This document shows, piece after piece, positions 1-64,000 of a DNA stretch of 64,000 nucleotides (position 1 is its first letter; each line of letters opens with the position of its first letter). The notes below the pieces were generated by a model. It was not told where the DNA came from, did not search any database, and was given only the letters and a program-made list of their open reading frames with translations. The stretch spans positions 928,001-992,000 of the forward strand of contig CBDBZU010000004.1 of NCBI GenBank assembly GCA_965213625.1. The letters are read 5' to 3'. Source of the stretch: a bacterium. Lineage in GTDB: Bacteria; UBA8248. Both the position numbers and the translations under genes were made by a program.

Positions 1-691
1 GAGCGAAGCACAGCAGGCCCAGGGCATGCTGTTCCGCACGCGCGATCTCCTGGTTCGCCAGCGTACGCAGACTGTCAATGCGTTGCGTGGTCACTTCGCG
101 GAGTTCGGGATCATCGCTCCGCAGGGACTGGTGAATACCTCTCGCCTGGCGGCGGCTCTTGGAGACTCGGTTACGGAGCTGCCGGAGACGGTCCGCGAAC
201 TGGGCGGGTTTCTGCTCGGGCAGATCGCCGACCTGAACAAGAGAGTCGGGGAACTGGAGAGCCGGATCCGCTCCGGCGCTTACGAGGACGAGGAGGCGAG
301 GAGGCTGATGAGCATCCCGGGAATCGGGCCGATCTGCGCGTCGGCGATACTGGCCTTCGCGCCGCCGATGGAGAGCTTCCGGAGCGGGCGGGACTTCTCC
401 GCCTGCCTCGGCCTCGTGCCCCGGCAGAACTCCACGGGCGGCAAAACACGGCTGGGCAGGATATCGAAGATGGGCCAGCGTGACATCAGGCGGCTGTTGA
501 TCATGGGCGCGATGACGGTGGTGCGCTGGGCGGACCGGCGCGGTGCGCCGCCGGGTTCATGGCTCGCCCGGATGCTGGCGCGCAAGCCGAGGATGCTGGT
601 CGCGGTAGCGCTGGCCAACAGGATGGCGCGCATCGCTTGGGCGCTGATGGCGAAAAGAGAATTCTACAGGGAGCCTGCGCCGGTCATCTGA
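1..691 (+). CDS. IS110 family (IS1111-like) transposase, 5' part outside the window
   Basis: Motifs LLVRQRTQTVNALRGH, LMSIPGIGPICA, LGLVPRQNSTGGK (catalytic Ser), RLGRISKMG, VAVALANRMAR. Confidence 0.93.
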   Translation, partial: SEAQQAQGMLFRTRDLLVRQRTQTVNALRGHFAEFGIIAPQGLVNTSRLAAALGDSVTELPETVRELGGFLLGQIADLNKRVGELESRIRSGAYEDEEARRLMSIPGIGPICASAILAFAPPMESFRSGRDFSACLGLVPRQNSTGGKTRLGRISKMGQRDIRRLLIMGAMTVVRWADRRGAPPGSWLARMLARKPRMLVAVALANRMARIAWALMAKREFYREPAPVI

Positions 692-965
692 GCGGGCGAG
701 CAGGAGAATATAGCCGGGAGGAATGTAAGCAGGTCGGAGGATAGTGTAGGGGCAAACGGTCAACGAGGCGGGATCGGGAAAACCAGGGACCGAACGGAGA
801 GCTTCGAAGCTCGCGTAAGCGATATGGACCCGGTCCTCGCATTTCCATACGGGCCCGCGGCAAAAGTAACGCCGCAATCGAGAGGCCGGATACACGAATG
901 CGCCTGACCACTTTGCGCCGAACTATTCAAAACCATGCTTGCAATCATGGGCGCGTCCATACACG
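692..965 (+). ncRNA. IS1111-type right non-coding end; candidate bridge RNA/seekRNA with sub-terminal inverted repeat
   Basis: ~270 nt non-coding tail ending GGGCGCGTCCATA-CACG; internal TATGGAC (823-829) is complementary to terminal GTCCATA (955-961); hairpin GAGCTTCGAAGCTC; TTGCAA -35-like hexamer near the end. Confidence 0.65.
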
Positions 966-1256
966 TTCATCTAAGCCCGGCTCGAGCTACCCACAACATG
1001 ATAAAGCGCAAGCTTGATGACAAGTTTACTGGTATGATGAGCAAGTTGAGAGTGCGCGTATGTTCAGTAAACGCTTGATTCTCTGGTATCCCTCAAATGA
1101 CGAAAGTATAGAGTCAGACAAACACGATCGGACAAGGCAACGGACGGAAGTCCGGCGCCCTAGTAGAGTGAGTCTTTGAAAATTCACGGCTTGGGGACAT
1201 TTTCAACTGGCTTGAACGATACCTATTCTTAGGCAAAATCCGATTGGGAGGATGTA

Positions 1257-2195
1257 ATGATGTCGATGCGCTGGATAAAGCTGGCGGTGCTGTTTGCGTT
1301 GGTCGCCCTAACCGCAGCTTCCAAAATATCGGGGGAGGAATCCGCTCCCAAGGCGATGCGGTCCCCGACGAGCGCACCGGCGGTTCCGCGCAATCAGGCG
1401 GCGACGATTGCCGTGAATTGCGCGGGCTGGAACACAGGAACCTTCTTCGAGAAGGCGAGCGTTGACCGAGTGCGTGAATGCCTGGGGGCCGGGGTGAATC
1501 CGAACGCGCGGGACAAGCGGGATAGGACCCCCCTGCATTGGGCGGCGTTCAATAATAAGAACCTCACCGTCATCAGCGCCCTGCTCAATGCCGGCGCCAA
1601 CCCCAAGGCGCGGGACAAGCGGGGCAATACCCCCCTGCACTTTGCGGCCAGGAACGAGAACTCCACCGTCATCACCGAATTGCTCAAAGCCGGCGTCAAC
1701 CCAAGTGCGCGGGACAAGGAGGGGTATACCCCCCTGCATGACGCCTTTCGGCGAGCAAAATCCGGCATTGTCGTCGTCCTGCTTGAAGCGGGCGCGGACC
1801 CGAACATCAAAAACAGCAACGGGGACAGGGCGGAAGACGTGGACAGGATGAACATCGCAGAGCACGCGAACGTCGCGCAGGCCCTGGCCAAGGCGGGTTC
1901 CAAAGGGCGGGCCTACGGATCGGAGAAGCAAAAAAGAAAAGAAGCGCAGGAACGAGCGCGCAGAAGAGCCGAACAGGCACGCGAGAGAGCCGAACGGGCG
2001 CGCAAAAGATCCGAACGGCGGGCAGCGAGGCGCATCGCGAGAATCCGGAAGGAGAACAGGCACGCGCGGGCGGAGTACAGGCGGTTTAATGAGGAACTCG
2101 GAAGACTAAGAGAAGAAGACCGGATTGAGCGGAAGCGGCAAAGAACCGTGACGAGACGACAGCAACACCAAAAAGAGGCCGGAATCCGCGAGTAG
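1257..2195 (+). CDS. Secreted ankyrin-repeat protein with Arg/Glu-rich coiled-coil tail (probably truncated by a premature TAG)
   Basis: Signal peptide; three GxNPxARDKxGxTPLH repeats, also repeated at DNA level; the frame continues past TAG 2193-2195. Confidence 0.88.
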   Translation: MMSMRWIKLAVLFALVALTAASKISGEESAPKAMRSPTSAPAVPRNQAATIAVNCAGWNTGTFFEKASVDRVRECLGAGVNPNARDKRDRTPLHWAAFNNKNLTVISALLNAGANPKARDKRGNTPLHFAARNENSTVITELLKAGVNPSARDKEGYTPLHDAFRRAKSGIVVVLLEAGADPNIKNSNGDRAEDVDRMNIAEHANVAQALAKAGSKGRAYGSEKQKRKEAQERARRRAEQARERAERARKRSERRAARRIARIRKENRHARAEYRRFNEELGRLREEDRIERKRQRTVTRRQQHQKEAGIRE

Positions 2196-3291
2196 ATCGC
2201 GCGGGTATTGAAGCATGACGAGAAAGGCTGCAGAGCTATCGCGGAGCGTACGGAGCATCGGGTAAGGGGTGCTTGCTTCGCCCTGAACAATTTCAGCGGG
2301 TCCCTGCGGCAAAAGAAATTCCGGGAATGCCGGGAGATGAAGAAAGCCCGCGAACAACTACTGAGATGGTGCGAGAAGAACATCAGGAGGTGTCTCGACA
2401 GAAAACGTGTACACATGCAAAACCAAAAGACACAAGCAATGACATATGCAGCGCGCCGTAGAGGGGTGGATAAGGGGCGGGCCCACTGGCGTGAAATGGA
2501 AAGCGAGGTGCACCCACTGACGTGCCAGGGAGTTGAACGGGGAGAACGGCGCGCCCGGCCGCTCGCCTGGATACAAGGCGCTGCCCACCACGCCGACGAT
2601 GGGCGTCATGAGGAAGTACAGCGATATCCTGGCGGACGAATACCTGAGCAGTAGATGATTCCGGCAGGCCGGGAGCAACGCACCCGCTATGACACCCATG
2701 TAGAAACACCGCGAAAATCTGCGGGGCGCCGATGAGGATGCAGGAATCCGCCTGGAGGGAGCCGCCCGCGTCGAGGCTGTTCGAGAAACCGTGACGGTGC
2801 CCTCCATCGGCATCGCGAAGCCCGGCGCGCACCATGATGATGCGCTCGCCCGGAGGTGGCGCAGCTACCGCAGAACCCGGAACCACAAGGTGTTCGCCCT
2901 TGGAGAAGAAAGTCCGTTCGGGTGGTCCGCCGGACGAGCCTCCGTCAGGGAGGCGAAAGAGGCCGCGATGCGCGATTGCGAGAAGAGAGGCGCTTCATGC
3001 CGAATCGTCTCGATTGACGGGTGGCCCGAAGCGAGGACTTCGACAGCCCAACTGAAGCTCACCTTCGCCGATCAGGTCTGGTACTGCGAGAATTTCCCCG
3101 ACGGCCGGCAGTGCTCGAAATTCCGGGGCAAGGGGGCAAAGCCGGCCTTGCGCGTCGAGAACATTCCCGCAGTAGCGAATGCGACCGGGAGGGCCGATCA
3201 CGAGTCCTGGCATCGGATCCCCGTCAGCCAAGGCGAATCGATGAACATGAGCCTCGGGAACCGTTCCTGCGACGGCGCTTCGACCCTTTAG
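2196..3291 (+). pseudogene. Degraded continuation or downstream gene with a DUF4189-like Cys module
   Basis: In-frame ORF 2208-2654, then another frame with stops at 2656 and 2701 leading into VFALG..FGWSAG..EAAMRDCEKRGASCRIVSIDG. Confidence 0.45.
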
Positions 3292-3361
3292 GCTAGCCAA
3301 GTCCGACAGGCTGTTAACCCGTAACCTTTTGTTTATTGTTATATATTGACAATATAATAGT

Positions 3362-4948
3362 TTGCAGCCGGCAATACACATCGATGGCGATATTCTGGTT
3401 TGCCGTTACCGTGTTGGCTCCTCGAGGAGGCGCGAGACAGTGCTGCGATTCGGATACCAAGTCGGGACCTATCGCTTCGGCAAACGGGTGCTGGGTCTCT
3501 ATTTCGCCCAGGCGGCTTTTGCGCTCGGATTTTGCGGCGCGGCCGAGCCCGCGAGCGCTTCGCTGGAACGGGAACTAACGTTGTCCGAATGCATCGTACT
3601 GGCCGTCCGGAACAATCGGGATCTCGCCGCCGGCCGTCTCGACAGGCTGGCGCAGAAGCTGTCCCTTCAGGATGCCGAGGATGAGTTCCGCCCGTCTCCC
3701 GCGCTTGGCCTGGCCCTGGAGCAGGACTCGACGGGGTCCGCACTCGTACGTGAGAATACCTCAACCATCAGGATCTCGCCCCGGGTAACGCTGCGCATCC
3801 CCACTGGGGGGAAATTCAACCTGAGCTCGGACAATAGGGTGTCGAGCGCGAACATCTCCAAACGCTACGCCCAGAGCGTGGTGATCGAGTTCGTCCAGCC
3901 GTTGCTGAGGGGCGGCGGAACCGAGGTCGGCTCCTCCGGGGTCGTGACGGCAAGGCGCGCGGAACAGAGCGGCGCCCTCGGCTTCAAATCGGCGGTCATC
4001 GGGATCGTCACCCGGGCGATCCTCGCCTACCGGAACGTCATTCGTTCGACACGCGCGGTAGAGATCGCCAGGCGCTCGGTACAGCGGGCCCGCAAACTGC
4101 TGGAGGTGAACCGGATCCTGATCCAGACCGGCAGGATGGCCAGGCAGGATATTGTACAGACCGAGGCGAACATCGCGGAGCGCGAGCTCGGCCTGACCGA
4201 AGCGGAGGGTGCGCTGAACGACGCCCGCCTGGCCCTGATCAATATCCTGGAATTCGACAGCCGGACCCGTATCCGGCTGACTGAGCCGTTGCGCATGGAG
4301 GAGACGAAGCACGAGGCCGACCGCGCCGTGCATCTGGCGTTGCAGAACCGTACCGACTATCTCCAGGCGCAGCTGAGCGTCGAGAACGCCGAGAACGCTC
4401 TCATGCTGGCCGACAACGCGCGCAAGTGGGGTCTGGACCTCTCCGTGTCGGCGAGGTTCGGACACAGCGGGAGTTCGTTTTCGGAGGCCTACCGCCGGTT
4501 CGACGACAACTACGGGGCGGGGCTCAGCGTGGACATCCCCGTGGGAGCAAACGCGGACGCCCGGCAGCGCAACTACGAGAGGGCTAGGCTCGCCCTGCGA
4601 CGGTCGCACTTGCGAGTCGCGGAGCTGCGCCAGTCGATCGAGGTCAAGGTGCGGGCCGCCCTGCACGATGTCAAGGTGTTGTTCCGGCGCGCGGAGCTCG
4701 CCCGGCGGGCCAGGGAGCTGACCGAGCGGAAACTCGAGATCGAGCAGGCCAAGCTGCAAGCCGGTTTGACAACGAACTTCCGCGTCGTCCGGTTCGAGGA
4801 CGATCTCGTCAGGAGCCAGAACAGTGAAGTCGGAGCCGTCATCGGGTATCTCAATGCTTTGACGGCGTTCGACCAGACGCTGGGGACGACGCTCGATACC
4901 TGGGGGATTGAGTTCGAGTCGTCGGTCGATGTGGGGGTGGGCAAATGA
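3362..4948 (+). CDS. TolC family outer membrane channel (start uncertain, probably later)
   Basis: LTLSECIVLAVRNN, QPLLRGGG, two helical OEP repeats, KLQAGLTTNFRVV. Confidence 0.9.
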   Translation: MQPAIHIDGDILVCRYRVGSSRRRETVLRFGYQVGTYRFGKRVLGLYFAQAAFALGFCGAAEPASASLERELTLSECIVLAVRNNRDLAAGRLDRLAQKLSLQDAEDEFRPSPALGLALEQDSTGSALVRENTSTIRISPRVTLRIPTGGKFNLSSDNRVSSANISKRYAQSVVIEFVQPLLRGGGTEVGSSGVVTARRAEQSGALGFKSAVIGIVTRAILAYRNVIRSTRAVEIARRSVQRARKLLEVNRILIQTGRMARQDIVQTEANIAERELGLTEAEGALNDARLALINILEFDSRTRIRLTEPLRMEETKHEADRAVHLALQNRTDYLQAQLSVENAENALMLADNARKWGLDLSVSARFGHSGSSFSEAYRRFDDNYGAGLSVDIPVGANADARQRNYERARLALRRSHLRVAELRQSIEVKVRAALHDVKVLFRRAELARRARELTERKLEIEQAKLQAGLTTNFRVVRFEDDLVRSQNSEVGAVIGYLNALTAFDQTLGTTLDTWGIEFESSVDVGVGK

Positions 4949-5600
4949 TGATCGAAGCATCCCCGCTCCCGGACGGGTCAGCGAGGGCGCGGTGCGGGAC
5001 TCGCTGCTTCAACGCAACGTGCTGATAAGCATGAACGACGGGGTCATGATCATTGATTCCGGCGGCCGCATCGGGATCGCCAACCTCGCAACTTCTCGTC
5101 TGCTCGTTCAGGCTTGCGCTGACGTCGAGTCTAAGGCGTTCACCGAGGTTTTCCTCCATCTCGGCGGGCTGGAGAAATTCAGCGATACCATGCTCGCGGC
5201 GGTCTACGACAGGGGGTTCGGGACCCGCTCCAAGGTTCGCGTGCGTCTCGGTGACGACACGGAGCGGTCTCTCGCCGTCACGACCTCCTACCTGGTCGAC
5301 CACGAGGACGGGGAAACCCGGAGAATCGGCAGCGGCGCCGTGTTCATCGACATCACCGAGATCAAGGCGCTGCGCAAGGCCGAGCAGGAGTTCGCAGCCT
5401 CGATGGGGGAACATAACGTCAGGCTCCGCGACGCCTATCGCTAGATTGAAGAAACGAACAAGGCCCTGATTTCGGTGCTTAAAAAGATGGCGGTGGTGCG
5501 GTGGGCCGCCATGGTTCTCGTCGTCGTCCTGATTGGGGGGCGCCGCATGGTACGTCTTGGACGAGACGGGGGCACGTTGTAGGCCGAAATTGCGACAGTG
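4945..5600 (+). pseudogene. Remnant of PAS-domain periplasmic adaptor (paralog of 7649-9409)
   Basis: PAS-like VLISMNDGVMIIDSGGRIGIAN...AVFIDITE; TAG at 5442-5444; frame continues into a TM helix (VVRWAAMVLVVVLIG); adaptor domain missing. Confidence 0.8.
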
Positions 5601-6306
5601 TCGGCAGCGGCGCCGACGGATGCGGAAGATGTGCCGACCCAGGGTGAATGCCCCGGTTACTTTCGTGACTAAGCCGCCGCGTGGCGGAGGTCTCCGCTCC
5701 GTATTACTGCGACGGCTTTACGCCAACCCTTCCCGGCGAGCTTGCGCCGGATCATGGTCCGCCTGCATTCCATCCAACACTCCGCTTCATCTCCCTCCGC
5801 GCCTGTGTTCCCTTCCCGTCGCTCAGGACGGTCAGGTCCGTGTCCACAGTCGCTACACAATCGGTTGCCGGTCGATTGCCTAGCGCATGGCGATGCAATA
5901 CGCTCGGCAATCCAATTTTATGCGTCGGAATCGACAGGATCGTCCCCGCCACGAGCGCCGTCAGCGCATGATTTCGGCAATATCGTCGGCCGAGAGGTGG
6001 GGGAGGACCGCGACGGCCTTGCAATGCGTGGAGGGTTGGGTTGGAAGCGGGCCGGGCGGATCGAAAATCGGGCACGGTTTCCATCCGCGCCAGTCCCAGG
6101 CGAGGCTGGAGGGGAGCAACCAAATGGTCCGAAATTCTCGGAAAGCTCGCGGGAAATCGAAGAATTACTCCGCGATAAGCACGAGAACAAACTCGAAAGC
6201 ATCGTTAGCGACGGGCGCCTGGAGATGTCGGAGGCACTAGAACCAGCTTGAGGCGTGTGCCAGCCATTCATCCGGAAACGCCCGTAGAGGCGGAACGAAA
6301 CCGACC

Positions 6307-6660
6307 TCAGACAGGAACCTCGACGCACTCGCTTGGCGTAATCCGTTCTACCGTGTCTTTGTATGTGGCCACTGAAATGGACTTCGACGCTTCGTCGCTG
6401 TTGAATACCAGCTTGCCCGAGACTGAAGCGAAATCCATCCCTTGCGTGGCCGATCCGCCAGCCGTTTCGTAAGACCAGCGATAGGACCAGTCGCTCGGCG
6501 GGATGCCCGTTTCTAACTTGAACACTGCGTCATTGCCTTCGCATGCTTTCGCATCTGACGCCGACGCGGCCGGAGAGATCATCGCCCCGGCTGCCAGTGC
6601 GGCCGCAAATACAGAGCACTGAACGACCCGCGCGAAGCCCTTGTTCGAAGCAGTCTTCAT
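6307..6660 (-). CDS. Secreted Calx-beta-like protein (C-terminus probably truncated)
   Basis: Signal peptide; YETAGGSATQGMDFASVSGKLVF...ISVATYKD; paralog of 12339-12857. Confidence 0.75.
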   Translation of the reverse strand: MKTASNKGFARVVQCSVFAAALAAGAMISPAASASDAKACEGNDAVFKLETGIPPSDWSYRWSYETAGGSATQGMDFASVSGKLVFNSDEASKSISVATYKDTVERITPSECVEVPV

Positions 6661-6842
6661 AATGGCGTCTCCTTTTCCTCTGAATGCGCCCCAGAAATCG
6701 GCCAGTATGCGTTATTGATAGAACAGAGACAAAACTACTTTGTTACAAAACCCCACTATCTCTACGATATCATGGTGTTAGTGGCAATATCAAACTTGCC
6801 CGCTCCCCGTGATTACAGGTCGAGTATTTCACACGGTATGGG

Positions 6843-6872
6843 TTGACATTGACAATATGGCCTCGCTAGAAT
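6843..6872 (+). promoter_or_regulatory. Sigma70-like promoter upstream of the second export operon
   Basis: TTGACA (6843-6848), 18-nt spacer, TAGAAT (6867-6872). Confidence 0.5.
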
Positions 6873-7149
6873 TTCCCGATAAGCTCAGAGCGTCTTGCGG
6901 CGTGGCCACCGCGATTCTGCCAGACAGTTCTCGGTTGCCCCGCTGAAATGGGGTAGATTCCCGGAGGAGGGATGCCCACGAAAGGCTCTCGCTTGTCACC
7001 GTAGTCTCACAGAGGGTGCACGTGACCAACGGAATCGATGTTCGTCGCACGTGGACAAGGCCGGTTGGATCGTCCGGGTAATCGACGGCGGCAAGTCTCA
7101 GCCTGCCTTGGACTGCGTTCGGCTCATCGCCGGATCTGGCGAGGTGTTT

Positions 7150-7648
7150 GTGAGCCGTCGTCTCCGTTCTATGGGTCTGGGCGCTGGTTCCTGCGACCCC
7201 CCAGACGCCTACGACGGCGGACGATCTCCCTGGCTGCGCCGCCAATGTTTGCGACTTGACGCTTAAGGACGTGATCGGGCTGGTGCTGGCGCGCAACCGC
7301 CCGATCCTCAACAGCCGGCTCGACCGGGAGGTGCGACGATTTTCGCTGGACGTATCCGAGGACCGCTGGAGCCCCCGTGTCACCATCGGCCCATATGCTA
7401 GCAGGAACCGGCAGGACGACAAGGAGGGCTTCCGCACGTACACGAGCCTGCGCGTTCGCGCTCGGGTGGGACGAAAACCTGACGAAGAGGTCCGACGGCT
7501 CCAGTTCGCAGGCCTTCAACTTTTCCTAGCCCTTGCTGAAGGGCGCTTGGGCTCGTATCGACAGCGCAACGGTGCGCCAGGCGCAGTTCGACCGGATTTC
7601 CGGACAAGTGCTGGATCGCGGGGACATCCGGCTGGAGGCAGTTCTGCA
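7150..7648 (+). pseudogene. N-terminal remnant of a second TolC (internal deletion)
   Basis: DLTLKDVIGLVLARNRPILNSRLDR...SLDVSEDRWSP aligns with the TolC N-terminus ELTLSECIVLAVRNNRDLAAGRLDR...SLQDAEDEFRP; the rest is absent. Confidence 0.75.
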
Positions 7649-9409
7649 ATGACGGACCGTGGCCCTGACATTTACCGTACACTCCTGGAGAACCTGTCCG
7701 ACGGGGTGATGGTCATCGGTTTCGACGGGTCGGTCAGACTGGCGAATACCGCCTTCTGCCGGATGTTCGGTCTCGACCCCGCTGAAGCGGTCGGGGATTC
7801 CTTCGGGGAGCTCTTTGTCACGTTTGAGGGCTTCGACGAGTTTACCCAGTTCGTCCTCGACACCGTTGCCGAACGCGGTGAGATCGCGCGGCGCATCACG
7901 CGGGTTCGCGCCGGCGAGGAACTTCGGTCGCTGTCCGTCACGACCTCCTCCCTGACGGCGGAGGGAGAACGGCTGGCGGTGATAGTCGTGGTCTCCGACA
8001 TCACCGAAGTTCGGGAGTTGCGCGAGACCGAGTTGCGCCAAGCGGAGGTCATCGAGACACAGCTCAGCGAGCTCCAGGGCGCCTATCGCGACCTTGAGAC
8101 CCGGAACGAGGCGCTCTCGGCGATGACGAGGCGCGTCAACACGGCACGCAGCGCGGCGATGTTTTTTGTCATGGTACTGTTCCTCGCCATTGGCGCCTTG
8201 TATGTCCGGCCGCTGGATTTCTTCATCGCCACTGCTACGCGCGACGCCGGCACGGGCATCGAAGTCGGCGATCCCGGTGTGCTGCCGACTGTGACCGTTC
8301 AGCCCCGCGAATTCCAGTCCACCATCGCGCTCAAGGGCCATCTAGCGCCGGGCCGCGTCGCTGAGATCGTCAGCCCGATCGAAAGTCATGTGAGCGAGGT
8401 GCATGCCGCCCCCGGGGACCGGGTGGCAGCGGGCGATCCACTGGTCGATCTCGATACCGGTCAGCTCGACGCGGACCACCGGCGGGCCCAGGTCGAGCAT
8501 ATCAAGGCGCGTGATCGGCTTGTCAAGATCGAGGCCTGGGAGAAGAGCGCCGACATGGCGCGCGCCCGACGCGCCTTGCGGCGGGCGAAGATCGCGTTCG
8601 ACGACGCGGAGCGGCATCTCGGCGAGACCGCCTTCCTGCTGGAGCAAGGACTAGTCCCCGCTTCGCAGCACGAGAATGCGCAGCGGCAGCGGCAGAACCG
8701 GACCCTGGACCTTAAGGAGGCCCAGCGGGAACTGGAGGCGGTAAAGGCGAAGGGCGGCGACGAGGCGCGGCGGGTGGCGAGGCTGGAGGCCCAGACGGCC
8801 CAGGACCGCCTGCGCACGCATGAGGAGAAACTGGACCTGGCGCGGGTCTCGGCGCCGATCTCCGGGGTCGTCATAAAGGCGGATGGCCCTAGGGACAAGC
8901 CCCTGACGAAGGGACGCCTTGTGGGACAGGGAGAATTGATGCTGAGCATCGCGGATCAGGAGCGCCTCGCAGTGGTCACGAGCGTCAACGAGGTGGATGT
9001 GAGAAAGGTCGAGGCCGGCCAGCGGGCCTGGATCACCGGCCCCGGATTTCCCGGCCTGAGGGTCGTAGGCGCCGTGAGCCGCGTCTCGTCGCGCGCGGAC
9101 CGCAGGGGGCGTCGTCGCAACGTGCCGCAATTCGAGGTCGTCGTCACGCTCGACAGGTTGGAAGCGGAAGCCCGCCACCGACTGCGAGTCGGTATGTCGG
9201 CCTATGTCACGATCGTCGTCTACCACCGCCCGGCGGTCCTGATGGTCCCGATCGGCGCGGTAGGGCAGAGCGGCGGCGAAGCTTGGCTGCGCGTCCTCGC
9301 CGGCGGCGTTGCAGAGCGGCGCAAGGTCGAGCTCGGCCTCACCACGATCGATTCGGTCGAGGTGGTGAAGGGCCTCTCGCCCGGCGACAAGGTCGTCCTG
9401 GCCCGATGA
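7649..9409 (+). CDS. PAS domain + coiled coil + TM + MacA/HlyD-type periplasmic adaptor fusion
   Basis: RBS GGAGG then ATG 7649; PAS LLENLSDGVMVIGFDGSVRLAN...VVSDITE; TM MFFVMVLFLAIG; lipoyl halves (GDRVAAGDPLV, VSAPISGVV), LRVGMSA, VELGLT, GLSPGDKVV. Confidence 0.9.
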   Translation: MTDRGPDIYRTLLENLSDGVMVIGFDGSVRLANTAFCRMFGLDPAEAVGDSFGELFVTFEGFDEFTQFVLDTVAERGEIARRITRVRAGEELRSLSVTTSSLTAEGERLAVIVVVSDITEVRELRETELRQAEVIETQLSELQGAYRDLETRNEALSAMTRRVNTARSAAMFFVMVLFLAIGALYVRPLDFFIATATRDAGTGIEVGDPGVLPTVTVQPREFQSTIALKGHLAPGRVAEIVSPIESHVSEVHAAPGDRVAAGDPLVDLDTGQLDADHRRAQVEHIKARDRLVKIEAWEKSADMARARRALRRAKIAFDDAERHLGETAFLLEQGLVPASQHENAQRQRQNRTLDLKEAQRELEAVKAKGGDEARRVARLEAQTAQDRLRTHEEKLDLARVSAPISGVVIKADGPRDKPLTKGRLVGQGELMLSIADQERLAVVTSVNEVDVRKVEAGQRAWITGPGFPGLRVVGAVSRVSSRADRRGRRRNVPQFEVVVTLDRLEAEARHRLRVGMSAYVTIVVYHRPAVLMVPIGAVGQSGGEAWLRVLAGGVAERRKVELGLTTIDSVEVVKGLSPGDKVVLAR

Positions 9410-9434
9410 CCCGGAGCGACAGTTGGCGGGCGGG

Positions 9435-10175
9435 ATGCTGAAGCTGACCGATATCCGCAGGTCCTACCGGATCGGGCCGGTCACGACCGAGGTCCTGCGG
9501 GGCGTCGATCTGGAGGTCGAGGCGGGCGACCTGATGTCGATCATGGGGCCGTCGGGCAGCGGTAAGACGACACTCATGAACATTATCGGCCTGCTGGACC
9601 GCCCGAGCTCGGGTGGCTGCGTTCTCGACGGGCGCGACATATCCGGGCTCCGGGACGACGAACTCTCCGCTCTGCGGAGCCGGTATATCGGCTTTGTGTT
9701 CCAGTCCTTCCACCTACTGCCGCAACTGACTGCATTAAAGAATGTCTGCCTGCCGCTGGTCTATCGGGGCACCGGGCGGCCGGAGATGCGCCGCCGGGCT
9801 CTGGATATCCTGGAGCGTGTCGGCATGGCGGACCGGACCGGCCACCGGCCAGACCAACTTTCCGGCGGGCAGAAGCAGAGGGTCGCCATCGCCCGGGCGC
9901 TGGTGGGCGAGCCGGCCCTGCTGCTCGCCGACGAGCCGACCGGTGCGCTGGACACGGACACGGCCGACGAGGTGATGTCTCTGCTGCGGCGGCTGAATGA
10001 GGAGCGCGGCATCACGATCCTGATTATCACGCACGACCCGTCGGTCGCGGACCTGTGCGCGCGGCGGACGCGCATTCGCGACGGCAGGCTCTTCGAGCCG
10101 AAGGCTGGGCGCTCCGGGTCCGCCCTGCAACAATCCGGTCACGCCCCGGACGCCGCGGCGGCGTCCGGGGTGTAA
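9435..10175 (+). CDS. MacB/LolD-type ABC transporter ATP-binding protein
   Basis: GPSGSGKT, IGFVFQSFHL, LSGGQKQR, LLADEPTGALD. Confidence 0.95.
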   Translation: MLKLTDIRRSYRIGPVTTEVLRGVDLEVEAGDLMSIMGPSGSGKTTLMNIIGLLDRPSSGGCVLDGRDISGLRDDELSALRSRYIGFVFQSFHLLPQLTALKNVCLPLVYRGTGRPEMRRRALDILERVGMADRTGHRPDQLSGGQKQRVAIARALVGEPALLLADEPTGALDTDTADEVMSLLRRLNEERGITILIITHDPSVADLCARRTRIRDGRLFEPKAGRSGSALQQSGHAPDAAAASGV

Positions 10176-10190
10176 CGCGGGCGTCCGACG

Positions 10191-11390
10191 ATGTCGAGAA
10201 CGGTCCAAGTCCTTGCGAACAATGCCCGCGAGGCGGCCGACAGCCTGCGCCGGGCAAGGCTGCGCACGGTGCTGGGCCTGGTCGGCGTCATGATCGGCAT
10301 CTCCTCGGTCATTGCGATGGTCTCGCTGGGCGAGATCGCCAGGGAGCAGGCCCGCAAGCAATTCGAGGCGCTCGGAACCGACATCGTTGTCGTCCGCAAG
10401 TCGGCTGCCGCGGGAAGGGCCGCGATCGGCCTCCCGGACGCCCTGCAATTGGCGGCGGTGGTCCCGTCGATCGTCGAGGCGGCGCCCAGGATATCGGGAC
10501 GCGGGACGTTCCGCTACGCCGGCCGGGAGGTCGGGCGGGGCGCGGTCCAGGGCGTCACCCTGTCCTTCGCGAGCGTGAACAAGCTGACGCTGCGGGAGGG
10601 CCGGTTCGTTACGGACCTGGATACCGACAGATACTGGTGCGTCATCGGCGCCGAGGTCGCGGAGAAAATGCGCGCGGCGGGGGCGGATCGCCTCACGGGG
10701 ACGCTCATTGAGGTCGATGAGGTTCTCTTCACCGTCGTGGGCGTGCTGAACCGCAAGGAGAAAAGCTATGCGCTGCCGTTCCAGGTGAATGCAGACAAAT
10801 CGGTCTTCGTCCCGATAACCACAGCGCAGCGGGTCGTCTCCGACCCCGGAATCGAGGTCATCGTCGCCCGATCCGGCGGCGGCGTCCATTACGCGGCGGC
10901 GGTAGAGGATATCCGGTCGTATTTCCTCAAGCGCGCGCCCGATCTCGGCCTCAATATCGTCACCGCGAAGGAGTTGATTGCCCGGATGGAGGCGCAGATG
11001 GGCATTTTCACCTTGTTGCTGGGCGCGGTGGGCAGCATTTCGCTGATCGTCGGCGGGATCGGAATCATGAACATCATGCTCGTGTCCGTGGCCGAGCGGC
11101 GCGCGGAAATCGCCATCCGCCGGGCACTCGGCGCTCGGCGGCGGGACATAAGGAGCCAGTTCCTGATCGAATCCGTCATCCTGACAGTCGTCGGCGGCGT
11201 GCTCGGCGTGGCGCTCGGCCTGGCGGCAACCTGGACGATCTGCCGCTTCACCGGCTGGGACTTCCTGATCTCGGGGCTCTCCGTGGCCAGCGGCCTCGGC
11301 ACGGCGGTGGCGGTCGGCCTGTTCTTCGGGTTCCAGCCCGCCCACCATGCCTCGCGGCTCGATCCCATCGCCGGACTCCAGGGCAAGTAG
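10191..11390 (+). CDS. MacB-like ABC permease (MacB_PCD + FtsX)
   Basis: LRTVLGLVGVMIGISSV; SLIVGGIGIMNIMLVSVAERRAEIAIRRALGA; QFLIES. Confidence 0.95.
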   Translation: MSRTVQVLANNAREAADSLRRARLRTVLGLVGVMIGISSVIAMVSLGEIAREQARKQFEALGTDIVVVRKSAAAGRAAIGLPDALQLAAVVPSIVEAAPRISGRGTFRYAGREVGRGAVQGVTLSFASVNKLTLREGRFVTDLDTDRYWCVIGAEVAEKMRAAGADRLTGTLIEVDEVLFTVVGVLNRKEKSYALPFQVNADKSVFVPITTAQRVVSDPGIEVIVARSGGGVHYAAAVEDIRSYFLKRAPDLGLNIVTAKELIARMEAQMGIFTLLLGAVGSISLIVGGIGIMNIMLVSVAERRAEIAIRRALGARRRDIRSQFLIESVILTVVGGVLGVALGLAATWTICRFTGWDFLISGLSVASGLGTAVAVGLFFGFQPAHHASRLDPIAGLQGK

Positions 11391-11429
11391 AAAGCCGGTC
11401 GATGTCATGCAACCTGCAAAACCGGGAAC

Positions 11430-12257
11430 TCAGCAGGATGTCTTGAGTGTCCCATCGCAGTTCTTGAGGTTTTGCACCTGTCCCAGGTCCCCCTTGTACG
11501 AGGTTTCAACTGCGAGGATTCCCCCAGTCTTCCCCAATGGATCGTCAACCCGTCTTTCGCAATGGGTCTTTATGGAGCACTGTCCCGAATCCACTCCGAC
11601 TTGGGTGCTGTAGACGCCGGTATAGTTACAGGTGACTTTGGCCGAACTCGCATTCCATGCGCTCGTGCATTTCTCGACCGTTGGGCAAGAAGTGGACAAC
11701 TCGTTGTTGCAGAAATCGAGCTGTTTCACATTGCCGGGCGACCCGTAGAAGGACGCGGCCACCGCCAGGGTCCCGCAGGAGGTCGAGACATGACATTGCT
11801 GGCCTTGATAGGTCGACATGCTGTGGGACCCGTAGGACGAACCGCATCTCTGGCTGGCATCGCTGTCGTTCCACGACTCATTGCATGCTGTCTCCAGGGC
11901 GGTTTGTTGATCAGCGGAGAGGCAGGAGCCGATTTTGAGCTTGCCGTCGCAACTCACCAGATCGCGCATGTCATCCAGATCGCCGGTGACAGTTTGCTGG
12001 GTTGATGGCACGCCATTCAACTTCCGGCACCTGGCCGTGACGCTGCACTCTCCGTTCGGGGTGTCAAACCAGAATTGGGTGCCGGGAGCCGGGCAATGAT
12101 TGGAGGCGTCGCTTTCGTACCACGCTTGAGCACAGTCGCCATATGTGGGGGCATTCTGCGCGTAGACCCCCGGCGCGGCGAGGAGCCCGCCTGCAAGCAC
12201 CGACAGGACCAGCGCCAGCGTGGGGAGGATTCGGTATGAGGTTCTCATGGCATTCAC
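11430..12257 (-). CDS. Secreted cysteine-rich protein with three ~75-aa repeats (cyanovirin-N/CVNH-like)
   Basis: Signal peptide; three repeats of CxxxWxxSxAxxxC...Cx[VI]xxxC...LxxC[DN][GN]xL..C, six Cys each. Confidence 0.8.
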   Translation of the reverse strand: MNAMRTSYRILPTLALVLSVLAGGLLAAPGVYAQNAPTYGDCAQAWYESDASNHCPAPGTQFWFDTPNGECSVTARCRKLNGVPSTQQTVTGDLDDMRDLVSCDGKLKIGSCLSADQQTALETACNESWNDSDASQRCGSSYGSHSMSTYQGQQCHVSTSCGTLAVAASFYGSPGNVKQLDFCNNELSTSCPTVEKCTSAWNASSAKVTCNYTGVYSTQVGVDSGQCSIKTHCERRVDDPLGKTGGILAVETSYKGDLGQVQNLKNCDGTLKTSC

Positions 12258-12338
12258 CTCCTTTGTTCTCCGCCATGGTCGGCGGGGGTTACGGGTTTGA
12301 AGCGGTATCGCCCGCGCTCATTGCACGGCCGCGCGGAC

Positions 12339-12857
12339 TCACTGGCAGTACTGACCCGCGTTCCCGCATCCCATCTTGACCGTTTGATCGTTGTCCTGGA
12401 TCTGGCCCTTCAACGTCATATTGCGCGGCATGGACCGGATGCTGGATGTCGGTGAAACCCACCCCGTGACACCGCGGTAGAGCCCGTTGACCTCCTGGTC
12501 GTAGAGCTTGAGCTTGAAGACTTCCGGGTCTTCTTCCTCGCTGTCGTCAATCGTGTCTACATAGACCTTCTGCTCCTTGACCCCCGAGTTGAAGGTCACG
12601 GTGCCGGTGGTCTCTTCGTAATCCTCGTCCTTCACGGCCGCGCCGTCTTGCGTCTTGTACTTGTAGCGCACCGCCCAGCCGTTCGGCGCGGCCCCGAGCT
12701 TGACCGTGAACTCCATCTTGTCGCCCTCGGTTGCGCCGGCGTCCGCGCCGTGCGCCGCCTGCGGCGCGCCAAGCGCGGCGCACACCGCCAGCATGACAGT
12801 TGCAACGGCCGCGAGCCATGCGGCCCGTACGGATTTTCTGTTCGAGTCCTGTTTCAT
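12339..12857 (-). CDS. Secreted single Calx-beta domain protein
   Basis: Signal peptide; ATEGDKMEFTVKL..YKTQDGAAVKDEDYEETTGTVTF..VDTIDDSEEEDPEVFKLKL. Confidence 0.85.
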   Translation of the reverse strand: MKQDSNRKSVRAAWLAAVATVMLAVCAALGAPQAAHGADAGATEGDKMEFTVKLGAAPNGWAVRYKYKTQDGAAVKDEDYEETTGTVTFNSGVKEQKVYVDTIDDSEEEDPEVFKLKLYDQEVNGLYRGVTGWVSPTSSIRSMPRNMTLKGQIQDNDQTVKMGCGNAGQYCQ

Positions 12858-13678
12858 AGCCTTTACTCCTTCACGATGGTGGTGCCTACTGTGATCGCCC
12901 CCGATCCGACCGACGTTCCCATCGAATTCGCAACATCGTTGGCGCCGATCCCCCAGGCCATCTCCGTCGGCACAGTTCCTGGTTTCTTTGACCGGCCGAA
13001 GCGATGTTTATGGTGACAATGATAATACACGGATGGTTGCTTGACAATTTTTTTTTAGGTCGGCGGGCAGGTCGTTCGTGCTTTGCGGTGGTGACGAGAC
13101 GGCGGCCAGGCGGATCGAGGCGATTCGGAGGAGGACGGACCGCCTCGACTCAGGCCAATCTCTGCCAAGCCGCACTGTGCCCCCCAATTATTCCTCGAAA
13201 GCGACATCCACGTCTTCTGGAATGTGTCGCGGATGATAAGGCGGATGTGTGGAACGGGTTATGGTGGATTCACTCGTAAATCGCCCGTTTAGTGACGGTG
13301 GGGGGGGTCCTGCGGGGGTGAATTCCCTGTAGTTTATTGAAATTGTTGCAAGTAATTGGTTTTTTGAATCTCGCTCAGGAGTTGTTTTCTTAAAGGTGTA
13401 ATCAAGTCGAAAGCGGATGAATTCAAACTTCTGCGTATCCTAGATCATTCCTGTCGGGCTGCTCACCCAAATTCAGTTCGCAACGGTTTGCCTGTGCTCA
13501 TGTACTGGTTGGCACCATTTAGCTGTGAGTCGAAAACATCCTTGACTTAACATTATTGGCGAGCATATAGAATTGCGTGTACGCCGTGTAGATATCCCAA
13601 TGAAAGCACAAAACCATCCCCTGGGAATAAATTAGAACTCACTAAGCGCATTTCTAGTTCAAATCCATAGAGGTAATT

Positions 13679-14811
13679 ATGAGCAAGAAGAATCGGCAGC
13701 ACTCAAGGGACGTCATATCACTCATCTACACACGTAGTGGCTCTCGCCTATACGGTTGTATTCGATTTTTTCGTCCCGAACCCAATCAGCAACATATTGA
13801 GCCGTTCCGCCAAAGCGCACCGTTTGTTATCTCGCAATCAATTGGGCCAAAAGAAACCATCGTATACGGAAGCGTCAATGAATTGATAAGGGAAATTCGC
13901 CGTCTGCTCGATGACGTATCTGAATGCAACGAGAAATTCAAGTCAACACTACGTCTTGGCGGTGTGATCACGGATGAAACTCGCGACAATTCAGGAAGAA
14001 AAGTCGTAACTATTCCAGAAGGAGAAAAAGGGGACAAGCTGTTCTACGAATACGTAAGAGAAGTGACCAATATTTTGCTTCTTCTTTCGACTCAAACGAG
14101 GAATTTGTTTCAACTTTACCCCAGATTCAATAATTGCTGTATCTCAAGATTTGATTATGAGGGGAATAAAGTGGACAACATCCCCCTGAAAGAACTTTTC
14201 GATTATTTTGTACATAACCGATACTTGTTCGTAGATGGCGAGCATGTCGTGGATCTATTTTCAGATAAATTCTCGCCCAAGTCTTCGATTTCCCAAACAT
14301 TCATGGGCTACAAAATCAGATGGAGAGAATATCTCGGCGCCATTCGAAGCGTGACTGACAATGTAAAGATGAGGGACTTGACCGGATTACTGCGAGGTCG
14401 CCTGAAAAACTTTCATCTGGTTCGTCCCACAAGGACATCGTTTTCCTGGTCCAGAATTTGGAATCGTTTTCGAATTTGCTCGCTACGAAAATTTCCGATA
14501 ATCGGTACACATCCATGTTGAGTTTGATGTTTGACGAAAGAGCGAATCAGGACCTCCCCGATATCGGGGAAAAGAATGAGAGTGTTGAACAGTTTGTCAC
14601 CTTTACAGCACTTCATATTAATATCCACGAAAAGCTCAGCGAGAAAAAATTTGAGATTCGGGTGCGCTGCAAATTTACTTTGCGTGACAATCAGAAACAC
14701 CCTGTCAAAGCGGAAGATCTAGATAATTACAGCATAGATGTAGGTTATGAGAAGTTCTTTGACCTTGTGAATAGCGTTTTCGGCGATGATCCTCTGGTGA
14801 GTTCTGTCTGA
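13679..14811 (+). pseudogene. Low-GC hypothetical gene split by a 1-nt frameshift in an A-run (~14405-14409)
   Basis: ORFs 13679-14521 and 14458-14811 join (LKKLSSGSSHKDIVFLVQNLESFSN) if one A is added. Confidence 0.6.
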
Positions 14812-15064
14812 CGGACATGGTGCTGATGTTGGACCCTTCGGGTGGATTCGGGACGTTTCATTCCTCTTTAAGCTGATGTTTGTTCGTTTTGGTTGCTGCC
14901 CTTGAAGGATACGGACCCATGTCTCTTCAACCTTTCCAACAACACCCACCATATCTCAAGGTCCGACTGCCCCTTGGGTCATCATACCCTCTCAATGCGG
15001 GCTGTGACCTCGAAGAACAGGACCGGCATTATAATTAGGTCTGTGTTTCAAGTATCGTTTCGGT

Positions 15065-15149
15065 TAATCCGCATATCCAGCGGATTATCAGGAATGATTT
15101 TTCCGTCATTAAGATATTATGTTGAATAATCCGCGTTTTTTGCGGATAA
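15065..15149. promoter_or_regulatory. Two 23-bp inverted-repeat operators upstream of abiEi
   Basis: TAATCCGC-N7-GCGGATTA (15065-15087) and TAATCCGC-N7-GCGGATAA (15127-15149). Confidence 0.75.
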
Positions 15150-15155
15150 TAAGAC

Positions 15156-15983
15156 ATGATACATGATCAACGAAAAACATTGTCATCCTATACTTCCGGT
15201 TTGCTGTCAGAGGGCCGTGTAGTCTTCTCGGCAGATGAGGCGGAGCAGGCGCTGGGAATCGGACGAGGGGCGTTTCTGGACGCCGCCGAACGGCTCCAGC
15301 GCCGCAGGCATCTTATCAGGCTGCGGAATGGGTTCTATGTCGTGGTTCCGCCCCGGTACGCATCCTGGGGCGCTCCGCCTCCGGATTGGTATATCGATGA
15401 CCTGATGCGGCACGAAGGGCGACCGTATTATGTAGGTCTTCTCAAGGCGGCCGAACTGCACGGCGCTACCCATCAGGCCGTTATGGAGTTTCCCGTTGTC
15501 ACGAACAAACGGCTGCCCGGTATCCACGCTGGCAGAACCCGGATCGTTTTTCATTACCGAAAAGACATGAAAGCCGTATCGGACGGCGTGGAAAACCGGA
15601 AGACCGATACGGACGCGATGAGCGTGTCGTCCGCCGAACTCACGGCACTGGACCTTGTGCGCTATTCACATGCCGCCGGAGGCATCGACAACCTCGTCAC
15701 CGTCCTTGCCGATCTCGGCCCGAAACTCGGTTCGCAGGAACTGGCGCGGCTTTCATCCGCGGCGGAGCGCTCGATCGTTCAACGTCTCGGCTATCTGCTG
15801 GACCGTCTCGGGCACGGGGACCGAACCGGACCGCTGTACGACGCGCTGTCCGGCCGCGGCGCGTTTCCGTGGGTCGAACTCGACCGCAAGGAAACCCGCG
15901 ACCCAGAATTCACGTCACCCCCGCTGGAACGTGACGAACACTGGCGCGTCATTGTCCGTCGCCCGCCTGAGGTCGACGAATGA
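15156..15983 (+). CDS. abiEi: Type IV toxin-antitoxin antitoxin, AbiEi family
   Basis: N-terminal wHTH, GFYVVVP, YYVGLLKAAELHGA, ELTALDL, QRLGYLLD; overlaps the toxin (ATGA). Confidence 0.88.
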   Translation: MIHDQRKTLSSYTSGLLSEGRVVFSADEAEQALGIGRGAFLDAAERLQRRRHLIRLRNGFYVVVPPRYASWGAPPPDWYIDDLMRHEGRPYYVGLLKAAELHGATHQAVMEFPVVTNKRLPGIHAGRTRIVFHYRKDMKAVSDGVENRKTDTDAMSVSSAELTALDLVRYSHAAGGIDNLVTVLADLGPKLGSQELARLSSAAERSIVQRLGYLLDRLGHGDRTGPLYDALSGRGAFPWVELDRKETRDPEFTSPPLERDEHWRVIVRRPPEVDE

Positions 15984-16840
15984 TCCCCCGGATGAACATC
16001 ATCGCATGGGGGAATGTCGTCCCCTGGGCGGACCTGCGCCAGGTCGAACAGGATCTCATCATCAGCCGCGCGCTCGTCGAACTGTTTTCCCATCCCGGAC
16101 AGGCCGGACAACTGCGCTTTCGCGGCGGAACGGCGCTTAACAAGCTCCATTTTCCTCAACCCCTTCGCTATTCGGAGGACATCGACCTCGTCAGGACCGA
16201 GACCGGACCGATCGGCCCGGTTCTCGATGCCGTCCGGGAAACTCTCGAGCCATGGCTGGGGCGGGCGGGTTACGACCAGAGCGCCACGGCTCCCAAACTC
16301 CGTTTCCGGGTCGACGCGGAAGACCCCTCCGTCGGTGCCCCGATTCGCCTGAAAATCGAAATCAATACACGGGAAACCAAAGCGTTCGACCCGCCGGCCT
16401 CCGTTCCGTTCGCAGTGGAAAACCCCTGGTTCAGCGGGGCGGCGGACATACCGACGTTCTCGACTGAGGAAATCCTTGCGACGAAACTCCGGGCGCTCCT
16501 TCAGAGAAACAAGGGGCGCGACCTGTTCGATCTCTATCATGGGTTGCGCACGTTCGAGGAATTGAACAGGGCGCGTGTCGTGAAAGGTCTCGTGTTCTAT
16601 CTTGAAGAATCGGGATTGCGCATTTCCCGCGCCGAGGCGCAGCAGCGAATGTTCCCGAAACTCGCGAATCCCGCTTTCCTTACGGACATGCGGCCCCTGG
16701 TTTCGGCCGAGCACGCCGAGACCCTGGACGAAGACTCCACGAAGGAAGCGTTCAGACGGGTCTTGCGAGAACTGATCGACCTCATCCCGGGTGATGACTG
16801 GGCACGGACCCCGGACATGATCGAGCGTTTCGCGATTTGA
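15980..16840 (+). CDS. abiEii: Nucleotidyltransferase toxin, AbiEii/AbiGii family
   Basis: QVEQDL, FRGGTAL, RYSEDIDL, KLRALLQR..RDLFDL. Confidence 0.92.
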   Translation: MIPRMNIIAWGNVVPWADLRQVEQDLIISRALVELFSHPGQAGQLRFRGGTALNKLHFPQPLRYSEDIDLVRTETGPIGPVLDAVRETLEPWLGRAGYDQSATAPKLRFRVDAEDPSVGAPIRLKIEINTRETKAFDPPASVPFAVENPWFSGAADIPTFSTEEILATKLRALLQRNKGRDLFDLYHGLRTFEELNRARVVKGLVFYLEESGLRISRAEAQQRMFPKLANPAFLTDMRPLVSAEHAETLDEDSTKEAFRRVLRELIDLIPGDDWARTPDMIERFAI

Positions 16841-16897
16841 AGTGGCGAGGCGGGCAACGGCTGCAAAAGAGAACACTCTCGAACGGGTCGTCGAGGA

Positions 16898-18052
16898 ATA
16901 TCTCTGTTCCACACGTCTTGAAAGGACAAAGCTTCGCTTGAACATGTATTTGTGCAAATGAAGCTGTCCGTAATCGACAGCGAGAATAGCGAGATGATTG
17001 TGCCGCGCATCTCGGAATACGCGAATACCCAAAACAGAGTGAATGCCGCGGACTTTTTTTCCAATCACCCCTTCCATATCAGGATGGAGGAATTTTCGCG
17101 ACGAATCTGGGCGCCGGCAAAACAGGGCGCGCTACGCGAGACGAAATGGTTTTATGAAAGAGCTCGAGATCAATATAACGATGCGCAGTCAAAACTGACC
17201 CGAGCCGAGCTGCATCGTTTCAGGGCGGAATACCCCAAACCACAGATGTTCACTAAAACTGATCTCGCGAAGTTTGAGAATGTATGGGATGACCACCCGA
17301 AATGGGTGAACCTGGGTGCGCAGAAGAACTTCGCGTGTTTTGCGGCTCGGATCGGTATGGAGTGGCTCAAGTCAGCCGATACCTTTAACGAATTCTATTA
17401 CCATCGTGCCATTGCACGGGCAATTATCTTTCGGCGAACCGAGAAACTTGTTTCAGAGCAGCCGTGGTACAATGGGGGTTACCGGGCAAATATCGTCGCG
17501 TACACGATTGCAGCAATCAGCGAAATATGTAAGCGGCACAACCGGGCGATAGATTTCATGTACATTTGGAACACTCAGGCGCTTCATCAGTCTTTAATTG
17601 ATGCCCTCGAAATTGCCGCCCGATTTGTCAATGACGATATCACGCAGCCACCGCCGGGCATTTCAAGCATTTCAGAATGGTGCAAAAAAGAGGGTTGTTG
17701 GGAGAGGATTTATGCACGGCTTTCGCAATTAAAGACCAAGCTTCCAAAAAAGTTCTGGGATGATCTCGTGTCAATCCAGAAACAGAAGGCTGAAGCGCAG
17801 GCAGCGAAGAAAACATAGAAGACCGATAACGGGATATATGCGCAACGGCAGGTGTATGAGATATCGTCTGATAAGTGGACGTTGATACTGGAAGCGGGAA
17901 TGAAAGACAAATTGCTGACACCAAAAGAGATAAGTATTCTACGAATTGCGCAGCAGATACCGGTCAAGATTCCGACAGAGAAGCAATGCGCCGTGCTCAT
18001 CGGTGTGCTTGAAAAAGCGGAGCAGGAAGGACTTTCCATCAGGAATGTTTGA
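16898..18052 (+). pseudogene. AIPR family (abortive infection) protein, C-terminal remnant
   Basis: VFVQMKLSVI, ISEYANTQNRVNAADFFSNHPFH, KWFYERAR, GYRANIVAYT; N-terminus missing; stops at ~16918 and 17816-17818. Confidence 0.85.
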
Positions 18053-18127
18053 GCAACGACAAATTTAACTCGCCCCAAAAGTACTTTAATGCACTAAATC
18101 ATAGTTTTTTAGTTTCCATATTTGATA

Positions 18128-18430
18128 TTACTGAACCGTTTTCCCCGTCAATTCCGGCGCGACTTCGGAGATATTCCTGCTGATTTGCTCGATCTCTTCC
18201 TCCCGTCCGTCTCGTTCCATGTCGCGAATGATGGCCTGCGCAGTGAACATTGCAGAGCGAAGCAGGTGAATTTCTGCCTCCGTGCGGGGCCATTCCCTGC
18301 GTTCAAGGGCCTCCATTGCGAGCTCGACCACCAATCGATTAGGCGACATCTCGCGTCTTTCGGCCTCTTTTTCGACGTGTTTCCACTGTTCGGACGTGAA
18401 GCGGATGTTCTTCTGTGCCGTCTGCGCCAT
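18128..18430 (-). CDS. Ribbon-helix-helix DNA-binding protein (relaxosome accessory-like)
   Basis: RBS AAAGGAG; KNIRFTSEQWKHVEKEAERREMSPNRLVVELAMEAL strand-helix-helix pattern. Confidence 0.65.
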   Translation of the reverse strand: MAQTAQKNIRFTSEQWKHVEKEAERREMSPNRLVVELAMEALERREWPRTEAEIHLLRSAMFTAQAIIRDMERDGREEEIEQISRNISEVAPELTGKTVQ

Positions 18431-18603
18431 TCGTTTTGCCGCTCCTTTCTTGAAGATTTTCCTCGATTCCGGTCCAAAACGCTCACTAAATTCCGGTTTC
18501 CTTTCATTAAACGCACCCGCCGTGAACCGGGAAAGTCCCGAATCGATGCCGGAAGTCGCAATATCAAATCGGTATTCATCATATTCGCGCGCATCCCTGA
18601 CGC

Positions 18604-18845
18604 GTATGCTTATAGCATACATGCCGAAAATCCCCGTACTACGCCGAGTTACAATGAGCATACGCTCTCTTTGAGATTCAAGGATTTCAAGAGGATATGG
18701 GCGTATGCTATCAGCATACAGCTTTATTAGTATCAGGAAGGCGGGTTCTGGCGTCGTTCACGCACGTCGCTGCATGCCGGGCGCGCGCATACCTTGTAAC
18801 GGCAGCCCGCTGCGTCAGGTATGTAACCCGAAGCGCCGAAGGGCG
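18604..18845. promoter_or_regulatory. Repeated palindromes; candidate oriT / RHH binding region
   Basis: GTATGCT-N3-AGCATAC at 18604-18620 and 18703-18719, half-site at ~18657, hairpin CGCC-GAAG-GGCG at 18834-18845. Confidence 0.5.
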
Positions 18846-19213
18846 TCAGATGATGCCGTTTATCGGCGGAGCGTCATCGGCCTGAAATGTCGACGACACA
18901 AGGGATTGGAGCCAACGCGGCGATTGAGCGAGACGACCGGGCGCGACCACGGGACGCGTACCGTGTCCTCTTCCCGTGAACAGGGGTAACAAAAGCAGGC
19001 GCGCGGTGCAAGGGAGCGGGTGCGTTTTTCATACGTCGCGCACCGCGAGGTAGTGGCGATCGATTTGTGGTTTCACGCGTTACCTTTACGCAACGTGGAG
19101 AGGTACACAAGTTACCCGCTCGTCAGGGAGCGGGCGGTCGTGAGTGGAGGAAGGCTTGTTCGGAGGGAAAAAGGGCCGCGCCGCCTGTCGACGCGACCCG
19201 AGGAATGTTCCAG

Positions 19214-20170
19214 TCAGGCGACCTGCTTGACGGGTATGCCGAGGGTTTTAGCTTTGTCGACGAGGTTGTCCGTGATGCCGCTGCCTGGGAACGCAATGAC
19301 GCCCTTGGGGAGGAGTGCCAGGAGCTCGTCGTTGCGCCGGAAGGGAGCGGCCCTGCCGTGGGCGTCCCAGTCGGGCTTGCAGACGACCTGGTGGACGCCG
19401 TTCCGCTCGGCCCATCCCGCCGCTATCTTCTCCGCACCGGGACCGCCGCCGTGGACGAGGACGACGTCGGCGTACTTGGCCTTGACCTTGTCGAGATGCG
19501 CGATGATTTTGCCCGCGTCGTTCGCTTCCTTACCGCCCGCGACGGCGACGAGGGTTCCCTGGGGGAGGTGGGCGGTGTTCGCGCGGTCCTTTCTGGCCCT
19601 TTGAAAGTCGCGGGCCTCGATCACGGCGGAGGTGAGCTTGCCGGTCTGCGAGACGTGCGAGCCTCGCCGTGGACGCCATACCTCGCCGGTCTCGATGCGG
19701 TAGGCCTCTGCTGCCGTGTCCCTGAGTTGCTCGAAGGAGTCTCTGCGTTCCGTGAGGTTGTTGGCCCTGTCGGTTGCGAGTTCGAGTTCGCGGGAGCGGA
19801 TCTCGGAGCCGTCCTGCTCGCGCTGGAGTTCGCGGACGCCGGGGATGAGTTTGTCGGCGGCGCGGTCGAGCCTCTGTGTCTGGGCGTCGAGGGTGTTGAC
19901 GAATCCCCAGAGGAGACTCGCCCGCTCATCCGCAAGCTGCGTTCCGTCGGGTGCGGCTTCTGCGAGTGCGCCGAAGGCCTTGATGACGGCGGCGGTCGCC
20001 TCGCCCTCGTCCCACACGGGGCGGTTGTCGAACTCGTCCGGCCCGGGGGTGGCGCCGAACAGGGCGGCCTGCTCGCATACCATGGCGGTGAAGGATTCAT
20101 GCTGGGCATCGTTGTGATCGTTCTCGTTCATGTTCATCTCCTTGTGGTCGTGAGTCGCGGTGGCAGTCAT
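19214..20170 (-). CDS. DUF2493 / YspA-SLOG family protein typical of conjugative elements
   Basis: LVAVAGG, LVHGGGPGAEKIAAGWA, PDWDAHGRAAPFRRND, AFPGSGIT. Confidence 0.85.
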   Translation of the reverse strand: MTATATHDHKEMNMNENDHNDAQHESFTAMVCEQAALFGATPGPDEFDNRPVWDEGEATAAVIKAFGALAEAAPDGTQLADERASLLWGFVNTLDAQTQRLDRAADKLIPGVRELQREQDGSEIRSRELELATDRANNLTERRDSFEQLRDTAAEAYRIETGEVWRPRRGSHVSQTGKLTSAVIEARDFQRARKDRANTAHLPQGTLVAVAGGKEANDAGKIIAHLDKVKAKYADVVLVHGGGPGAEKIAAGWAERNGVHQVVCKPDWDAHGRAAPFRRNDELLALLPKGVIAFPGSGITDNLVDKAKTLGIPVKQVA

Positions 20171-20191
20171 CGTTCACTCCTTTGGTTGTCC

Positions 20192-20563
20192 TCAAGCGAG
20201 GGGATGGTTGTATTGGGGCAGCGCGTAGCCGAAATCGTCCCGCCCCACTTCTTTGGGCATCTCGTCGAGATATCTGGCTGCCCACTCGGCGGCGCGCGCG
20301 AGGACGTCGCCGTGGCACGGGAGGGGATGGCAGTGGCAGCCGAGTTCGCAGCCGTGAAGGTCGGCGAGTTCGTGGAGGTTCACCTCCTCCTGCCGGATTT
20401 TTCTCCACAGCCATTGGCGGTATTTCTCGATGACGGCGTCGCGGTCGCCGTCCTGGCCGACCCGGAAGGGATTTCCCCACTTCGTCATGCGGTCGATCCT
20501 CACCATCAAGCCGCTGCCGAGTTCATCAACATAGGTGTTCAGGTTCACCACGGTGGTTTCCAT
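20192..20563 (-). CDS. DUF4326 family protein
   Basis: IDRMTKWGNPF, VIEKYRQWL, LGCHCHPLPCHGDVL. Confidence 0.88.
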   Translation of the reverse strand: METTVVNLNTYVDELGSGLMVRIDRMTKWGNPFRVGQDGDRDAVIEKYRQWLWRKIRQEEVNLHELADLHGCELGCHCHPLPCHGDVLARAAEWAARYLDEMPKEVGRDDFGYALPQYNHPLA

Positions 20564-20598
20564 GCCTTTCTCCTTTCCAGAGAGTTAACGGATGCGCT

Positions 20599-20798
20599 TC
20601 TTGGCGTCCCATTTTCAGCACGTAAGGGCGCCGGGCGGTGTATCCGGTGCCCGCAGGCGGGCGAATCAAGGGCTTGTCATTTTCCGGGGGGTTCCCGAAA
20701 AATACGGTTCATCGTTTTTTGGGGGGTACCGGCAAATGATGGCCGCTTGCGGCCACCCTTTATTGCCCGGCGTTCGTGCTAAAATGAGGACGCTAAGA
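20599..20798. promoter_or_regulatory. ~200-nt multi-stem hairpin; candidate single-stranded (Frpo-like) promoter
   Basis: TCTTGGCGTCC-CATTTT-CAGCAC..CGCCGGGC pairs with GCCCGGCG..GTGCT-AAAATG-AGGACGCTAAGA; several inner stems. Confidence 0.6.
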
Positions 20799-21124
20799 GA
20801 GAGACATCAGTACCGCCACCGGGACACAAGAGTTTTTGGGTGTTTCACGATGAAGACGAAGCTCATCGGGAAACATCCCTTCATGCTGCGGAAAGGGTCA
20901 TTTCGGGCCGTTATTCGGCCCGGAATTCCCGCAGCGGGGGGTAGACTGAGCCACTGTCTTGAATACGGGATGATTGCAGGCGCAAGCCGATCTTCCGGGA
21001 ACACGGTTTATCGTTCACGGAATAGGAGATTCTTCAGGAGTTCCCGGTAGACGAGAGAAGCCTACAGGGAGGGAAAGGCGCGGGCGCTTCGGCGGTGGAC
21101 TTCCTCCGGACAACGGGCATAAGA

Positions 21125-21160
21125 AAAGGGGTCGACGCGCGTGATGGCGCCGACCCCTTG
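21125..21160 (-). terminator. Intrinsic terminator after ssb
   Basis: AAGGGGTCG...CGACCCCTT stem with a T-tract on the minus strand. Confidence 0.55.
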
Positions 21161-21167
21161 TGAGCAC

Positions 21168-21470
21168 TTAAAACCGGATGTCCTCCTCCTCACCCCCGAC
21201 CCCTGCGGCGACGGGCACGCCGTTGCCGTTGTTGTTCCCGTTCGCCTTGTCCAAAAACTGGACGACCCCGCCGGGTGCTACGAGTATCTCGGTCGAGAAG
21301 CGTTCCGAATCCTCCTCGTCCTTCTTCCAGCGACGGGTCTGGAGCTTGCCCGCGACGTAGACCAGACGGCCTTTCTTCGCGTGCCGCTCGAACATGTCCA
21401 CCAGGCCGGGCTGGAAGGTCACGATCCTATGCCACTCCGTTTTCTCCACCCTCTCACCGGATTGCTTGTC
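21168..21470 (-). pseudogene. ssb: Single-stranded DNA-binding protein, 5'-truncated
   Basis: GERVEKTEWHRIV, KKGRLVYVAGKLQTRRW, acidic tail EEEDIRF; N-terminal OB strands missing. Confidence 0.88.
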
Positions 21471-21523
21471 TACCGGTTCCAAATGCAGGTGGTTGCGCCG
21501 AAGAGGGTGATCTTCAGGATGCT

Positions 21524-21799
21524 GTGATCACCCACGCGTTCCATCCGCTTCGCGGCCGAACGGTCCGGATTTACGACCGTGTGGGAGGCTCCAGGAGAGC
21601 GATTGTTCGCTACTTCGCGGACAGCGCGTCCGGCGCAACCCTTGTCAGCGTGCCGGTTTCCTGGACGTCCCTGTGGCAGGTCGACGACTTCGAGCGCGTT
21701 GCGTCCGGTCGCTGCCTGTTCCGGGGAGACGACCTGATTGTGCTTCGCGAGCTTGTGGACGCGCTTCTTGCGCCGGCGGTCGAGCGTGATCAGAAATAA
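21524..21799 (+). CDS. DUF5372 (Y4bD/Y4pK-like) protein
   Basis: VITHAFHPLRG...SVPVSWTSL...FRGDDLIVLRELV; start unclear. Confidence 0.65.
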   Translation: MITHAFHPLRGRTVRIYDRVGGSRRAIVRYFADSASGATLVSVPVSWTSLWQVDDFERVASGRCLFRGDDLIVLRELVDALLAPAVERDQK

Positions 21800-21972
21800 T
21801 GGCGCTATATGATCAGAAACCAGGGCGCTCATGCGTGGCTGTTCCGGGCATGGAGTGCCAGATAATGCCTTTTATAGGTAGGCATGGAGCAAGAGTATCG
21901 TGGTTGGATGTTGACTCGGTGGTGATTGTTGGCGTATTATTTATAGATACTACTTCGGAGGGCCGCACCGCC

Positions 21973-22452
21973 ATGGCAGACCGTCGCGACGACACCGAAA
22001 AGCAGGACCGGCTCAGGGAGGCCGGAACGCTCAACCGGACGCCGGAGAAGGTCAGCGATCCGGCATTCGCCTCCGGCGACTTCTTCGATGCGCGCGACCT
22101 GCTCCAGGTTCGCTACGAGATGGTACGGGTGGTCCGGCTGGGCGAGGCCACCCTCGCGCAGGCGGCGGCGCGGTTCGGGGTCTCGCGGCCGACCTGCTTC
22201 CGCATGGTCAAGGCGTTCGACGGGGGCGGGCTGCAGGAGCTCATCCCCGCGCGGCGCGGGCCGCGGGGGCCGCACAAGATCAGCCCGGAGATACTGCGCT
22301 TCGTCGAGGACTACAGGGCGCTGCACGGACGTGTGGGCGCGCGCCGGCTGGCGCCGCTGATCGAGGCCGAGTTCGGCATCAGGCTGCATCCACGCGGTCT
22401 GGAGAAGGCGATCGAGCGGGATAAAAAAAAATCTCCGGAGCCCGGACGATGA
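21973..22452 (+). CDS. Helix-turn-helix protein of the recombinase element
   Basis: FFDARDLLQVRYEMVR, AAARFGVSRPT, RRGPRGPHK. Confidence 0.8.
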   Translation: MADRRDDTEKQDRLREAGTLNRTPEKVSDPAFASGDFFDARDLLQVRYEMVRVVRLGEATLAQAAARFGVSRPTCFRMVKAFDGGGLQELIPARRGPRGPHKISPEILRFVEDYRALHGRVGARRLAPLIEAEFGIRLHPRGLEKAIERDKKKSPEPGR

Positions 22453-22754
22453 TGCACGGCGACGCTGCGCAGGTTTACGAGGACTGGCGCCGGCTCTGGA
22501 TGTCGGGCGGCGACAGCAACGCCTTCGCCGTGCTGCGCTTCCACGGTCTGCGCGGCGCCCTGACCATGGCCGGGGCCGCGTGCAACCGCGCCCGTCCGCG
22601 GCCACCGTCGCCGCTGCCTGCCAACATGGACCTGCCGCTCGCCGATGCGGTGATCGTCGAGGCCGCCAGCCAGGTCCGGCGCCTGCTGGGCGTGTCATCG
22701 CCTCCCGCGGCCGCCGGCGTTGCGCGGAAATACGAGGAGAGCCGTCATGTCTGA
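22449..22754 (+). CDS. Hypothetical protein of the recombinase element
   Basis: Translationally coupled between the HTH gene and the recombinase. Confidence 0.55.
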   Translation: MMHGDAAQVYEDWRRLWMSGGDSNAFAVLRFHGLRGALTMAGAACNRARPRPPSPLPANMDLPLADAVIVEAASQVRRLLGVSSPPAAAGVARKYEESRHV

Positions 22755-24321
22755 AGCGGAAGCGCGCAAGGTCGCGACGCATCATCTGGAGCGCGAGGCC
22801 TGCCTCTACGTGCGGCAGTCCTCGCTTCGCCAGGTCATGCAAAATACCGAGAGCACGCGGCGTCAGTACGGGCTGAGCCAAAGGGCGACGGCGCTCGGCT
22901 GGCCTGCCGAGCGTATCCGGGTGATTGACGAGGACCAGGGCAAGTCGGGGGCCTACAGCGGAAACCGCAGCGGCTTCCGCGACCTGATGGGGAGCATCGC
23001 CTCCGGCGACGTGGGGATCGTTCTCGGCCTGGAAGTCTCGCGTCTGGCGCGAGACAACGCCGACTGGCACCAGCTGCTGCGGATCGCCGGCATCACCAAT
23101 ACCCTGATCCTTGACGAGACCGGCATCTACGATCCCAACGACGGCAACGACAAGCTCTTGTTGGGCGTCAAAGGGACGCTGAGCGAGTTCGAGCTTGAGG
23201 GGCTCAAGGCGCGGCTTGTCGGCGGCCAGCGCAGCGCCGCCGCGCGCGGTGCGCTGAAGTTGCGGCTGCCGGTCGGCCTGGCCTACAACGACAGGGACGA
23301 GGTGGTGTTCGAGCCCGACCGATCCGTCGTCGATGCGATCCGTCTCGTGTTCGACAGCTTCCGCCGGATGGGGTCGGCGATGGCGGTGGTGAAATGGATG
23401 CACCGGGAGAACATCGAGCTTCCGGCGCGGCCGCGAAGCGGGCCGGCCTGCGGCGAACTGCGCTGGGCGCCTCCGCGCGTGCAGCAAATCGCCCGCATTC
23501 TGAGGAATCCGCGCTACGCCGGCGCCTACGTCTATGGCCAGACGCACGTCCTGCGGCGGCTTGACGGGACCGGAAGGTTGCGTGTCGTGCCGATGGAGGA
23601 GTGGAAGGTGTGCATTGAGGACGCCCATGTGGGCTTCATCGATTGGGAGGAGTACCTTCGCAATCGAGCCACCCTGAGAGGCAATGCCGCGGCCTTCCTG
23701 GAATCGGACTCGCGCACCGCGGCGCCCCGCGAGGGGGCGGCGCTGTTGCAGTCGCGGGTGCTGTGCGGCCACTGCGGCCGGCGCATGGGCATGCAATACA
23801 ACCGCGCTCTCCCGCATCGCAACCGGCCGGCGCGCTACTTCTACGTCTGCAATGAAGAGTGGGCCCGCTACGGACGGAAGACCTGCCAGACCATGCGCGG
23901 CGATCTCGTCGACGCGGAGATATCCCGCTTCGTGATCGACGCGATGAACCGCAAGAACATAGATCTTGCCCTGGCGGTGCAGGAGCAGGTCGATGTGGAG
24001 TTCGCCGAGGCCGATGCCCAGCGCGCCAGGCGCATCGATGCCCTGCGCTACGAGGCCGATCTGGCGCGGCGCAGGTTCTTCGAGGTCGACCCGGCCAACC
24101 GGCTGGTGGCGGCATCGCTGGAGGCCGACTGGAACGAGCGCCTGCGCGAGCTGGAAGAGGCGTGCCGGGAACGGGAGGCCCGCGGCGCGGCGCGCGACAC
24201 CGAGCTCTCCGAGCGGCATGCCGATAGGTTTCGGTTCGGTAGAAAGAACGTGCCCGAGCCCGGCGGGGGCAATTCGGTCAACATAGTCCCACCACGCGCC
24301 GTCGACGATGAGTTTATCTAA
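22747..24321 (+). pseudogene. Large serine recombinase, C-terminally truncated at ~24222
   Basis: YVRQSS (catalytic Ser), EVSRLAR, ILRNPRYAG, zinc ribbon CGHCG..YVC..C, coiled coil; the last ~30 codons are antisense alkD sequence. Confidence 0.88.
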
Positions 24322-24651
24322 TAGTGGTACCGAATCCATGTTCAGCCAGCACAGGAAGGGTCGGTAGACCGCGAGCTCGACTGCCGCATAGCGCTGCTCC
24401 CGGTACGTCGCCTCGCGCCACAATGTGAGAATCGTGGCCTGCCAGTTGTCCGCACAGGCGGGTGGGTAGCGCTCGAAGACGGCCCGTGCGGTCTTCCGCA
24501 TCACGGGTACGCGCACGCCCATGAACGGCATACTCGATTTCATGTAGCGTTGCTGGCCGGCAGCCCGCCCGGGTTCGCGGACCGACCACAGTGCGTCGTG
24601 AAGCGCGTCGATCAACGTGCAAGATTCCTGTGCGGCAATCGACCGGTTCAT
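24222..24651 (-). pseudogene. DNA alkylation repair (AlkD-like) protein, N-terminal part only
   Basis: QQRYMKSSMPFMGVRVPVMR, LWREATYREQRYAA, GAWWDYVD. Confidence 0.82.
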
Positions 24652-25066
24652 CACGACACCCACCATACAGTACGGAAAAATGGCAATCTTGCTGTTCGAT
24701 GCATTGGGACAGCGACCGAATCCAGCCCTGGAGAGAAAACCCGCGACTTACAGGGTGCCGTTCGGCCGCTAGCCACCGAGCGCCTAGTATTCCACCCCAA
24801 CTGACCGGAAGCAACAATGTCGCTCAGCGGCTGACCCCTTTGGTCGCGGTGGAGACCCCTTGCCTCGGCAGATGTGGGGAGCGTGGCTTCGCCTCTATCA
24901 GCCGCAGGAGTCAAGATTTGCAGCATCTCACGTTCCTGGTGGTGCAGATGTGTTCCTTTGAACATACCGGGCCGTTGCGACAAAGCGCTGAATGCGGATA
25001 ACATCGAGGATCATCGACTCTGGACTTAGTCGGTTCTTTTGCGTTTATCGAGAAAGGGAAATTACG

Positions 25067-27540
25067 ATGAGGATCGCTTTGGCGGCAGCCACCGCTTATG
25101 TAGTGCTGGCGGTGATGATATCCCATGCCGGACCTCTCGCGCCGGCCCCGCAGGTCATCGCCGAATACGACCGCAAGTTCATCGAGCGCTCGGGTGCTCA
25201 GACGCTCGAGGAGCTGTTGGACACCGGCATCATCCGCTACTTTTTCACCGGGGGACGAGATCTGCTCGTCCTGGTGAACGGCAGACCCTACGCCACCACC
25301 GGCCAGAATCTGGATTCCCTGCCGCTCTCGGCCGTGGAGCGCATCGAGGTTCTGAGAGGCGAGAGTCTGAGCACGCTGGGCGGCCACGCCGCCATAAACG
25401 GCGCGTTCAATATCGTGCTCAGAAAGGACCTGGACGGTTTCGAGATGCGTACGGTTACGCGGAAGCCGAGCCGGGACGGTGGCGACGGCTGGCAGGGCAG
25501 TGTCTTCTGGGGCGGCGCGGTCGGCAAGGGAGGACGCATGACCATCGGCGCAGACATACTGGACCGTCAGGAAATCCTCGGCAAGAACCGGGAACACAGC
25601 CGCTCCGAGTGGGTCGAGGGCGGCAGCTTCAGCCAATCCAAGAATATCAGCGTCGGCGGCAACACCGTCTATGTCTCCCGGAGAGACGACCAGGGAGCAC
25701 CTACCGCCTTAAGGTCATTACCGCTGGGGGACTGCGACCCGGCGCAAGGCTATGCCGGCCCGCTCAGCAATCCGCCCGGTATCCGTACGGGCGACAAGGG
25801 CTGTGGTTACGCCTATGGAAACATCTGGTGGGATACCCCAGCTATGAACAGAAGAGCGCCATCCTGAACCTGGAGCATCCGCTCGGTGGGGACGCCGAAC
25901 TCCATCTGGACGCGAACATCAGGCAGGGCCGCGGGGCGTTCCGCTACGCGCCGTCGGTCGACGTGTTTTCCTTTACGCCGAACGAGACATTGCTGGATGA
26001 GCTCAAGAGAGCAGCCGGTTCCGACTTCCGGTTGGGAGAAAACGACGAATTCGTTGTGGGGCACCGCTTTATCGGCCACGGCAACCGTGACTGGGTGACG
26101 GATATCGAGGAATACGACATTTCCGCAAGCGTCGAAGGTCGTCTGGATGAAGGTCTCGGCTATGACGTGCGCGTCAGCGCCTACCGGCTGGACCATTCCG
26201 TGTCCGGCGACACCTTCGTGCATGCCGGCAAGATCAGGGAAGAGATCGAGAGTGGGGCTTACAACCTCGTGAACCCGTTAGACCCGCGTAATTCCGCAGC
26301 GATCGAGAACAGCAGCTTACAGGAGGAGGATAATTTCAGTTCGGAGTATCTTGGCGCCCGGCTGGCGCTGGAGGGCTCAGGCTTCGCTATCGGCGGGCGC
26401 CTGACGGCATGGACCGCAGGGGTCGAACTGGAGAGCGTGGACGTGCGCCGCCTCCTGGTCTTTCGGGACAAGGACGGCTATACCCATGAAGTGACCGAGG
26501 TGCTCGGTTCCGGCGGAACCAGCTATGCCGGCAAGCGCGACATTGCGGCGGCTTTTGCGGAGATGTCCCTGCCGCTGACCGACAAACTGGAAATCAGGGT
26601 CGGGGGACGCGGCGATGAATACGACGATATAGGCGGATTGGAATCGTGGCGTTTCGGGGCCGAATACCGGCTGACCGGCATCGTCACGCTGCGCGGCTCG
26701 TGGAGCGCGGGCGAGACGTCGCCCTCGATGCGGCATATCTACAGCGACGCGTCGCAGGACCACCCTTATGTCGTTTGCGACCCCGGGAGCGGACCGCCGC
26801 CCCGCACATGCGATAGTCCGAACTTCCGGCAGGTGACGCGTGAGACAAGCGGCAACCCGGGTCTCGACCCCGCAGGCTCCGAGATGCTTTCTTTCGGCGC
26901 CGAGGCCCGCAAAGGGCCGTTCTATCTCGTTGCGGACTGGTATCGGCTCGCAATATCCGACCAGCCAGGGCAGAACACCGCCACCTGGGCCATGTTGAAC
27001 CTGCAAGAATGCCGGGGCGGCAACCGGAATGACTGCATCGAGCGCATCGGCGGCGACATCACCATTCACGACAGCTTTGCGAACATTGTCGATACCGAGA
27101 TTTCGGGCGTGAATTTCCGATACGGCGCGCGCATGAGAACGGGTTGGGGCGTTATCGGGTTGCGCGGGTTCTGGCGGCACGTCATCAGCACCAAACAGCA
27201 AATCGCGGGCGAAAAACAGCGGTTTCCCCTCCCCCGGAATGCGGTGCGCGTCGTAGTCTCGGCCGGGCGTGACAATCTCACCGCTTTCTGGTCCACGAAC
27301 TACCGCTCCGAAATCGAGAGTCAGTCGGGCGAAGGGAGGTTCAGGTCCTGGACCGGCCACGATTTGACGCTCGACTGGGAGCGGCCGCTAGGGCTGGAAA
27401 GCGTGCGGGTGACCGCGGGCGTGTACAACCTCACCGATGCCAAACTCTCGACGAATACAGCCAACCCCTCCGTTACGGACGGGCCCAGAGCGGCTGGTTG
27501 GGGCCGCACCTTCTTCCTCACTCTCAACATGCGGTTCTGA
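25067..27540 (+). pseudogene. TonB-dependent receptor with one frameshift (~25835-25840)
   Basis: Signal peptide; plug LVLVNGR..LPLSAVERIEVLRG..GAFNIVL; barrel GNPGLDP, GVYNLTD, C-terminal GRTFFLTLNMRF; split across ORFs 24992-25867 and 25039-27540. Confidence 0.88.
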
Positions 27541-27693
27541 GGGGCCGTCGGACAGCTTCGGGAGGGGTGCTGCTTTCCCGGCTGAGCCGGGAAGGGCTTC
27601 GGGGTGGTATCAGGGTGCGTGCGTCGGGCGCGACATTGATGCCGTCGCTCAGGATCGGCGTGCGCAGCTGCTTCCGGGAACCGTCCTTCGCAC

Positions 27694-28899
27694 TCACTTC
27701 GGAGACGGCGGGCGGCGCTCCCGCCAGCCTTCCAGCATGTTCTCCTCGATGCTCCCGGCGACCCGTTCGGCCGCCTCCTGCGCCGAGTCGCGCGCGAGGT
27801 GCGCGTAGCGCGCCGTCGTTTCCATCTTGCTGTGGCCCAGGAGCTTCCCGATCACGGGGAGCGACTCGCCGAGCGCGAGAGCCCTGGATGCATACGAATG
27901 TCTCAAGTCATGGATCCGCACGCCTTCGAGGCCCGCGCGCTCCCTTACCGTCCGCCAGGCCTCGTCGATATTCGCAAGGTGCGTCCCGGGCTTCCCGCCC
28001 GGGATGACCCAGGGGCCGTCGTGGGCGCGAAGGAGGTCCGTGAGAAGTTCGACCGCCTCAGGCGGCAAGGGGATCGCCCGCGCGCCCGTCTTGGAATCGG
28101 GCAGTCTGAGCTCGCCCGCTTCGAGCGCCACGTCCTCCCGGCGCAGCTTGAGGACTTCGCTCCTGCGGCACCCGGTAAGGGCCAGGAGCCTGATCGCCGC
28201 CACCGCGGACGCGCCGCCCGCAGCCTCCGCCTCCTCGAGTGCGCGTCCCAGGCGGGTGAACTCCGAATCCGTCAGGAACCGCTCGCGCCTGCGCTCGGGG
28301 TATTTCATAATCGAGCGGCAGGGATTTGATAATCCGTCCGGCGCCATGCCCCAGCCGGCAGCCTGCTCGTACATCGCGGAGAGGGTGCGGAGCGCCATGT
28401 TCGCCACCGCGGGCGTCTCGTAGAGGCTCTCGTGGAATTCCGCCACCTGCGCGCGAGAGAGCGCAGCGATCGGCAGCTTGCCCAGGGCGGGCAGGACGTG
28501 GCGGTTGATCACCGAGCGGTAGAGCGCGGCGGTGGCCGGCTTGCACCGCACCGCGACGTATTCGGCGAGGTAGCGCGCGCACACCTCATTCACCGTGGGG
28601 CCTGCCTTGCGTATAAGCGGCTCTGGAACCGCCTCCTCGCCCGCCTTGACCCTCGCGATGATGTGGGCGGCGCGCTTCCTGGCCTCATCGGCGTTGATCA
28701 CTCCGTGGCGGCCCACCGCCACGCGTTTGGGTCCCTCGGGACCCCGCGCCTGCGCGATGTAGACTTTTGAGCCCGTGGGATAGACCCGCACGCCGAAGCC
28801 GGTGAGGTCGCGGTCCCAGAAGACCGTGTCCTTCTCCACTTTCAGTTTCGCGACCGCGCGGTTGGAAAGCGTCCCGTATTTCGTCTTCGCCATCTTCAC
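27694..28899 (-). CDS. Tyrosine integrase with N-terminal Arm DNA-binding domain
   Basis: WDRDLTGFGVRVYPTGSK, LTGCRRSE, HDLRHSYAS, LLGH, TARYAHL. Confidence 0.95.
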   Translation of the reverse strand: MKMAKTKYGTLSNRAVAKLKVEKDTVFWDRDLTGFGVRVYPTGSKVYIAQARGPEGPKRVAVGRHGVINADEARKRAAHIIARVKAGEEAVPEPLIRKAGPTVNEVCARYLAEYVAVRCKPATAALYRSVINRHVLPALGKLPIAALSRAQVAEFHESLYETPAVANMALRTLSAMYEQAAGWGMAPDGLSNPCRSIMKYPERRRERFLTDSEFTRLGRALEEAEAAGGASAVAAIRLLALTGCRRSEVLKLRREDVALEAGELRLPDSKTGARAIPLPPEAVELLTDLLRAHDGPWVIPGGKPGTHLANIDEAWRTVRERAGLEGVRIHDLRHSYASRALALGESLPVIGKLLGHSKMETTARYAHLARDSAQEAAERVAGSIEENMLEGWRERRPPSPK

Positions 28900-29672
28900 C
28901 CGGCCCTCCCGTTGGTGATGTGAATCCCGATGCTCCCGCCCACCCGTACCGCCGCCTCCCTCTCGGCCTCGCGCATCAGGTGCGCGTAGCGCGCGCTCGT
29001 CGCCACGCTCGTGTGCCCGAGCAGTTTGCCTATCGTGTAGAGGCTCTCACCCAGCGCCAGCGCCCTCGACGCGTAGGAATGCCTGAGGTCATGGATGCGC
29101 ACGTCATGGAGTCCCGCCCGCTCCCGGACGGGTCGCCAGTAGTGGTGCAGGCCTGTGAGGCGCTTCCCGGGCCTCTGGCCCGCGATCACCCAGGGATTGT
29201 CCTCAGAGCGGGGGATGGCGTCCAGTATCCTGAGCACGGGCCTCGTCAGGGGAACCATGCGGGGACCCGCCTTGGCGTCCCTCAAGCGCAGATCGCCCGC
29301 CGTGCGGTCCACGTCGTCCCACCCGAGGCTCAGTATCTCGCCCCTGTGGCACCCGGTCAGGACGAGCAGCCGGATGGCCGCAACCGCGGGCGGCCATATC
29401 CCGCCTTCCGCCTCGGCTTGCCTGAGCGCACGGCCCAGGCGTCGGTATTCCTCAGGCGTCAGGAACCGCTCGCGCACCCGCGTCCTGTAGCGGCGCACGG
29501 AGAGGCAGGGGTTCCGCCCGGGCGGGACCAGTTCCCACGCCTCGGCAAGGGTATACATCCGAGATAGCAGGTGGACCGTCGCGTTGGCCCGGGCGGGCGT
29601 TTCCCTGAGCCTGTGATGGAGCGCCGTGACTTCCGCCCCGCCCACTTCTTCCAGTACCATCCCGCCCATGGC
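28896..29672 (-). pseudogene. Second tyrosine integrase; 5' end removed at IS1182
   Basis: LTGCHRGE (catalytic Arg position reads His), HDLRHSYAS, LLGH, ARYAHL; stop overlaps the start of the neighbouring integrase. Confidence 0.88.
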
Positions 29673-31192
29673 GGGTCTGTTGAAAAACCCGGTGTTGGAA
29701 GCGGGCGTTTTGGCGGCTCACGCGGCGGCGGAGAGGCAGCCCAATCGGCGCGTGAGGGCGCCATGTGTGCGCAGACGGCGTCTCCAGGCGGCACAGACCC
29801 TCCAGAGGGCGAATAAACGCGCCGCAAAAGCGGCGGCCAGCCGCTTGAGGTTCACCGCTATCGCCGTCAGGTAGGACTGGATCCTCATGTTCGCAAGGCC
29901 CCGGCGCACCGCCCGCCCCAGTCCGTGCCAACTCTTCGCTTCGCCGTGGTAGCCCTCCGAGCGCCAACGGTGGCGGTCGTAGAGCCGCTTCTCCTCCTCC
30001 CCCCATCGCAAATGGCGACGACGCGCGCGCAACAGCGCCGGATACGCGTTGGGAATCAACACCGCCTTGCTCGTTTGCGACTTCGACAGACAATCGGACC
30101 TGAGCGCGCAGCCCGCGCAATCCCGCGTCTTCGATACATAGGAGCGCCCCCGCTCCGTCGCCTGCCGGGGACGCAGCGTCTTGCCTCCCGGACACTTCAC
30201 CACCTCGTTGCGCGCATCGTAGTGGAACAACTGCAGCGGAACACGGCTCTGGCTGGGTTCCTTCTTCGCTGGTATCAGCGCTTCCACGCCCCGCCGCTCC
30301 AATTCGCCATAAACCTTCGAGTACGCGTAGCCCGAATCCGCCGTCACCATCTCCGGCGCGCGGCCCGACAACTCGCTTACCGCCTCTATATGGGACGCCA
30401 TCATCTCACGCTCGTTCCGCGTCCCCTCCGTCACCGACACGTCGAGAACAACACCCCGCTCATCGTCCACCGCCGCGTGCTGCTTGTAGCTCGGCTCGAA
30501 CCCCGCCCGCGCGCTCTTGCGCGCAAGCCGCGCGTCCGGGTCCGTCCGGCTCACCCGACCCCCGCCACCGCGGCCTCCTCCCTTCTTCTCCCCCTCATCA
30601 TCGACGGGATTCTCCCGAATCACCTTCTCCGCGTGGTGCGCCGCCAGACTCTCCCAGCTCACGTCCGCGCGTATCAACGAGGCGTCCACGTGTACCACTT
30701 CCCCCTTCGCCACATTCGCCTCCAGGCAAGCCTGCACCGTGCGACGGAATATCTCCTTGAACCGAGCCTCCCCCCACCGCTGACGAATCCGCGTCAGGCT
30801 CGAATGATGCGGCAAATCCTCGTGCAGCCCGTACCCGATGAACCACCGGATCGCCAGGTGCGCACGCGCCTCGCGAAGCAGACGCCGGTCGTGTACGTAG
30901 CCCAGCAACATACCCGCAAGCATCAGGCGCAACGCCACCTCCGGGTCGATCCCCGGTCGACCGTTATCCGCGCAATAGCAATCCGCCACCTCCGCGCGAA
31001 GCCAACTCAAATCCAGTACGCGGTCCACGCGCATCAGGACGTGATCCTCGGGGATCAACCGTTCCAGCGAACCGGCCACGAACAAATCCATCTGCTCGCG
31101 CCCCTTGCTGCCTATCATCTCGGGAACTCCCATCTCGGGCGAGATAGTGTCATTACACCCAATCACAATGCCGGGGGTTTTTCAACAGCCCC
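29673..31192 (-). mobile_element. IS1182 family insertion sequence
   Basis: Terminal IRs GGGTCTGTTGAAAAACCCGG and CCGGGGGTTTTTCAACAGCCCC; no target duplication. Confidence 0.9.
29718..31166 (-). CDS. IS1182 family transposase
   Basis: LIPEDHVL, GRPGIDP, PHHSSL, VDAS, SRTDPDA, ADSGY, EGYHGEAK..HGL, NLKRLA. Confidence 0.93.
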   Translation of the reverse strand: MIGCNDTISPEMGVPEMIGSKGREQMDLFVAGSLERLIPEDHVLMRVDRVLDLSWLRAEVADCYCADNGRPGIDPEVALRLMLAGMLLGYVHDRRLLREARAHLAIRWFIGYGLHEDLPHHSSLTRIRQRWGEARFKEIFRRTVQACLEANVAKGEVVHVDASLIRADVSWESLAAHHAEKVIRENPVDDEGEKKGGGRGGGGRVSRTDPDARLARKSARAGFEPSYKQHAAVDDERGVVLDVSVTEGTRNEREMMASHIEAVSELSGRAPEMVTADSGYAYSKVYGELERRGVEALIPAKKEPSQSRVPLQLFHYDARNEVVKCPGGKTLRPRQATERGRSYVSKTRDCAGCALRSDCLSKSQTSKAVLIPNAYPALLRARRRHLRWGEEEKRLYDRHRWRSEGYHGEAKSWHGLGRAVRRGLANMRIQSYLTAIAVNLKRLAAAFAARLFALWRVCAAWRRRLRTHGALTRRLGCLSAAA

Positions 31193-31850
31193 GACAAGGG
31201 GGGGTAGGGGGGGTTGATTTTCCAGCCGAGAGGGGCGTCCCCTCTACTCTCGAAAAAGGGGACCTTATCAACAACCCCGTTGAGGGAGGCTTTGCGCTCC
31301 ATGCAAACGGGCCTCGCCGGGGTCAATCGTGATTGAAGATTGAGCGATTGCCGAAAAAGGGCCGCGTCGGGGTCAAAGCCGACCGCAGAGGGAGGTTTTG
31401 CCATGCGGTGCTTTGCGCTTACCCAAAAGGGCCGCGCGGGGAGACCCCCAGGCGGGCTTTCCGCTTACCGTGGTTCCCGGCCGTATCACCCGAGCCAATA
31501 GGCGAGCAACGTCCGGGTTTCGGGTGCGTATCCGCGCGACTGGATAACGATCCGTCTCGGTGGCGGGCAGACCCGCATGCGAGGCCTTTGGCCCCCGCGC
31601 GGCGTTTCCGGCCCGCCGCTGCTCGGTGTACAATCGCCAGGCAGTTCGACGTCCCCCGCCGGAATCACCCTTCGCCTCCACGAACACCCGTCGAGGCATC
31701 ACAAACGGAAGGAATACTATCAGCGAAGACGGTTTTGGGGGGTAAAGATTAGGTAAAGGTTTTGACGCGAGATCGTAGTTTCGGAGTTCCGTGCAGGGGG
31801 TTATTCCCGGGTCGGATTTTCATCCATGACGCTTGTATGTTCACCCGCAT

Positions 31851-31983
31851 GGGTCTGTCGAAAAACCCGGCGATGCCGGAATGACGATGCCTTTGCTCGG
31901 TCGATAAACAACAATGCAGGGGACCCTCTTCCCCGGTAGGCTTCATTCGCCGAATCACGAAATTATGGGTTTTCAACAACCCC
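31851..31983. mobile_element. MITE bounded by IS1182-like IRs
   Basis: GGGTCTGTCGAAAAACCCGG ... GGGTTTTCAACAACCCC, 133 bp, non-coding. Confidence 0.65.
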
Positions 31984-32017
31984 GCTGGGGGAGGGTTCGG
32001 GGCGCATGCATGAGCCC

Positions 32018-32488
32018 TCACTCGTTCACACGCCAGGTGTCGCGCATCGCGCAACCGCTCGCCTTGAAGAGGTTGTAGACCGGGCACCTGCGGAAATAGT
32101 CCGCCTTGAGCGCTTCCAGCTGTTCGTCGTTCGCGTCGATCTCGAGCCAAATCTCGCTGTGCGCCTCGCTGGGGTTCGAGTCGTAGCCGTCCTGTCCCGC
32201 GATGCCTCTCGGGCTGTAGACGATGGTGGATTTCACCTTGAGGGAGCCTATCTCGAGCTTCGCTTCTTTTGCGCATCTTTCGAGTATTACCGCCGTACAG
32301 CCTGCGAGCGAAATGACGAGATAGCCCGTCGGCGAGGGGCCCTCGTCCGAGCCGCCCAGGCGCTTCGGCTCATCCACCACCATGGTATGCCCGCCCTTCA
32401 CGGTGACGATGCTCTTCGCATGGCCCTTAAAGTCGGCTTCCGCCCAGTTATCCGTGGTTTCTGGTAGTTCTTTCGGTCGAATCGCCAT
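32018..32488 (-). CDS. OsmC family protein
   Basis: VDEPKRLGGSDEGPSP, SLAGCT, RRCPVYN. Confidence 0.88.
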   Translation of the reverse strand: MAIRPKELPETTDNWAEADFKGHAKSIVTVKGGHTMVVDEPKRLGGSDEGPSPTGYLVISLAGCTAVILERCAKEAKLEIGSLKVKSTIVYSPRGIAGQDGYDSNPSEAHSEIWLEIDANDEQLEALKADYFRRCPVYNLFKASGCAMRDTWRVNE

Positions 32489-32657
32489 TCTGTGCGCTCC
32501 ATCTGATAATGAGAAATAAAATTCCTTGCCCAAGACGCATCCGCGCGGGCCGCTATCGTCCGCGTCTTGTAGCAGGGAATCCGGGAAAAGGGTAACTGGG
32601 GTTGGGTAAATTCGGAGTCATTGCCGGAATGACGAGCAAAACCACTCGCCGGCAATT

Positions 32658-32704
32658 GTAGGGACAGGCCCCTGTGCCTGTCCGAGGTCGCGACCTGTCC
32701 CTAC
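32658..32704. repeat. GTAG-family REP element (long variant)
   Basis: GTAGGGACAGGCCCCTGTGCCTGTCCGAGGTCGCGACCTGTCCCTAC; related copies at 35250-35296 and 39909-39955. Confidence 0.85.
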
Positions 32705-32809
32705 GGAACAATTCCTTCTCGATTGGGCTCGACGCGACAAGGCCGACACAGCACAAAAAAATCGCCCCGCTCCCGGAAGAGCGAGGCGATATGTATTTGA
32801 AAGGCTCGC

Positions 32810-33268
32810 CTATAGGGCTTTCAGCACGTCCTTCGTATGCCCGTCCACTTTGACGTCCCGGAACACTTTCTCGATGACGCCCGACTCGTCGATGATGTAG
32901 GTGGTGCGGTAGATGCCGTTGAACTTCTCGCCGAACAGCGTCTTCTCCCCGTACGCCCCGTATTTGGAGGAGATCAAGCCGTCGGGGTCCGCCAGCAGGG
33001 TGAAGTCCAGCTCCAGTTGCTCGGAAAACTTCTTGTGGCTGACCTCGTTGTCCGGGCTGACGCCGATTACGGTCGCGTTCTTCTTCTGTATCCGCTGCAG
33101 TTGCTTGTTGAAGTCCTGCGCCTCCGCCGTGCATCCGGGCGTGTTGTCCTTCGGGTAGAAGTAAAGCACGACCTTCTGGCCCTTGTATTTCGAGAGCCGG
33201 TGCACTTTGCCGTTCTCATCCCTCAAGGCGAAGGCGGGGGCTTTCGCTCCTTCTTTTAGCGCTGCCAT
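32810..33268 (-). CDS. bcp: Thioredoxin-dependent peroxiredoxin
   Basis: VVLYFYPKDNTPGCTAEA, GVSPD, RTTYIID. Confidence 0.95.
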   Translation of the reverse strand: MAALKEGAKAPAFALRDENGKVHRLSKYKGQKVVLYFYPKDNTPGCTAEAQDFNKQLQRIQKKNATVIGVSPDNEVSHKKFSEQLELDFTLLADPDGLISSKYGAYGEKTLFGEKFNGIYRTTYIIDESGVIEKVFRDVKVDGHTKDVLKAL

Positions 33269-33408
33269 TTCGCCCTCCTGTCGTTGCAGTCCTAGAGTTC
33301 AATAAAAACCACGCGTCTTGAGCCGCATGTTTGAGATATTGCAGGAGTAATCGACGTTCGGGAAATTATAATGCCACAGAAGGGAGCAGACTTCAAGCGC
33401 TTCCGGCG

Positions 33409-34230
33409 TTACAGCCCCCAATCGCGCGCGTAGCGGAAGTCGCGGTCGATGGTGCGCTGGCTGAGCTTGGCGATGAGCGGCAGACGCCTCTTGTACTGGC
33501 TGCGCTGCACCAGCCGCTGGATGCCGTCCACGAGTTCGGGCGGGAAGCCCTCGCCCAGCAGTTCCTCGCGCGTGTAGCGGCAGTCGATCATCCGGTACAG
33601 GACGGCGTCGGCCACCTCGTAGGTGTAGCCGAGTTCCTGCTCGTCGGTCTGGCCCACCCACAAGTCCGCGCTCGGGGCCTTCTCCACCACCTGCGCGGGC
33701 ACGCCGACGTGGCGCGAGAGCTGGCGCACCTGCGTCTTGAACAGATCGCCGATGGGGTTCACCGCGCTCGCCATGTCCCCGAACAGGGTCCCGTAGCCGA
33801 GCAGGAGTTCGGTCTTGTTGCTCGTGCCCACCACCAGCGCGCTTAGGAAGGCGGAGTGATCATACAGAATCGTCATCCGCTCGCGCGCCATCTTGTTGCC
33901 CCGGCGGAGGTTGTCCGCATCGGGATATCGCTCGTAATACGCATCCACCTGGGGCGAGATGTCCACCACCTCGATGTGGATGCCGCTCGCCTCGGCCACC
34001 GCGCGCGCATCCGCCTCGCTCTGTGGGTTCGAGAGGCGGTAGGGCATGATGACGCCCGTCACGTTCTCAGGGCCCATGGCCGCTGCCGCCAGAAAGGCGG
34101 AAAGCGCGCTGTCGATCCCGCCCGAAAGGCCCAGGACGAGTTTCTTCACGCCCACTTTCGAGACCTCATCACGAATGAAGCCCGCCAGCAGGCCTGCGGC
34201 GAGCTCGCCGTCGAGTTCGAGTTCCGCCAT
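33409..34230 (-). CDS. nadE: NAD+ synthetase (synthetase domain only)
   Basis: [43 protein letters not shown]. Confidence 0.95.
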
Positions 34231-34409
34231 CGCGCCTTCAATGAGTCCTTCGTCGAGCAAACCGTATCTCCACATTGAGGAGGGTTTCAGCAGGTTCCGC
34301 TCCTATCATGCCTCCCGTCCGCGCGCCGCGCAACGCTGCCGGGCCATTGACCCCGCACGGCGCGGGGGATACCTTTCTCCCATCCATCCACCGATTCTAT
34401 GGAGTTCTT

Positions 34410-35189
34410 ATGCCATACGTGGGAAACATCGAAGACGTCAAATGGGTCTACGATCAGGAAGAGGCGCTGCGCAAAGGCTCGCCCATACTCATCAATACGC
34501 CGAATCTGGAAGTGCGGGCCATCGTTCTCCCGCCGGGCAAGTATCCGCCTTATCACGCCCATCACGAGGAGATGGACGAGGGCTACCTCATCTATAACGG
34601 GAGCGGGCTTATCCTCAATAACGGGGAGACGTTCGAAGTCGACAAAGGCGACGTGCTCCTGAACCCGCGCGGCGCGATGCACAACATGAAAAACATAGGC
34701 GATGACGAGCTGATAGAGTTCAACTTCAGGGGCGGCCGAATGCCTTCGGGCTTCTTGTTACCGCTGGGCGATCCGCCCCCCAGTCCCGACCCCGAAGCGG
34801 CGGGAAACCCCATGTCGCCTCCCGTCCCCTACATCAAGGGCGACGTCGCCTCACTCACGGGTCCGTTCGACGCAGGCTCCGTGAAGGAGAAGGGTCTCGC
34901 GCGCGCCATCGCCACCGAATACCTGGAGTGCCAGATCGTCTCGTTCCCTCCCGGGGGGAGACCGCACGTCCATCGTCACCAGGAAACGATTGACGAGGGA
35001 ACTCTCGTTCTGGAAGGACGCATGAACATCATCATCGAAGACGAGACCATCGAGGCGTCGGTGGGCGACCTCGTCCACACCCCCGGCGGCGCATGGCACA
35101 CCGTGCACAACGCGAGCGACGCTCCCGCCACCTTGTTCAACTTCCGGGGCGGCTCGCTGCCCTCCAGAACCGAATGGCGCGACGCGTAG
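34410..35189 (+). CDS. Bicupin domain protein
   Basis: Two cupin motifs: HAHHEEMDE...H and HRHQETIDE...H. Confidence 0.85.
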   Translation: MPYVGNIEDVKWVYDQEEALRKGSPILINTPNLEVRAIVLPPGKYPPYHAHHEEMDEGYLIYNGSGLILNNGETFEVDKGDVLLNPRGAMHNMKNIGDDELIEFNFRGGRMPSGFLLPLGDPPPSPDPEAAGNPMSPPVPYIKGDVASLTGPFDAGSVKEKGLARAIATEYLECQIVSFPPGGRPHVHRHQETIDEGTLVLEGRMNIIIEDETIEASVGDLVHTPGGAWHTVHNASDAPATLFNFRGGSLPSRTEWRDA

Positions 35190-35202
35190 AGAGAGGTCAC
35201 CC

Positions 35203-35296
35203 GTAGGGGCGGACCGATGCGTCCACCCGTCTCGATTCTCAATGCCTTTGTAGGGAAAGGCCCCTGTGCCTGTCCGAGGTCGCATCCTGTCCCTAC
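35203..35296. repeat. GTAG REP cluster
   Basis: GTAGGGGCGGACC... and GTAGGGAAAGGCCCCTGTGCCTGTCC...CCCTAC. Confidence 0.75.
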
Positions 35297-35561
35297 GGAG
35301 AGAGGCAACAACGGGGCAAAGTTTCTTGTCGGTGGCGCTCCCTCCTCGGGAGCGCCCCACGCATATATGGGGCCCATGGTTTAACGGCGAAGAAACAGGG
35401 ATGCATGTATGCATCCCCTACAATGCCATCGTGCTTTTCTTAGTAGAACAGACTAGGGGGTTTCGGACAGACACGGAGGCCTATCCCTACGGATCCCGGT
35501 CGGTTATATCTTCCGAATCACGAAATCGAAACTCATTCAACAAATCCTCCCCGCTCGGGGT

Positions 35562-36422
35562 TCACCCTTCCCGCGAGCGCTGGATGCGGCGGAGTTCGCG
35601 CAGGGTGAGGTGCAGGTCTTCATCCCGGAGCGTGGGGGATGCGATGCGCGCGCGCCGCACGTTCGCCGTGTCCACTTCTGTGACGAGCAGTTGCTCGCTT
35701 GCGCGCTCCGCCTGGGCGAGGGGCTCCCCGCTGGGCGCGAGTATCTCAGACCCGCCCCAGAAGTTGATGCCGTCCTCATACCCCACCCGGTTGCTGAAGA
35801 CGACGTGCTGGTTGTAGGACGCGGCGTAGGTTCTCGTGAGCGACTGCCAGACGCGCTGTATCGCGAGGCCGCCCTCGCCGTTCGCCTTGCTCACCCCGCG
35901 CGCCGGACTCGCCGAGGGAACGATGAGCAAATCCGCCCCGTCGAGCGAGGCGATGCCCGCCAGGCTCGGGTGCCAGGCGTCCTCGCAGATGAGAATCGCC
36001 GCACGCCCGAACCGCGTGTCGAAAGCGCGCACCTTGTCTCCCTTGCCCACGTAGCGGTTCTCGTCGAACAGCCCGTATGTCGGCAGGTACACCTTGCGGT
36101 GCACGTGGAGCAGTTCGCCGTTCTCGAAATAGGCCGCGGAATTGAAAAACCCGTGCCTGCCGGATTCCTCCACGAAGCCCACCACCAGGGAGAGGTTCTT
36201 GCTCAAGGCGGCGATTTCCTTTATCGCCGAGGTATTGCGCCGGATGGCCACCTCGGGAACCATGTCCTTCAGGAAATAGCCGGTGAGGGAGAGTTCGGGA
36301 AAAACGAGGAGGTCGACGCCTTCCGCCTCGGCCTTTCTCACTTCTTCGACCAGCAATTCACGGTTCGCGTCGAGGTTTCCAAGCCTCGGCCCTATCTGGG
36401 CCGTAGCCGCCAGAAATTTCAT
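35562..36422 (-). CDS. Carbon-nitrogen hydrolase; likely glutaminase subunit of NAD synthetase
   Basis: FPELSLTGY, HRKVYLPTYGLFDENRY, ICEDAW, FWGGS. Confidence 0.88.
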   Translation of the reverse strand: MKFLAATAQIGPRLGNLDANRELLVEEVRKAEAEGVDLLVFPELSLTGYFLKDMVPEVAIRRNTSAIKEIAALSKNLSLVVGFVEESGRHGFFNSAAYFENGELLHVHRKVYLPTYGLFDENRYVGKGDKVRAFDTRFGRAAILICEDAWHPSLAGIASLDGADLLIVPSASPARGVSKANGEGGLAIQRVWQSLTRTYAASYNQHVVFSNRVGYEDGINFWGGSEILAPSGEPLAQAERASEQLLVTEVDTANVRRARIASPTLRDEDLHLTLRELRRIQRSREG

Positions 36423-36562
36423 GTCGTCTTCCTGTCGAGATTGGATAAGAAATTCAATTCGTCATGCGCATCGCGGCATGTAACGCCGCCGCGCTCATCT
36501 TTGTCTAGCACATTATCGGCGATCCTAGGAAACCGGCGCGGGAAAACCGCGAAGGAACCTGC

Positions 36563-36937
36563 TCAAATGAAAAGCTTGGTCTCCGCCCCTTTTGTTTTCC
36601 GCATGAACTCAGGGAGGCTGATTACCTCGTCCACGACGTCCGCCACGTCCTCGGGCGCGAGGTCCAGGAGCTTGGGCTGCGCGGCGCAGGCATATATCTT
36701 GAGCTTGCCGAGCCTTCTGGCGGCTTCGATGAGTTCCTCCGCCGAATGCGCCCCGCGCGCGCCCTCTCCCGCCGGGAGCGCGGCATCCAGATCGTCGTCC
36801 ACGAATCGCTTGAGCGCGCCGAAGAAGAGGATGACGTGCGCCTCATCCCCGTTTGCGGCGGCGCTCGCCGCGAGGGTGGCTATCTGGTGGATGCGCTCGG
36901 GATCACCGCTGTGGGCGTATATGACGAACTGGGACAT
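36563..36937 (-). CDS. DsrE/DsrF-like protein
   Basis: LAASAAANGDEAHVILFF, KIYACA, ETKLFI. Confidence 0.75.
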   Translation of the reverse strand: MSQFVIYAHSGDPERIHQIATLAASAAANGDEAHVILFFGALKRFVDDDLDAALPAGEGARGAHSAEELIEAARRLGKLKIYACAAQPKLLDLAPEDVADVVDEVISLPEFMRKTKGAETKLFI

Positions 36938-37012
36938 ATGGGCCTTAATCTTTGTGCGGGGGCGGGCGGCGCAATGGCGAAACCTGCTGAAAAGGCAATG
37001 ATTGCGTTTGTT

Positions 37013-37123
37013 GTAGGGGCGGGCCTCCGTGCCCGCCCTGTATTTTATTTATTCGACAATTCCATCTGCGTATCGTAGGGGTGAATACATACAAAGCTGG
37101 GCGGGCACGGAGGCCCGCCCCCA
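37013..37123. repeat. Inverted REP doublet (BIME-like)
   Basis: GTAGGGGCGGGCCTCCGTGCCCGCCC ... GGGCGGGCACGGAGGCCCGCCCCAC. Confidence 0.8.
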
Positions 37124-37177
37124 CGGATCACACTAGCCCAATCCAGCCGGTCGCGGAAATCCGATCCTCGAACCGCA

Positions 37178-37450
37178 TCACTCGAAATCTTTCGGTTCCA
37201 CGTCTTTGAAATCATACTCGGGCAGATCCGAGCGGGGCGGCGGGTCGACGTCCTCATCCTGCATGTGGCGAGGCTTCGGGTTCGAGGCCAGAAGGTGGGC
37301 GATCAAGCGATAGACGCCGTATATCAGACCGAAGGCCGCGACGAACCAGAGCGCCCCTATAAAATCTCGTTGGTAGAAGTAGTATGCGATGCCCAGCCAG
37401 AAGACAAACCCTGCGAATATGCCCAGAGCCGATCGACCGTTTTCCATCAC
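37178..37450 (-). CDS. Small two-TM membrane protein
   Basis: Two hydrophobic helices and an acidic tail; co-oriented with the par operon. Confidence 0.6.
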   Translation of the reverse strand: MMENGRSALGIFAGFVFWLGIAYYFYQRDFIGALWFVAAFGLIYGVYRLIAHLLASNPKPRHMQDEDVDPPPRSDLPEYDFKDVEPKDFE

Positions 37451-37486
37451 CAGCCGCCTTTGTTATCAGCCGTGTAGCGCCCGTTT

Positions 37487-37927
37487 TCAGTCTGACTCGG
37501 GAGCGGGCGCCGAGGATTTGTTCTCTTCTGAACCCTCCTCAGCCTCAGGAGCCTCCTCTGCTTCCTCGGCGCTCGTTATCGAGCCTCCTTCTTCGCCCGT
37601 CATGTGGCAGGCGCCTTCGAACACGGCGCCTTCTTCAATGTATATGCTCGGCGTGAAAATCTCGCCGCTCACGTGGGAGCCGACTCTCATCTCACACTTT
37701 TCCTTCGCCTCTATCTTGCCCTCCATCCGGCCCATCACGATGACGACGCCGGCCCTGACCTCGGCCTTTACCTTCGCCGCTGTCCCGATGATGAAGGTGT
37801 CGTCCGTGATCACCTCTCCCTCGAGGACGCCGTCCACGCGCACGGTTCCCTCGAAGGAAATGACGCCCTTGAACTCGGTGCCTTCCCCCAGAAAGGCGCG
37901 TATGCTCTTCTCGTAGTTTTTCGCCAT
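37487..37927 (-). CDS. Bactofilin (polymer-forming cytoskeletal protein)
   Basis: FLGEGTEFKG, VRVDG, VSGEI..SIYIEEGAVFEG. Confidence 0.92.
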   Translation of the reverse strand: MAKNYEKSIRAFLGEGTEFKGVISFEGTVRVDGVLEGEVITDDTFIIGTAAKVKAEVRAGVVIVMGRMEGKIEAKEKCEMRVGSHVSGEIFTPSIYIEEGAVFEGACHMTGEEGGSITSAEEAEEAPEAEEGSEENKSSAPAPESD

Positions 37928-37965
37928 ACATCGACCCTCGCATGATTCCCGAGAAAAAACCAGAG

Positions 37966-38892
37966 CTAACAAAGCCGCTGGAGCAATCCCTCGAGCGTCT
38001 CCCTCGTATAATACTCTATTTCTATCTTTCCGCTCTCCTCATCGCCGGAAATCGCGACTTTCGTACCGAGTGCGCCTCTGAGCCGCTCCGCCGCATCGCG
38101 CAGATAAAGCGCCTGCGGTCCCGAGGGCCCGTTCTGGGGAGCCGTTCGCGGCAAGGTTTCCCTCTTCTCGCTCCCGCCCTCGAGCACGCGCCGCACGCGC
38201 ATTTCGAGCTGGCGCACGGAGAGTCGTTTTTCGGTGGCGGTCCTGGCGTGGCTCTCCATCTCCTCATCCGTGCGCAAGGACAGGAGCGCCCTGGCGTGCC
38301 CCATGGAGAGGAGTCCCGCGGCAACGCTCTCCTGAACCGGGGCGGGCAGATTGAGCAGGCGGACGTAGTTCGCAACCGTGGAGCGGTCCTTGCCCACGCG
38401 GGCGGCGACCTCTTCCTGCGTGAGGCCCAGGCGCTCCATCATGCTCGCGTATGCGGCCGACTCTTCCATGGGGTTCAGGTCGGCGCGCTGCACGTTCTCG
38501 ACGATGGCGAGTTCGAGCGCCTCCTCTCCCCCCGCGTCGGTGAGGATGGCGGGAACCTCGTCGACTTCCGCCAGCCGGGCGGCCCGCCAGCGCCGCTCCC
38601 CGGCCACGATCTCATACCCCCCGCTCGCGGCGCGCCGGATAAGCAGGGGCTGTATCACCCCGTGACGCTTCACGGATTCGGCCAGTTCGGCCAAGTCTTC
38701 CTCGTCGAAGTCAACGCGCGGCTGGTGAACGCCGGGGGTGAGGCGGTCGGGAGAGAGCCGCATCAGAATGCCCGCTTCCTCGGCGGCGGTTCTCGGCGCA
38801 TCCAGCACCGCCGGCGCGGGCTCTTGCCCATCATGGGAGGCCAGGAGCGCGTCCAGGCCACGCCCGAGCACTTTTTTCCGAATGGTCGTCAT
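37966..38892 (-). CDS. parB: Chromosome partitioning protein ParB
   Basis: LGRGLDAL, QPR, IVAGERRWRA, ENVQRADL, VGKDRSTVAN. Confidence 0.96.
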   Translation of the reverse strand: MTTIRKKVLGRGLDALLASHDGQEPAPAVLDAPRTAAEEAGILMRLSPDRLTPGVHQPRVDFDEEDLAELAESVKRHGVIQPLLIRRAASGGYEIVAGERRWRAARLAEVDEVPAILTDAGGEEALELAIVENVQRADLNPMEESAAYASMMERLGLTQEEVAARVGKDRSTVANYVRLLNLPAPVQESVAAGLLSMGHARALLSLRTDEEMESHARTATEKRLSVRQLEMRVRRVLEGGSEKRETLPRTAPQNGPSGPQALYLRDAAERLRGALGTKVAISGDEESGKIEIEYYTRETLEGLLQRLC

Positions 38893-39734
38893 GTCTGGTT
38901 TTTCATCCTTTCCTTCGAGCGCGTGATGAACTCGCCCGCCAGCGCGAGATACGCCTGTGCGCCCGGCGAGGAGATGTCGTAGGTGATTACCGGCTTCCCG
39001 TGGCTCGGCGCCTCGGCGAGGCGCACGTTCCTGGGAATCACGACACGGTAGGTCAATTCCGGCAGATGGGAGCGCAAGTCCTCGCTCACCTGACGCGAAA
39101 GGTTCGTCCTCGAATCATACATCGTGAGCAGAATACCGCCTATCCTGAGCCCAGGGTGGACGCTCCCGCGAATCCGCTCCACCGTCTTCATGAGCCGGGC
39201 CAGGCCCTCGAGCGCAAAATACTCCGCCTGGATGGGAATCAGCACCTCATCCGCCGCCCGCAGGCCGTTCAGGGTGAGAAAGCCCAGAGAGGGCGGGCAG
39301 TCGATGAGGATATAGCGGAACCGGCTCCGGAGCGGTTCGATAATGTTCCGCAAACGGCTTTCCCTTTGCGGCAAATCCGCTATCTCCACCTCCGCGCCCG
39401 CCAGGTCGATGGAGGAGGGAAAAACGCTTAGTCCTTTAATATCAGAGTTATACAAGGAATCGTCGTCTATCGAATCGCCAAGCACAAGCGCCCGGTAGAG
39501 AGAAGACGAAGGCGAAAATATACCGAAATTGCTCGTCGCATTCGATTGCGGGTCCATGTCGACCAGCAGCGTCGGCTGATCCGCCACGGCGAGGCAGGCC
39601 GCCAGGTTGACGGCCGTCGTCGTCTTGCCGACGCCGCCTTTCTGGTTCACGACGGCCACGACCGTACAAGGGGCCTCATTCGCCCTGGCTTCGGGAACGC
39701 TCGGGGAAATGGTCACTCCGGGTGTGATTTCCAT
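38889..39734 (-). CDS. parA: Chromosome partitioning ATPase ParA/Soj
   Basis: NQKGGVGKTTT, DMDPQ, IDCPPSLG, IPRNVRLAEAPSHG. Confidence 0.96.
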   Translation of the reverse strand: MEITPGVTISPSVPEARANEAPCTVVAVVNQKGGVGKTTTAVNLAACLAVADQPTLLVDMDPQSNATSNFGIFSPSSSLYRALVLGDSIDDDSLYNSDIKGLSVFPSSIDLAGAEVEIADLPQRESRLRNIIEPLRSRFRYILIDCPPSLGFLTLNGLRAADEVLIPIQAEYFALEGLARLMKTVERIRGSVHPGLRIGGILLTMYDSRTNLSRQVSEDLRSHLPELTYRVVIPRNVRLAEAPSHGKPVITYDISSPGAQAYLALAGEFITRSKERMKNQT

Positions 39735-39812
39735 GTGTTTTTATTTCAGGGCGGGTGAAGACGGCTTCCGATGAACAAAGATTCTCACACCACACCCGAA
39801 AAAACAACCGGA

Positions 39813-40121
39813 TGTTTCACGTGGAACAGATTTTCCTGAAAATTCAGGGGGGGGGAGAATGTTCCACGTGGAACAACGGTAAATCTGCAACGGGACGGTT
39901 GCTCTGTGGTAGGGAAAGGCCCCCGTGCCTGTCCGAGGTCGCGACCTGTCCCGACGGGCCTCAAAAAGTCGTAAAGGTAGGATTGCGGCCATTTCGTAAG
40001 GCCAGAAACCACAAAGACCGTAGGGGCGGTTCGCAAGTGGCCCACGTGTACTGCCCAGAATTACACCATTAAAGCGCAATTCCGGTTCGCCATAAAATCA
40101 ATAATCGTTTCACGTGGAACG
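39813..40121. promoter_or_regulatory. Three parS centromere sites
   Basis: TGTTTCACGTGGAACA 39813-39828; TGTTCCACGTGGAACA 39860-39875; CGTTTCACGTGGAACG 40106-40121. Confidence 0.92.
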
Positions 40122-40156
40122 GTGGGGAATTTTGACGATCTGAGGGGTGGTCTCTC

Positions 40157-40184
40157 GTAGGGACAGGTCGCGACCTGTCCCTAC
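40157..40184. repeat. Perfect 28-bp palindromic REP
   Basis: GTAGGGACAGGTCGCGACCTGTCCCTAC; identical copy at 44068-44095. Confidence 0.88.
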
Positions 40185-40224
40185 AGATCAGTTCCGGCCT
40201 AAAAGAAAGACTCCCCGACGATCC

Positions 40225-42144
40225 TCACGAAACAGTCGCTGAGGCCTCCTCCCGCGCATTTCCGCTATGTTTGCGGATGTAGACTTCCAGCACGGCGACG
40301 GCGGCGGGCGTTACGCCCGAGATGCGGCTCGCCTGTCCGAGCGTTTCGGGACGTATCTGCTCGAGACGCTGCCTGACTTCCGCCGTCAGGTGGCCCACAT
40401 CGGAATAGGAGATGCTCTCGGGTATCTTCACCCGGTCCGCCATCCTCAGGTGGTGAACCTGCTGGTATTCCCGCTCGAAATACTCCTTGTACTTCACCTC
40501 CGCCAGCACGTATCGCCGCGATTCGCGGTCAAGTGCCTCCCAAATCGCCTGAAAGCGACCTTTATCGATGGAATCGACCCGAATCGCCAGTTCCGGCCCC
40601 GCCTCGGGGCGTCTCAAAATATCCCCCAGGGTGGACGGCTTCTTGAGTGGCCGGGAACCGGCTACTTCCATCGCGCTTCGTACGTCCGGTTTGGGGTTCA
40701 CAGTCGTGCTTTCGAGATACGCGATGGCCTCTTTCGCCTGTTTCGACTTGTCTTCAAAGGCGCGCCAGGTGGCTTCATCTAGGGAACCGACCCTGTGGCC
40801 GAGCTGCATCAGCCGGAAATCCGCGTTGTCGTGGCGGAGCAGGAGCCTGTGCTCGGCTCGGCTGGTGAACATCCGGTAAGGCTCGGCCGTCCCCTTGGTG
40901 ATGAGATCGTCTATCAAAACGCCGATGTAGGCCTCTTCACGGCTCAATACGACAGGCTCCTTATCGCCCAGGTAGTGAACGGCGTTGATCCCCGCCATGA
41001 TCCCTTGGGCGGCGGCCTCCTCGTAGCCGGTCGTCCCGTTAATCTGGCCGGCGTGGAAGAGCCCCGGCATCTTTTTCGTCATCAGGCTCGGCCCGAGTTC
41101 GGTCGGCTCCACGTGGTCGTACTCGACGGCGTAGCCCGGACGCATCATCTCTGCTCGCTCTAAGCCTTTGATAGTTCTCAACATACGGGTTTGCACGTCC
41201 ACCGGCAGACTGGTGGAAAGCCCGTTCACGTAGATCTCGCATGTCTCGCGTCCTTCGGGCTCCAGGAAAATCTGGTGCTCCTGCTTGCCCTCGAAGCGCA
41301 TGATTTTATCCTCGATGCTCGGGCAATAACGCACGCCGATGGCGTCTATCTGGCCGTTGTACATGGGCGCGCGCTCGATGTTCTGGCGGATTACATCGTG
41401 CGTCGCCGGGTTCGTGTAGGTGATCCAGCACGGCATTTGCTCTTGTTCGATGGCCGCGGTGCGGTATGAGAACGGAAGCGGCGGGTCGTCGCCGGGCTGA
41501 ACGTCAAGTGATTGAAAATCAATGGATTTCGCGTCCAGGCGAGGCGGCGTTCCCGTCTTCATTCGGCCGATGGCGAAGCCGAACGAGACGAGTTGCTGCG
41601 TCAGTTCGTTCGCGGAACCCTCGCCCGCGCGCCCGCCCTCGACTTTCCTGTCGCCGTAGTGGAGAAGACCGCGCGTGAAGGTGCCCGGCGTCAGCACAAC
41701 GGCCTTGGCCTCCCAGGTTTCCCCGAAATGATCCTGAAGCCCCGCTATCGCTCCGTCCTTAACGAGAAGTCTCTGCACCATTCCCTGCTTGAGATCGAGG
41801 TTCTCCTGGCTTTCGACCGCATATTTCATGTACGCGCGGTAGCGCTGCTTGTCCGCCTGGGCGCGCAGGGCCTGTACGGCGGGGCCTTTTTTCGTGTTGA
41901 GCATCCGGAACTGGATGCCCGTGGTGTCGATGGCGCGGGCCATCTCGCCTCCCAGGGCGTCCACTTCGCGCACCAATACGCCCTTCGCCAGCCCGCCGAT
42001 GGCCGGATTGCACGACATCAAGCCCACTGTGTCCAGGTTCATCGTGAGCATCATGGCGCGCGCGCCCATCCGCGCGGCGGCGAGGGCCGCCTCGCACCCG
42101 GCGTGCCCGCCGCCCACGACGATGACGTCATACTTGACTTTCAA
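40225..42144 (-). CDS. mnmG: tRNA uridine-5-carboxymethylaminomethyl modification enzyme MnmG (GidA)
   Basis: [52 protein letters not shown]. Confidence 0.98.
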
Positions 42145-42234
42145 TTCAAAACCTCCAAATAATCATAAAATCACGCATAAACAACTATAATTTATCTAAA
42201 TATATTGTCTTTCTGCTCTGTCTTTATATTATTT

Positions 42235-43659
42235 TCATTTTCCGATGCAAAAAGTGGAAAATATCTTATCCAGCAAAGCCTGTCCATAGTCTCTTCCCAG
42301 GAGTTCTGCGAGCGCGGTTTGCGCCTCGTTCAGGTGAACCGCCACTAGTTCGGGGGAAAGCTCGCCCTCGGCGCCCGTCCGAGCGTTTCTAACCGCTTCC
42401 AGGCATTTCGCAATCTGGCCGTGGTGCCGCTCCCGCGTGAGAACGGATTCCGCGCCTGATAGACGATCCTCATCCATCAAAACATGCGCCACTTCCTCGC
42501 GCAACTCAGGGATTCCCTCACCCGTAAGCGCCGAGATGAAGAGCGACTCTCGCACATCCAGCGCGTGCTCACTCAAAATCGTGCGGGCGCGCGATTGCGC
42601 TTGAGGCGAGGCCTTATCCATCTTATTGAAAACAAATAAGTTTTTGCAACCTGGCATGCTCGCCTCCGCCGCCGCCCACCTGATTTCTTCATAACCCTCC
42701 GTCAGGTCCATCACCATCAGGCTCAAGTCCGCTTCTTCCGCCGCCTTGCGTGCGCGTTCGGTGCCTTCCAGCTCCACCGGGTCGCCCGTGTCGCGCAGGC
42801 CCGCCGTGTCGATGAGCCGCACCGGCGCGCCTCCAAAATCGCAGACTTCTTCCACGGTGTCGCGCGTGGTGCCCGGAATCTCGCTGGTAATGGCGCGATC
42901 CGCCCCCAAAAACACGTTCAGAAGGGTGGATTTCCCCGCGTTGGGCCTGCCGAGTATGGCCACGCGCGCGCCTTCCCTCAGTATCCTGCCAGAGCGGTAG
43001 CTCTCGATGAGCCGCGCGAGCGTTTCTTCTATCTCCGCGAAAAGCTCGGCCAGTTCTGCGCTTCCCATCGGAGCGCCCGAAACCGAAGGCCCAGCACCCG
43101 GCTCGAATTCGTCCGGGAAATCGATTGCCGCCTCGATGTGCGCGCCCGCCTCCACAATTTTCTCCCACACGCCTTCCAGCGCCTTTGAGAGGCGTCCTTC
43201 GAGGTGGTGGAGCGCGGCGCGCGCCGCCTTTTCGGTCTGGGCCGTGACGAGGTCGGCCACTGCTTCGGCCTGCAGGAGGTCGATCTTCCCCTCGAGGAAG
43301 GCGCGCCGGGTGAACTCGCCCTCTACCGCCGGCCTGGCGCCCATCTCACGTGCAAGACGCAGAATCGCACCTACGATGGCCGGGCCGCCGTGGCAGTGCA
43401 TCTCGACCACGTCCTCGCCGGTTACGGAATTCGGCGCCTGATGATAGAGCGCAAGTCCCTCATCGAATGCGTGGCCGTTATCCACAAAGCGCCCCAGCAC
43501 GGGTCGTCCTCTGGGAAAGGCGCTTCTTTCCTTGTTGGGCTGAAAAATACCCGTCAGGATGGAGAGCGACTTCGCGCCGCTCAGGCGGACGACCGCGATG
43601 GCCCCGCGCCCCGGCGCCGTCGAGAGCGCGAAGATGGTCTCTCTCTTGAAATCGCTCAT
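42235..43659 (-). CDS. mnmE: tRNA modification GTPase MnmE (TrmE)
   Basis: GEFTRRAF, GRPNAGKST, GTTRD, DTAG, NKMD, FCIGK. Confidence 0.98.
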   Translation of the reverse strand: MSDFKRETIFALSTAPGRGAIAVVRLSGAKSLSILTGIFQPNKERSAFPRGRPVLGRFVDNGHAFDEGLALYHQAPNSVTGEDVVEMHCHGGPAIVGAILRLAREMGARPAVEGEFTRRAFLEGKIDLLQAEAVADLVTAQTEKAARAALHHLEGRLSKALEGVWEKIVEAGAHIEAAIDFPDEFEPGAGPSVSGAPMGSAELAELFAEIEETLARLIESYRSGRILREGARVAILGRPNAGKSTLLNVFLGADRAITSEIPGTTRDTVEEVCDFGGAPVRLIDTAGLRDTGDPVELEGTERARKAAEEADLSLMVMDLTEGYEEIRWAAAEASMPGCKNLFVFNKMDKASPQAQSRARTILSEHALDVRESLFISALTGEGIPELREEVAHVLMDEDRLSGAESVLTRERHHGQIAKCLEAVRNARTGAEGELSPELVAVHLNEAQTALAELLGRDYGQALLDKIFSTFCIGK

Positions 43660-43870
43660 CCGCTCTGCTTCTCCATCGCTGGTGGTTGCGCGCTCCCTTG
43701 AGCCGCGTTCGTCCGTAATGAAGCGGATTTACGGCTTTATTGCAAGGGCGGGCGGAAAGAGGCGTCTGGTGATCCGATCCGTCAATCAGGGATATGCCGT
43801 AGGGACTGGACCTAAGCGTCCGCCCGATCTGTTGCCGCTCGTCTCCGCACGAGGGATCACGCAGCCGTAG

Positions 43871-44065
43871 GGGGTTGTTGAATAAGTCCTCTCCGCCTCA
43901 TCCTGAGTAGCGGCGAAGCCGCGTATCGAAGGATGCCCTCTCGCCCGGCGCGAGACGTTCGTCTCCCCTCGCCCTTCGATACGCCGCCTTCGGCGGCTAC
44001 TCAGGGTGAGGAAAGAGGCGTTGGCGGTTTGCGGGGGTCGCAGACGGGGGTTTTTCAACAGCCCC
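43871..44065. mobile_element. MITE with IS1182-like IRs and a 6-bp target duplication
   Basis: GGGGTTGTTGAATAA ... TTTTTCAACAGCCCC flanked by CCGTAG on both sides; internal long inverted repeat. Confidence 0.8.
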
Positions 44066-44261
44066 CCGTAGGGACAGGTCGCGACCTGTCCCTACAAAAC
44101 CGGTAACACAACTGAGGATGAGCGAAACGGAATCTGGGCGGAAAAAAACTGCCTCGGTTCTGGATTCCGGCATTCGCCAGTATGACGAGAAAAAACCAAT
44201 CAGGGAAATTGCGTATCGATTACGAGTATCTTGTATGCGCTGCTTGGTTGTGTGCCCGTCC

Positions 44262-45290
44262 CTACTTTTTCACTCCATGGTCCGCCAGTCCGCGCAGGAG
44301 GGTTTCGCGTGAGACGGCGCCGACGACGGCGCCGGCGGTGTCCACCACCCGCAACGGCGCAGCGCTATCGATGCACTTGGGAAGCATGTCCTGAAGCACG
44401 GTGTCGCGCGATACGACCGGACCGGTGGTCTCGCTGCACGGAGGCGTCATGATGGAGGCCGCCGTCACCACGCGGCCCCGCTTCACGTCGCGCACGAACT
44501 CGCGCACGTATTCGGTGGCCGGGTTGAGCAGAATCTCCTCCGGCCCGCCTATCTGGTCGATCACGCCGTCCTTCAAGATGGCGACGTCATCGCCCAGCTT
44601 GAGCGCCTCGTCCAGATCATGGGTGATGAACACGATGGTCTTCTTGAGGTCGCGCTGGAGCGCGATGAGGTGTTCCTGCATCTGCTTGCGGATGAGCGGG
44701 TCCAGAGCGCTGAAGGGCTCGTCCATAAGGAGAATCTCGGGGTCCGTGCACAGCGCGCGCGACAACCCCACCCGCTGTTGCATGCCGCCCGAGAGCTGGG
44801 CCGGATAGGCGTTCTCGTATCCGATGAGACCCACGTCCTCTATCCACCGCATCGCGCGCCGACGCCGCTCGGCAGGTTCCACCCCCTGGACTTCCAGGCC
44901 GTAGCCCACGTTCTCGATGACCGTCATGTGCGGAAAGAGCGCGAAACGCTGAAAGACCATGCTCACGGCGCCCCGGCGGAACGCGAGCAACTCCTCGGTC
45001 GAGAACTCGAGAACGTCCCGCCCGTCGACGAGTATCTGGCCCGTCGTCGGGTCGATCAGCCGGTTGATGTGGCGGATCAAAGTCGATTTTCCTGAACCCG
45101 AAAGGCCCATGACCACGAATATCTCGCCGCGCTCGACGGAGAGGCTCACGTCCTTTAAGCCCAGCGTGCAGCCGGTCTCGACCAGCACGTCGTTCTTCTC
45201 GACTCCCGATTGGGCCAGGTCGAGCGCCGTGTCCAGCGCGCGTCCCGTTCCGAATATCTTGTAGACGTTACGCACCTCGATCAGCGCCAT
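44262..45290 (-). CDS. proV: Glycine betaine/proline ABC transporter ATPase
   Basis: MGLSGSGKST, LSGGMQQRVGL, MDEPFSALDPLIR. Confidence 0.93.
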   Translation of the reverse strand: MALIEVRNVYKIFGTGRALDTALDLAQSGVEKNDVLVETGCTLGLKDVSLSVERGEIFVVMGLSGSGKSTLIRHINRLIDPTTGQILVDGRDVLEFSTEELLAFRRGAVSMVFQRFALFPHMTVIENVGYGLEVQGVEPAERRRRAMRWIEDVGLIGYENAYPAQLSGGMQQRVGLSRALCTDPEILLMDEPFSALDPLIRKQMQEHLIALQRDLKKTIVFITHDLDEALKLGDDVAILKDGVIDQIGGPEEILLNPATEYVREFVRDVKRGRVVTAASIMTPPCSETTGPVVSRDTVLQDMLPKCIDSAAPLRVVDTAGAVVGAVSRETLLRGLADHGVKK

Positions 45291-45294
45291 CGGC

Positions 45295-46203
45295 TCAGCC
45301 CCTCACGTCCATGCGGATGAAGCGCCCGCCGTAAGCCTGGGTGACGCGGTCCATGACGATGGCGAGCAGCACAATGGCCACGCCGGCTTCGAGCGCGCGG
45401 CCGACGTTGAGCTGCTGGAGGCCGATGAGCACCTCGGTGCCGAGCCCCCGCGTTCCGATCATCGAGGCGATCACCACCATCGCGAGCGCCATCATCGTGG
45501 TCTGGTTGACCCCCTGCATAATGTTGGGCAGGGCCATCGGTATCTGCACGCGAAGGAGCTTCTGCCTCTTGCTCGCGCCCATGGCGTCGGAAGCTTCGAC
45601 GATGTCCTCATCCACCAGGCGGATGCCCAAGTCGGTCAGGCGTATCACCGGCGGGATGGCGTAGATAACCGTGGCGAAGACGGCGGGTACCGCGCCCAGG
45701 CCGAAGAGCATGATCGCCGGAATGAGATAGACGAAGCTCGGCATGGTCTGCATCAGGTCGAGTGCGGGCAGCACCATGTCGCGCATCCGGTCGTTTCTCG
45801 ATATCGCGATACCGACCGGAACGCCCACTCCGATGCAGATGAGGGTAGAAACCAGCATCACCGAAAGGGTCATCATCGACAAATCCCAGAGCCTGGGATC
45901 GGTGAGACCGATGAAGAACATACAGGCGGCCACGAGCGCGGTCAGGCCCCATTTGCGCCCGCTGGAATAGAATGTGACCGCTCCCACGCCGAGGAATACG
46001 ACAACCCACGGGAGGTCGCGCAGGAAGCGCTCCAGGCCCACCAGCACCACGAGTATGGCGTCCGAGGCGGTCTCGAAGATGACCCCGTACTCGGTGACCA
46101 GCCACTCCACGAAATCGTTGGTCCATCTGTTGAGCGGCAGGTTGAGATTCTTTGGCCACTCGACCGCCCACCCGGGGAACAGTCCGCGGATAAAATTCAT
46201 CAT
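45295..46203 (-). CDS. proW: Glycine betaine/proline ABC transporter permease
   Basis: LDLMQTMPSFVYLIP, GVNQTTMMALAMVVIASMIG. Confidence 0.93.
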   Translation of the reverse strand: MMNFIRGLFPGWAVEWPKNLNLPLNRWTNDFVEWLVTEYGVIFETASDAILVVLVGLERFLRDLPWVVVFLGVGAVTFYSSGRKWGLTALVAACMFFIGLTDPRLWDLSMMTLSVMLVSTLICIGVGVPVGIAISRNDRMRDMVLPALDLMQTMPSFVYLIPAIMLFGLGAVPAVFATVIYAIPPVIRLTDLGIRLVDEDIVEASDAMGASKRQKLLRVQIPMALPNIMQGVNQTTMMALAMVVIASMIGTRGLGTEVLIGLQQLNVGRALEAGVAIVLLAIVMDRVTQAYGGRFIRMDVRG

Positions 46204-46264
46204 GGGCGGACCTCCCCGGGACTTAACGCTGCTTCACGAGTGAAAAGCATCGCGCGGGCGCGGC

Positions 46265-47302
46265 TTACGTAGATTTGAGCGCCTCCTCGACCTTTTTCGC
46301 CACGTCGGCCGGAACCCATTTCTTCCAGACCTTATTGGTCTTCAGGAAATGGATTGCGGTGGTTTTGGCGTCGCCGCCGGCTTTGGTCTCGAGATAGGCC
46401 AGCATCCTTGAGACCTCTTTGGATGGAAGCGTGTATTTCTCGATGAAGGCGACGATCTCAGGGTGCTTGGCCGCGAACTTTGTCGTGACCGATTTCGGCA
46501 ACTCCGCCGTCCGGTAGGCTGTCGCCTTCTTCGGATTACCCAAGGCCTCCATTCCGCCCTTCTTGAGCGCGTCCATGTGCTTCACCACATCGTTCCAGTC
46601 GGCCTCGTTCCATTTGGGCTCTTCGAGCTGGACGAGATCAAGTTGTCCCAGGAGCGGCGTCGGCGCCCAGTAATAGGCGAGCACGGGCTTTTTCTTGAGA
46701 TACGCGCCCTTGATGGCCGCCGCGAGCGCGCCGCCCGAACCGGGCCGGAAATTGGTGAAGTGTTTTTCCAGCCCGTAGGCGCGCAACTTCACCGTGTTGA
46801 TGACCTCGCAGGACCAGCCGGGTATGCAGTTCACGAACCGGCCTTTCGAGGGTTCTTCGGGATCCTTGAAGAGGTGCTTGTATTTGGGCAGGTCGAAGAC
46901 CGATTTGAGGCCGGGATTCGCTTCCTGGACGAAGCGCGGGATGAACCAGCCCTGTATGCTGTCGGGCGTGTTGACCCCCACTTGTTTGACCTTGCCGCTC
47001 TTCATGGCGGGGTCGTACTGCGCCTTCACGTTGTCGTACCAAAGCTCCATGACAATGTCGTTCTTGCCCTCGTAGTGGGCCGTCATGATCGGCAGCGTGC
47101 CGCCGTAGATGAGCCGCACCCGGCAGCCGTAGCCGTGCTCCAGGATGAACGCGGTCACCTGATCGTGAAAGTTGGCGCTGTCCCAGTTCAGGTCGCCGAT
47201 GCGGACCCTGCAGGCGGCGTCCGCCCGGCTGGGAATGGATACGAGCGCCGCCGTCCCGATGGCGATGGTCAGAATGAAGATAAGAGCTGTTCTTGATTTC
47301 AT
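46265..47302 (-). CDS. proX: Glycine betaine ABC transporter substrate-binding protein
   Basis: Signal peptide; LNWDS, FKDPEEPSKGRFVNC.PGW.C, YYWAPT. Confidence 0.88.
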   Translation of the reverse strand: MKSRTALIFILTIAIGTAALVSIPSRADAACRVRIGDLNWDSANFHDQVTAFILEHGYGCRVRLIYGGTLPIMTAHYEGKNDIVMELWYDNVKAQYDPAMKSGKVKQVGVNTPDSIQGWFIPRFVQEANPGLKSVFDLPKYKHLFKDPEEPSKGRFVNCIPGWSCEVINTVKLRAYGLEKHFTNFRPGSGGALAAAIKGAYLKKKPVLAYYWAPTPLLGQLDLVQLEEPKWNEADWNDVVKHMDALKKGGMEALGNPKKATAYRTAELPKSVTTKFAAKHPEIVAFIEKYTLPSKEVSRMLAYLETKAGGDAKTTAIHFLKTNKVWKKWVPADVAKKVEEALKST

Positions 47303-47629
47303 GGTTGGCCCCCTGTTCTCGTTATGCGTTCGGTCGATTCGAAGAAAGTTTCGGGGCCTCCTCGCAAGAGAAAGTCCAACCCCTCTCCCAGGGCCCCCTG
47401 TGAGATTGTATGAAGATTGATTATTCGGCGGCTTCGCACCGCCGGGTCTTGTTTTTAAACTTTCATAGTTTAATGAGGGCGGTGTGAAAACGCAAACAAC
47501 ACCCTTTCCGGTTCGGTTGCAAGCCACCGCGCGGCTCCGCAACTCCTCGTCCGGAAACTTCTCGCACCGAAATTATCGATCATGCTAACATCGCTCCAGT
47601 ATCGATATCCAGAAAAAAGTGAGGCGCTC

Positions 47630-48697
47630 ATGCCCGAGTCCAGATACGACCCGCATCGCGGCGAATGGACGCTCATCGCACCCGACAGGCGCGCGCGGCC
47701 CCATCCCGCCCATTACGCGAACGCCACGCCCGTAAAAGAGGACCCGGCTTGTCCTTTCTGCCCGGGCAACGAGCGCATGACGCCGCCCGAGATCGCGGCC
47801 ATTAGAGACGAGAGCGTGGAGAACGCGCCTGGTTGGAGCGCGCGCTGCGTGGCGAACAAATATCCCGCGGTGGGAAGCGGGGAACTCAAACGTGAAGAAG
47901 ATGACGTCTTCACCTCCCTTAAGGGTGGAGGACGCCACGAAGTGCTCATCGATTCTCCCCATCACACGAAGAGCCTCGCCGATCTGGGCGAAGCGCATGC
48001 GGGCGCCGTCCTCGGTCTGCTGCAAGAGAGGGCGCGAGAGCTCGCCGGAGCCCCCGGCGTTCGCTTCGTCTACGCCTTCAAGAATCATGGCGCGCAGGCG
48101 GGCGCATCCATCCTCCATTCGCACTTCCAGATACTCGGCCTCCCGATCCGCACCGGAACCGACGAGAAGAAACTCGAACAAGAGGCGGTCTTTTACGAGA
48201 AACGAAATGCCGCGCTTCTGGATCGCGTAATCGCGGCGGAGCGTGGGCGGGAAGAAAGGATCGTTGAATCGGGAGAAGAGGGCGCCGTCGTCTTCTGCCC
48301 GTGGGCGTCGCGTTTTCCCTATCTCGCCTGCATCGCCCCGTGGCCGACGGAAGCCTCGTTCGCCGGGAGCGCACCCGAAACGATCGCCGCGGTGGGCGCA
48401 GCGCTTGCGCGCACCTTAAAACGATATAAGGCGCTTCTCCACGACCCGCCCGTCAATCTTTCTATTTTGTTGGCGATGAATGACGTGGCGGAAACCCCCG
48501 AGGCGCATCGCTGGCATATCGAGCTTTTCCCGCGCCTCACGCCTCTGGCCGGCCTGGAGACGGGTCTGGGCGCGCACATCAACGAGGTGGCTCCCGAGCG
48601 CGCCGCCGATGAATTAAGAAATACCGCTCCCGGGGAGCTTGCCCCATCGTCTTCCACATCTTTTCCCTGTCTTCAAAGAGGACCCGGCCATGAATAA
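47630..48697 (+). CDS. galT: Galactose-1-phosphate uridylyltransferase family protein
   Basis: CPFCPGNE, NKYPA, FKNHG..AGASILHSHFQ, WHIE. Confidence 0.88.
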   Translation: MPESRYDPHRGEWTLIAPDRRARPHPAHYANATPVKEDPACPFCPGNERMTPPEIAAIRDESVENAPGWSARCVANKYPAVGSGELKREEDDVFTSLKGGGRHEVLIDSPHHTKSLADLGEAHAGAVLGLLQERARELAGAPGVRFVYAFKNHGAQAGASILHSHFQILGLPIRTGTDEKKLEQEAVFYEKRNAALLDRVIAAERGREERIVESGEEGAVVFCPWASRFPYLACIAPWPTEASFAGSAPETIAAVGAALARTLKRYKALLHDPPVNLSILLAMNDVAETPEAHRWHIELFPRLTPLAGLETGLGAHINEVAPERAADELRNTAPGELAPSSSTSFPCLQRGPGHE

Positions 48698-49745
48698 GAA
48701 GAAACCACAGAAAACCGTCTCTTTTCTCACGGGCGGGGATATCGCGCCCGACAGGGATTCGGCCAAGGGAATGTTCGGCCGCCTGGGGAACCTGTACCGC
48801 GACGCAGATTTTTCTTTCGCGAACCTCGAGAACGCGCTCTCGACGCGAGGAGAACTTATGAAAGGAAAGGCGACAAAGCATCGGGGACACCCCTCGCTCG
48901 TAGCGGGACTCGTGGATGCCGGCTTCGACGCGTTGGGAATCGCGAACAACCATCTGCTCGATTTCGGGGTTTCCTCACTCGAGGAAACCATGGTGACGCT
49001 GCGCCGCGCGAGGATCCCTTTCACGGGAGCGGGGATGGACCTGGAAGAAGCGAAAGCCCCCGTTGTGCTCGAACGCGGCGGGTTGAGAGTTGGCCTGCTC
49101 GCCTACTCATCCGTGTTGCCACAAGGCCACGCGGCCGGCCCGGAAGAGGCGGGTGTAAACCCACTGCGCGTCAGAACGTCCTACACGCCGCTCAGAAATC
49201 TGGATGAATACCCGGCTTCAGAACCCGTCATCCACTCATGGGCGGAGGCGGAAGACCTTTCTCGAATGAAGAAGGACATCCGATCCCTCAAGCGGCGGGC
49301 CGACCTCGTCTTCGTCTACCACCACTGGGGAGCAAGCATGCGCCACGAGGTGCACGAGCACCAAAGGGAGATCGGCCAAGCGGCGATCGACACGGGCGCC
49401 TGCGCCGTCTTCGGTGGACACCAGCACGTGCTCTCGGCGATCGAGTTCTACAAGGGACGGCCCATCGTCCATTGCACCGGGAATCTGATTTTCGATGAAA
49501 TCGAGCCTTTCTTCACGGAGGCGACGCTTCAAACATTCCTGCTGGGCGGGCGGATGGACAAGCAAGGGCTGAGCGATCTATACCTCATCCCCTGCCGCTG
49601 CGGCGTGGGCGGCGCGCCCAGGCCCCTTTCGCCGAAGCGCGGTGAGGGCCGCGCAATCGTGGATATGATGCAGAAATTCTCCGCCCCTTACGGGACGGAA
49701 ATTGCCGTCAGGGACGGGGAGGTGGCCGTCTCTCCGCTTGCGTAA
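48690..49745 (+). CDS. CapA family (PGA synthesis / metallophosphatase-like) protein
   Basis: GGD, ANLE, ANNHLLDFG, HHWG, GGHQHV, GNLIFD. Confidence 0.9.
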   Translation: MNKKKPQKTVSFLTGGDIAPDRDSAKGMFGRLGNLYRDADFSFANLENALSTRGELMKGKATKHRGHPSLVAGLVDAGFDALGIANNHLLDFGVSSLEETMVTLRRARIPFTGAGMDLEEAKAPVVLERGGLRVGLLAYSSVLPQGHAAGPEEAGVNPLRVRTSYTPLRNLDEYPASEPVIHSWAEAEDLSRMKKDIRSLKRRADLVFVYHHWGASMRHEVHEHQREIGQAAIDTGACAVFGGHQHVLSAIEFYKGRPIVHCTGNLIFDEIEPFFTEATLQTFLLGGRMDKQGLSDLYLIPCRCGVGGAPRPLSPKRGEGRAIVDMMQKFSAPYGTEIAVRDGEVAVSPLA

Positions 49746-49752
49746 GAACGCA

Positions 49753-49776
49753 AAAGGCCCGCCGTAGCGGGCCCTT
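49753..49776. terminator. Hairpin terminator between convergent genes
   Basis: GGCCCGC-CGTA-GCGGGCC. Confidence 0.55.
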
Positions 49777-49797
49777 CCTCGCCGGAGTCGCTCGCTG

Positions 49798-50196
49798 CTA
49801 GAGCGCGCGCTCCATGAGGCTCCGGATGCTCGCCATGTCCACGTCGCCCGTCGAGCGGCCCTTCTCCTGCGCGCCCTTGAAGGCGATGATGGTCGACTGA
49901 AAGCGAACGCCGAGCGCCTTCGCAGAATCACGCTGGGTGTCGTAGTCCACCACGTATGTGGCGGCGTTTGCGAATTTCTTCTCTTTAATCAGGGACTGAA
50001 GCAGCGGCACCTGCTGCCTGCACGTCCCTCACCAGTCGGCATGGACAACCACGAAAATCGTCTTTCCGTCCTTTTGGGCCTGGGTGAACGCCTTGGCGTC
50101 ATAGGGCTTCCACCCATCGAGGGCGAGAGCGGCCTGCGGTAAAACCAGAATTGCGGCGAGCAAGACCAAACCAATCACAAGCAGGGAACGTCGCAT
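49798..50196 (-). CDS. Exported thioredoxin-like selenoprotein (WUGTC, in-frame UGA)
   Basis: RBS GAGGAGG, ATG 50196, signal peptide, VHADW-TGA(50029-50031)-GTC continuing in frame into ORF 49798-50010; SECIS-like hairpin directly after the UGA. Confidence 0.88.
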
Positions 50197-50283
50197 TTGC
50201 GTGCCTCCTCTGGTGTCTAGACGGCTATTAAACCTCGTGACTCGATAATACCACGAATTCGCACATTACTCTTTCATAGCCCG

Positions 50284-51042
50284 TTAGTTCACATACTGTC
50301 CGCCGTTCACGTCGATGGTCGCGCCGGTGACGTAGCCGCAGCCCGGCGTGGAGAAATACCATATCGCGTCGGCGATATCCTCAGGCTCCCCGCCGAAGCC
50401 TACGGGCAGGTTCGCCACTATCTGCGGCACGCGTTCCTGGTGCACCAGGCGAAAGCGCTTGGTGAGCGTCACGCCCGGGGCCACGGCATTCACCGTAATG
50501 CCGTGAGGGGCGAGTTCCGCCGCGAGCCTCCTCGTGAAGCCCTGCATCGCTGATTTCGCGGCGCTGTAGACAAGGGATACGTTCGCCAGGGCGTCGCGCG
50601 CGGAGATGGAGGATACGTTCACGATTCGGCCATAGCCCCGTTCTTTCATCGGGGCCGTCGCCGCCCGGGTGGCGAGATAGCAGCTTGTCAGGTTCCATTC
50701 GACAATCTTCTCCCACTCCGCCTCGTCGAGGTCCTCGATGTCGGACACCTCCACGAAACCGCCCGCGCAGTTCACGAGAATGTCGAGGCGGCCCCAGGTG
50801 CCGAGCGCCCGGGCGAACAGAAGATCGACGTCCTCTTTTTGCGCGGCGTCGCCCTGGACGTAGATGGCGTCGCCGTGCGCGCTCACCGTGGCCAGGGCCG
50901 CCGAGCCACGATCCGGATCGCGCCCGGTAATGACCACCTTCGCGCCCTCATCGGCGAATCGTATCGCCGTCGCCAGACCGATGCCGTCGGTCGCGCCGGT
51001 GACGATGGCGACGTGATCTTTTATCGATGACCGCTCATGCAC
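50284..51042 (-). CDS. SDR family oxidoreductase
   Basis: TGATDGIG, YSAAK, VNAVAPG, DVNGG. Confidence 0.93.
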   Translation of the reverse strand: MHERSSIKDHVAIVTGATDGIGLATAIRFADEGAKVVITGRDPDRGSAALATVSAHGDAIYVQGDAAQKEDVDLLFARALGTWGRLDILVNCAGGFVEVSDIEDLDEAEWEKIVEWNLTSCYLATRAATAPMKERGYGRIVNVSSISARDALANVSLVYSAAKSAMQGFTRRLAAELAPHGITVNAVAPGVTLTKRFRLVHQERVPQIVANLPVGFGGEPEDIADAIWYFSTPGCGYVTGATIDVNGGQYVN

Positions 51043-51055
51043 GCGATTGTCCTTT

Positions 51056-51817
51056 CTAGTGAACGTACCTGCCGCCGTTGACGTCGAGCACCACGCCGGT
51101 AACGTAGCGCGCTTGTGGTCTGGCGAGATACCAAACGGCGTCGGCGATATCCGCAGCGTCCGCCAGGCGGCGCGCCGGAATTTTCGAGACTATCTCGGGC
51201 AATCTGTCCTTGTGGAGAACGGCCGTCCTCGGGGTGATCACGACGCCCGGAGTCACCGTGTTCACCGTTACGCCGTGGGGAGCGACTTCCACCGCCAGCC
51301 GCCTGCCAAACCCGAACAGGCCCGCCTTGGCGGCGCTGTAGGCGAGGCCGGTCTCGATGATGGCGTCGCGGCCCGACTGGGAGGAAACGTTCACGATGCG
51401 GCCGTAGCCGGCTTTCTTCATAAAGGGCATAGACGCGCGCGCGCACAGGTAGGCGCTCTTCAGGTTCAGGTCCACGACCCGGCGCCACTGCGACTCGTCG
51501 ATCTCTTCGATGGCCGGGTTTTCCACGAATCCGCCCGCGCAGTTCACCAGAATGTCAAGACGCCCCCAGGTGACGAGCGCCTCCTCTACCGCCGCTTTCA
51601 CCTCATTCGCCGAGGTTGCGTCGGTATTGATGAAGCGGGCTTCGCCCCCCTCATCGCATATTCGGCGCGCCGTCGCCTCGCCCAGCGCATCGTCGAGGTC
51701 CAGTAGCGCAACGCGCGCGCCCTCATGCGCGAGGCGCTCGGCTATCGCTTCGCCGATGCCCACCGCGCCCGCCGTCACGAGCGCCACGTGTCCTTGGATC
51801 GAGGATTTATCTTCCAT
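51056..51817 (-). CDS. SDR family oxidoreductase (paralog of neighbour)
   Basis: TAGAVGIG, WGRLDILVNCAGGFV, YSAAK, DVNGG. Confidence 0.93.
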   Translation of the reverse strand: MEDKSSIQGHVALVTAGAVGIGEAIAERLAHEGARVALLDLDDALGEATARRICDEGGEARFINTDATSANEVKAAVEEALVTWGRLDILVNCAGGFVENPAIEEIDESQWRRVVDLNLKSAYLCARASMPFMKKAGYGRIVNVSSQSGRDAIIETGLAYSAAKAGLFGFGRRLAVEVAPHGVTVNTVTPGVVITPRTAVLHKDRLPEIVSKIPARRLADAADIADAVWYLARPQARYVTGVVLDVNGGRYVH

Positions 51818-51857
51818 CTCGTATGCCGCCTCGCTTGCGTCCACCGAGAAATTCCGT

Positions 51858-52250
51858 TTAAGAATCCCGCCCGGACGACCGAATCATAAAAAATCCCTCA
51901 TAGGCGAGGAAGGGAACCGTAAAAGGCACCAGAACCAGCCACAAGGTTCCGCTCTCGAGGCCGCTGCCCGCCATCTTCGCCAGATAGTTATAGGCGTAAA
52001 AATTCACCAGCACGCCGCCCGCTATCGCCGCAACAACCCGGTGCCACACGGCCTCGCTGTCCATCATATCGCGTATGTTCGTGATGAGAACGTACGCCAT
52101 GGCGGCGATGACGGCGGCGTCGAGCCAATGAAAAACAACCTTGGCCGCCTTGGGGTTCATCGCGAAAAACTGGTTGTTGAGCATCAGCGCAATCGCAACC
52201 GCCAGAACGAGGAAGCCCCCTTTTGAGCGCATGTTTCCTCCTCCCGACAA
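51858..52250 (-). CDS. Hypothetical four-TM membrane protein
   Basis: Four hydrophobic segments; RBS before an ATG at ~52232. Confidence 0.6.
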   Translation of the reverse strand: MSGGGNMRSKGGFLVLAVAIALMLNNQFFAMNPKAAKVVFHWLDAAVIAAMAYVLITNIRDMMDSEAVWHRVVAAIAGGVLVNFYAYNYLAKMAGSGLESGTLWLVLVPFTVPFLAYEGFFMIRSSGRDS

Positions 52251-52358
52251 AAAACCCGAGTCGCTCTTCGCCTCGCACCGTCTCCCCTCACGCCGAGGGT
52301 TCGCATGGCTCGCCGATAATGAGTGGATTATAGCGCATCGCCACCGCCTTGCCAGCCG

Positions 52359-52955
52359 CTAGGGGGCGCTTGCGGCGGCGAAATAGGTGTTGCCGTCGAA
52401 ATCCCACCAGCGGGCTTTTCGAAACCCCGCCTCGCGCAACTCCGCCACGAGTTCTCGGGGCTCAAAGCTCGCTTCGAGGGGCGGCCCCATGTCCATGGGC
52501 TTCTTGTGCCAGTCGATGAGCGTGATGGCGGCGCCCTTTTTCATCGCGCGGCTTGATTCGGCGAGCAGGGCCTGGATGTCGGCCAACCCGTGTAGCACGA
52601 ACGCGATGAGGACGAAGTCCGCACACGCATCCGGAAAGGGGATTCGGGATCCCTGGTTTCGCTTCGCCGTCAGGTTGGCGTAGCCGCGCTCTTTGGCTCC
52701 CGCCCGAAGTTCGGTGATCATCACGGGCGAGACGTCGCAGGCGAACACGCGGCCGTGTTTTCCCACGATTCTGCAAGCGGGGATCGCGAAATATCCTGGG
52801 CCGCAGCCGATATCCAGGAAACCCATGCCGCGTTTCAGGCCCAGGGCGCGCAGCGTCTTGACGGGCGGCATGGCCCGCCGCCTTCCCCTTGTGAGCAGGA
52901 GGTGTCGGTTGCGGACGGGAAGCGTCCACTTCTTACGTGCGGCCGACTCGCTCAA
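52359..52955 (-). CDS. Class I SAM-dependent methyltransferase
   Basis: FLDIGCGPG, VFACDVS, AFVLH, LIDW. Confidence 0.9.
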   Translation of the reverse strand: MSESAARKKWTLPVRNRHLLLTRGRRRAMPPVKTLRALGLKRGMGFLDIGCGPGYFAIPACRIVGKHGRVFACDVSPVMITELRAGAKERGYANLTAKRNQGSRIPFPDACADFVLIAFVLHGLADIQALLAESSRAMKKGAAITLIDWHKKPMDMGPPLEASFEPRELVAELREAGFRKARWWDFDGNTYFAAASAP

Positions 52956-54043
52956 GCCTCATCCTCGAGATAGCCGCCGAGCGCCTCACGGATGAATTCC
53001 TCCGGGTGCCCCTCTCGGATGAGCATGAAGCCCTCCGCCAGGCACTCGAGCTTTCTGCGCTCCCTGTCGAGTCGCGTCTGCCCCTTCCGGCTGAGGAGCC
53101 TCTCGACGTCTTCTATCGTGGCGCCCTCGAGCGCCCACTTGAGCCCCGTCTTGAGGAGGGGTTCCTGAATCCATTCGAGGCGCTCGGCAATCGCGCCGCC
53201 CTCGTCGCGGGAAGCGAGGCCAGCGAGTTCCACGCAAAGGCTGATGATGTCGACCGTGGCTTGTGCCGAGGGAGAAAACCGGACGCCCGGCAGGCGCTCG
53301 TAATCCGCCTCGCCCTCGGGCAGGAATGCGACGAGCCTCGCGCGCGCGCGGTCCTCGCTCACGCCCTCGAGAATCGCCAGCGCGCCCTCGATGGCGATCT
53401 CCTTGTTTCTTTCAACTGCGCTGAGGGAGGATTCGATTTGCCTGACGAGAATCAACTCGGCCTCATCCCAGGGCGCCTGGTCGACCAGCATTCGAAGGCC
53501 GGTCGAGAAAATTCCGTCCGGGCTCCTCTCGAGGGCCGGCTCGAGGGAGAGCAACCCGTGCTGCTCCGCCCACGCGGCCAGTGCGACGATGAGCGAAACG
53601 GCGTGCTCGGCCTTGCTGTCAGATGAGTGAAACGCGGCGAGCCCTTCTTCGAGCGCCCGATCCAGCGGTGGAATGGCGTCGTCGGCGGGGCCATCGAATG
53701 TAATGTCGCCGTGGTTTTTCATGGCGTAGGCGGTCTGCATCAACATCTGGCGCGCCTCGACGCTCCGCTCGTTCTCCACAGCGCCCGAACGCTCGATTTC
53801 CTCGCGAATATGGGACGCGTTTTTGGAGGATACGTTCCTGAGCACCCGCTCGACCACGCGCGGCTGCGCGTCGCGTAGCGCCAGTACGAGGATTTCCAGG
53901 TCCATGCGCTCGATGACACGCCTTAACGCACGGCCCGACATCTCTGCGATGGGGCTCAGGTCGGGGTTCTCGCCGGGGGAGAAGTAGTGAAAGCCCGGAC
54001 CCTCCATCCCGCCCTCGTCCCAGCCGTCGCCACTAAAGTTCAT
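52952..54043 (-). CDS. FliG C-terminal domain fused to two MotA-cytoplasmic-like modules, no TM
   Basis: LVLALRDA..VLRNVSSKNA..IREE..EARQML (FliG_C); GLLSLE..FSTGLRMLVD..IAIEGALAILEG..ARLVAFLP, repeated in degenerate form. Confidence 0.72.
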   Translation of the reverse strand: MNFSGDGWDEGGMEGPGFHYFSPGENPDLSPIAEMSGRALRRVIERMDLEILVLALRDAQPRVVERVLRNVSSKNASHIREEIERSGAVENERSVEARQMLMQTAYAMKNHGDITFDGPADDAIPPLDRALEEGLAAFHSSDSKAEHAVSLIVALAAWAEQHGLLSLEPALERSPDGIFSTGLRMLVDQAPWDEAELILVRQIESSLSAVERNKEIAIEGALAILEGVSEDRARARLVAFLPEGEADYERLPGVRFSPSAQATVDIISLCVELAGLASRDEGGAIAERLEWIQEPLLKTGLKWALEGATIEDVERLLSRKGQTRLDRERRKLECLAEGFMLIREGHPEEFIREALGGYLEDEA

Positions 54044-54127
54044 TTTCTCGTCTTCCGGACTTTCGAGGAGCGCCGCGCCGAGCGGGCCGGCAGGGTTGTT
54101 TCAGGAGCCGCCAGAACATGATCCGCG

Positions 54128-55771
54128 TCAATTCTCCTCGGCCAGCTTGGGCGGCTGCACGGAACGGTTCACATAGAATTGCTGCGCGATGGAGAGGAGG
54201 TTGTTCACGAGCCAGTAGATAACCAGCCCCACGGGCACGGGATAGAAGATGAACATGCCCGTGAAGACGATGGGCATAAACATCATCATCTTCGCCTGGG
54301 TGGGGTCGCCCGCGGTGGGCGTCATCTTCTGCTGCAAGAACATCGAGGCGCCCATAAGTATCGTATATACGTGGTAGGGGTCCTGCACGGAGAGATCCTG
54401 CACCCAGCCGAAAAAGGGCGCGTTACGCAACTCTATCGACACCAGGAGCGCTTCGTATAGCCCGAAGAAGACGGGTATCTGTATCAGCATGGGCAGACAG
54501 CCCATCATCGGGTTGACCTTGTGCTCCTTATATAAGGCCATGGTCTGCTCGTTCAGCCTGTTCTTGTCGTCCTTGTATATCTCGCGCAACTGCGTGATGC
54601 GCGGCTGGAGCTTCTGCATCTCCTTCATGTTGCGCATGCTGACGTGGGTGAGGGGGTAGAAGATGATTTTCACCACGATCGTCAGCAGGATGATGGCCAC
54701 GCCCCAGTTGCCTACGATCCCGTGGAAAAAACGCAGAATCGACATGAGCGGCTTGGCGATGAAGGAGAACATCCCGTAGTCCAGGGAATCCTCGAGGTTG
54801 ACCTTGAGCTTTTCGAGGTGCTCCACCGCCTTCGGCCCCACATAGATGTCGAAGTCCGCTTCGACGTTCGTTCCCCGTGAGAAGGGCACGATGGCGGCAT
54901 ATTCGCTCAAATCATCCGTTTTGCTTAACAAGCGAATCTCCGCACCGCCCGCACCGCCTCGGGGAATGAGCGCCGCGATAAAGTGCTTCGATTGGAGCGA
55001 AGTCCACTTGAGGCTCTCGCCGTGGGTGACGGGTTTCGCTTCCTCGGGATAGTCGTATTCGAGTTCTTCGCCCACGAAGCTCATCGGCCCCTCGATGACG
55101 CCGCCATACGTGTTGCCGTCGCTTCCGCCCACGCGCGGCCCCCAGACGATTCCCATCGCCTCCGTCCCGGAAGGACGCGTGACGCTTATATTCGTGCGGA
55201 TATTGAATTCGTTGTGGCGGAAGGTGAGCGCCTTCTCCGCCGAGAGGCCATCGGCGCCTCGGTAGAGGAAGCGAACCGTTCCCTCAGGATTCGTCTTCGA
55301 GAGCGAGAGGTCGCCGCCTACGACCTGGTAGGAAGCCTCGTTGAGCCGCTGCGCCGTCTTTCCGCCCCAGAAGAAAAGAGGCCGCACGTCCGGGCGGCCC
55401 GAAGGCACGAGCTGGACGAAGTTCTTCTCGCCCTGTTTGTATTTCAAAAGGCGTGCGGACAAAAAGCCCGCGCCCCGGTTGGTCAGTTCATACACTGCGT
55501 CGCCAATGTCCACGCGAACGCGTCGCCCCGGAGCAGCTTCCGTGGGCGTAGCAGGAGCGGCGGGTGTGGCCGGCTGGCCGGCGACGGAAGCGGGCGCTTT
55601 AAGTGGCGTGCTCGCGGCGCTCGATTGTCCCTTCTTCTGGGCCGCCGCGCGCGCCTTGGCCACCTTTTGCTTCTGGGCCTGCTCGTCTTCCATGGGCTTG
55701 ACGATGAGGTATTGCCAGCCAATCAGTATCGCCATCGACAAGACGGCGGCGAGAATCGCGTTTCTTTCCAT
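54128..55771 (-). CDS. yidC: Membrane protein insertase YidC
   Basis: YVGPK, NWGVAIILLT, NPMMGCLPMLIQIPVF, GLVIYW. Confidence 0.96.
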   Translation of the reverse strand: MERNAILAAVLSMAILIGWQYLIVKPMEDEQAQKQKVAKARAAAQKKGQSSAASTPLKAPASVAGQPATPAAPATPTEAAPGRRVRVDIGDAVYELTNRGAGFLSARLLKYKQGEKNFVQLVPSGRPDVRPLFFWGGKTAQRLNEASYQVVGGDLSLSKTNPEGTVRFLYRGADGLSAEKALTFRHNEFNIRTNISVTRPSGTEAMGIVWGPRVGGSDGNTYGGVIEGPMSFVGEELEYDYPEEAKPVTHGESLKWTSLQSKHFIAALIPRGGAGGAEIRLLSKTDDLSEYAAIVPFSRGTNVEADFDIYVGPKAVEHLEKLKVNLEDSLDYGMFSFIAKPLMSILRFFHGIVGNWGVAIILLTIVVKIIFYPLTHVSMRNMKEMQKLQPRITQLREIYKDDKNRLNEQTMALYKEHKVNPMMGCLPMLIQIPVFFGLYEALLVSIELRNAPFFGWVQDLSVQDPYHVYTILMGASMFLQQKMTPTAGDPTQAKMMMFMPIVFTGMFIFYPVPVGLVIYWLVNNLLSIAQQFYVNRSVQPPKLAEEN

Positions 55772-55797
55772 GATGTAAAGCGCCTCCGCCGGACCCC

Positions 55798-56055
55798 TCA
55801 GGGAACCGGATCGTTTCCCCCGGGGTGAAATGGATGGCAGCGCCCGATGCGGCGCACGGTGAGCCATAGGGCCCGCGCGGGTGCGTGACGCCGAAACGCC
55901 TCGAGCGCGTAATGAGAACAAGAAGGTGAAAAGCGGCAACTGCCAGGCATCACGGGAGACAAAACGAGTTGATACCCCCGAATCAAGATCGTCGCCAATA
56001 CACAGATCGCCCGAGAGACGGGGCCGATCTCTTTTTCAGGAATTCGTTTTTCCAT
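55798..56055 (-). CDS. yidD: Membrane protein insertion efficiency factor YidD
   Basis: CRFSPSCSHY, RCHPFHPGGNDPVP. Confidence 0.93.
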   Translation of the reverse strand: MEKRIPEKEIGPVSRAICVLATILIRGYQLVLSPVMPGSCRFSPSCSHYALEAFRRHAPARALWLTVRRIGRCHPFHPGGNDPVP

Positions 56056-56383
56056 GGATAGCGTTGCGGAACGACCTTTCAACATCCTCTAGCCTCGCCA
56101 TGGCGATCGAGTTCCTCGCCACGGCCACAAGGTCTACTCCCGCAGGGAGTTGAGAGCCGTGACGCCGAAACACCTCGCGGAGAAGCCGCTTGGCGCGATT
56201 CCTCTGAACGGCGCCGCCCACCCGGCGCGACGCGATGATGCCAATTCGTGCGCGTCTCCGCGAAGGAGTCGACAGGATATGCAACGTGAAATTCGGACAC
56301 TTGTGCTTGCGTCCTTTTCTGAGAACGACGGCGAATTCACTCCCCTTGCGAATTCGCCGCTCCGGCGGGAAGCTCTCGTCCAT
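56036..56383 (-). CDS. rnpA: Ribonuclease P protein component
   Basis: RIGIIASRRVGGAVQRNRAKRLLRE. Confidence 0.93.
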   Translation of the reverse strand: MDESFPPERRIRKGSEFAVVLRKGRKHKCPNFTLHILSTPSRRRARIGIIASRRVGGAVQRNRAKRLLREVFRRHGSQLPAGVDLVAVARNSIAMARLEDVERSFRNAIHGKTNS

Positions 56384-56427
56384 GCCCGCGCCCTCCCGTT
56401 CGAGGGTCGGCAAGTCCGGCGCGCCGT

Positions 56428-56568
56428 CTAGGCGGAAACGCCGAGACGCTTGCGGCCCTTGACCCGGCGGCGTTTTATAACCGCGCGGCCGCCGGTGGTC
56501 TTCATCCGGCGACGAAATCCGTGCGTCTTCACTCGTTTTCTTCTGTTCGGCTGGTATGTTCGTTTCAC
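56428..56568 (-). CDS. rpmH: 50S ribosomal protein L34 (not in the ORF track)
   Basis: GTG start; [46 protein letters not shown]. Confidence 0.96.
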
Positions 56569-56757
56569 CAAAAACTCCGTCTACCGGCCCCAAGGCCGAT
56601 CTTTCAACCCGCCATATAAATGATAAAGGTGGGTATCCCCTAGAAACCGAGCGTAAAGTAGCCACCAAAGTCCTGATTGTCAAGAACTACTTGTTAGGGG
56701 CATGACAAAATTGACAAGCTCAAGGGATCGGGGTATTTTCCTCGACCTTGGTTTGCT

Positions 56758-56901
56758 TTACCCACAAAGAAGGTTCATTTCCGTTCATAAATGACAAAAT
56801 ACCCGAAAGACGCTCCTTTTTGTGGAAAAATACTTGCCAACACCCAGGGTTTTGTGGAAAAATGCCTTCTCAGGTCAACTCCAGTCTCGCCCTGTGGAAA
56901 A
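56758..56901. promoter_or_regulatory. DnaA-box cluster upstream of dnaA
   Basis: TTACCCACA 56758, TGTGGAAAA 56821 and 56853, TGTGGAAAC 56893. Confidence 0.7.
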
Positions 56902-56963
56902 CCGGCTGCTGAGCGGCTCAATGCCCCTCGCTCCGAGATCTTTGTCGTGAATTGGTGCTCTAA

Positions 56964-58325
56964 ATGACGACCCTTTGGCGGCGCTGCGCAGAAAAAATCG
57001 AGCAAGAGGTCTCCTCCCAGACGTACTCACGCTGGTTTGCCGGCATAGAGGAGCTTGATTCAAGCGATTCTTCCCTGGCGATTCAGGCCCCTGATCCATT
57101 TACGGCGGAAACCCTGCGCACACGCTATTGGGGAATTATCAAGGACATCCTCGAACAAGAGGCCGGGCCGAACGTTGTGCTCACCCTCTCGGCGAGTGAT
57201 GGCGTGGTCAACGGAGCCAACGCCCTGCGTACGATCGCCGAACCGTTTCCAGCAAATGAGGACCCCGGGCCTTTGGCAATATCTAAGGCCCCTCCGGAGA
57301 AACCGGACTTCCTGAACCCAAAATACCGTTTCGAGAACTTCGTGGTGGGCAGCTCAAACGAATTCGCCCACGCCTGCAGCCTTCGTTTGGCTGAGGGCAA
57401 GGGGGTTGCGCTCAACCCCCTTTTCATCTACGGCGGCGTAGGTCTCGGTAAAACCCACCTGATGCACGCCATCGCTCACCACGTCCTCGATCAACACCCG
57501 AGGACACGCATCTTCTACACATCGTCGGAAAACTTCATTAACGATCTCATCACCTCGATCAGACAGAATCAGATGACCGCCTTCAGAAGCAAATACCGGA
57601 AAGTGGACATCCTGATGATAGACGACATCCAGTTTATCGCCGGAAAAGAGCGCACCCAGGAAGAATTCTTCTTTACTTTCAACGATTTACAAGATACGAG
57701 AAAACAGATCGTCATCACGAGCGATAAAATACCCAAAGACACCCCAGGGCTGGAAGATCGTCTCAGGTCGCGATTTATCTCAGGGATGATTGCGGACATC
57801 GGCGCACCGGACTTCGAAACCAAGGTTGCCATCCTGCAGAAGAAAGCGAGCGAACAGGGACTTTCGCTCAACCGGGATGTCGCCCACTATATCGCCGAGA
57901 AAGTCCGCTCTAACGTCCGGGAACTCGAGGGCTGCCTTATCAAGCTCAGCATTCATGCTTCTTTGTACGATACCGAGGTTGATCTCCCTGTCGCGCAAGA
58001 AGTGTTGCGCGGCATCATCCGGGACCCCGCCCGCAACTCTTCGGTAGATAATATCCAGAAGATCGTCGCCGATCACTTTCAGGTTAGGGTTAGCGACCTT
58101 AAATCGAAAAACCGCTCGCGATCTTTTGCCGTTCCCCGGCAGATCGCCATGTTCCTCGCAAGAAAACTCACGCGCGCCTCGACAACGGAAATAGGTCGTC
58201 GCTTCGGCGGAAAGGATCATTCCACGGTAATACACTCCACAAACAAGATTGAGAACCTGCTCAAAACGGATCAGTCTCTCTCCGCCACCATCCAGACCCT
58301 CGAGCAAAAGATAGACTTATCCTGA
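56964..58325 (+). CDS. dnaA: Chromosomal replication initiator DnaA
   Basis: NPLFIYGGVGLGKTHL, IDDIQF, TQEEFF, RQIAM, FGGKDHSTV. Confidence 0.98.
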   Translation: MTTLWRRCAEKIEQEVSSQTYSRWFAGIEELDSSDSSLAIQAPDPFTAETLRTRYWGIIKDILEQEAGPNVVLTLSASDGVVNGANALRTIAEPFPANEDPGPLAISKAPPEKPDFLNPKYRFENFVVGSSNEFAHACSLRLAEGKGVALNPLFIYGGVGLGKTHLMHAIAHHVLDQHPRTRIFYTSSENFINDLITSIRQNQMTAFRSKYRKVDILMIDDIQFIAGKERTQEEFFFTFNDLQDTRKQIVITSDKIPKDTPGLEDRLRSRFISGMIADIGAPDFETKVAILQKKASEQGLSLNRDVAHYIAEKVRSNVRELEGCLIKLSIHASLYDTEVDLPVAQEVLRGIIRDPARNSSVDNIQKIVADHFQVRVSDLKSKNRSRSFAVPRQIAMFLARKLTRASTTEIGRRFGGKDHSTVIHSTNKIENLLKTDQSLSATIQTLEQKIDLS

Positions 58326-58520
58326 AACACCCGTGGAAAGGGTTGTGGATAACCATGTTGAAATCCCCCTTCTTCGCCGCGTTCAAGGAAAAAATCCCCA
58401 GCCTCCTACATTTACCCACAAGCGACTCCACACCCCTCCATTTGAACAAAAGCTTCAATTTGAACACCTTGGAAGGATGTCCACAATATCCCGGTTTCTA
58501 CTACTACTACTATTTTGATC
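58326..58520. other. oriC unwinding region: DnaA boxes plus DnaA-trios
   Basis: TGTGGATAA 58344-58352, TTACCCACA 58412-58420, ATGTCCACA 58477-58485, CCGG, then (CTA)5 at 58498-58512 and a T-run. Confidence 0.85.
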
Positions 58521-58561
58521 TTATCCTTGGCCTTAAAAGAACTAGTGCCTGAGGATATCCT

Positions 58562-59677
58562 TTGCGCCTCGCTGAGTTGACGCTCAAAAACTTCAGGAAT
58601 TACCAAAAACTCGGTTTCCGACCACACTCGGGATTTAACTATATTTTTGGAGACAACGGCTCGGGAAAGACAAATCTGCTCGAAGCTATTTATTACCTTT
58701 CGCACCTTCGGTCCTTCCGCCGGATATCCAGAGAGAAGATGGTGTTGCACGGTGGCGAGGGAATGTATACGTCCGGCGTGTTCATCGATGAGGGGAATGC
58801 AAAAGAAACGAGGCTCGAAGCAGCGTTCCACGGGCGCGAGAGAAAATACAAGAAAGATGGCCAGGAACTGCGGGGCCTGTTGTCCTATCTCGATAGTTCG
58901 CACGTTATTGTTTTTTTTCCCGAGACGCCTCAAGTCATCAAGGAGGGCCCCGGCGCGAGAAGGCGGTTTTTCGATCAAGCGATAGCGGCCGTCGAACCCC
59001 GGCATATCGAGGATTCCAGGGGGTATTTGAAACTACTTTCCGAGAGAAATCACCTTTTGAGAAATGGGGGCGAATCTGCTATGATTCTGGTGTGGCAAGA
59101 GCGACTAATCGAGATGGCCGCCCGCATTATCGTCCGCAGAAAAAGATATATACATTCTCTAAAAAACCGGCTGAACCATCTAGAGAATTTATTTGGAGAA
59201 ACGCGAGAAGCTAGGGTTTCCGTGTCGTATGAAGCCAGAGGTCTCCAGGGGAGAGACGAAGACGCGGAAGAGGAAATACGAGAGGGCTTACGAGCGACGG
59301 CGCGGAGACTCGCAAGGGAGGAAATGGCGAGAAGGACAACGCTTTGGGGTCCGCAGCTCGATGACTTTCACTTGTCGTGGGACGGGCGCCGCGCGAAAGA
59401 AGTCGCTTCCCAGGGAGAGCAGCGCCTCATCACGATTTTGCTGGTATCGGCGAACGCTGAGGAATACAAGAGTAGAAGAAAGAAAGCTCCCGTCGTATTG
59501 CTCGATGATTTGGGATCGGAGCTCGACGCGGGCAGGAAAAAGAGGGTGTTGTTGTTCCTGGGTTCCTTGGGAGCGCAAACTTTTATTACCTCGACCGAGG
59601 AACCGCGGTTAAACGAAAACGAGATTGAAGGAAGAACTTTTCTTGTTCGAGACGCAACGGTTGAAAGGGTAGATTGA
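58562..59677 (+). CDS. recF: DNA replication and repair protein RecF
   Basis: NFRNY, GDNGSGKTNLLEAI, SQGEQR, LLDDLGSELD. Confidence 0.95.
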   Translation: MRLAELTLKNFRNYQKLGFRPHSGFNYIFGDNGSGKTNLLEAIYYLSHLRSFRRISREKMVLHGGEGMYTSGVFIDEGNAKETRLEAAFHGRERKYKKDGQELRGLLSYLDSSHVIVFFPETPQVIKEGPGARRRFFDQAIAAVEPRHIEDSRGYLKLLSERNHLLRNGGESAMILVWQERLIEMAARIIVRRKRYIHSLKNRLNHLENLFGETREARVSVSYEARGLQGRDEDAEEEIREGLRATARRLAREEMARRTTLWGPQLDDFHLSWDGRRAKEVASQGEQRLITILLVSANAEEYKSRRKKAPVVLLDDLGSELDAGRKKRVLLFLGSLGAQTFITSTEEPRLNENEIEGRTFLVRDATVERVD

Positions 59678-62185
<2,508 letters not shown>

Positions 62186-62228
62186 CGTCCTCTCATGCCG
62201 TGAGTGAAAGCCAGTTAATTTTCCGGAA

Positions 62229-62738
62229 CTAGAAACGCGCCTCTTCGTGACAGCGCACGCACGCGGCGTGGACTTCGAACAGCGCCTTGGCGGTCGAAGC
62301 GATTTCTTTGCTCTTCGCCGCCTTCCCGAGGCTTACCGCTGCGCCTTCGAGTTGGCGCGAGATGACGAGCATGGAATTATCTCCCCGAAATTCCTCGACA
62401 GAGGGGAGGATTTTCGCCGTTTTGGCAATGGCCTCCGCCTGTTTTTCGATGGTTGCGTATGGCGTCTCGCTCACGAGTTCCTGAACCGAGGCGATGAGGA
62501 CGGCCTTCACAAGCGCGCCGAAATCCGCGTCGAGTTTTTCCATCAGGTCCCCCACTTCAGGTGAGTGAGTCCCTTCTTGGTCGTCCTTGTGACTTTCCAC
62601 GGCTACCGAGGAGGTGAGAAAAGCCATCGCAAAGATGATGGCCACAACAAGGCGTGTGAATGAGATGAAAGGCTTGAATCTCTCGGGAGGCCGCATGATT
62701 TTCCTCCAAGACAAGAGGGAGAGACTGGGGATTGACAT
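62229..62738 (-). CDS. Class II cytochrome c (cytochrome c'-like)
   Basis: Signal-like segment, helical body, C-terminal CVRCH..F. Confidence 0.75.
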   Translation of the reverse strand: MSIPSLSLLSWRKIMRPPERFKPFISFTRLVVAIIFAMAFLTSSVAVESHKDDQEGTHSPEVGDLMEKLDADFGALVKAVLIASVQELVSETPYATIEKQAEAIAKTAKILPSVEEFRGDNSMLVISRQLEGAAVSLGKAAKSKEIASTAKALFEVHAACVRCHEEARF

Positions 62739-63004
62739 GTGTTTTTATGGTCTTATTGTCCACGAACGAAGCCTCTTGGGCAATCAGGCGGCCGAGTAAA
62801 AACGTGAGCCCTAAAGTCTTTGAAATAAGGGAGCTTGCGCCCTCCCGAAATGCAGCGCAAGCAGTTTCTCTAGTTTGCCGATGAGACCCTTTTTGTGGTA
62901 AAAGATAGTGTTTGCGATCCGCCCACCTGGGTTCGCCCCTGCCTGGTCATCATACCTTTGGGACGGCCTTTGTCTCGCGCCGTCAGCAGGAGAAATTCGA
63001 AAGC

Positions 63005-64000
<996 letters not shown>

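Follow-up and report, generated by a model that had tools for sequence, protein, structure and literature searches.

Exporters of the MacAB-TolC type combine a MacB ATPase and permease with a periplasmic adaptor and a TolC channel. The locus studied here raises two linked questions: 1) whether such an adaptor can carry a cytoplasmic sensor of its own, and 2) whether small secreted proteins of adhesion type encoded alongside are what the pump exports. The locus lies in a stretch of 64,000 nucleotides of bacterial DNA (hereafter the window), for which an initial annotation had proposed a secretion system gated by a PAS domain. Our reading, to which we assign a probability of roughly 0.55, is that of a MacAB-TolC-type (type VII ABC) exporter with a sensor-bearing adaptor and neighboring small proteins as cargo, encoded in this genome by a mosaic locus.

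Table 1. Features of the locus, in window coordinates
Feature	Position	Strand	Evidence
TolC_A, intact TolC/OEP outer-membrane channel gene, genus-native	3362..4948	+	Pfam OEP 7.9e-32, two stretches
Adaptor_A pseudogene stub (genus-native PAS-adaptor reduced to PAS, linker and membrane helices)	4908..5639	+	nucleotide alignment, tblastn
Junction filler between native fragment and acquired cassette	5640..6350	.	unique in own genome
CalxA, small Sec-signal Calx-beta gene, 3'-truncated	6307..6660	-	Pfam Calx-beta 6.4e-9
TolC_B pseudogene remnant: upstream region, decayed 5' part, last ~60 nt	6930..7648	+	alignment to L012
Adaptor_B, intact PAS-MacA-type adaptor, 586 aa	7649..9409	+	Pfam, NCBIfam, phmmer, AlphaFold2, Foldseek
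Adaptor_B PAS, aa 6-117	7664-7999	+	
Adaptor_B linker helix, aa 118-167	8000-8149	+	
Adaptor_B membrane helix, about aa 168-186	8150-8206	+	
Adaptor_B variable linker, aa 187-212		+	
Adaptor_B periplasmic adaptor part, aa 213-586	8285-9406	+	
ABC ATPase, N-terminal half of MacB	9423..10175	+	Pfam ABC_tran 1.5e-33
Permease, C-terminal half of MacB (periplasmic core domain, FtsX-type helices)	10191..11390	+	Pfam, NCBIfam
Cys-rich protein, Sec-type signal, three ~80-aa repeats, 18 conserved cysteines, candidate cargo	11430..12257	-	orphan family
CalxB, candidate cargo: small Calx-beta protein with Sec signal and a Cys-x6-Cys loop at the C-terminus	12339..12857	-	Pfam Calx-beta 1.6e-12

A PAS-bearing adaptor in a conserved four-gene unit

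Adaptor_B consists of a cytoplasmic PAS domain, a conserved DIT-type junction, a helix of ~50 residues, a single membrane helix and a MacA-like periplasmic body. The PAS domain, the helix ahead of the single membrane helix and the MacA-like part had been read from the sequence by the initial annotation, and Pfam, NCBIfam and AlphaFold2 bear this architecture out. The Pfam profile PAS_4 is matched with 51.2 bits against a cut-off of 23.1, together with HlyD_3 and HlyD_D23, and NCBIfam contributes RND_mfp with 117 bits and sensory_box with 58.9 (cut-off 22.9). In the AlphaFold2 model (mean pLDDT 82.3) residues 6-117 form the expected PAS-type α/β domain, followed by a single continuous helix (119-182), a disordered stretch (185-210) and the adaptor domains. 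The closest solved structure in a Foldseek search is MacA within MacAB-TolC (9qgy_G, E 2e-24; also 5nik_D), and phmmer against the PDB likewise recovers MacA (6e-16). As read from the sequence, the protein has no signal peptide, and basic residues precede its hydrophobic stretch.

The adaptor is part of a conserved four-gene unit of TolC, adaptor, ATPase and permease, in which the partner MacB is split in two: a TolC match lies immediately upstream of the PAS-adaptor in 60 of 61 loci, and equally many have ATPase and permease downstream of it. NCBIfam, phmmer against the PDB and Foldseek all bear out the MacAB-TolC-like pump with divided MacB that had been proposed. The ATPase best matches positions 4-232 of the 648 of the NCBIfam MacB model (E 4.3e-77) and is 90-92% identical to its counterparts in three loci (L011, L012, L017); the permease covers positions 263-645 (E 1.9e-50) and contains the Pfam domains MacB_PCD (3.1e-32) and FtsX (4.2e-21). 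A single exception to the split is L028, where ATPase and permease are fused in an undivided MacB.

The fusion of PAS and adaptor is no accident, and defines a large conserved family, as had been surmised. Both parts reside in one gene at all 61 PAS-bearing loci examined (L011-L071). The family has 246 database matches; among the 120 listed, all but two (P0062, P0063) carry PAS families, and most are about 590 aa long with the whole query covered. Moreover, 400 representatives of 50%-identity clusters match Adaptor_B at E<=1e-30.

Secreted proteins encoded beside the pump

The disulfide-rich repeat protein that had been noted next to the second adaptor copy is indeed present, with its three repeats and full set of cysteines. 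It has no match in Pfam or NCBIfam, and in a set of 5.8 billion proteins its family amounts to only 30 clusters, of which 3 are fusions with Calx-beta. Such ORFs, 27 in total, are present at 16 of the loci, and the number of Cys is 18-20 in every one. Its AlphaFold2 model (mean pLDDT 80.8) has no match at E<=0.001 in Foldseek, and its fold weakly resembles cyanovirin-N-type lectins (Z 5.0-5.9). CalxB has orthologs of 77-85% identity in at least 11 loci, and its subfamily conserves the tail GCGNAGQYC[QD]. Of the small Calx ORFs, 59 of 69 begin with a signal-peptide-like stretch, as do 26 of the 27 Cys-rich ORFs, but none of 63 ATPases.

The association of secreted proteins with the pump, suggested by the initial annotation, holds as a non-random linkage: of 59 non-redundant loci, 35 have small Sec-signal Calx-beta ORFs no farther than 5 kb from the operon, and so do 26 of the 46 loci whose two flanks each extend for 5 kb or more. 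In the first kb there are 2.9 such ORFs per 10 kb and past 5 kb 0-0.1, an enrichment of about 30-fold beside the operon. The linkage is not universal, since no Calx-beta gene was found within 5 kb in the other 24 of the 59 loci (22 of them flanked by unrelated housekeeping genes), and the pump is thus not always encoded beside such proteins. One to five copies occur per locus, belonging to several divergent subfamilies and arranged in variable order. The Cys-rich protein joins them in the closest clade, and the two modules are fused in L019, L040 and 3 database proteins. From this gene linkage we infer that the Calx-beta and Cys-rich proteins are cargo of the pump.

A possible but doubtful alternative is that the pump moves some other substrate, as numerous MacB-type pumps do, for instance a small molecule, a glycolipid, a siderophore or an antimicrobial peptide. 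The Calx-beta and Cys-rich genes would then be passengers of the same mobile island, remaining close to the pump solely through shared travel. This reading would explain the loci devoid of a Calx-beta neighbor, whose flanks offer no alternative secreted family, and the 14 or more switches in Calx-beta presence along the adaptor tree. It also accords with the setting of the locus, a variable region in which an IS110 transposase fragment, an AbiE pair and AIPR occur, with the Calx-beta and Cys-rich genes that exist elsewhere in this genome without an adjoining intact pump, and with the very diverse substrates that the MacB review PMC5985334 mentions for the MacB family. However, the latter genes form a second partial cassette that still includes the last 60 permease codons, so that even this displaced cluster derives from a cassette. 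The association also persists despite changes of side, strand and copy number, and recurs in several separate clades, including a deep branch represented by a same-genus locus (L075) whose 35%-identical adaptor has three Calx-beta genes directly downstream. The steep fall in Calx-beta density within 5 kb likewise weighs against mere passengers, as does the fact that no other family co-travels: of the 61 loci, at most 6 share any further family in their flanks.

Conservation and replacement of the sensor module

Among 104 diverse full-length representatives, positional entropy is 2.35 bits for the PAS domain, 2.25 for the linker helix and 2.18-2.41 for the adaptor core, so that the first two match the core in conservation; the periplasmic linker is poorly conserved (3.55 bits). 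D117 of the DIT junction is retained in at least 90% of these sequences, and a PAS-to-helix junction of this type is typical of signal-transmitting PAS domains. Across the wide family the PAS pocket has no conserved polar residue; there is no conserved Cys or His either, and for that reason no cofactor can be named. A domain scan of 27 adaptor relatives that share the same helix-anchor-adaptor body recovered a GAF domain in 17, GAF and PAS in 3, a cNMP-binding domain in 1, PAS in 4 and no such domain in 1; in the remaining relative (P0168) the PAS-adaptor is joined to a MacB periplasmic domain. This replacement of PAS by GAF, GAF+PAS and cyclic-nucleotide-binding domains in close relatives argues for a real signal input.

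PAS domains also frequently function as dimerization modules, and this one might be no sensor at all, serving instead in oligomerization or docking to help six adaptors gather round the MacB dimer. The absence of family-wide conservation at ligand-type residues favors such a structural role, which conservation alone does not separate from sensing. We nevertheless consider it unlikely, given that GAF and cyclic-nucleotide-binding domains, which are classic small-molecule binders, and GAF+PAS tandems hold the same position in relatives, and that the DIT junction is conserved.

A mosaic of two broken operons

The order of TolC followed by PAS-adaptor had been reported to occur twice in the window. 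Parts of both copies are present, but they are two broken operons, a genus-native fragment and a horizontally acquired cassette, and not two systems: the adaptor of the first is a stub and the TolC of the second a remnant, so the repetition loses its value as an argument against an accidental fusion. The copies are old paralogs, with PAS regions 34% identical, and the DNA repeats linking them measure only 30-46 nt.

The native fragment (3386-5639) is 92% identical in nucleotide sequence to a genome of the same genus (G020), with no homology beyond 5639. TolC_A, which probably starts farther downstream than the TTG at 3362, shares 90.6% amino acid identity over 520 aa with its counterpart in G020, and the distribution of DNA mismatches over codon positions (30/13/47) is the pattern of purifying selection. 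In the Adaptor_A stub the third-position excess is absent (12/19/19), in-frame stops stand at 5442-5444 and about 5580, and the gene is cut after about residue 240 of 614; the intact G020 adaptor aligns to it in tblastn with 74% amino acid identity and two stops, and an own-genome search of the stub region gave 1 TAG.

The junction filler has no match in any fetched locus, and its ORFs have none in Pfam. CalxA is 83% identical in nucleotide sequence to L013 8595-8934, with homology stopping at window position 6351, and encodes 117 aa versus 163 aa in L013. A gene of its type sits divergently upstream of the cassette-B TolC in L013 and L018; CalxA thus belongs upstream of cassette B, and the claim that each copy has one Calx-beta gene downstream does not hold. 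Compared with L012, the TolC_B remnant retains the parts at L012 positions 8391-9060 and 9940-10052, lacks the 879 nt between them (9061-9939) and a further 17 nt, and has stops in all three frames; its nucleotide identity is 74-77%, versus 84-87% for the remaining cassette. Single-piece short-read contigs from four public runs of one study, possibly of the source sample, span 3300-8602 unbroken with one differing base, so the junctions cannot be put down to this assembly.

In favor of horizontal acquisition, proteins 78-85% identical to Adaptor_B over its full length come from many MAGs, in records that their submitters label as Alphaproteobacteria, Paracoccaceae, Candidatus Binatia, Acidobacteria and Gammaproteobacteria. 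Only 3 of 22 same-genus genomes have any relative, at 37-42% identity. The gene set appears to be common to unrelated, apparently sponge-associated bacteria. What remains of the native operon is TolC and a dead adaptor stub; adaptor, ATPase, permease and candidate cargo genes come with the acquired cassette, which lacks a TolC of its own.

With Adaptor_A, TolC_B and CalxA all broken, in a rearrangement hotspot, and with scars of TolC plus PAS-stub in L013 and L021 too, the locus might be viewed as a dying relic of two decaying operons that yields no working pump. We regard this as improbable, because Adaptor_B, ATPase, permease, Cys-rich protein and CalxB are full-length, stop-free and 81-92% identical to intact relatives, because TolC_A bears a signature of purifying selection that the adjacent stub lacks, and because the TolC_B remnant keeps at its 3' end the GGAGG ribosome-binding site before the intact ATG of Adaptor_B. 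If the pump works here, its outer-membrane channel would be TolC_A or another; as the cassette's own TolC is destroyed, function would depend on the 38%-identical native TolC as candidate partner.

Proposed mode of action

According to the passages of PMC5985334 on MacA and DevB, removing either the cytoplasmic part or the membrane helix of MacA abolishes stimulation of the MacB ATPase, and loss of the DevB N-terminus blocks export, leaving assembly unaffected. In the sensor-bearing exporter this cytoplasmic N-terminal control point would be extended into a ligand- or state-sensing domain, and an intracellular signal would pass through the helix and membrane anchor and turn on or off either pump assembly or the stimulus that the adaptor gives to the MacB ATPase. 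The cargo in this clade would most likely be the neighboring Calx-beta proteins and the 3-repeat, 18-cysteine protein, which might leave the cytoplasm by way of Sec, take on their fold in the periplasm and, as a second step, be expelled through TolC, as for STII and dispersin. Their size argues against passage through the channel, since both of them, CalxB with about 135 aa in its mature form and the Cys-rich protein with about 240 aa, exceed STII and the 10 kDa dispersin, which is said to fit the cavity (PMC5985334, in its account of Aat).

The least probable reading is that these proteins stay in the periplasm as accessory subunits or as mechanotransmission targets like EnvC of FtsEX: size favors it, as do the many MacB-like proteins that, in the account of PMC5985334, act on extracytoplasmic partners without transporting them, and the small lipoprotein YbjP bound to MacAB-TolC (title of PDB 9qgy), but their varying number, divergence and order look like an effector or cargo repertoire and not a fixed subunit, 24 of 59 loci do without them, and the TolC gene in the conserved unit implies that something leaves the cell.

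Comparison with known systems

The closest likeness is to MacAB-TolC of Escherichia coli (PDB 5NIK, 9QGY, 3FPP), which shares the hairpin, lipoyl, barrel and membrane-proximal domains and N-terminal membrane helix of the adaptor, a MacB-type ATPase, a permease with periplasmic core domain and FtsX helices, and a TolC in the operon. It also offers, in the passages of PMC5985334 on this pump, a precedent for two-step export of the Sec-delivered, disulfide-bonded STII and for control of the ATPase via the cytoplasmic and membrane part of the adaptor. In contrast to the short tail of MacA, Adaptor_B has about 165 extra cytoplasmic residues (PAS and linker helix); its sequence identity to MacA is only about 20%, MacB is divided between two genes, and in size the candidate cargo exceeds STII by a factor of 3 to 5.

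The initial annotation knew of no characterized PAS-adaptor fusion, and our literature searches likewise found no paper on one. A related arrangement has been in print since 2015: GAF-HlyD fusions, in which a cytoplasmic sensor-type domain is joined to an HlyD/biotin-lipoyl adaptor, were described in SecA_DEAD / Peptidase_M50 loci, with a "regulatory and sensory role" suggested and function unclear (PMC4452313). The passages concerned deal with a SecA-like ATPase and M50 protease, not MacB, and describe neither PAS fusions nor MacB partners.

DevBCA-HgdD, the heterocyst glycolipid exporter of Anabaena, resembles the present system in its split ATPase and permease, adaptor and TolC homolog, but DevB has no sensor domain and the substrate is a glycolipid. 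Matches to the NCBIfam models DevB (E 3.4e-17) and DevA (E 4.2e-60) are weak and all fall below the curated cut-offs, and the system is therefore not a member of that equivalog. Aat of enteroaggregative E. coli, which includes an acyltransferase among its components, is likewise a MacB-based pump for a small Sec-dependent surface protein encoded nearby; it differs in that no PAS-bearing adaptor is reported for it and in its unrelated cargo families. LapD is similar solely in its manner of working, as the proteins are unrelated and LapD, which acts by sequestering a protease, belongs to no pump: there too a cytoplasmic ligand-binding domain steers a periplasmic output across a membrane helix, and the output bears on a surface or secreted adhesin.

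Architecture of the pump and its sensor-bearing adaptor

Features of the pump region, with positions on the window
Feature	Coordinates	Strand	Assignment or basis
TolC/OEP gene (TolC_A)	3362-4948	+	Family matches
Short ORF containing PAS	4908-5444	+	Family matches
CalxA, small Calx-beta gene	6307-6660	-	Pfam
Long ORF, real gene start the ATG at 7649	7256-9409	+	PAS-adaptor (adaptor_B)
ABC ATPase	9423-10175	+	Pfam, NCBIfam
Permease, MacB_PCD and FtsX	10191-11390	+	Pfam, NCBIfam
Cysteine-rich gene	11430-12257	-	No family match
CalxB, small Calx-beta gene	12339-12857	-	Pfam

The N-terminal region of adaptor_B (residues ~8-123) is recognized by the Pfam models PAS_4 (51.2 bits, cut-off 23.1) and PAS (40.4 bits, above its cut-off), and also by PAS_8 and PAS_9, with matches to HlyD_3 and HlyD_D23 lying C-terminal to it. 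Among the NCBIfam models, sensory_box (TIGR00229) scores 58.9 bits (cut-off 22.9) and RND_mfp 117 bits (cut-off 94.9), with MacA and DevB as weaker matches. In an AlphaFold2 model based on an alignment of 118 relatives (mean pLDDT 82.3), a PAS-type domain (6-117) is followed by a single unbroken helix (119-182), a low-confidence segment (185-210) and a complete adaptor body of beta domains and a long helical hairpin (271-396). Strands at 19-24, 28-31, 79-88, 91-104 and 107-117, with helices between them (pLDDT 66-86), supply the five-stranded sheet flanked by helices that, together with the profile matches, defines a PAS domain. Beyond the sensor, the protein displays all the elements of a MacA-like adaptor, namely the N-terminal membrane helix and the alpha-hairpin, lipoyl, beta-barrel and membrane-proximal domains. 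Its best solved structural matches are MacA subunits of MacAB-TolC (Foldseek; 9qgy_G, E = 2e-24, and 5nik_D, E = 1.6e-21), and phmmer against the PDB likewise recovers MacA (6.1e-16). The profile scores, the model and the MacA matches thus bear out the initial annotation of the gene at 7649-9409 as an N-terminal PAS domain, a helix and a MacA-like part.

Reading of the sequence locates a hydrophobic stretch at ~168-186, with basic residues before it, and no signal peptide, which argues that the PAS domain and ~50 residues of the helix are cytoplasmic and the remainder periplasmic. This predicted topology is the one that an adaptor requires. With ~165 putatively cytoplasmic residues, adaptor_B departs from the short tail of E. 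coli MacA, and we regard this as a variant feature that gives no ground for exclusion from the pump class.

The ATPase matches ABC_tran in Pfam (1.5e-33) and, best among the NCBIfam models, positions 4-232 of MacB (E = 4.3e-77), followed by LolD and DarD; it belongs to the MacB/LolD/FtsE branch and, as it corresponds to just one half of the fused protein, scores under the cut-off set for whole MacB. The permease contains MacB_PCD (residues 26-243) and FtsX (280-392) and matches positions 263-645 of the NCBIfam MacB model (E = 1.9e-50); its first and second helices enclose a large periplasmic core domain, and an FtsX-type helix bundle forms the C-terminus. The two proteins are best matches to the two halves of E. 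coli MacB, and in combination with the MacA structural matches this points to a pump of the MacAB-TolC type whose MacB is split and whose adaptor bears a sensor. Type I secretion (HlyBD-TolC) can be set aside: such systems use a six-helix ABC exporter of the HlyB type and cargo that carries its signal at the C-terminus and lacks one for Sec, whereas here the transporter is of the MacB/FtsX type and the candidate cargo has N-terminal Sec-type signals. The HlyD model TIGR01843 gives adaptor_B 52.6 bits against a cut-off of 208. A complex prediction for the PAS domain and helix (residues 1-165) with the ATPase scored 0.01 against a mark of 0.32, a value uninformative either way.

The TolC gene belonging to the cassette is a pseudogene; TolC_A, intact and native but only 38% identical, lies 2.7 kb upstream. 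Just upstream of the window, the locus L077 (G000:C4:912000-928100) contains ORFs of 363, 1042 and 489 aa, which by length and order look like an RND-type efflux operon, with a family match for the third ORF only. That ORF is the second OEP/TolC match of the genome, and a third OEP gene is found at 2.12 Mb. These further OEP genes make other outer-membrane channels available to the pump.

Two fragments of old paralogous operons

The TolC-to-PAS-adaptor order had been read as occurring twice, each copy with a Calx-beta gene of its own. This part of the description does not survive: the upstream adaptor (adaptor_A) is broken and the downstream TolC (TolC_B) is a pseudogene, so that the region holds two fragments of old paralogous operons and not two systems; CalxA, in turn, corresponds to the upstream neighbor of the cassette TolC in the related loci L013 and L018. 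The adaptor fusion, the split MacB and the neighboring genes described with it stand.

Positions 3386-5639 are 92% identical in DNA to a locus of the same-genus genome G020 at which both TolC and the PAS-adaptor (614 aa) are intact. The TolC_A protein is 90.6% identical to that of G020, and the DNA differences at codon positions 1, 2 and 3 (30/13/47) indicate purifying selection. Adaptor_A shows 74% protein identity, no third-position excess (12/19/19) and two in-frame stops, and its homology to the G020 adaptor ends at about residue 240. This copy is thus what remains of a native operon, with TolC as the sole survivor. Directly before TolC_A lies an ORF (2791-3291, +) with a weak DUF4189 match (E = 3.7e-4, below cut-off) and a 50%-identical fragment in the locus L070.

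For positions 6930-12875, in turn, DNA identity is 84-87% with loci from multi-megabase records whose titles read Alphaproteobacteria, Paracoccaceae, Thalassobaculaceae, Rhodospirillales and Candidatus Binatia. Compared with one related locus, L012, TolC_B has lost 879 nt (L012 9061-9939) and another 17 nt; what is left is interrupted by stops in every frame and keeps its last 60 nt, including the GGAGG site ahead of the adaptor_B ATG. The homology of CalxA to its counterparts in L013 and L018 stops at 6351, implying the loss of ~46 codons.

The ~700 nt separating the two copies have no match in the fetched loci and are unique in the genome. Short-read contigs from four coded runs of one study, possibly of the source sample, cover 3300-8602 without a break and with a single differing base, so the junctions are real. 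Short contigs that are 95-99% alike pile up on ~8.4-12.9 kb, with a summed depth, which is not a copy number, of up to ~30x that of 3300-8400; this would fit many near-identical copies of the cassette in co-resident genomes. The PAS regions of the two copies are only 34% identical, marking them as old paralogues, and a recent tandem duplication was rejected, as there are no long DNA repeats between the copies but only matches of 30-46 nt. At two other loci (L013 17880-19370, -; L021 4044-5500, -) a complete cassette has beside it a TolC gene and, after that, no more than the first 55-60 residues of a PAS-adaptor. Judging by such gene layouts, replacement of cassettes through breakage within the adaptor gene may be recurrent.

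Conservation of the fusion and exchange of its sensor

That the fusion is not a one-off, as the initial annotation had proposed, is supported by several searches. A word-indexed search returned 246 relatives of adaptor_B; among the matches listed, PAS families were present in 118 of 120 (the exceptions being P0062 and P0063), and most of those listed are 577-616 aa long, with 99-100% query coverage and 56-85% identity. The few names that sources give them are unspecific ('PAS domain S-box protein', 'HlyD family efflux transporter periplasmic adaptor subunit'). When 1.84 billion representatives were searched exhaustively and without a profile, 400 clusters passed E<=1e-30, and many of these align over their whole length at identities as low as 26-30%. 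Finally, a pattern scan with one genome per species yielded 62 loci, 61 of them with a PAS-adaptor and one, L072, with a PAS-less relative.

These loci also confirm the expected co-occurrence of TolC, adaptor and MacB parts, the four-gene order being kept in 60 of 61 on each side. A TolC match stands directly upstream of the PAS-adaptor (there is none in L028 and only a partial one in L013), and the ATPase and permease directly downstream, except in L043, where the contig ends inside the adaptor. In L028 (11829-13835, +) ATPase and permease form one gene, as in canonical MacB.

Across 104 diverse full-length representatives, entropy is 2.35 bits in the PAS domain, 2.25 in the linker helix, 2.18-2.41 in the adaptor domains and 3.55 in the periplasmic linker; by this alignment-based measure the PAS domain and linker helix are as constrained as the adaptor domains, and the periplasmic linker is free. 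The PAS domain is joined to the helix by a D-I-T junction, a usual feature where PAS domains pass signals to a C-terminal helix; in the AlphaFold2 model the helix begins at residue 119. In the close set of 118 sequences D117 never varies, and I118, T119 and E120 reach at least 90% conservation; D117 is also at least 90% conserved in the 104 diverse representatives. No conserved Cys, His or pocket residue was seen in the PAS domain across these 104, a result that is not decisive on the ligand.

Other relatives align with adaptor_B from the helix onward only and differ at the N-terminus. The 27 scanned carry GAF (17), GAF and PAS (3), a cyclic-nucleotide-binding domain (1), PAS (4) or no recognized domain (1); the last, P0168 (1064 aa), joins a PAS-adaptor to a MacB periplasmic domain and could also be a gene-calling artefact. 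The exchange of small-molecule-binding modules at one position is the strongest argument in our analysis for regarding the N-terminus as a signal input and more than a scaffold.

Horizontal spread and genomic surroundings

In a search of 40 genomes, relatives at E<=1e-30 were found in 3 of 22 from the same genus, at 37-42% identity, and in 0 of 18 outside it. By comparison, adaptor_B shares 78-85% identity with proteins from records that span several classes and phyla, the taxon labels being the submitters' titles. In a quick maximum-likelihood tree, it falls inside a well-supported clade of 27 rows with very short branches and mixed taxon labels; the genus-native adaptors group far from it, in a clade that also holds two records bearing the title Candidatus Binatia. 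No gene family outside the cassette is common to more than 6 of the 61 loci. Several bin-name series of the related records presumably belong to sponge microbiome studies. Record titles include Porisulfidus and Candidatus Poriferihabitaceae, the latter a name that appears in one paper, a genome note on a sponge and its associated metagenome bins (PMC12859430).

The surroundings of the pump are, in terms of gene content, compatible with a variable island. The window opens with an IS110-family transposase fragment (2-691, +), whose DNA is 87% identical to sequence close to the second G020 pump locus. A gene for an ankyrin-repeat protein (1257-2195, +; Ank_2, 4.7e-33), one class of eukaryote-like protein, immediately precedes the pump region, and a stretch of low GC (43-48%; 13000-17818) holds an AbiEi/AbiEii pair and an AIPR protein. 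Elsewhere in the genome, the locus L076 (G000:C4:14000-33900) contains a partial cassette, comprised of the last 60 permease codons (98% identical), two cysteine-rich genes (95% and 59% identical to that of the window) and two Calx-beta genes; it adjoins two phage-type integrase genes, an ApeA-like HEPN gene and a type I restriction subunit gene. This cluster, without an intact pump, is a piece displaced from a cassette. Its content recurs at ~C4:4118-4124 kb with identical scores at both contig ends, which suggests one locus counted twice through contig end overlap.

Secreted-protein neighbors of the pump

CalxB (47.9 bits) and CalxA (36.3 bits) are both members of the Pfam Calx-beta family (cut-off 27). 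With a profile made from small Calx-beta ORFs, we surveyed 59 non-redundant loci (the duplicates L016 and L023 were dropped) and found such genes within 5 kb of the operon in 35, and in 26 of the 46 loci with at least 5 kb on both sides. Their density per 10 kb is 2.9 in the first kb, 0.3 by the fifth and 0-0.1 farther out. Neither side nor strand is fixed, one to five copies are present, and these belong to several subfamilies. The link extends to a deep branch, in which the second G020 locus (adaptor 35% identical) has three such genes 0.9-2.4 kb behind the permease. A crude signal-peptide rule accepts 59 of 69 small Calx-beta ORFs and 26 of 27 cysteine-rich ones, versus 0 of 63 ATPases, 6 of 61 adaptors and 11 of 61 permeases. 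Counting against a strict link, 24 of the 59 loci have no Calx-beta gene nearby, presence of these genes changes at least 14 times on the adaptor tree, and L076 carries a Calx-beta/cysteine-rich cluster away from any intact pump. In 22 Calx-less loci no other conserved neighbor was found, the 149 flanking ORFs being of unrelated housekeeping, mobile or defence families. Of the earlier interpretation, the sensor-type architecture, the fusion as a family and the linkage to secreted neighbors are upheld, the last in the 35 loci; a strict link to these neighbors is not.

The CalxB subfamily ends in GCGNAGQYC[QD], and another subfamily, with ORFs in L028, L031, L033, L034, L041 and L055, ends in [FW]GE; these ends are possible sorting or recognition tags. 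A C-terminal cysteine loop as a general export tag was rejected, since it is present in 12 of 69 small Calx-beta ORFs, all of one subfamily.

The cysteine-rich protein contains three repeats of ~80 aa with 18 conserved cysteines. Its family has 27 ORFs in 16 loci of the closest clade and only 30 clusters among 5.8 billion proteins; none of these 30 has a Pfam family of its own, and the window protein matches nothing in Pfam or NCBIfam. The module is fused behind a Calx-beta domain in 3 clusters and in ORFs of L019 and L040, and in the compared genome G013 a 120-aa relative with one repeat lies just before TolC (E = 8e-7). Its structure model (mean pLDDT 80.8) has no Foldseek match in the PDB at E<=0.001 (best E = 0.078). 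The top three VIA-align matches are cyanovirin-N (CVNH) proteins (Z 5.9, 5.5 and 5.0; 50-54 residues; rmsd 2.2-2.8), which lie below the reliable level of the tool and may, by its rating, reflect a common arrangement. The 18-cysteine repeat proteins form an orphan family without a recognized fold match.

Proposed mechanism and relationship to known systems

Tripartite pumps are usually regarded as regulated at transcription. According to a review of MacB (PMC5985334), MacB moves no substrate across the inner membrane, and ATP serves to squeeze periplasmic substrates out via MacA and TolC. The toxin STII reaches the periplasm by Sec and gains two disulfides before it is expelled, and the 10 kDa dispersin leaves by way of a related pump (PMC5985334). 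Removal of the cytoplasmic region or membrane helix of MacA abolishes stimulation of the MacB ATPase, and removal of the DevB N-terminus blocks export and not assembly; these deletions are the only known hints of direct control via the cytoplasmic end of the adaptor (PMC5985334).

The sensor domain would sit exactly on this control point, the cytoplasmic/membrane end of the adaptor. Its state, which a ligand, redox or a partner might set, would be carried by the rigid helix and the membrane anchor, and would in turn determine stimulation of the MacB ATPase or assembly of the pump. The neighboring Sec-dependent, disulfide-rich proteins would be the best cargo candidates, and a bead-string protein of small modules, or a single beta-sandwich, could conceivably pass where dispersin does. 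The candidates are larger than the 10 kDa dispersin, and the cargo step is therefore the weakest link.

Taken at its broadest, our reading is that sensor-adaptors might constitute a general, unrecognized post-translational switch of trans-envelope pumps, in which a PAS, GAF or cyclic-nucleotide domain would gate a MacB-type machine inside-out through one helix. Here it would control a two-step route for folded, disulfide-rich host-interaction proteins (Calx-beta modules resembling those in sponge aggregation factors, and a novel 18-cysteine repeat of lectin-like character), encoded by a cassette traded across phyla among sponge symbionts as a 'host-interface' kit. We consider this reading in its entirety unlikely, with odds of about one in five. 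Nevertheless, a large natural family with exchangeable sensors at the adaptor end would make switching of a pump through its adaptor directly testable, and would point to small-molecule control of secretion or efflux. Calx-beta proteins are listed in one study among the 'eukaryote-like' proteins enriched in sponge-symbiotic Actinobacteriota (PMC11706023), and Calx-beta appears in another as a building block of the sponge aggregation factor (PMC5400394). These sponge links give the cargo hypothesis a biological context and no proof, and a dedicated exporter that travels with Calx-beta proteins between phyla would be a concrete candidate for their delivery by symbionts.

Our literature searches, with a coverage outside subscription journals, found no publication on PAS-bearing adaptors, and the terms 'PAS domain' and 'sensor domain' are absent from the first 300,000 characters of a Chem Rev review (PMC8277102). 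A 2015 report describes GAF-HlyD proteins from a different locus type as being of unclear function and possibly sensory (PMC4452313). In comparison with the known systems, E. coli MacA has a short cytoplasmic tail, whereas adaptor_B has a PAS domain and helix; canonical MacB fuses ATPase and permease, whereas here, L028 excepted, these are two genes. The new elements are: 1) the exchange of PAS, GAF and cyclic-nucleotide-binding domains on one adaptor body; 2) the linkage of the pump to small Calx-beta proteins and an orphan cysteine-rich protein; 3) the cross-phylum cassette; and 4) the mosaic state of this locus.
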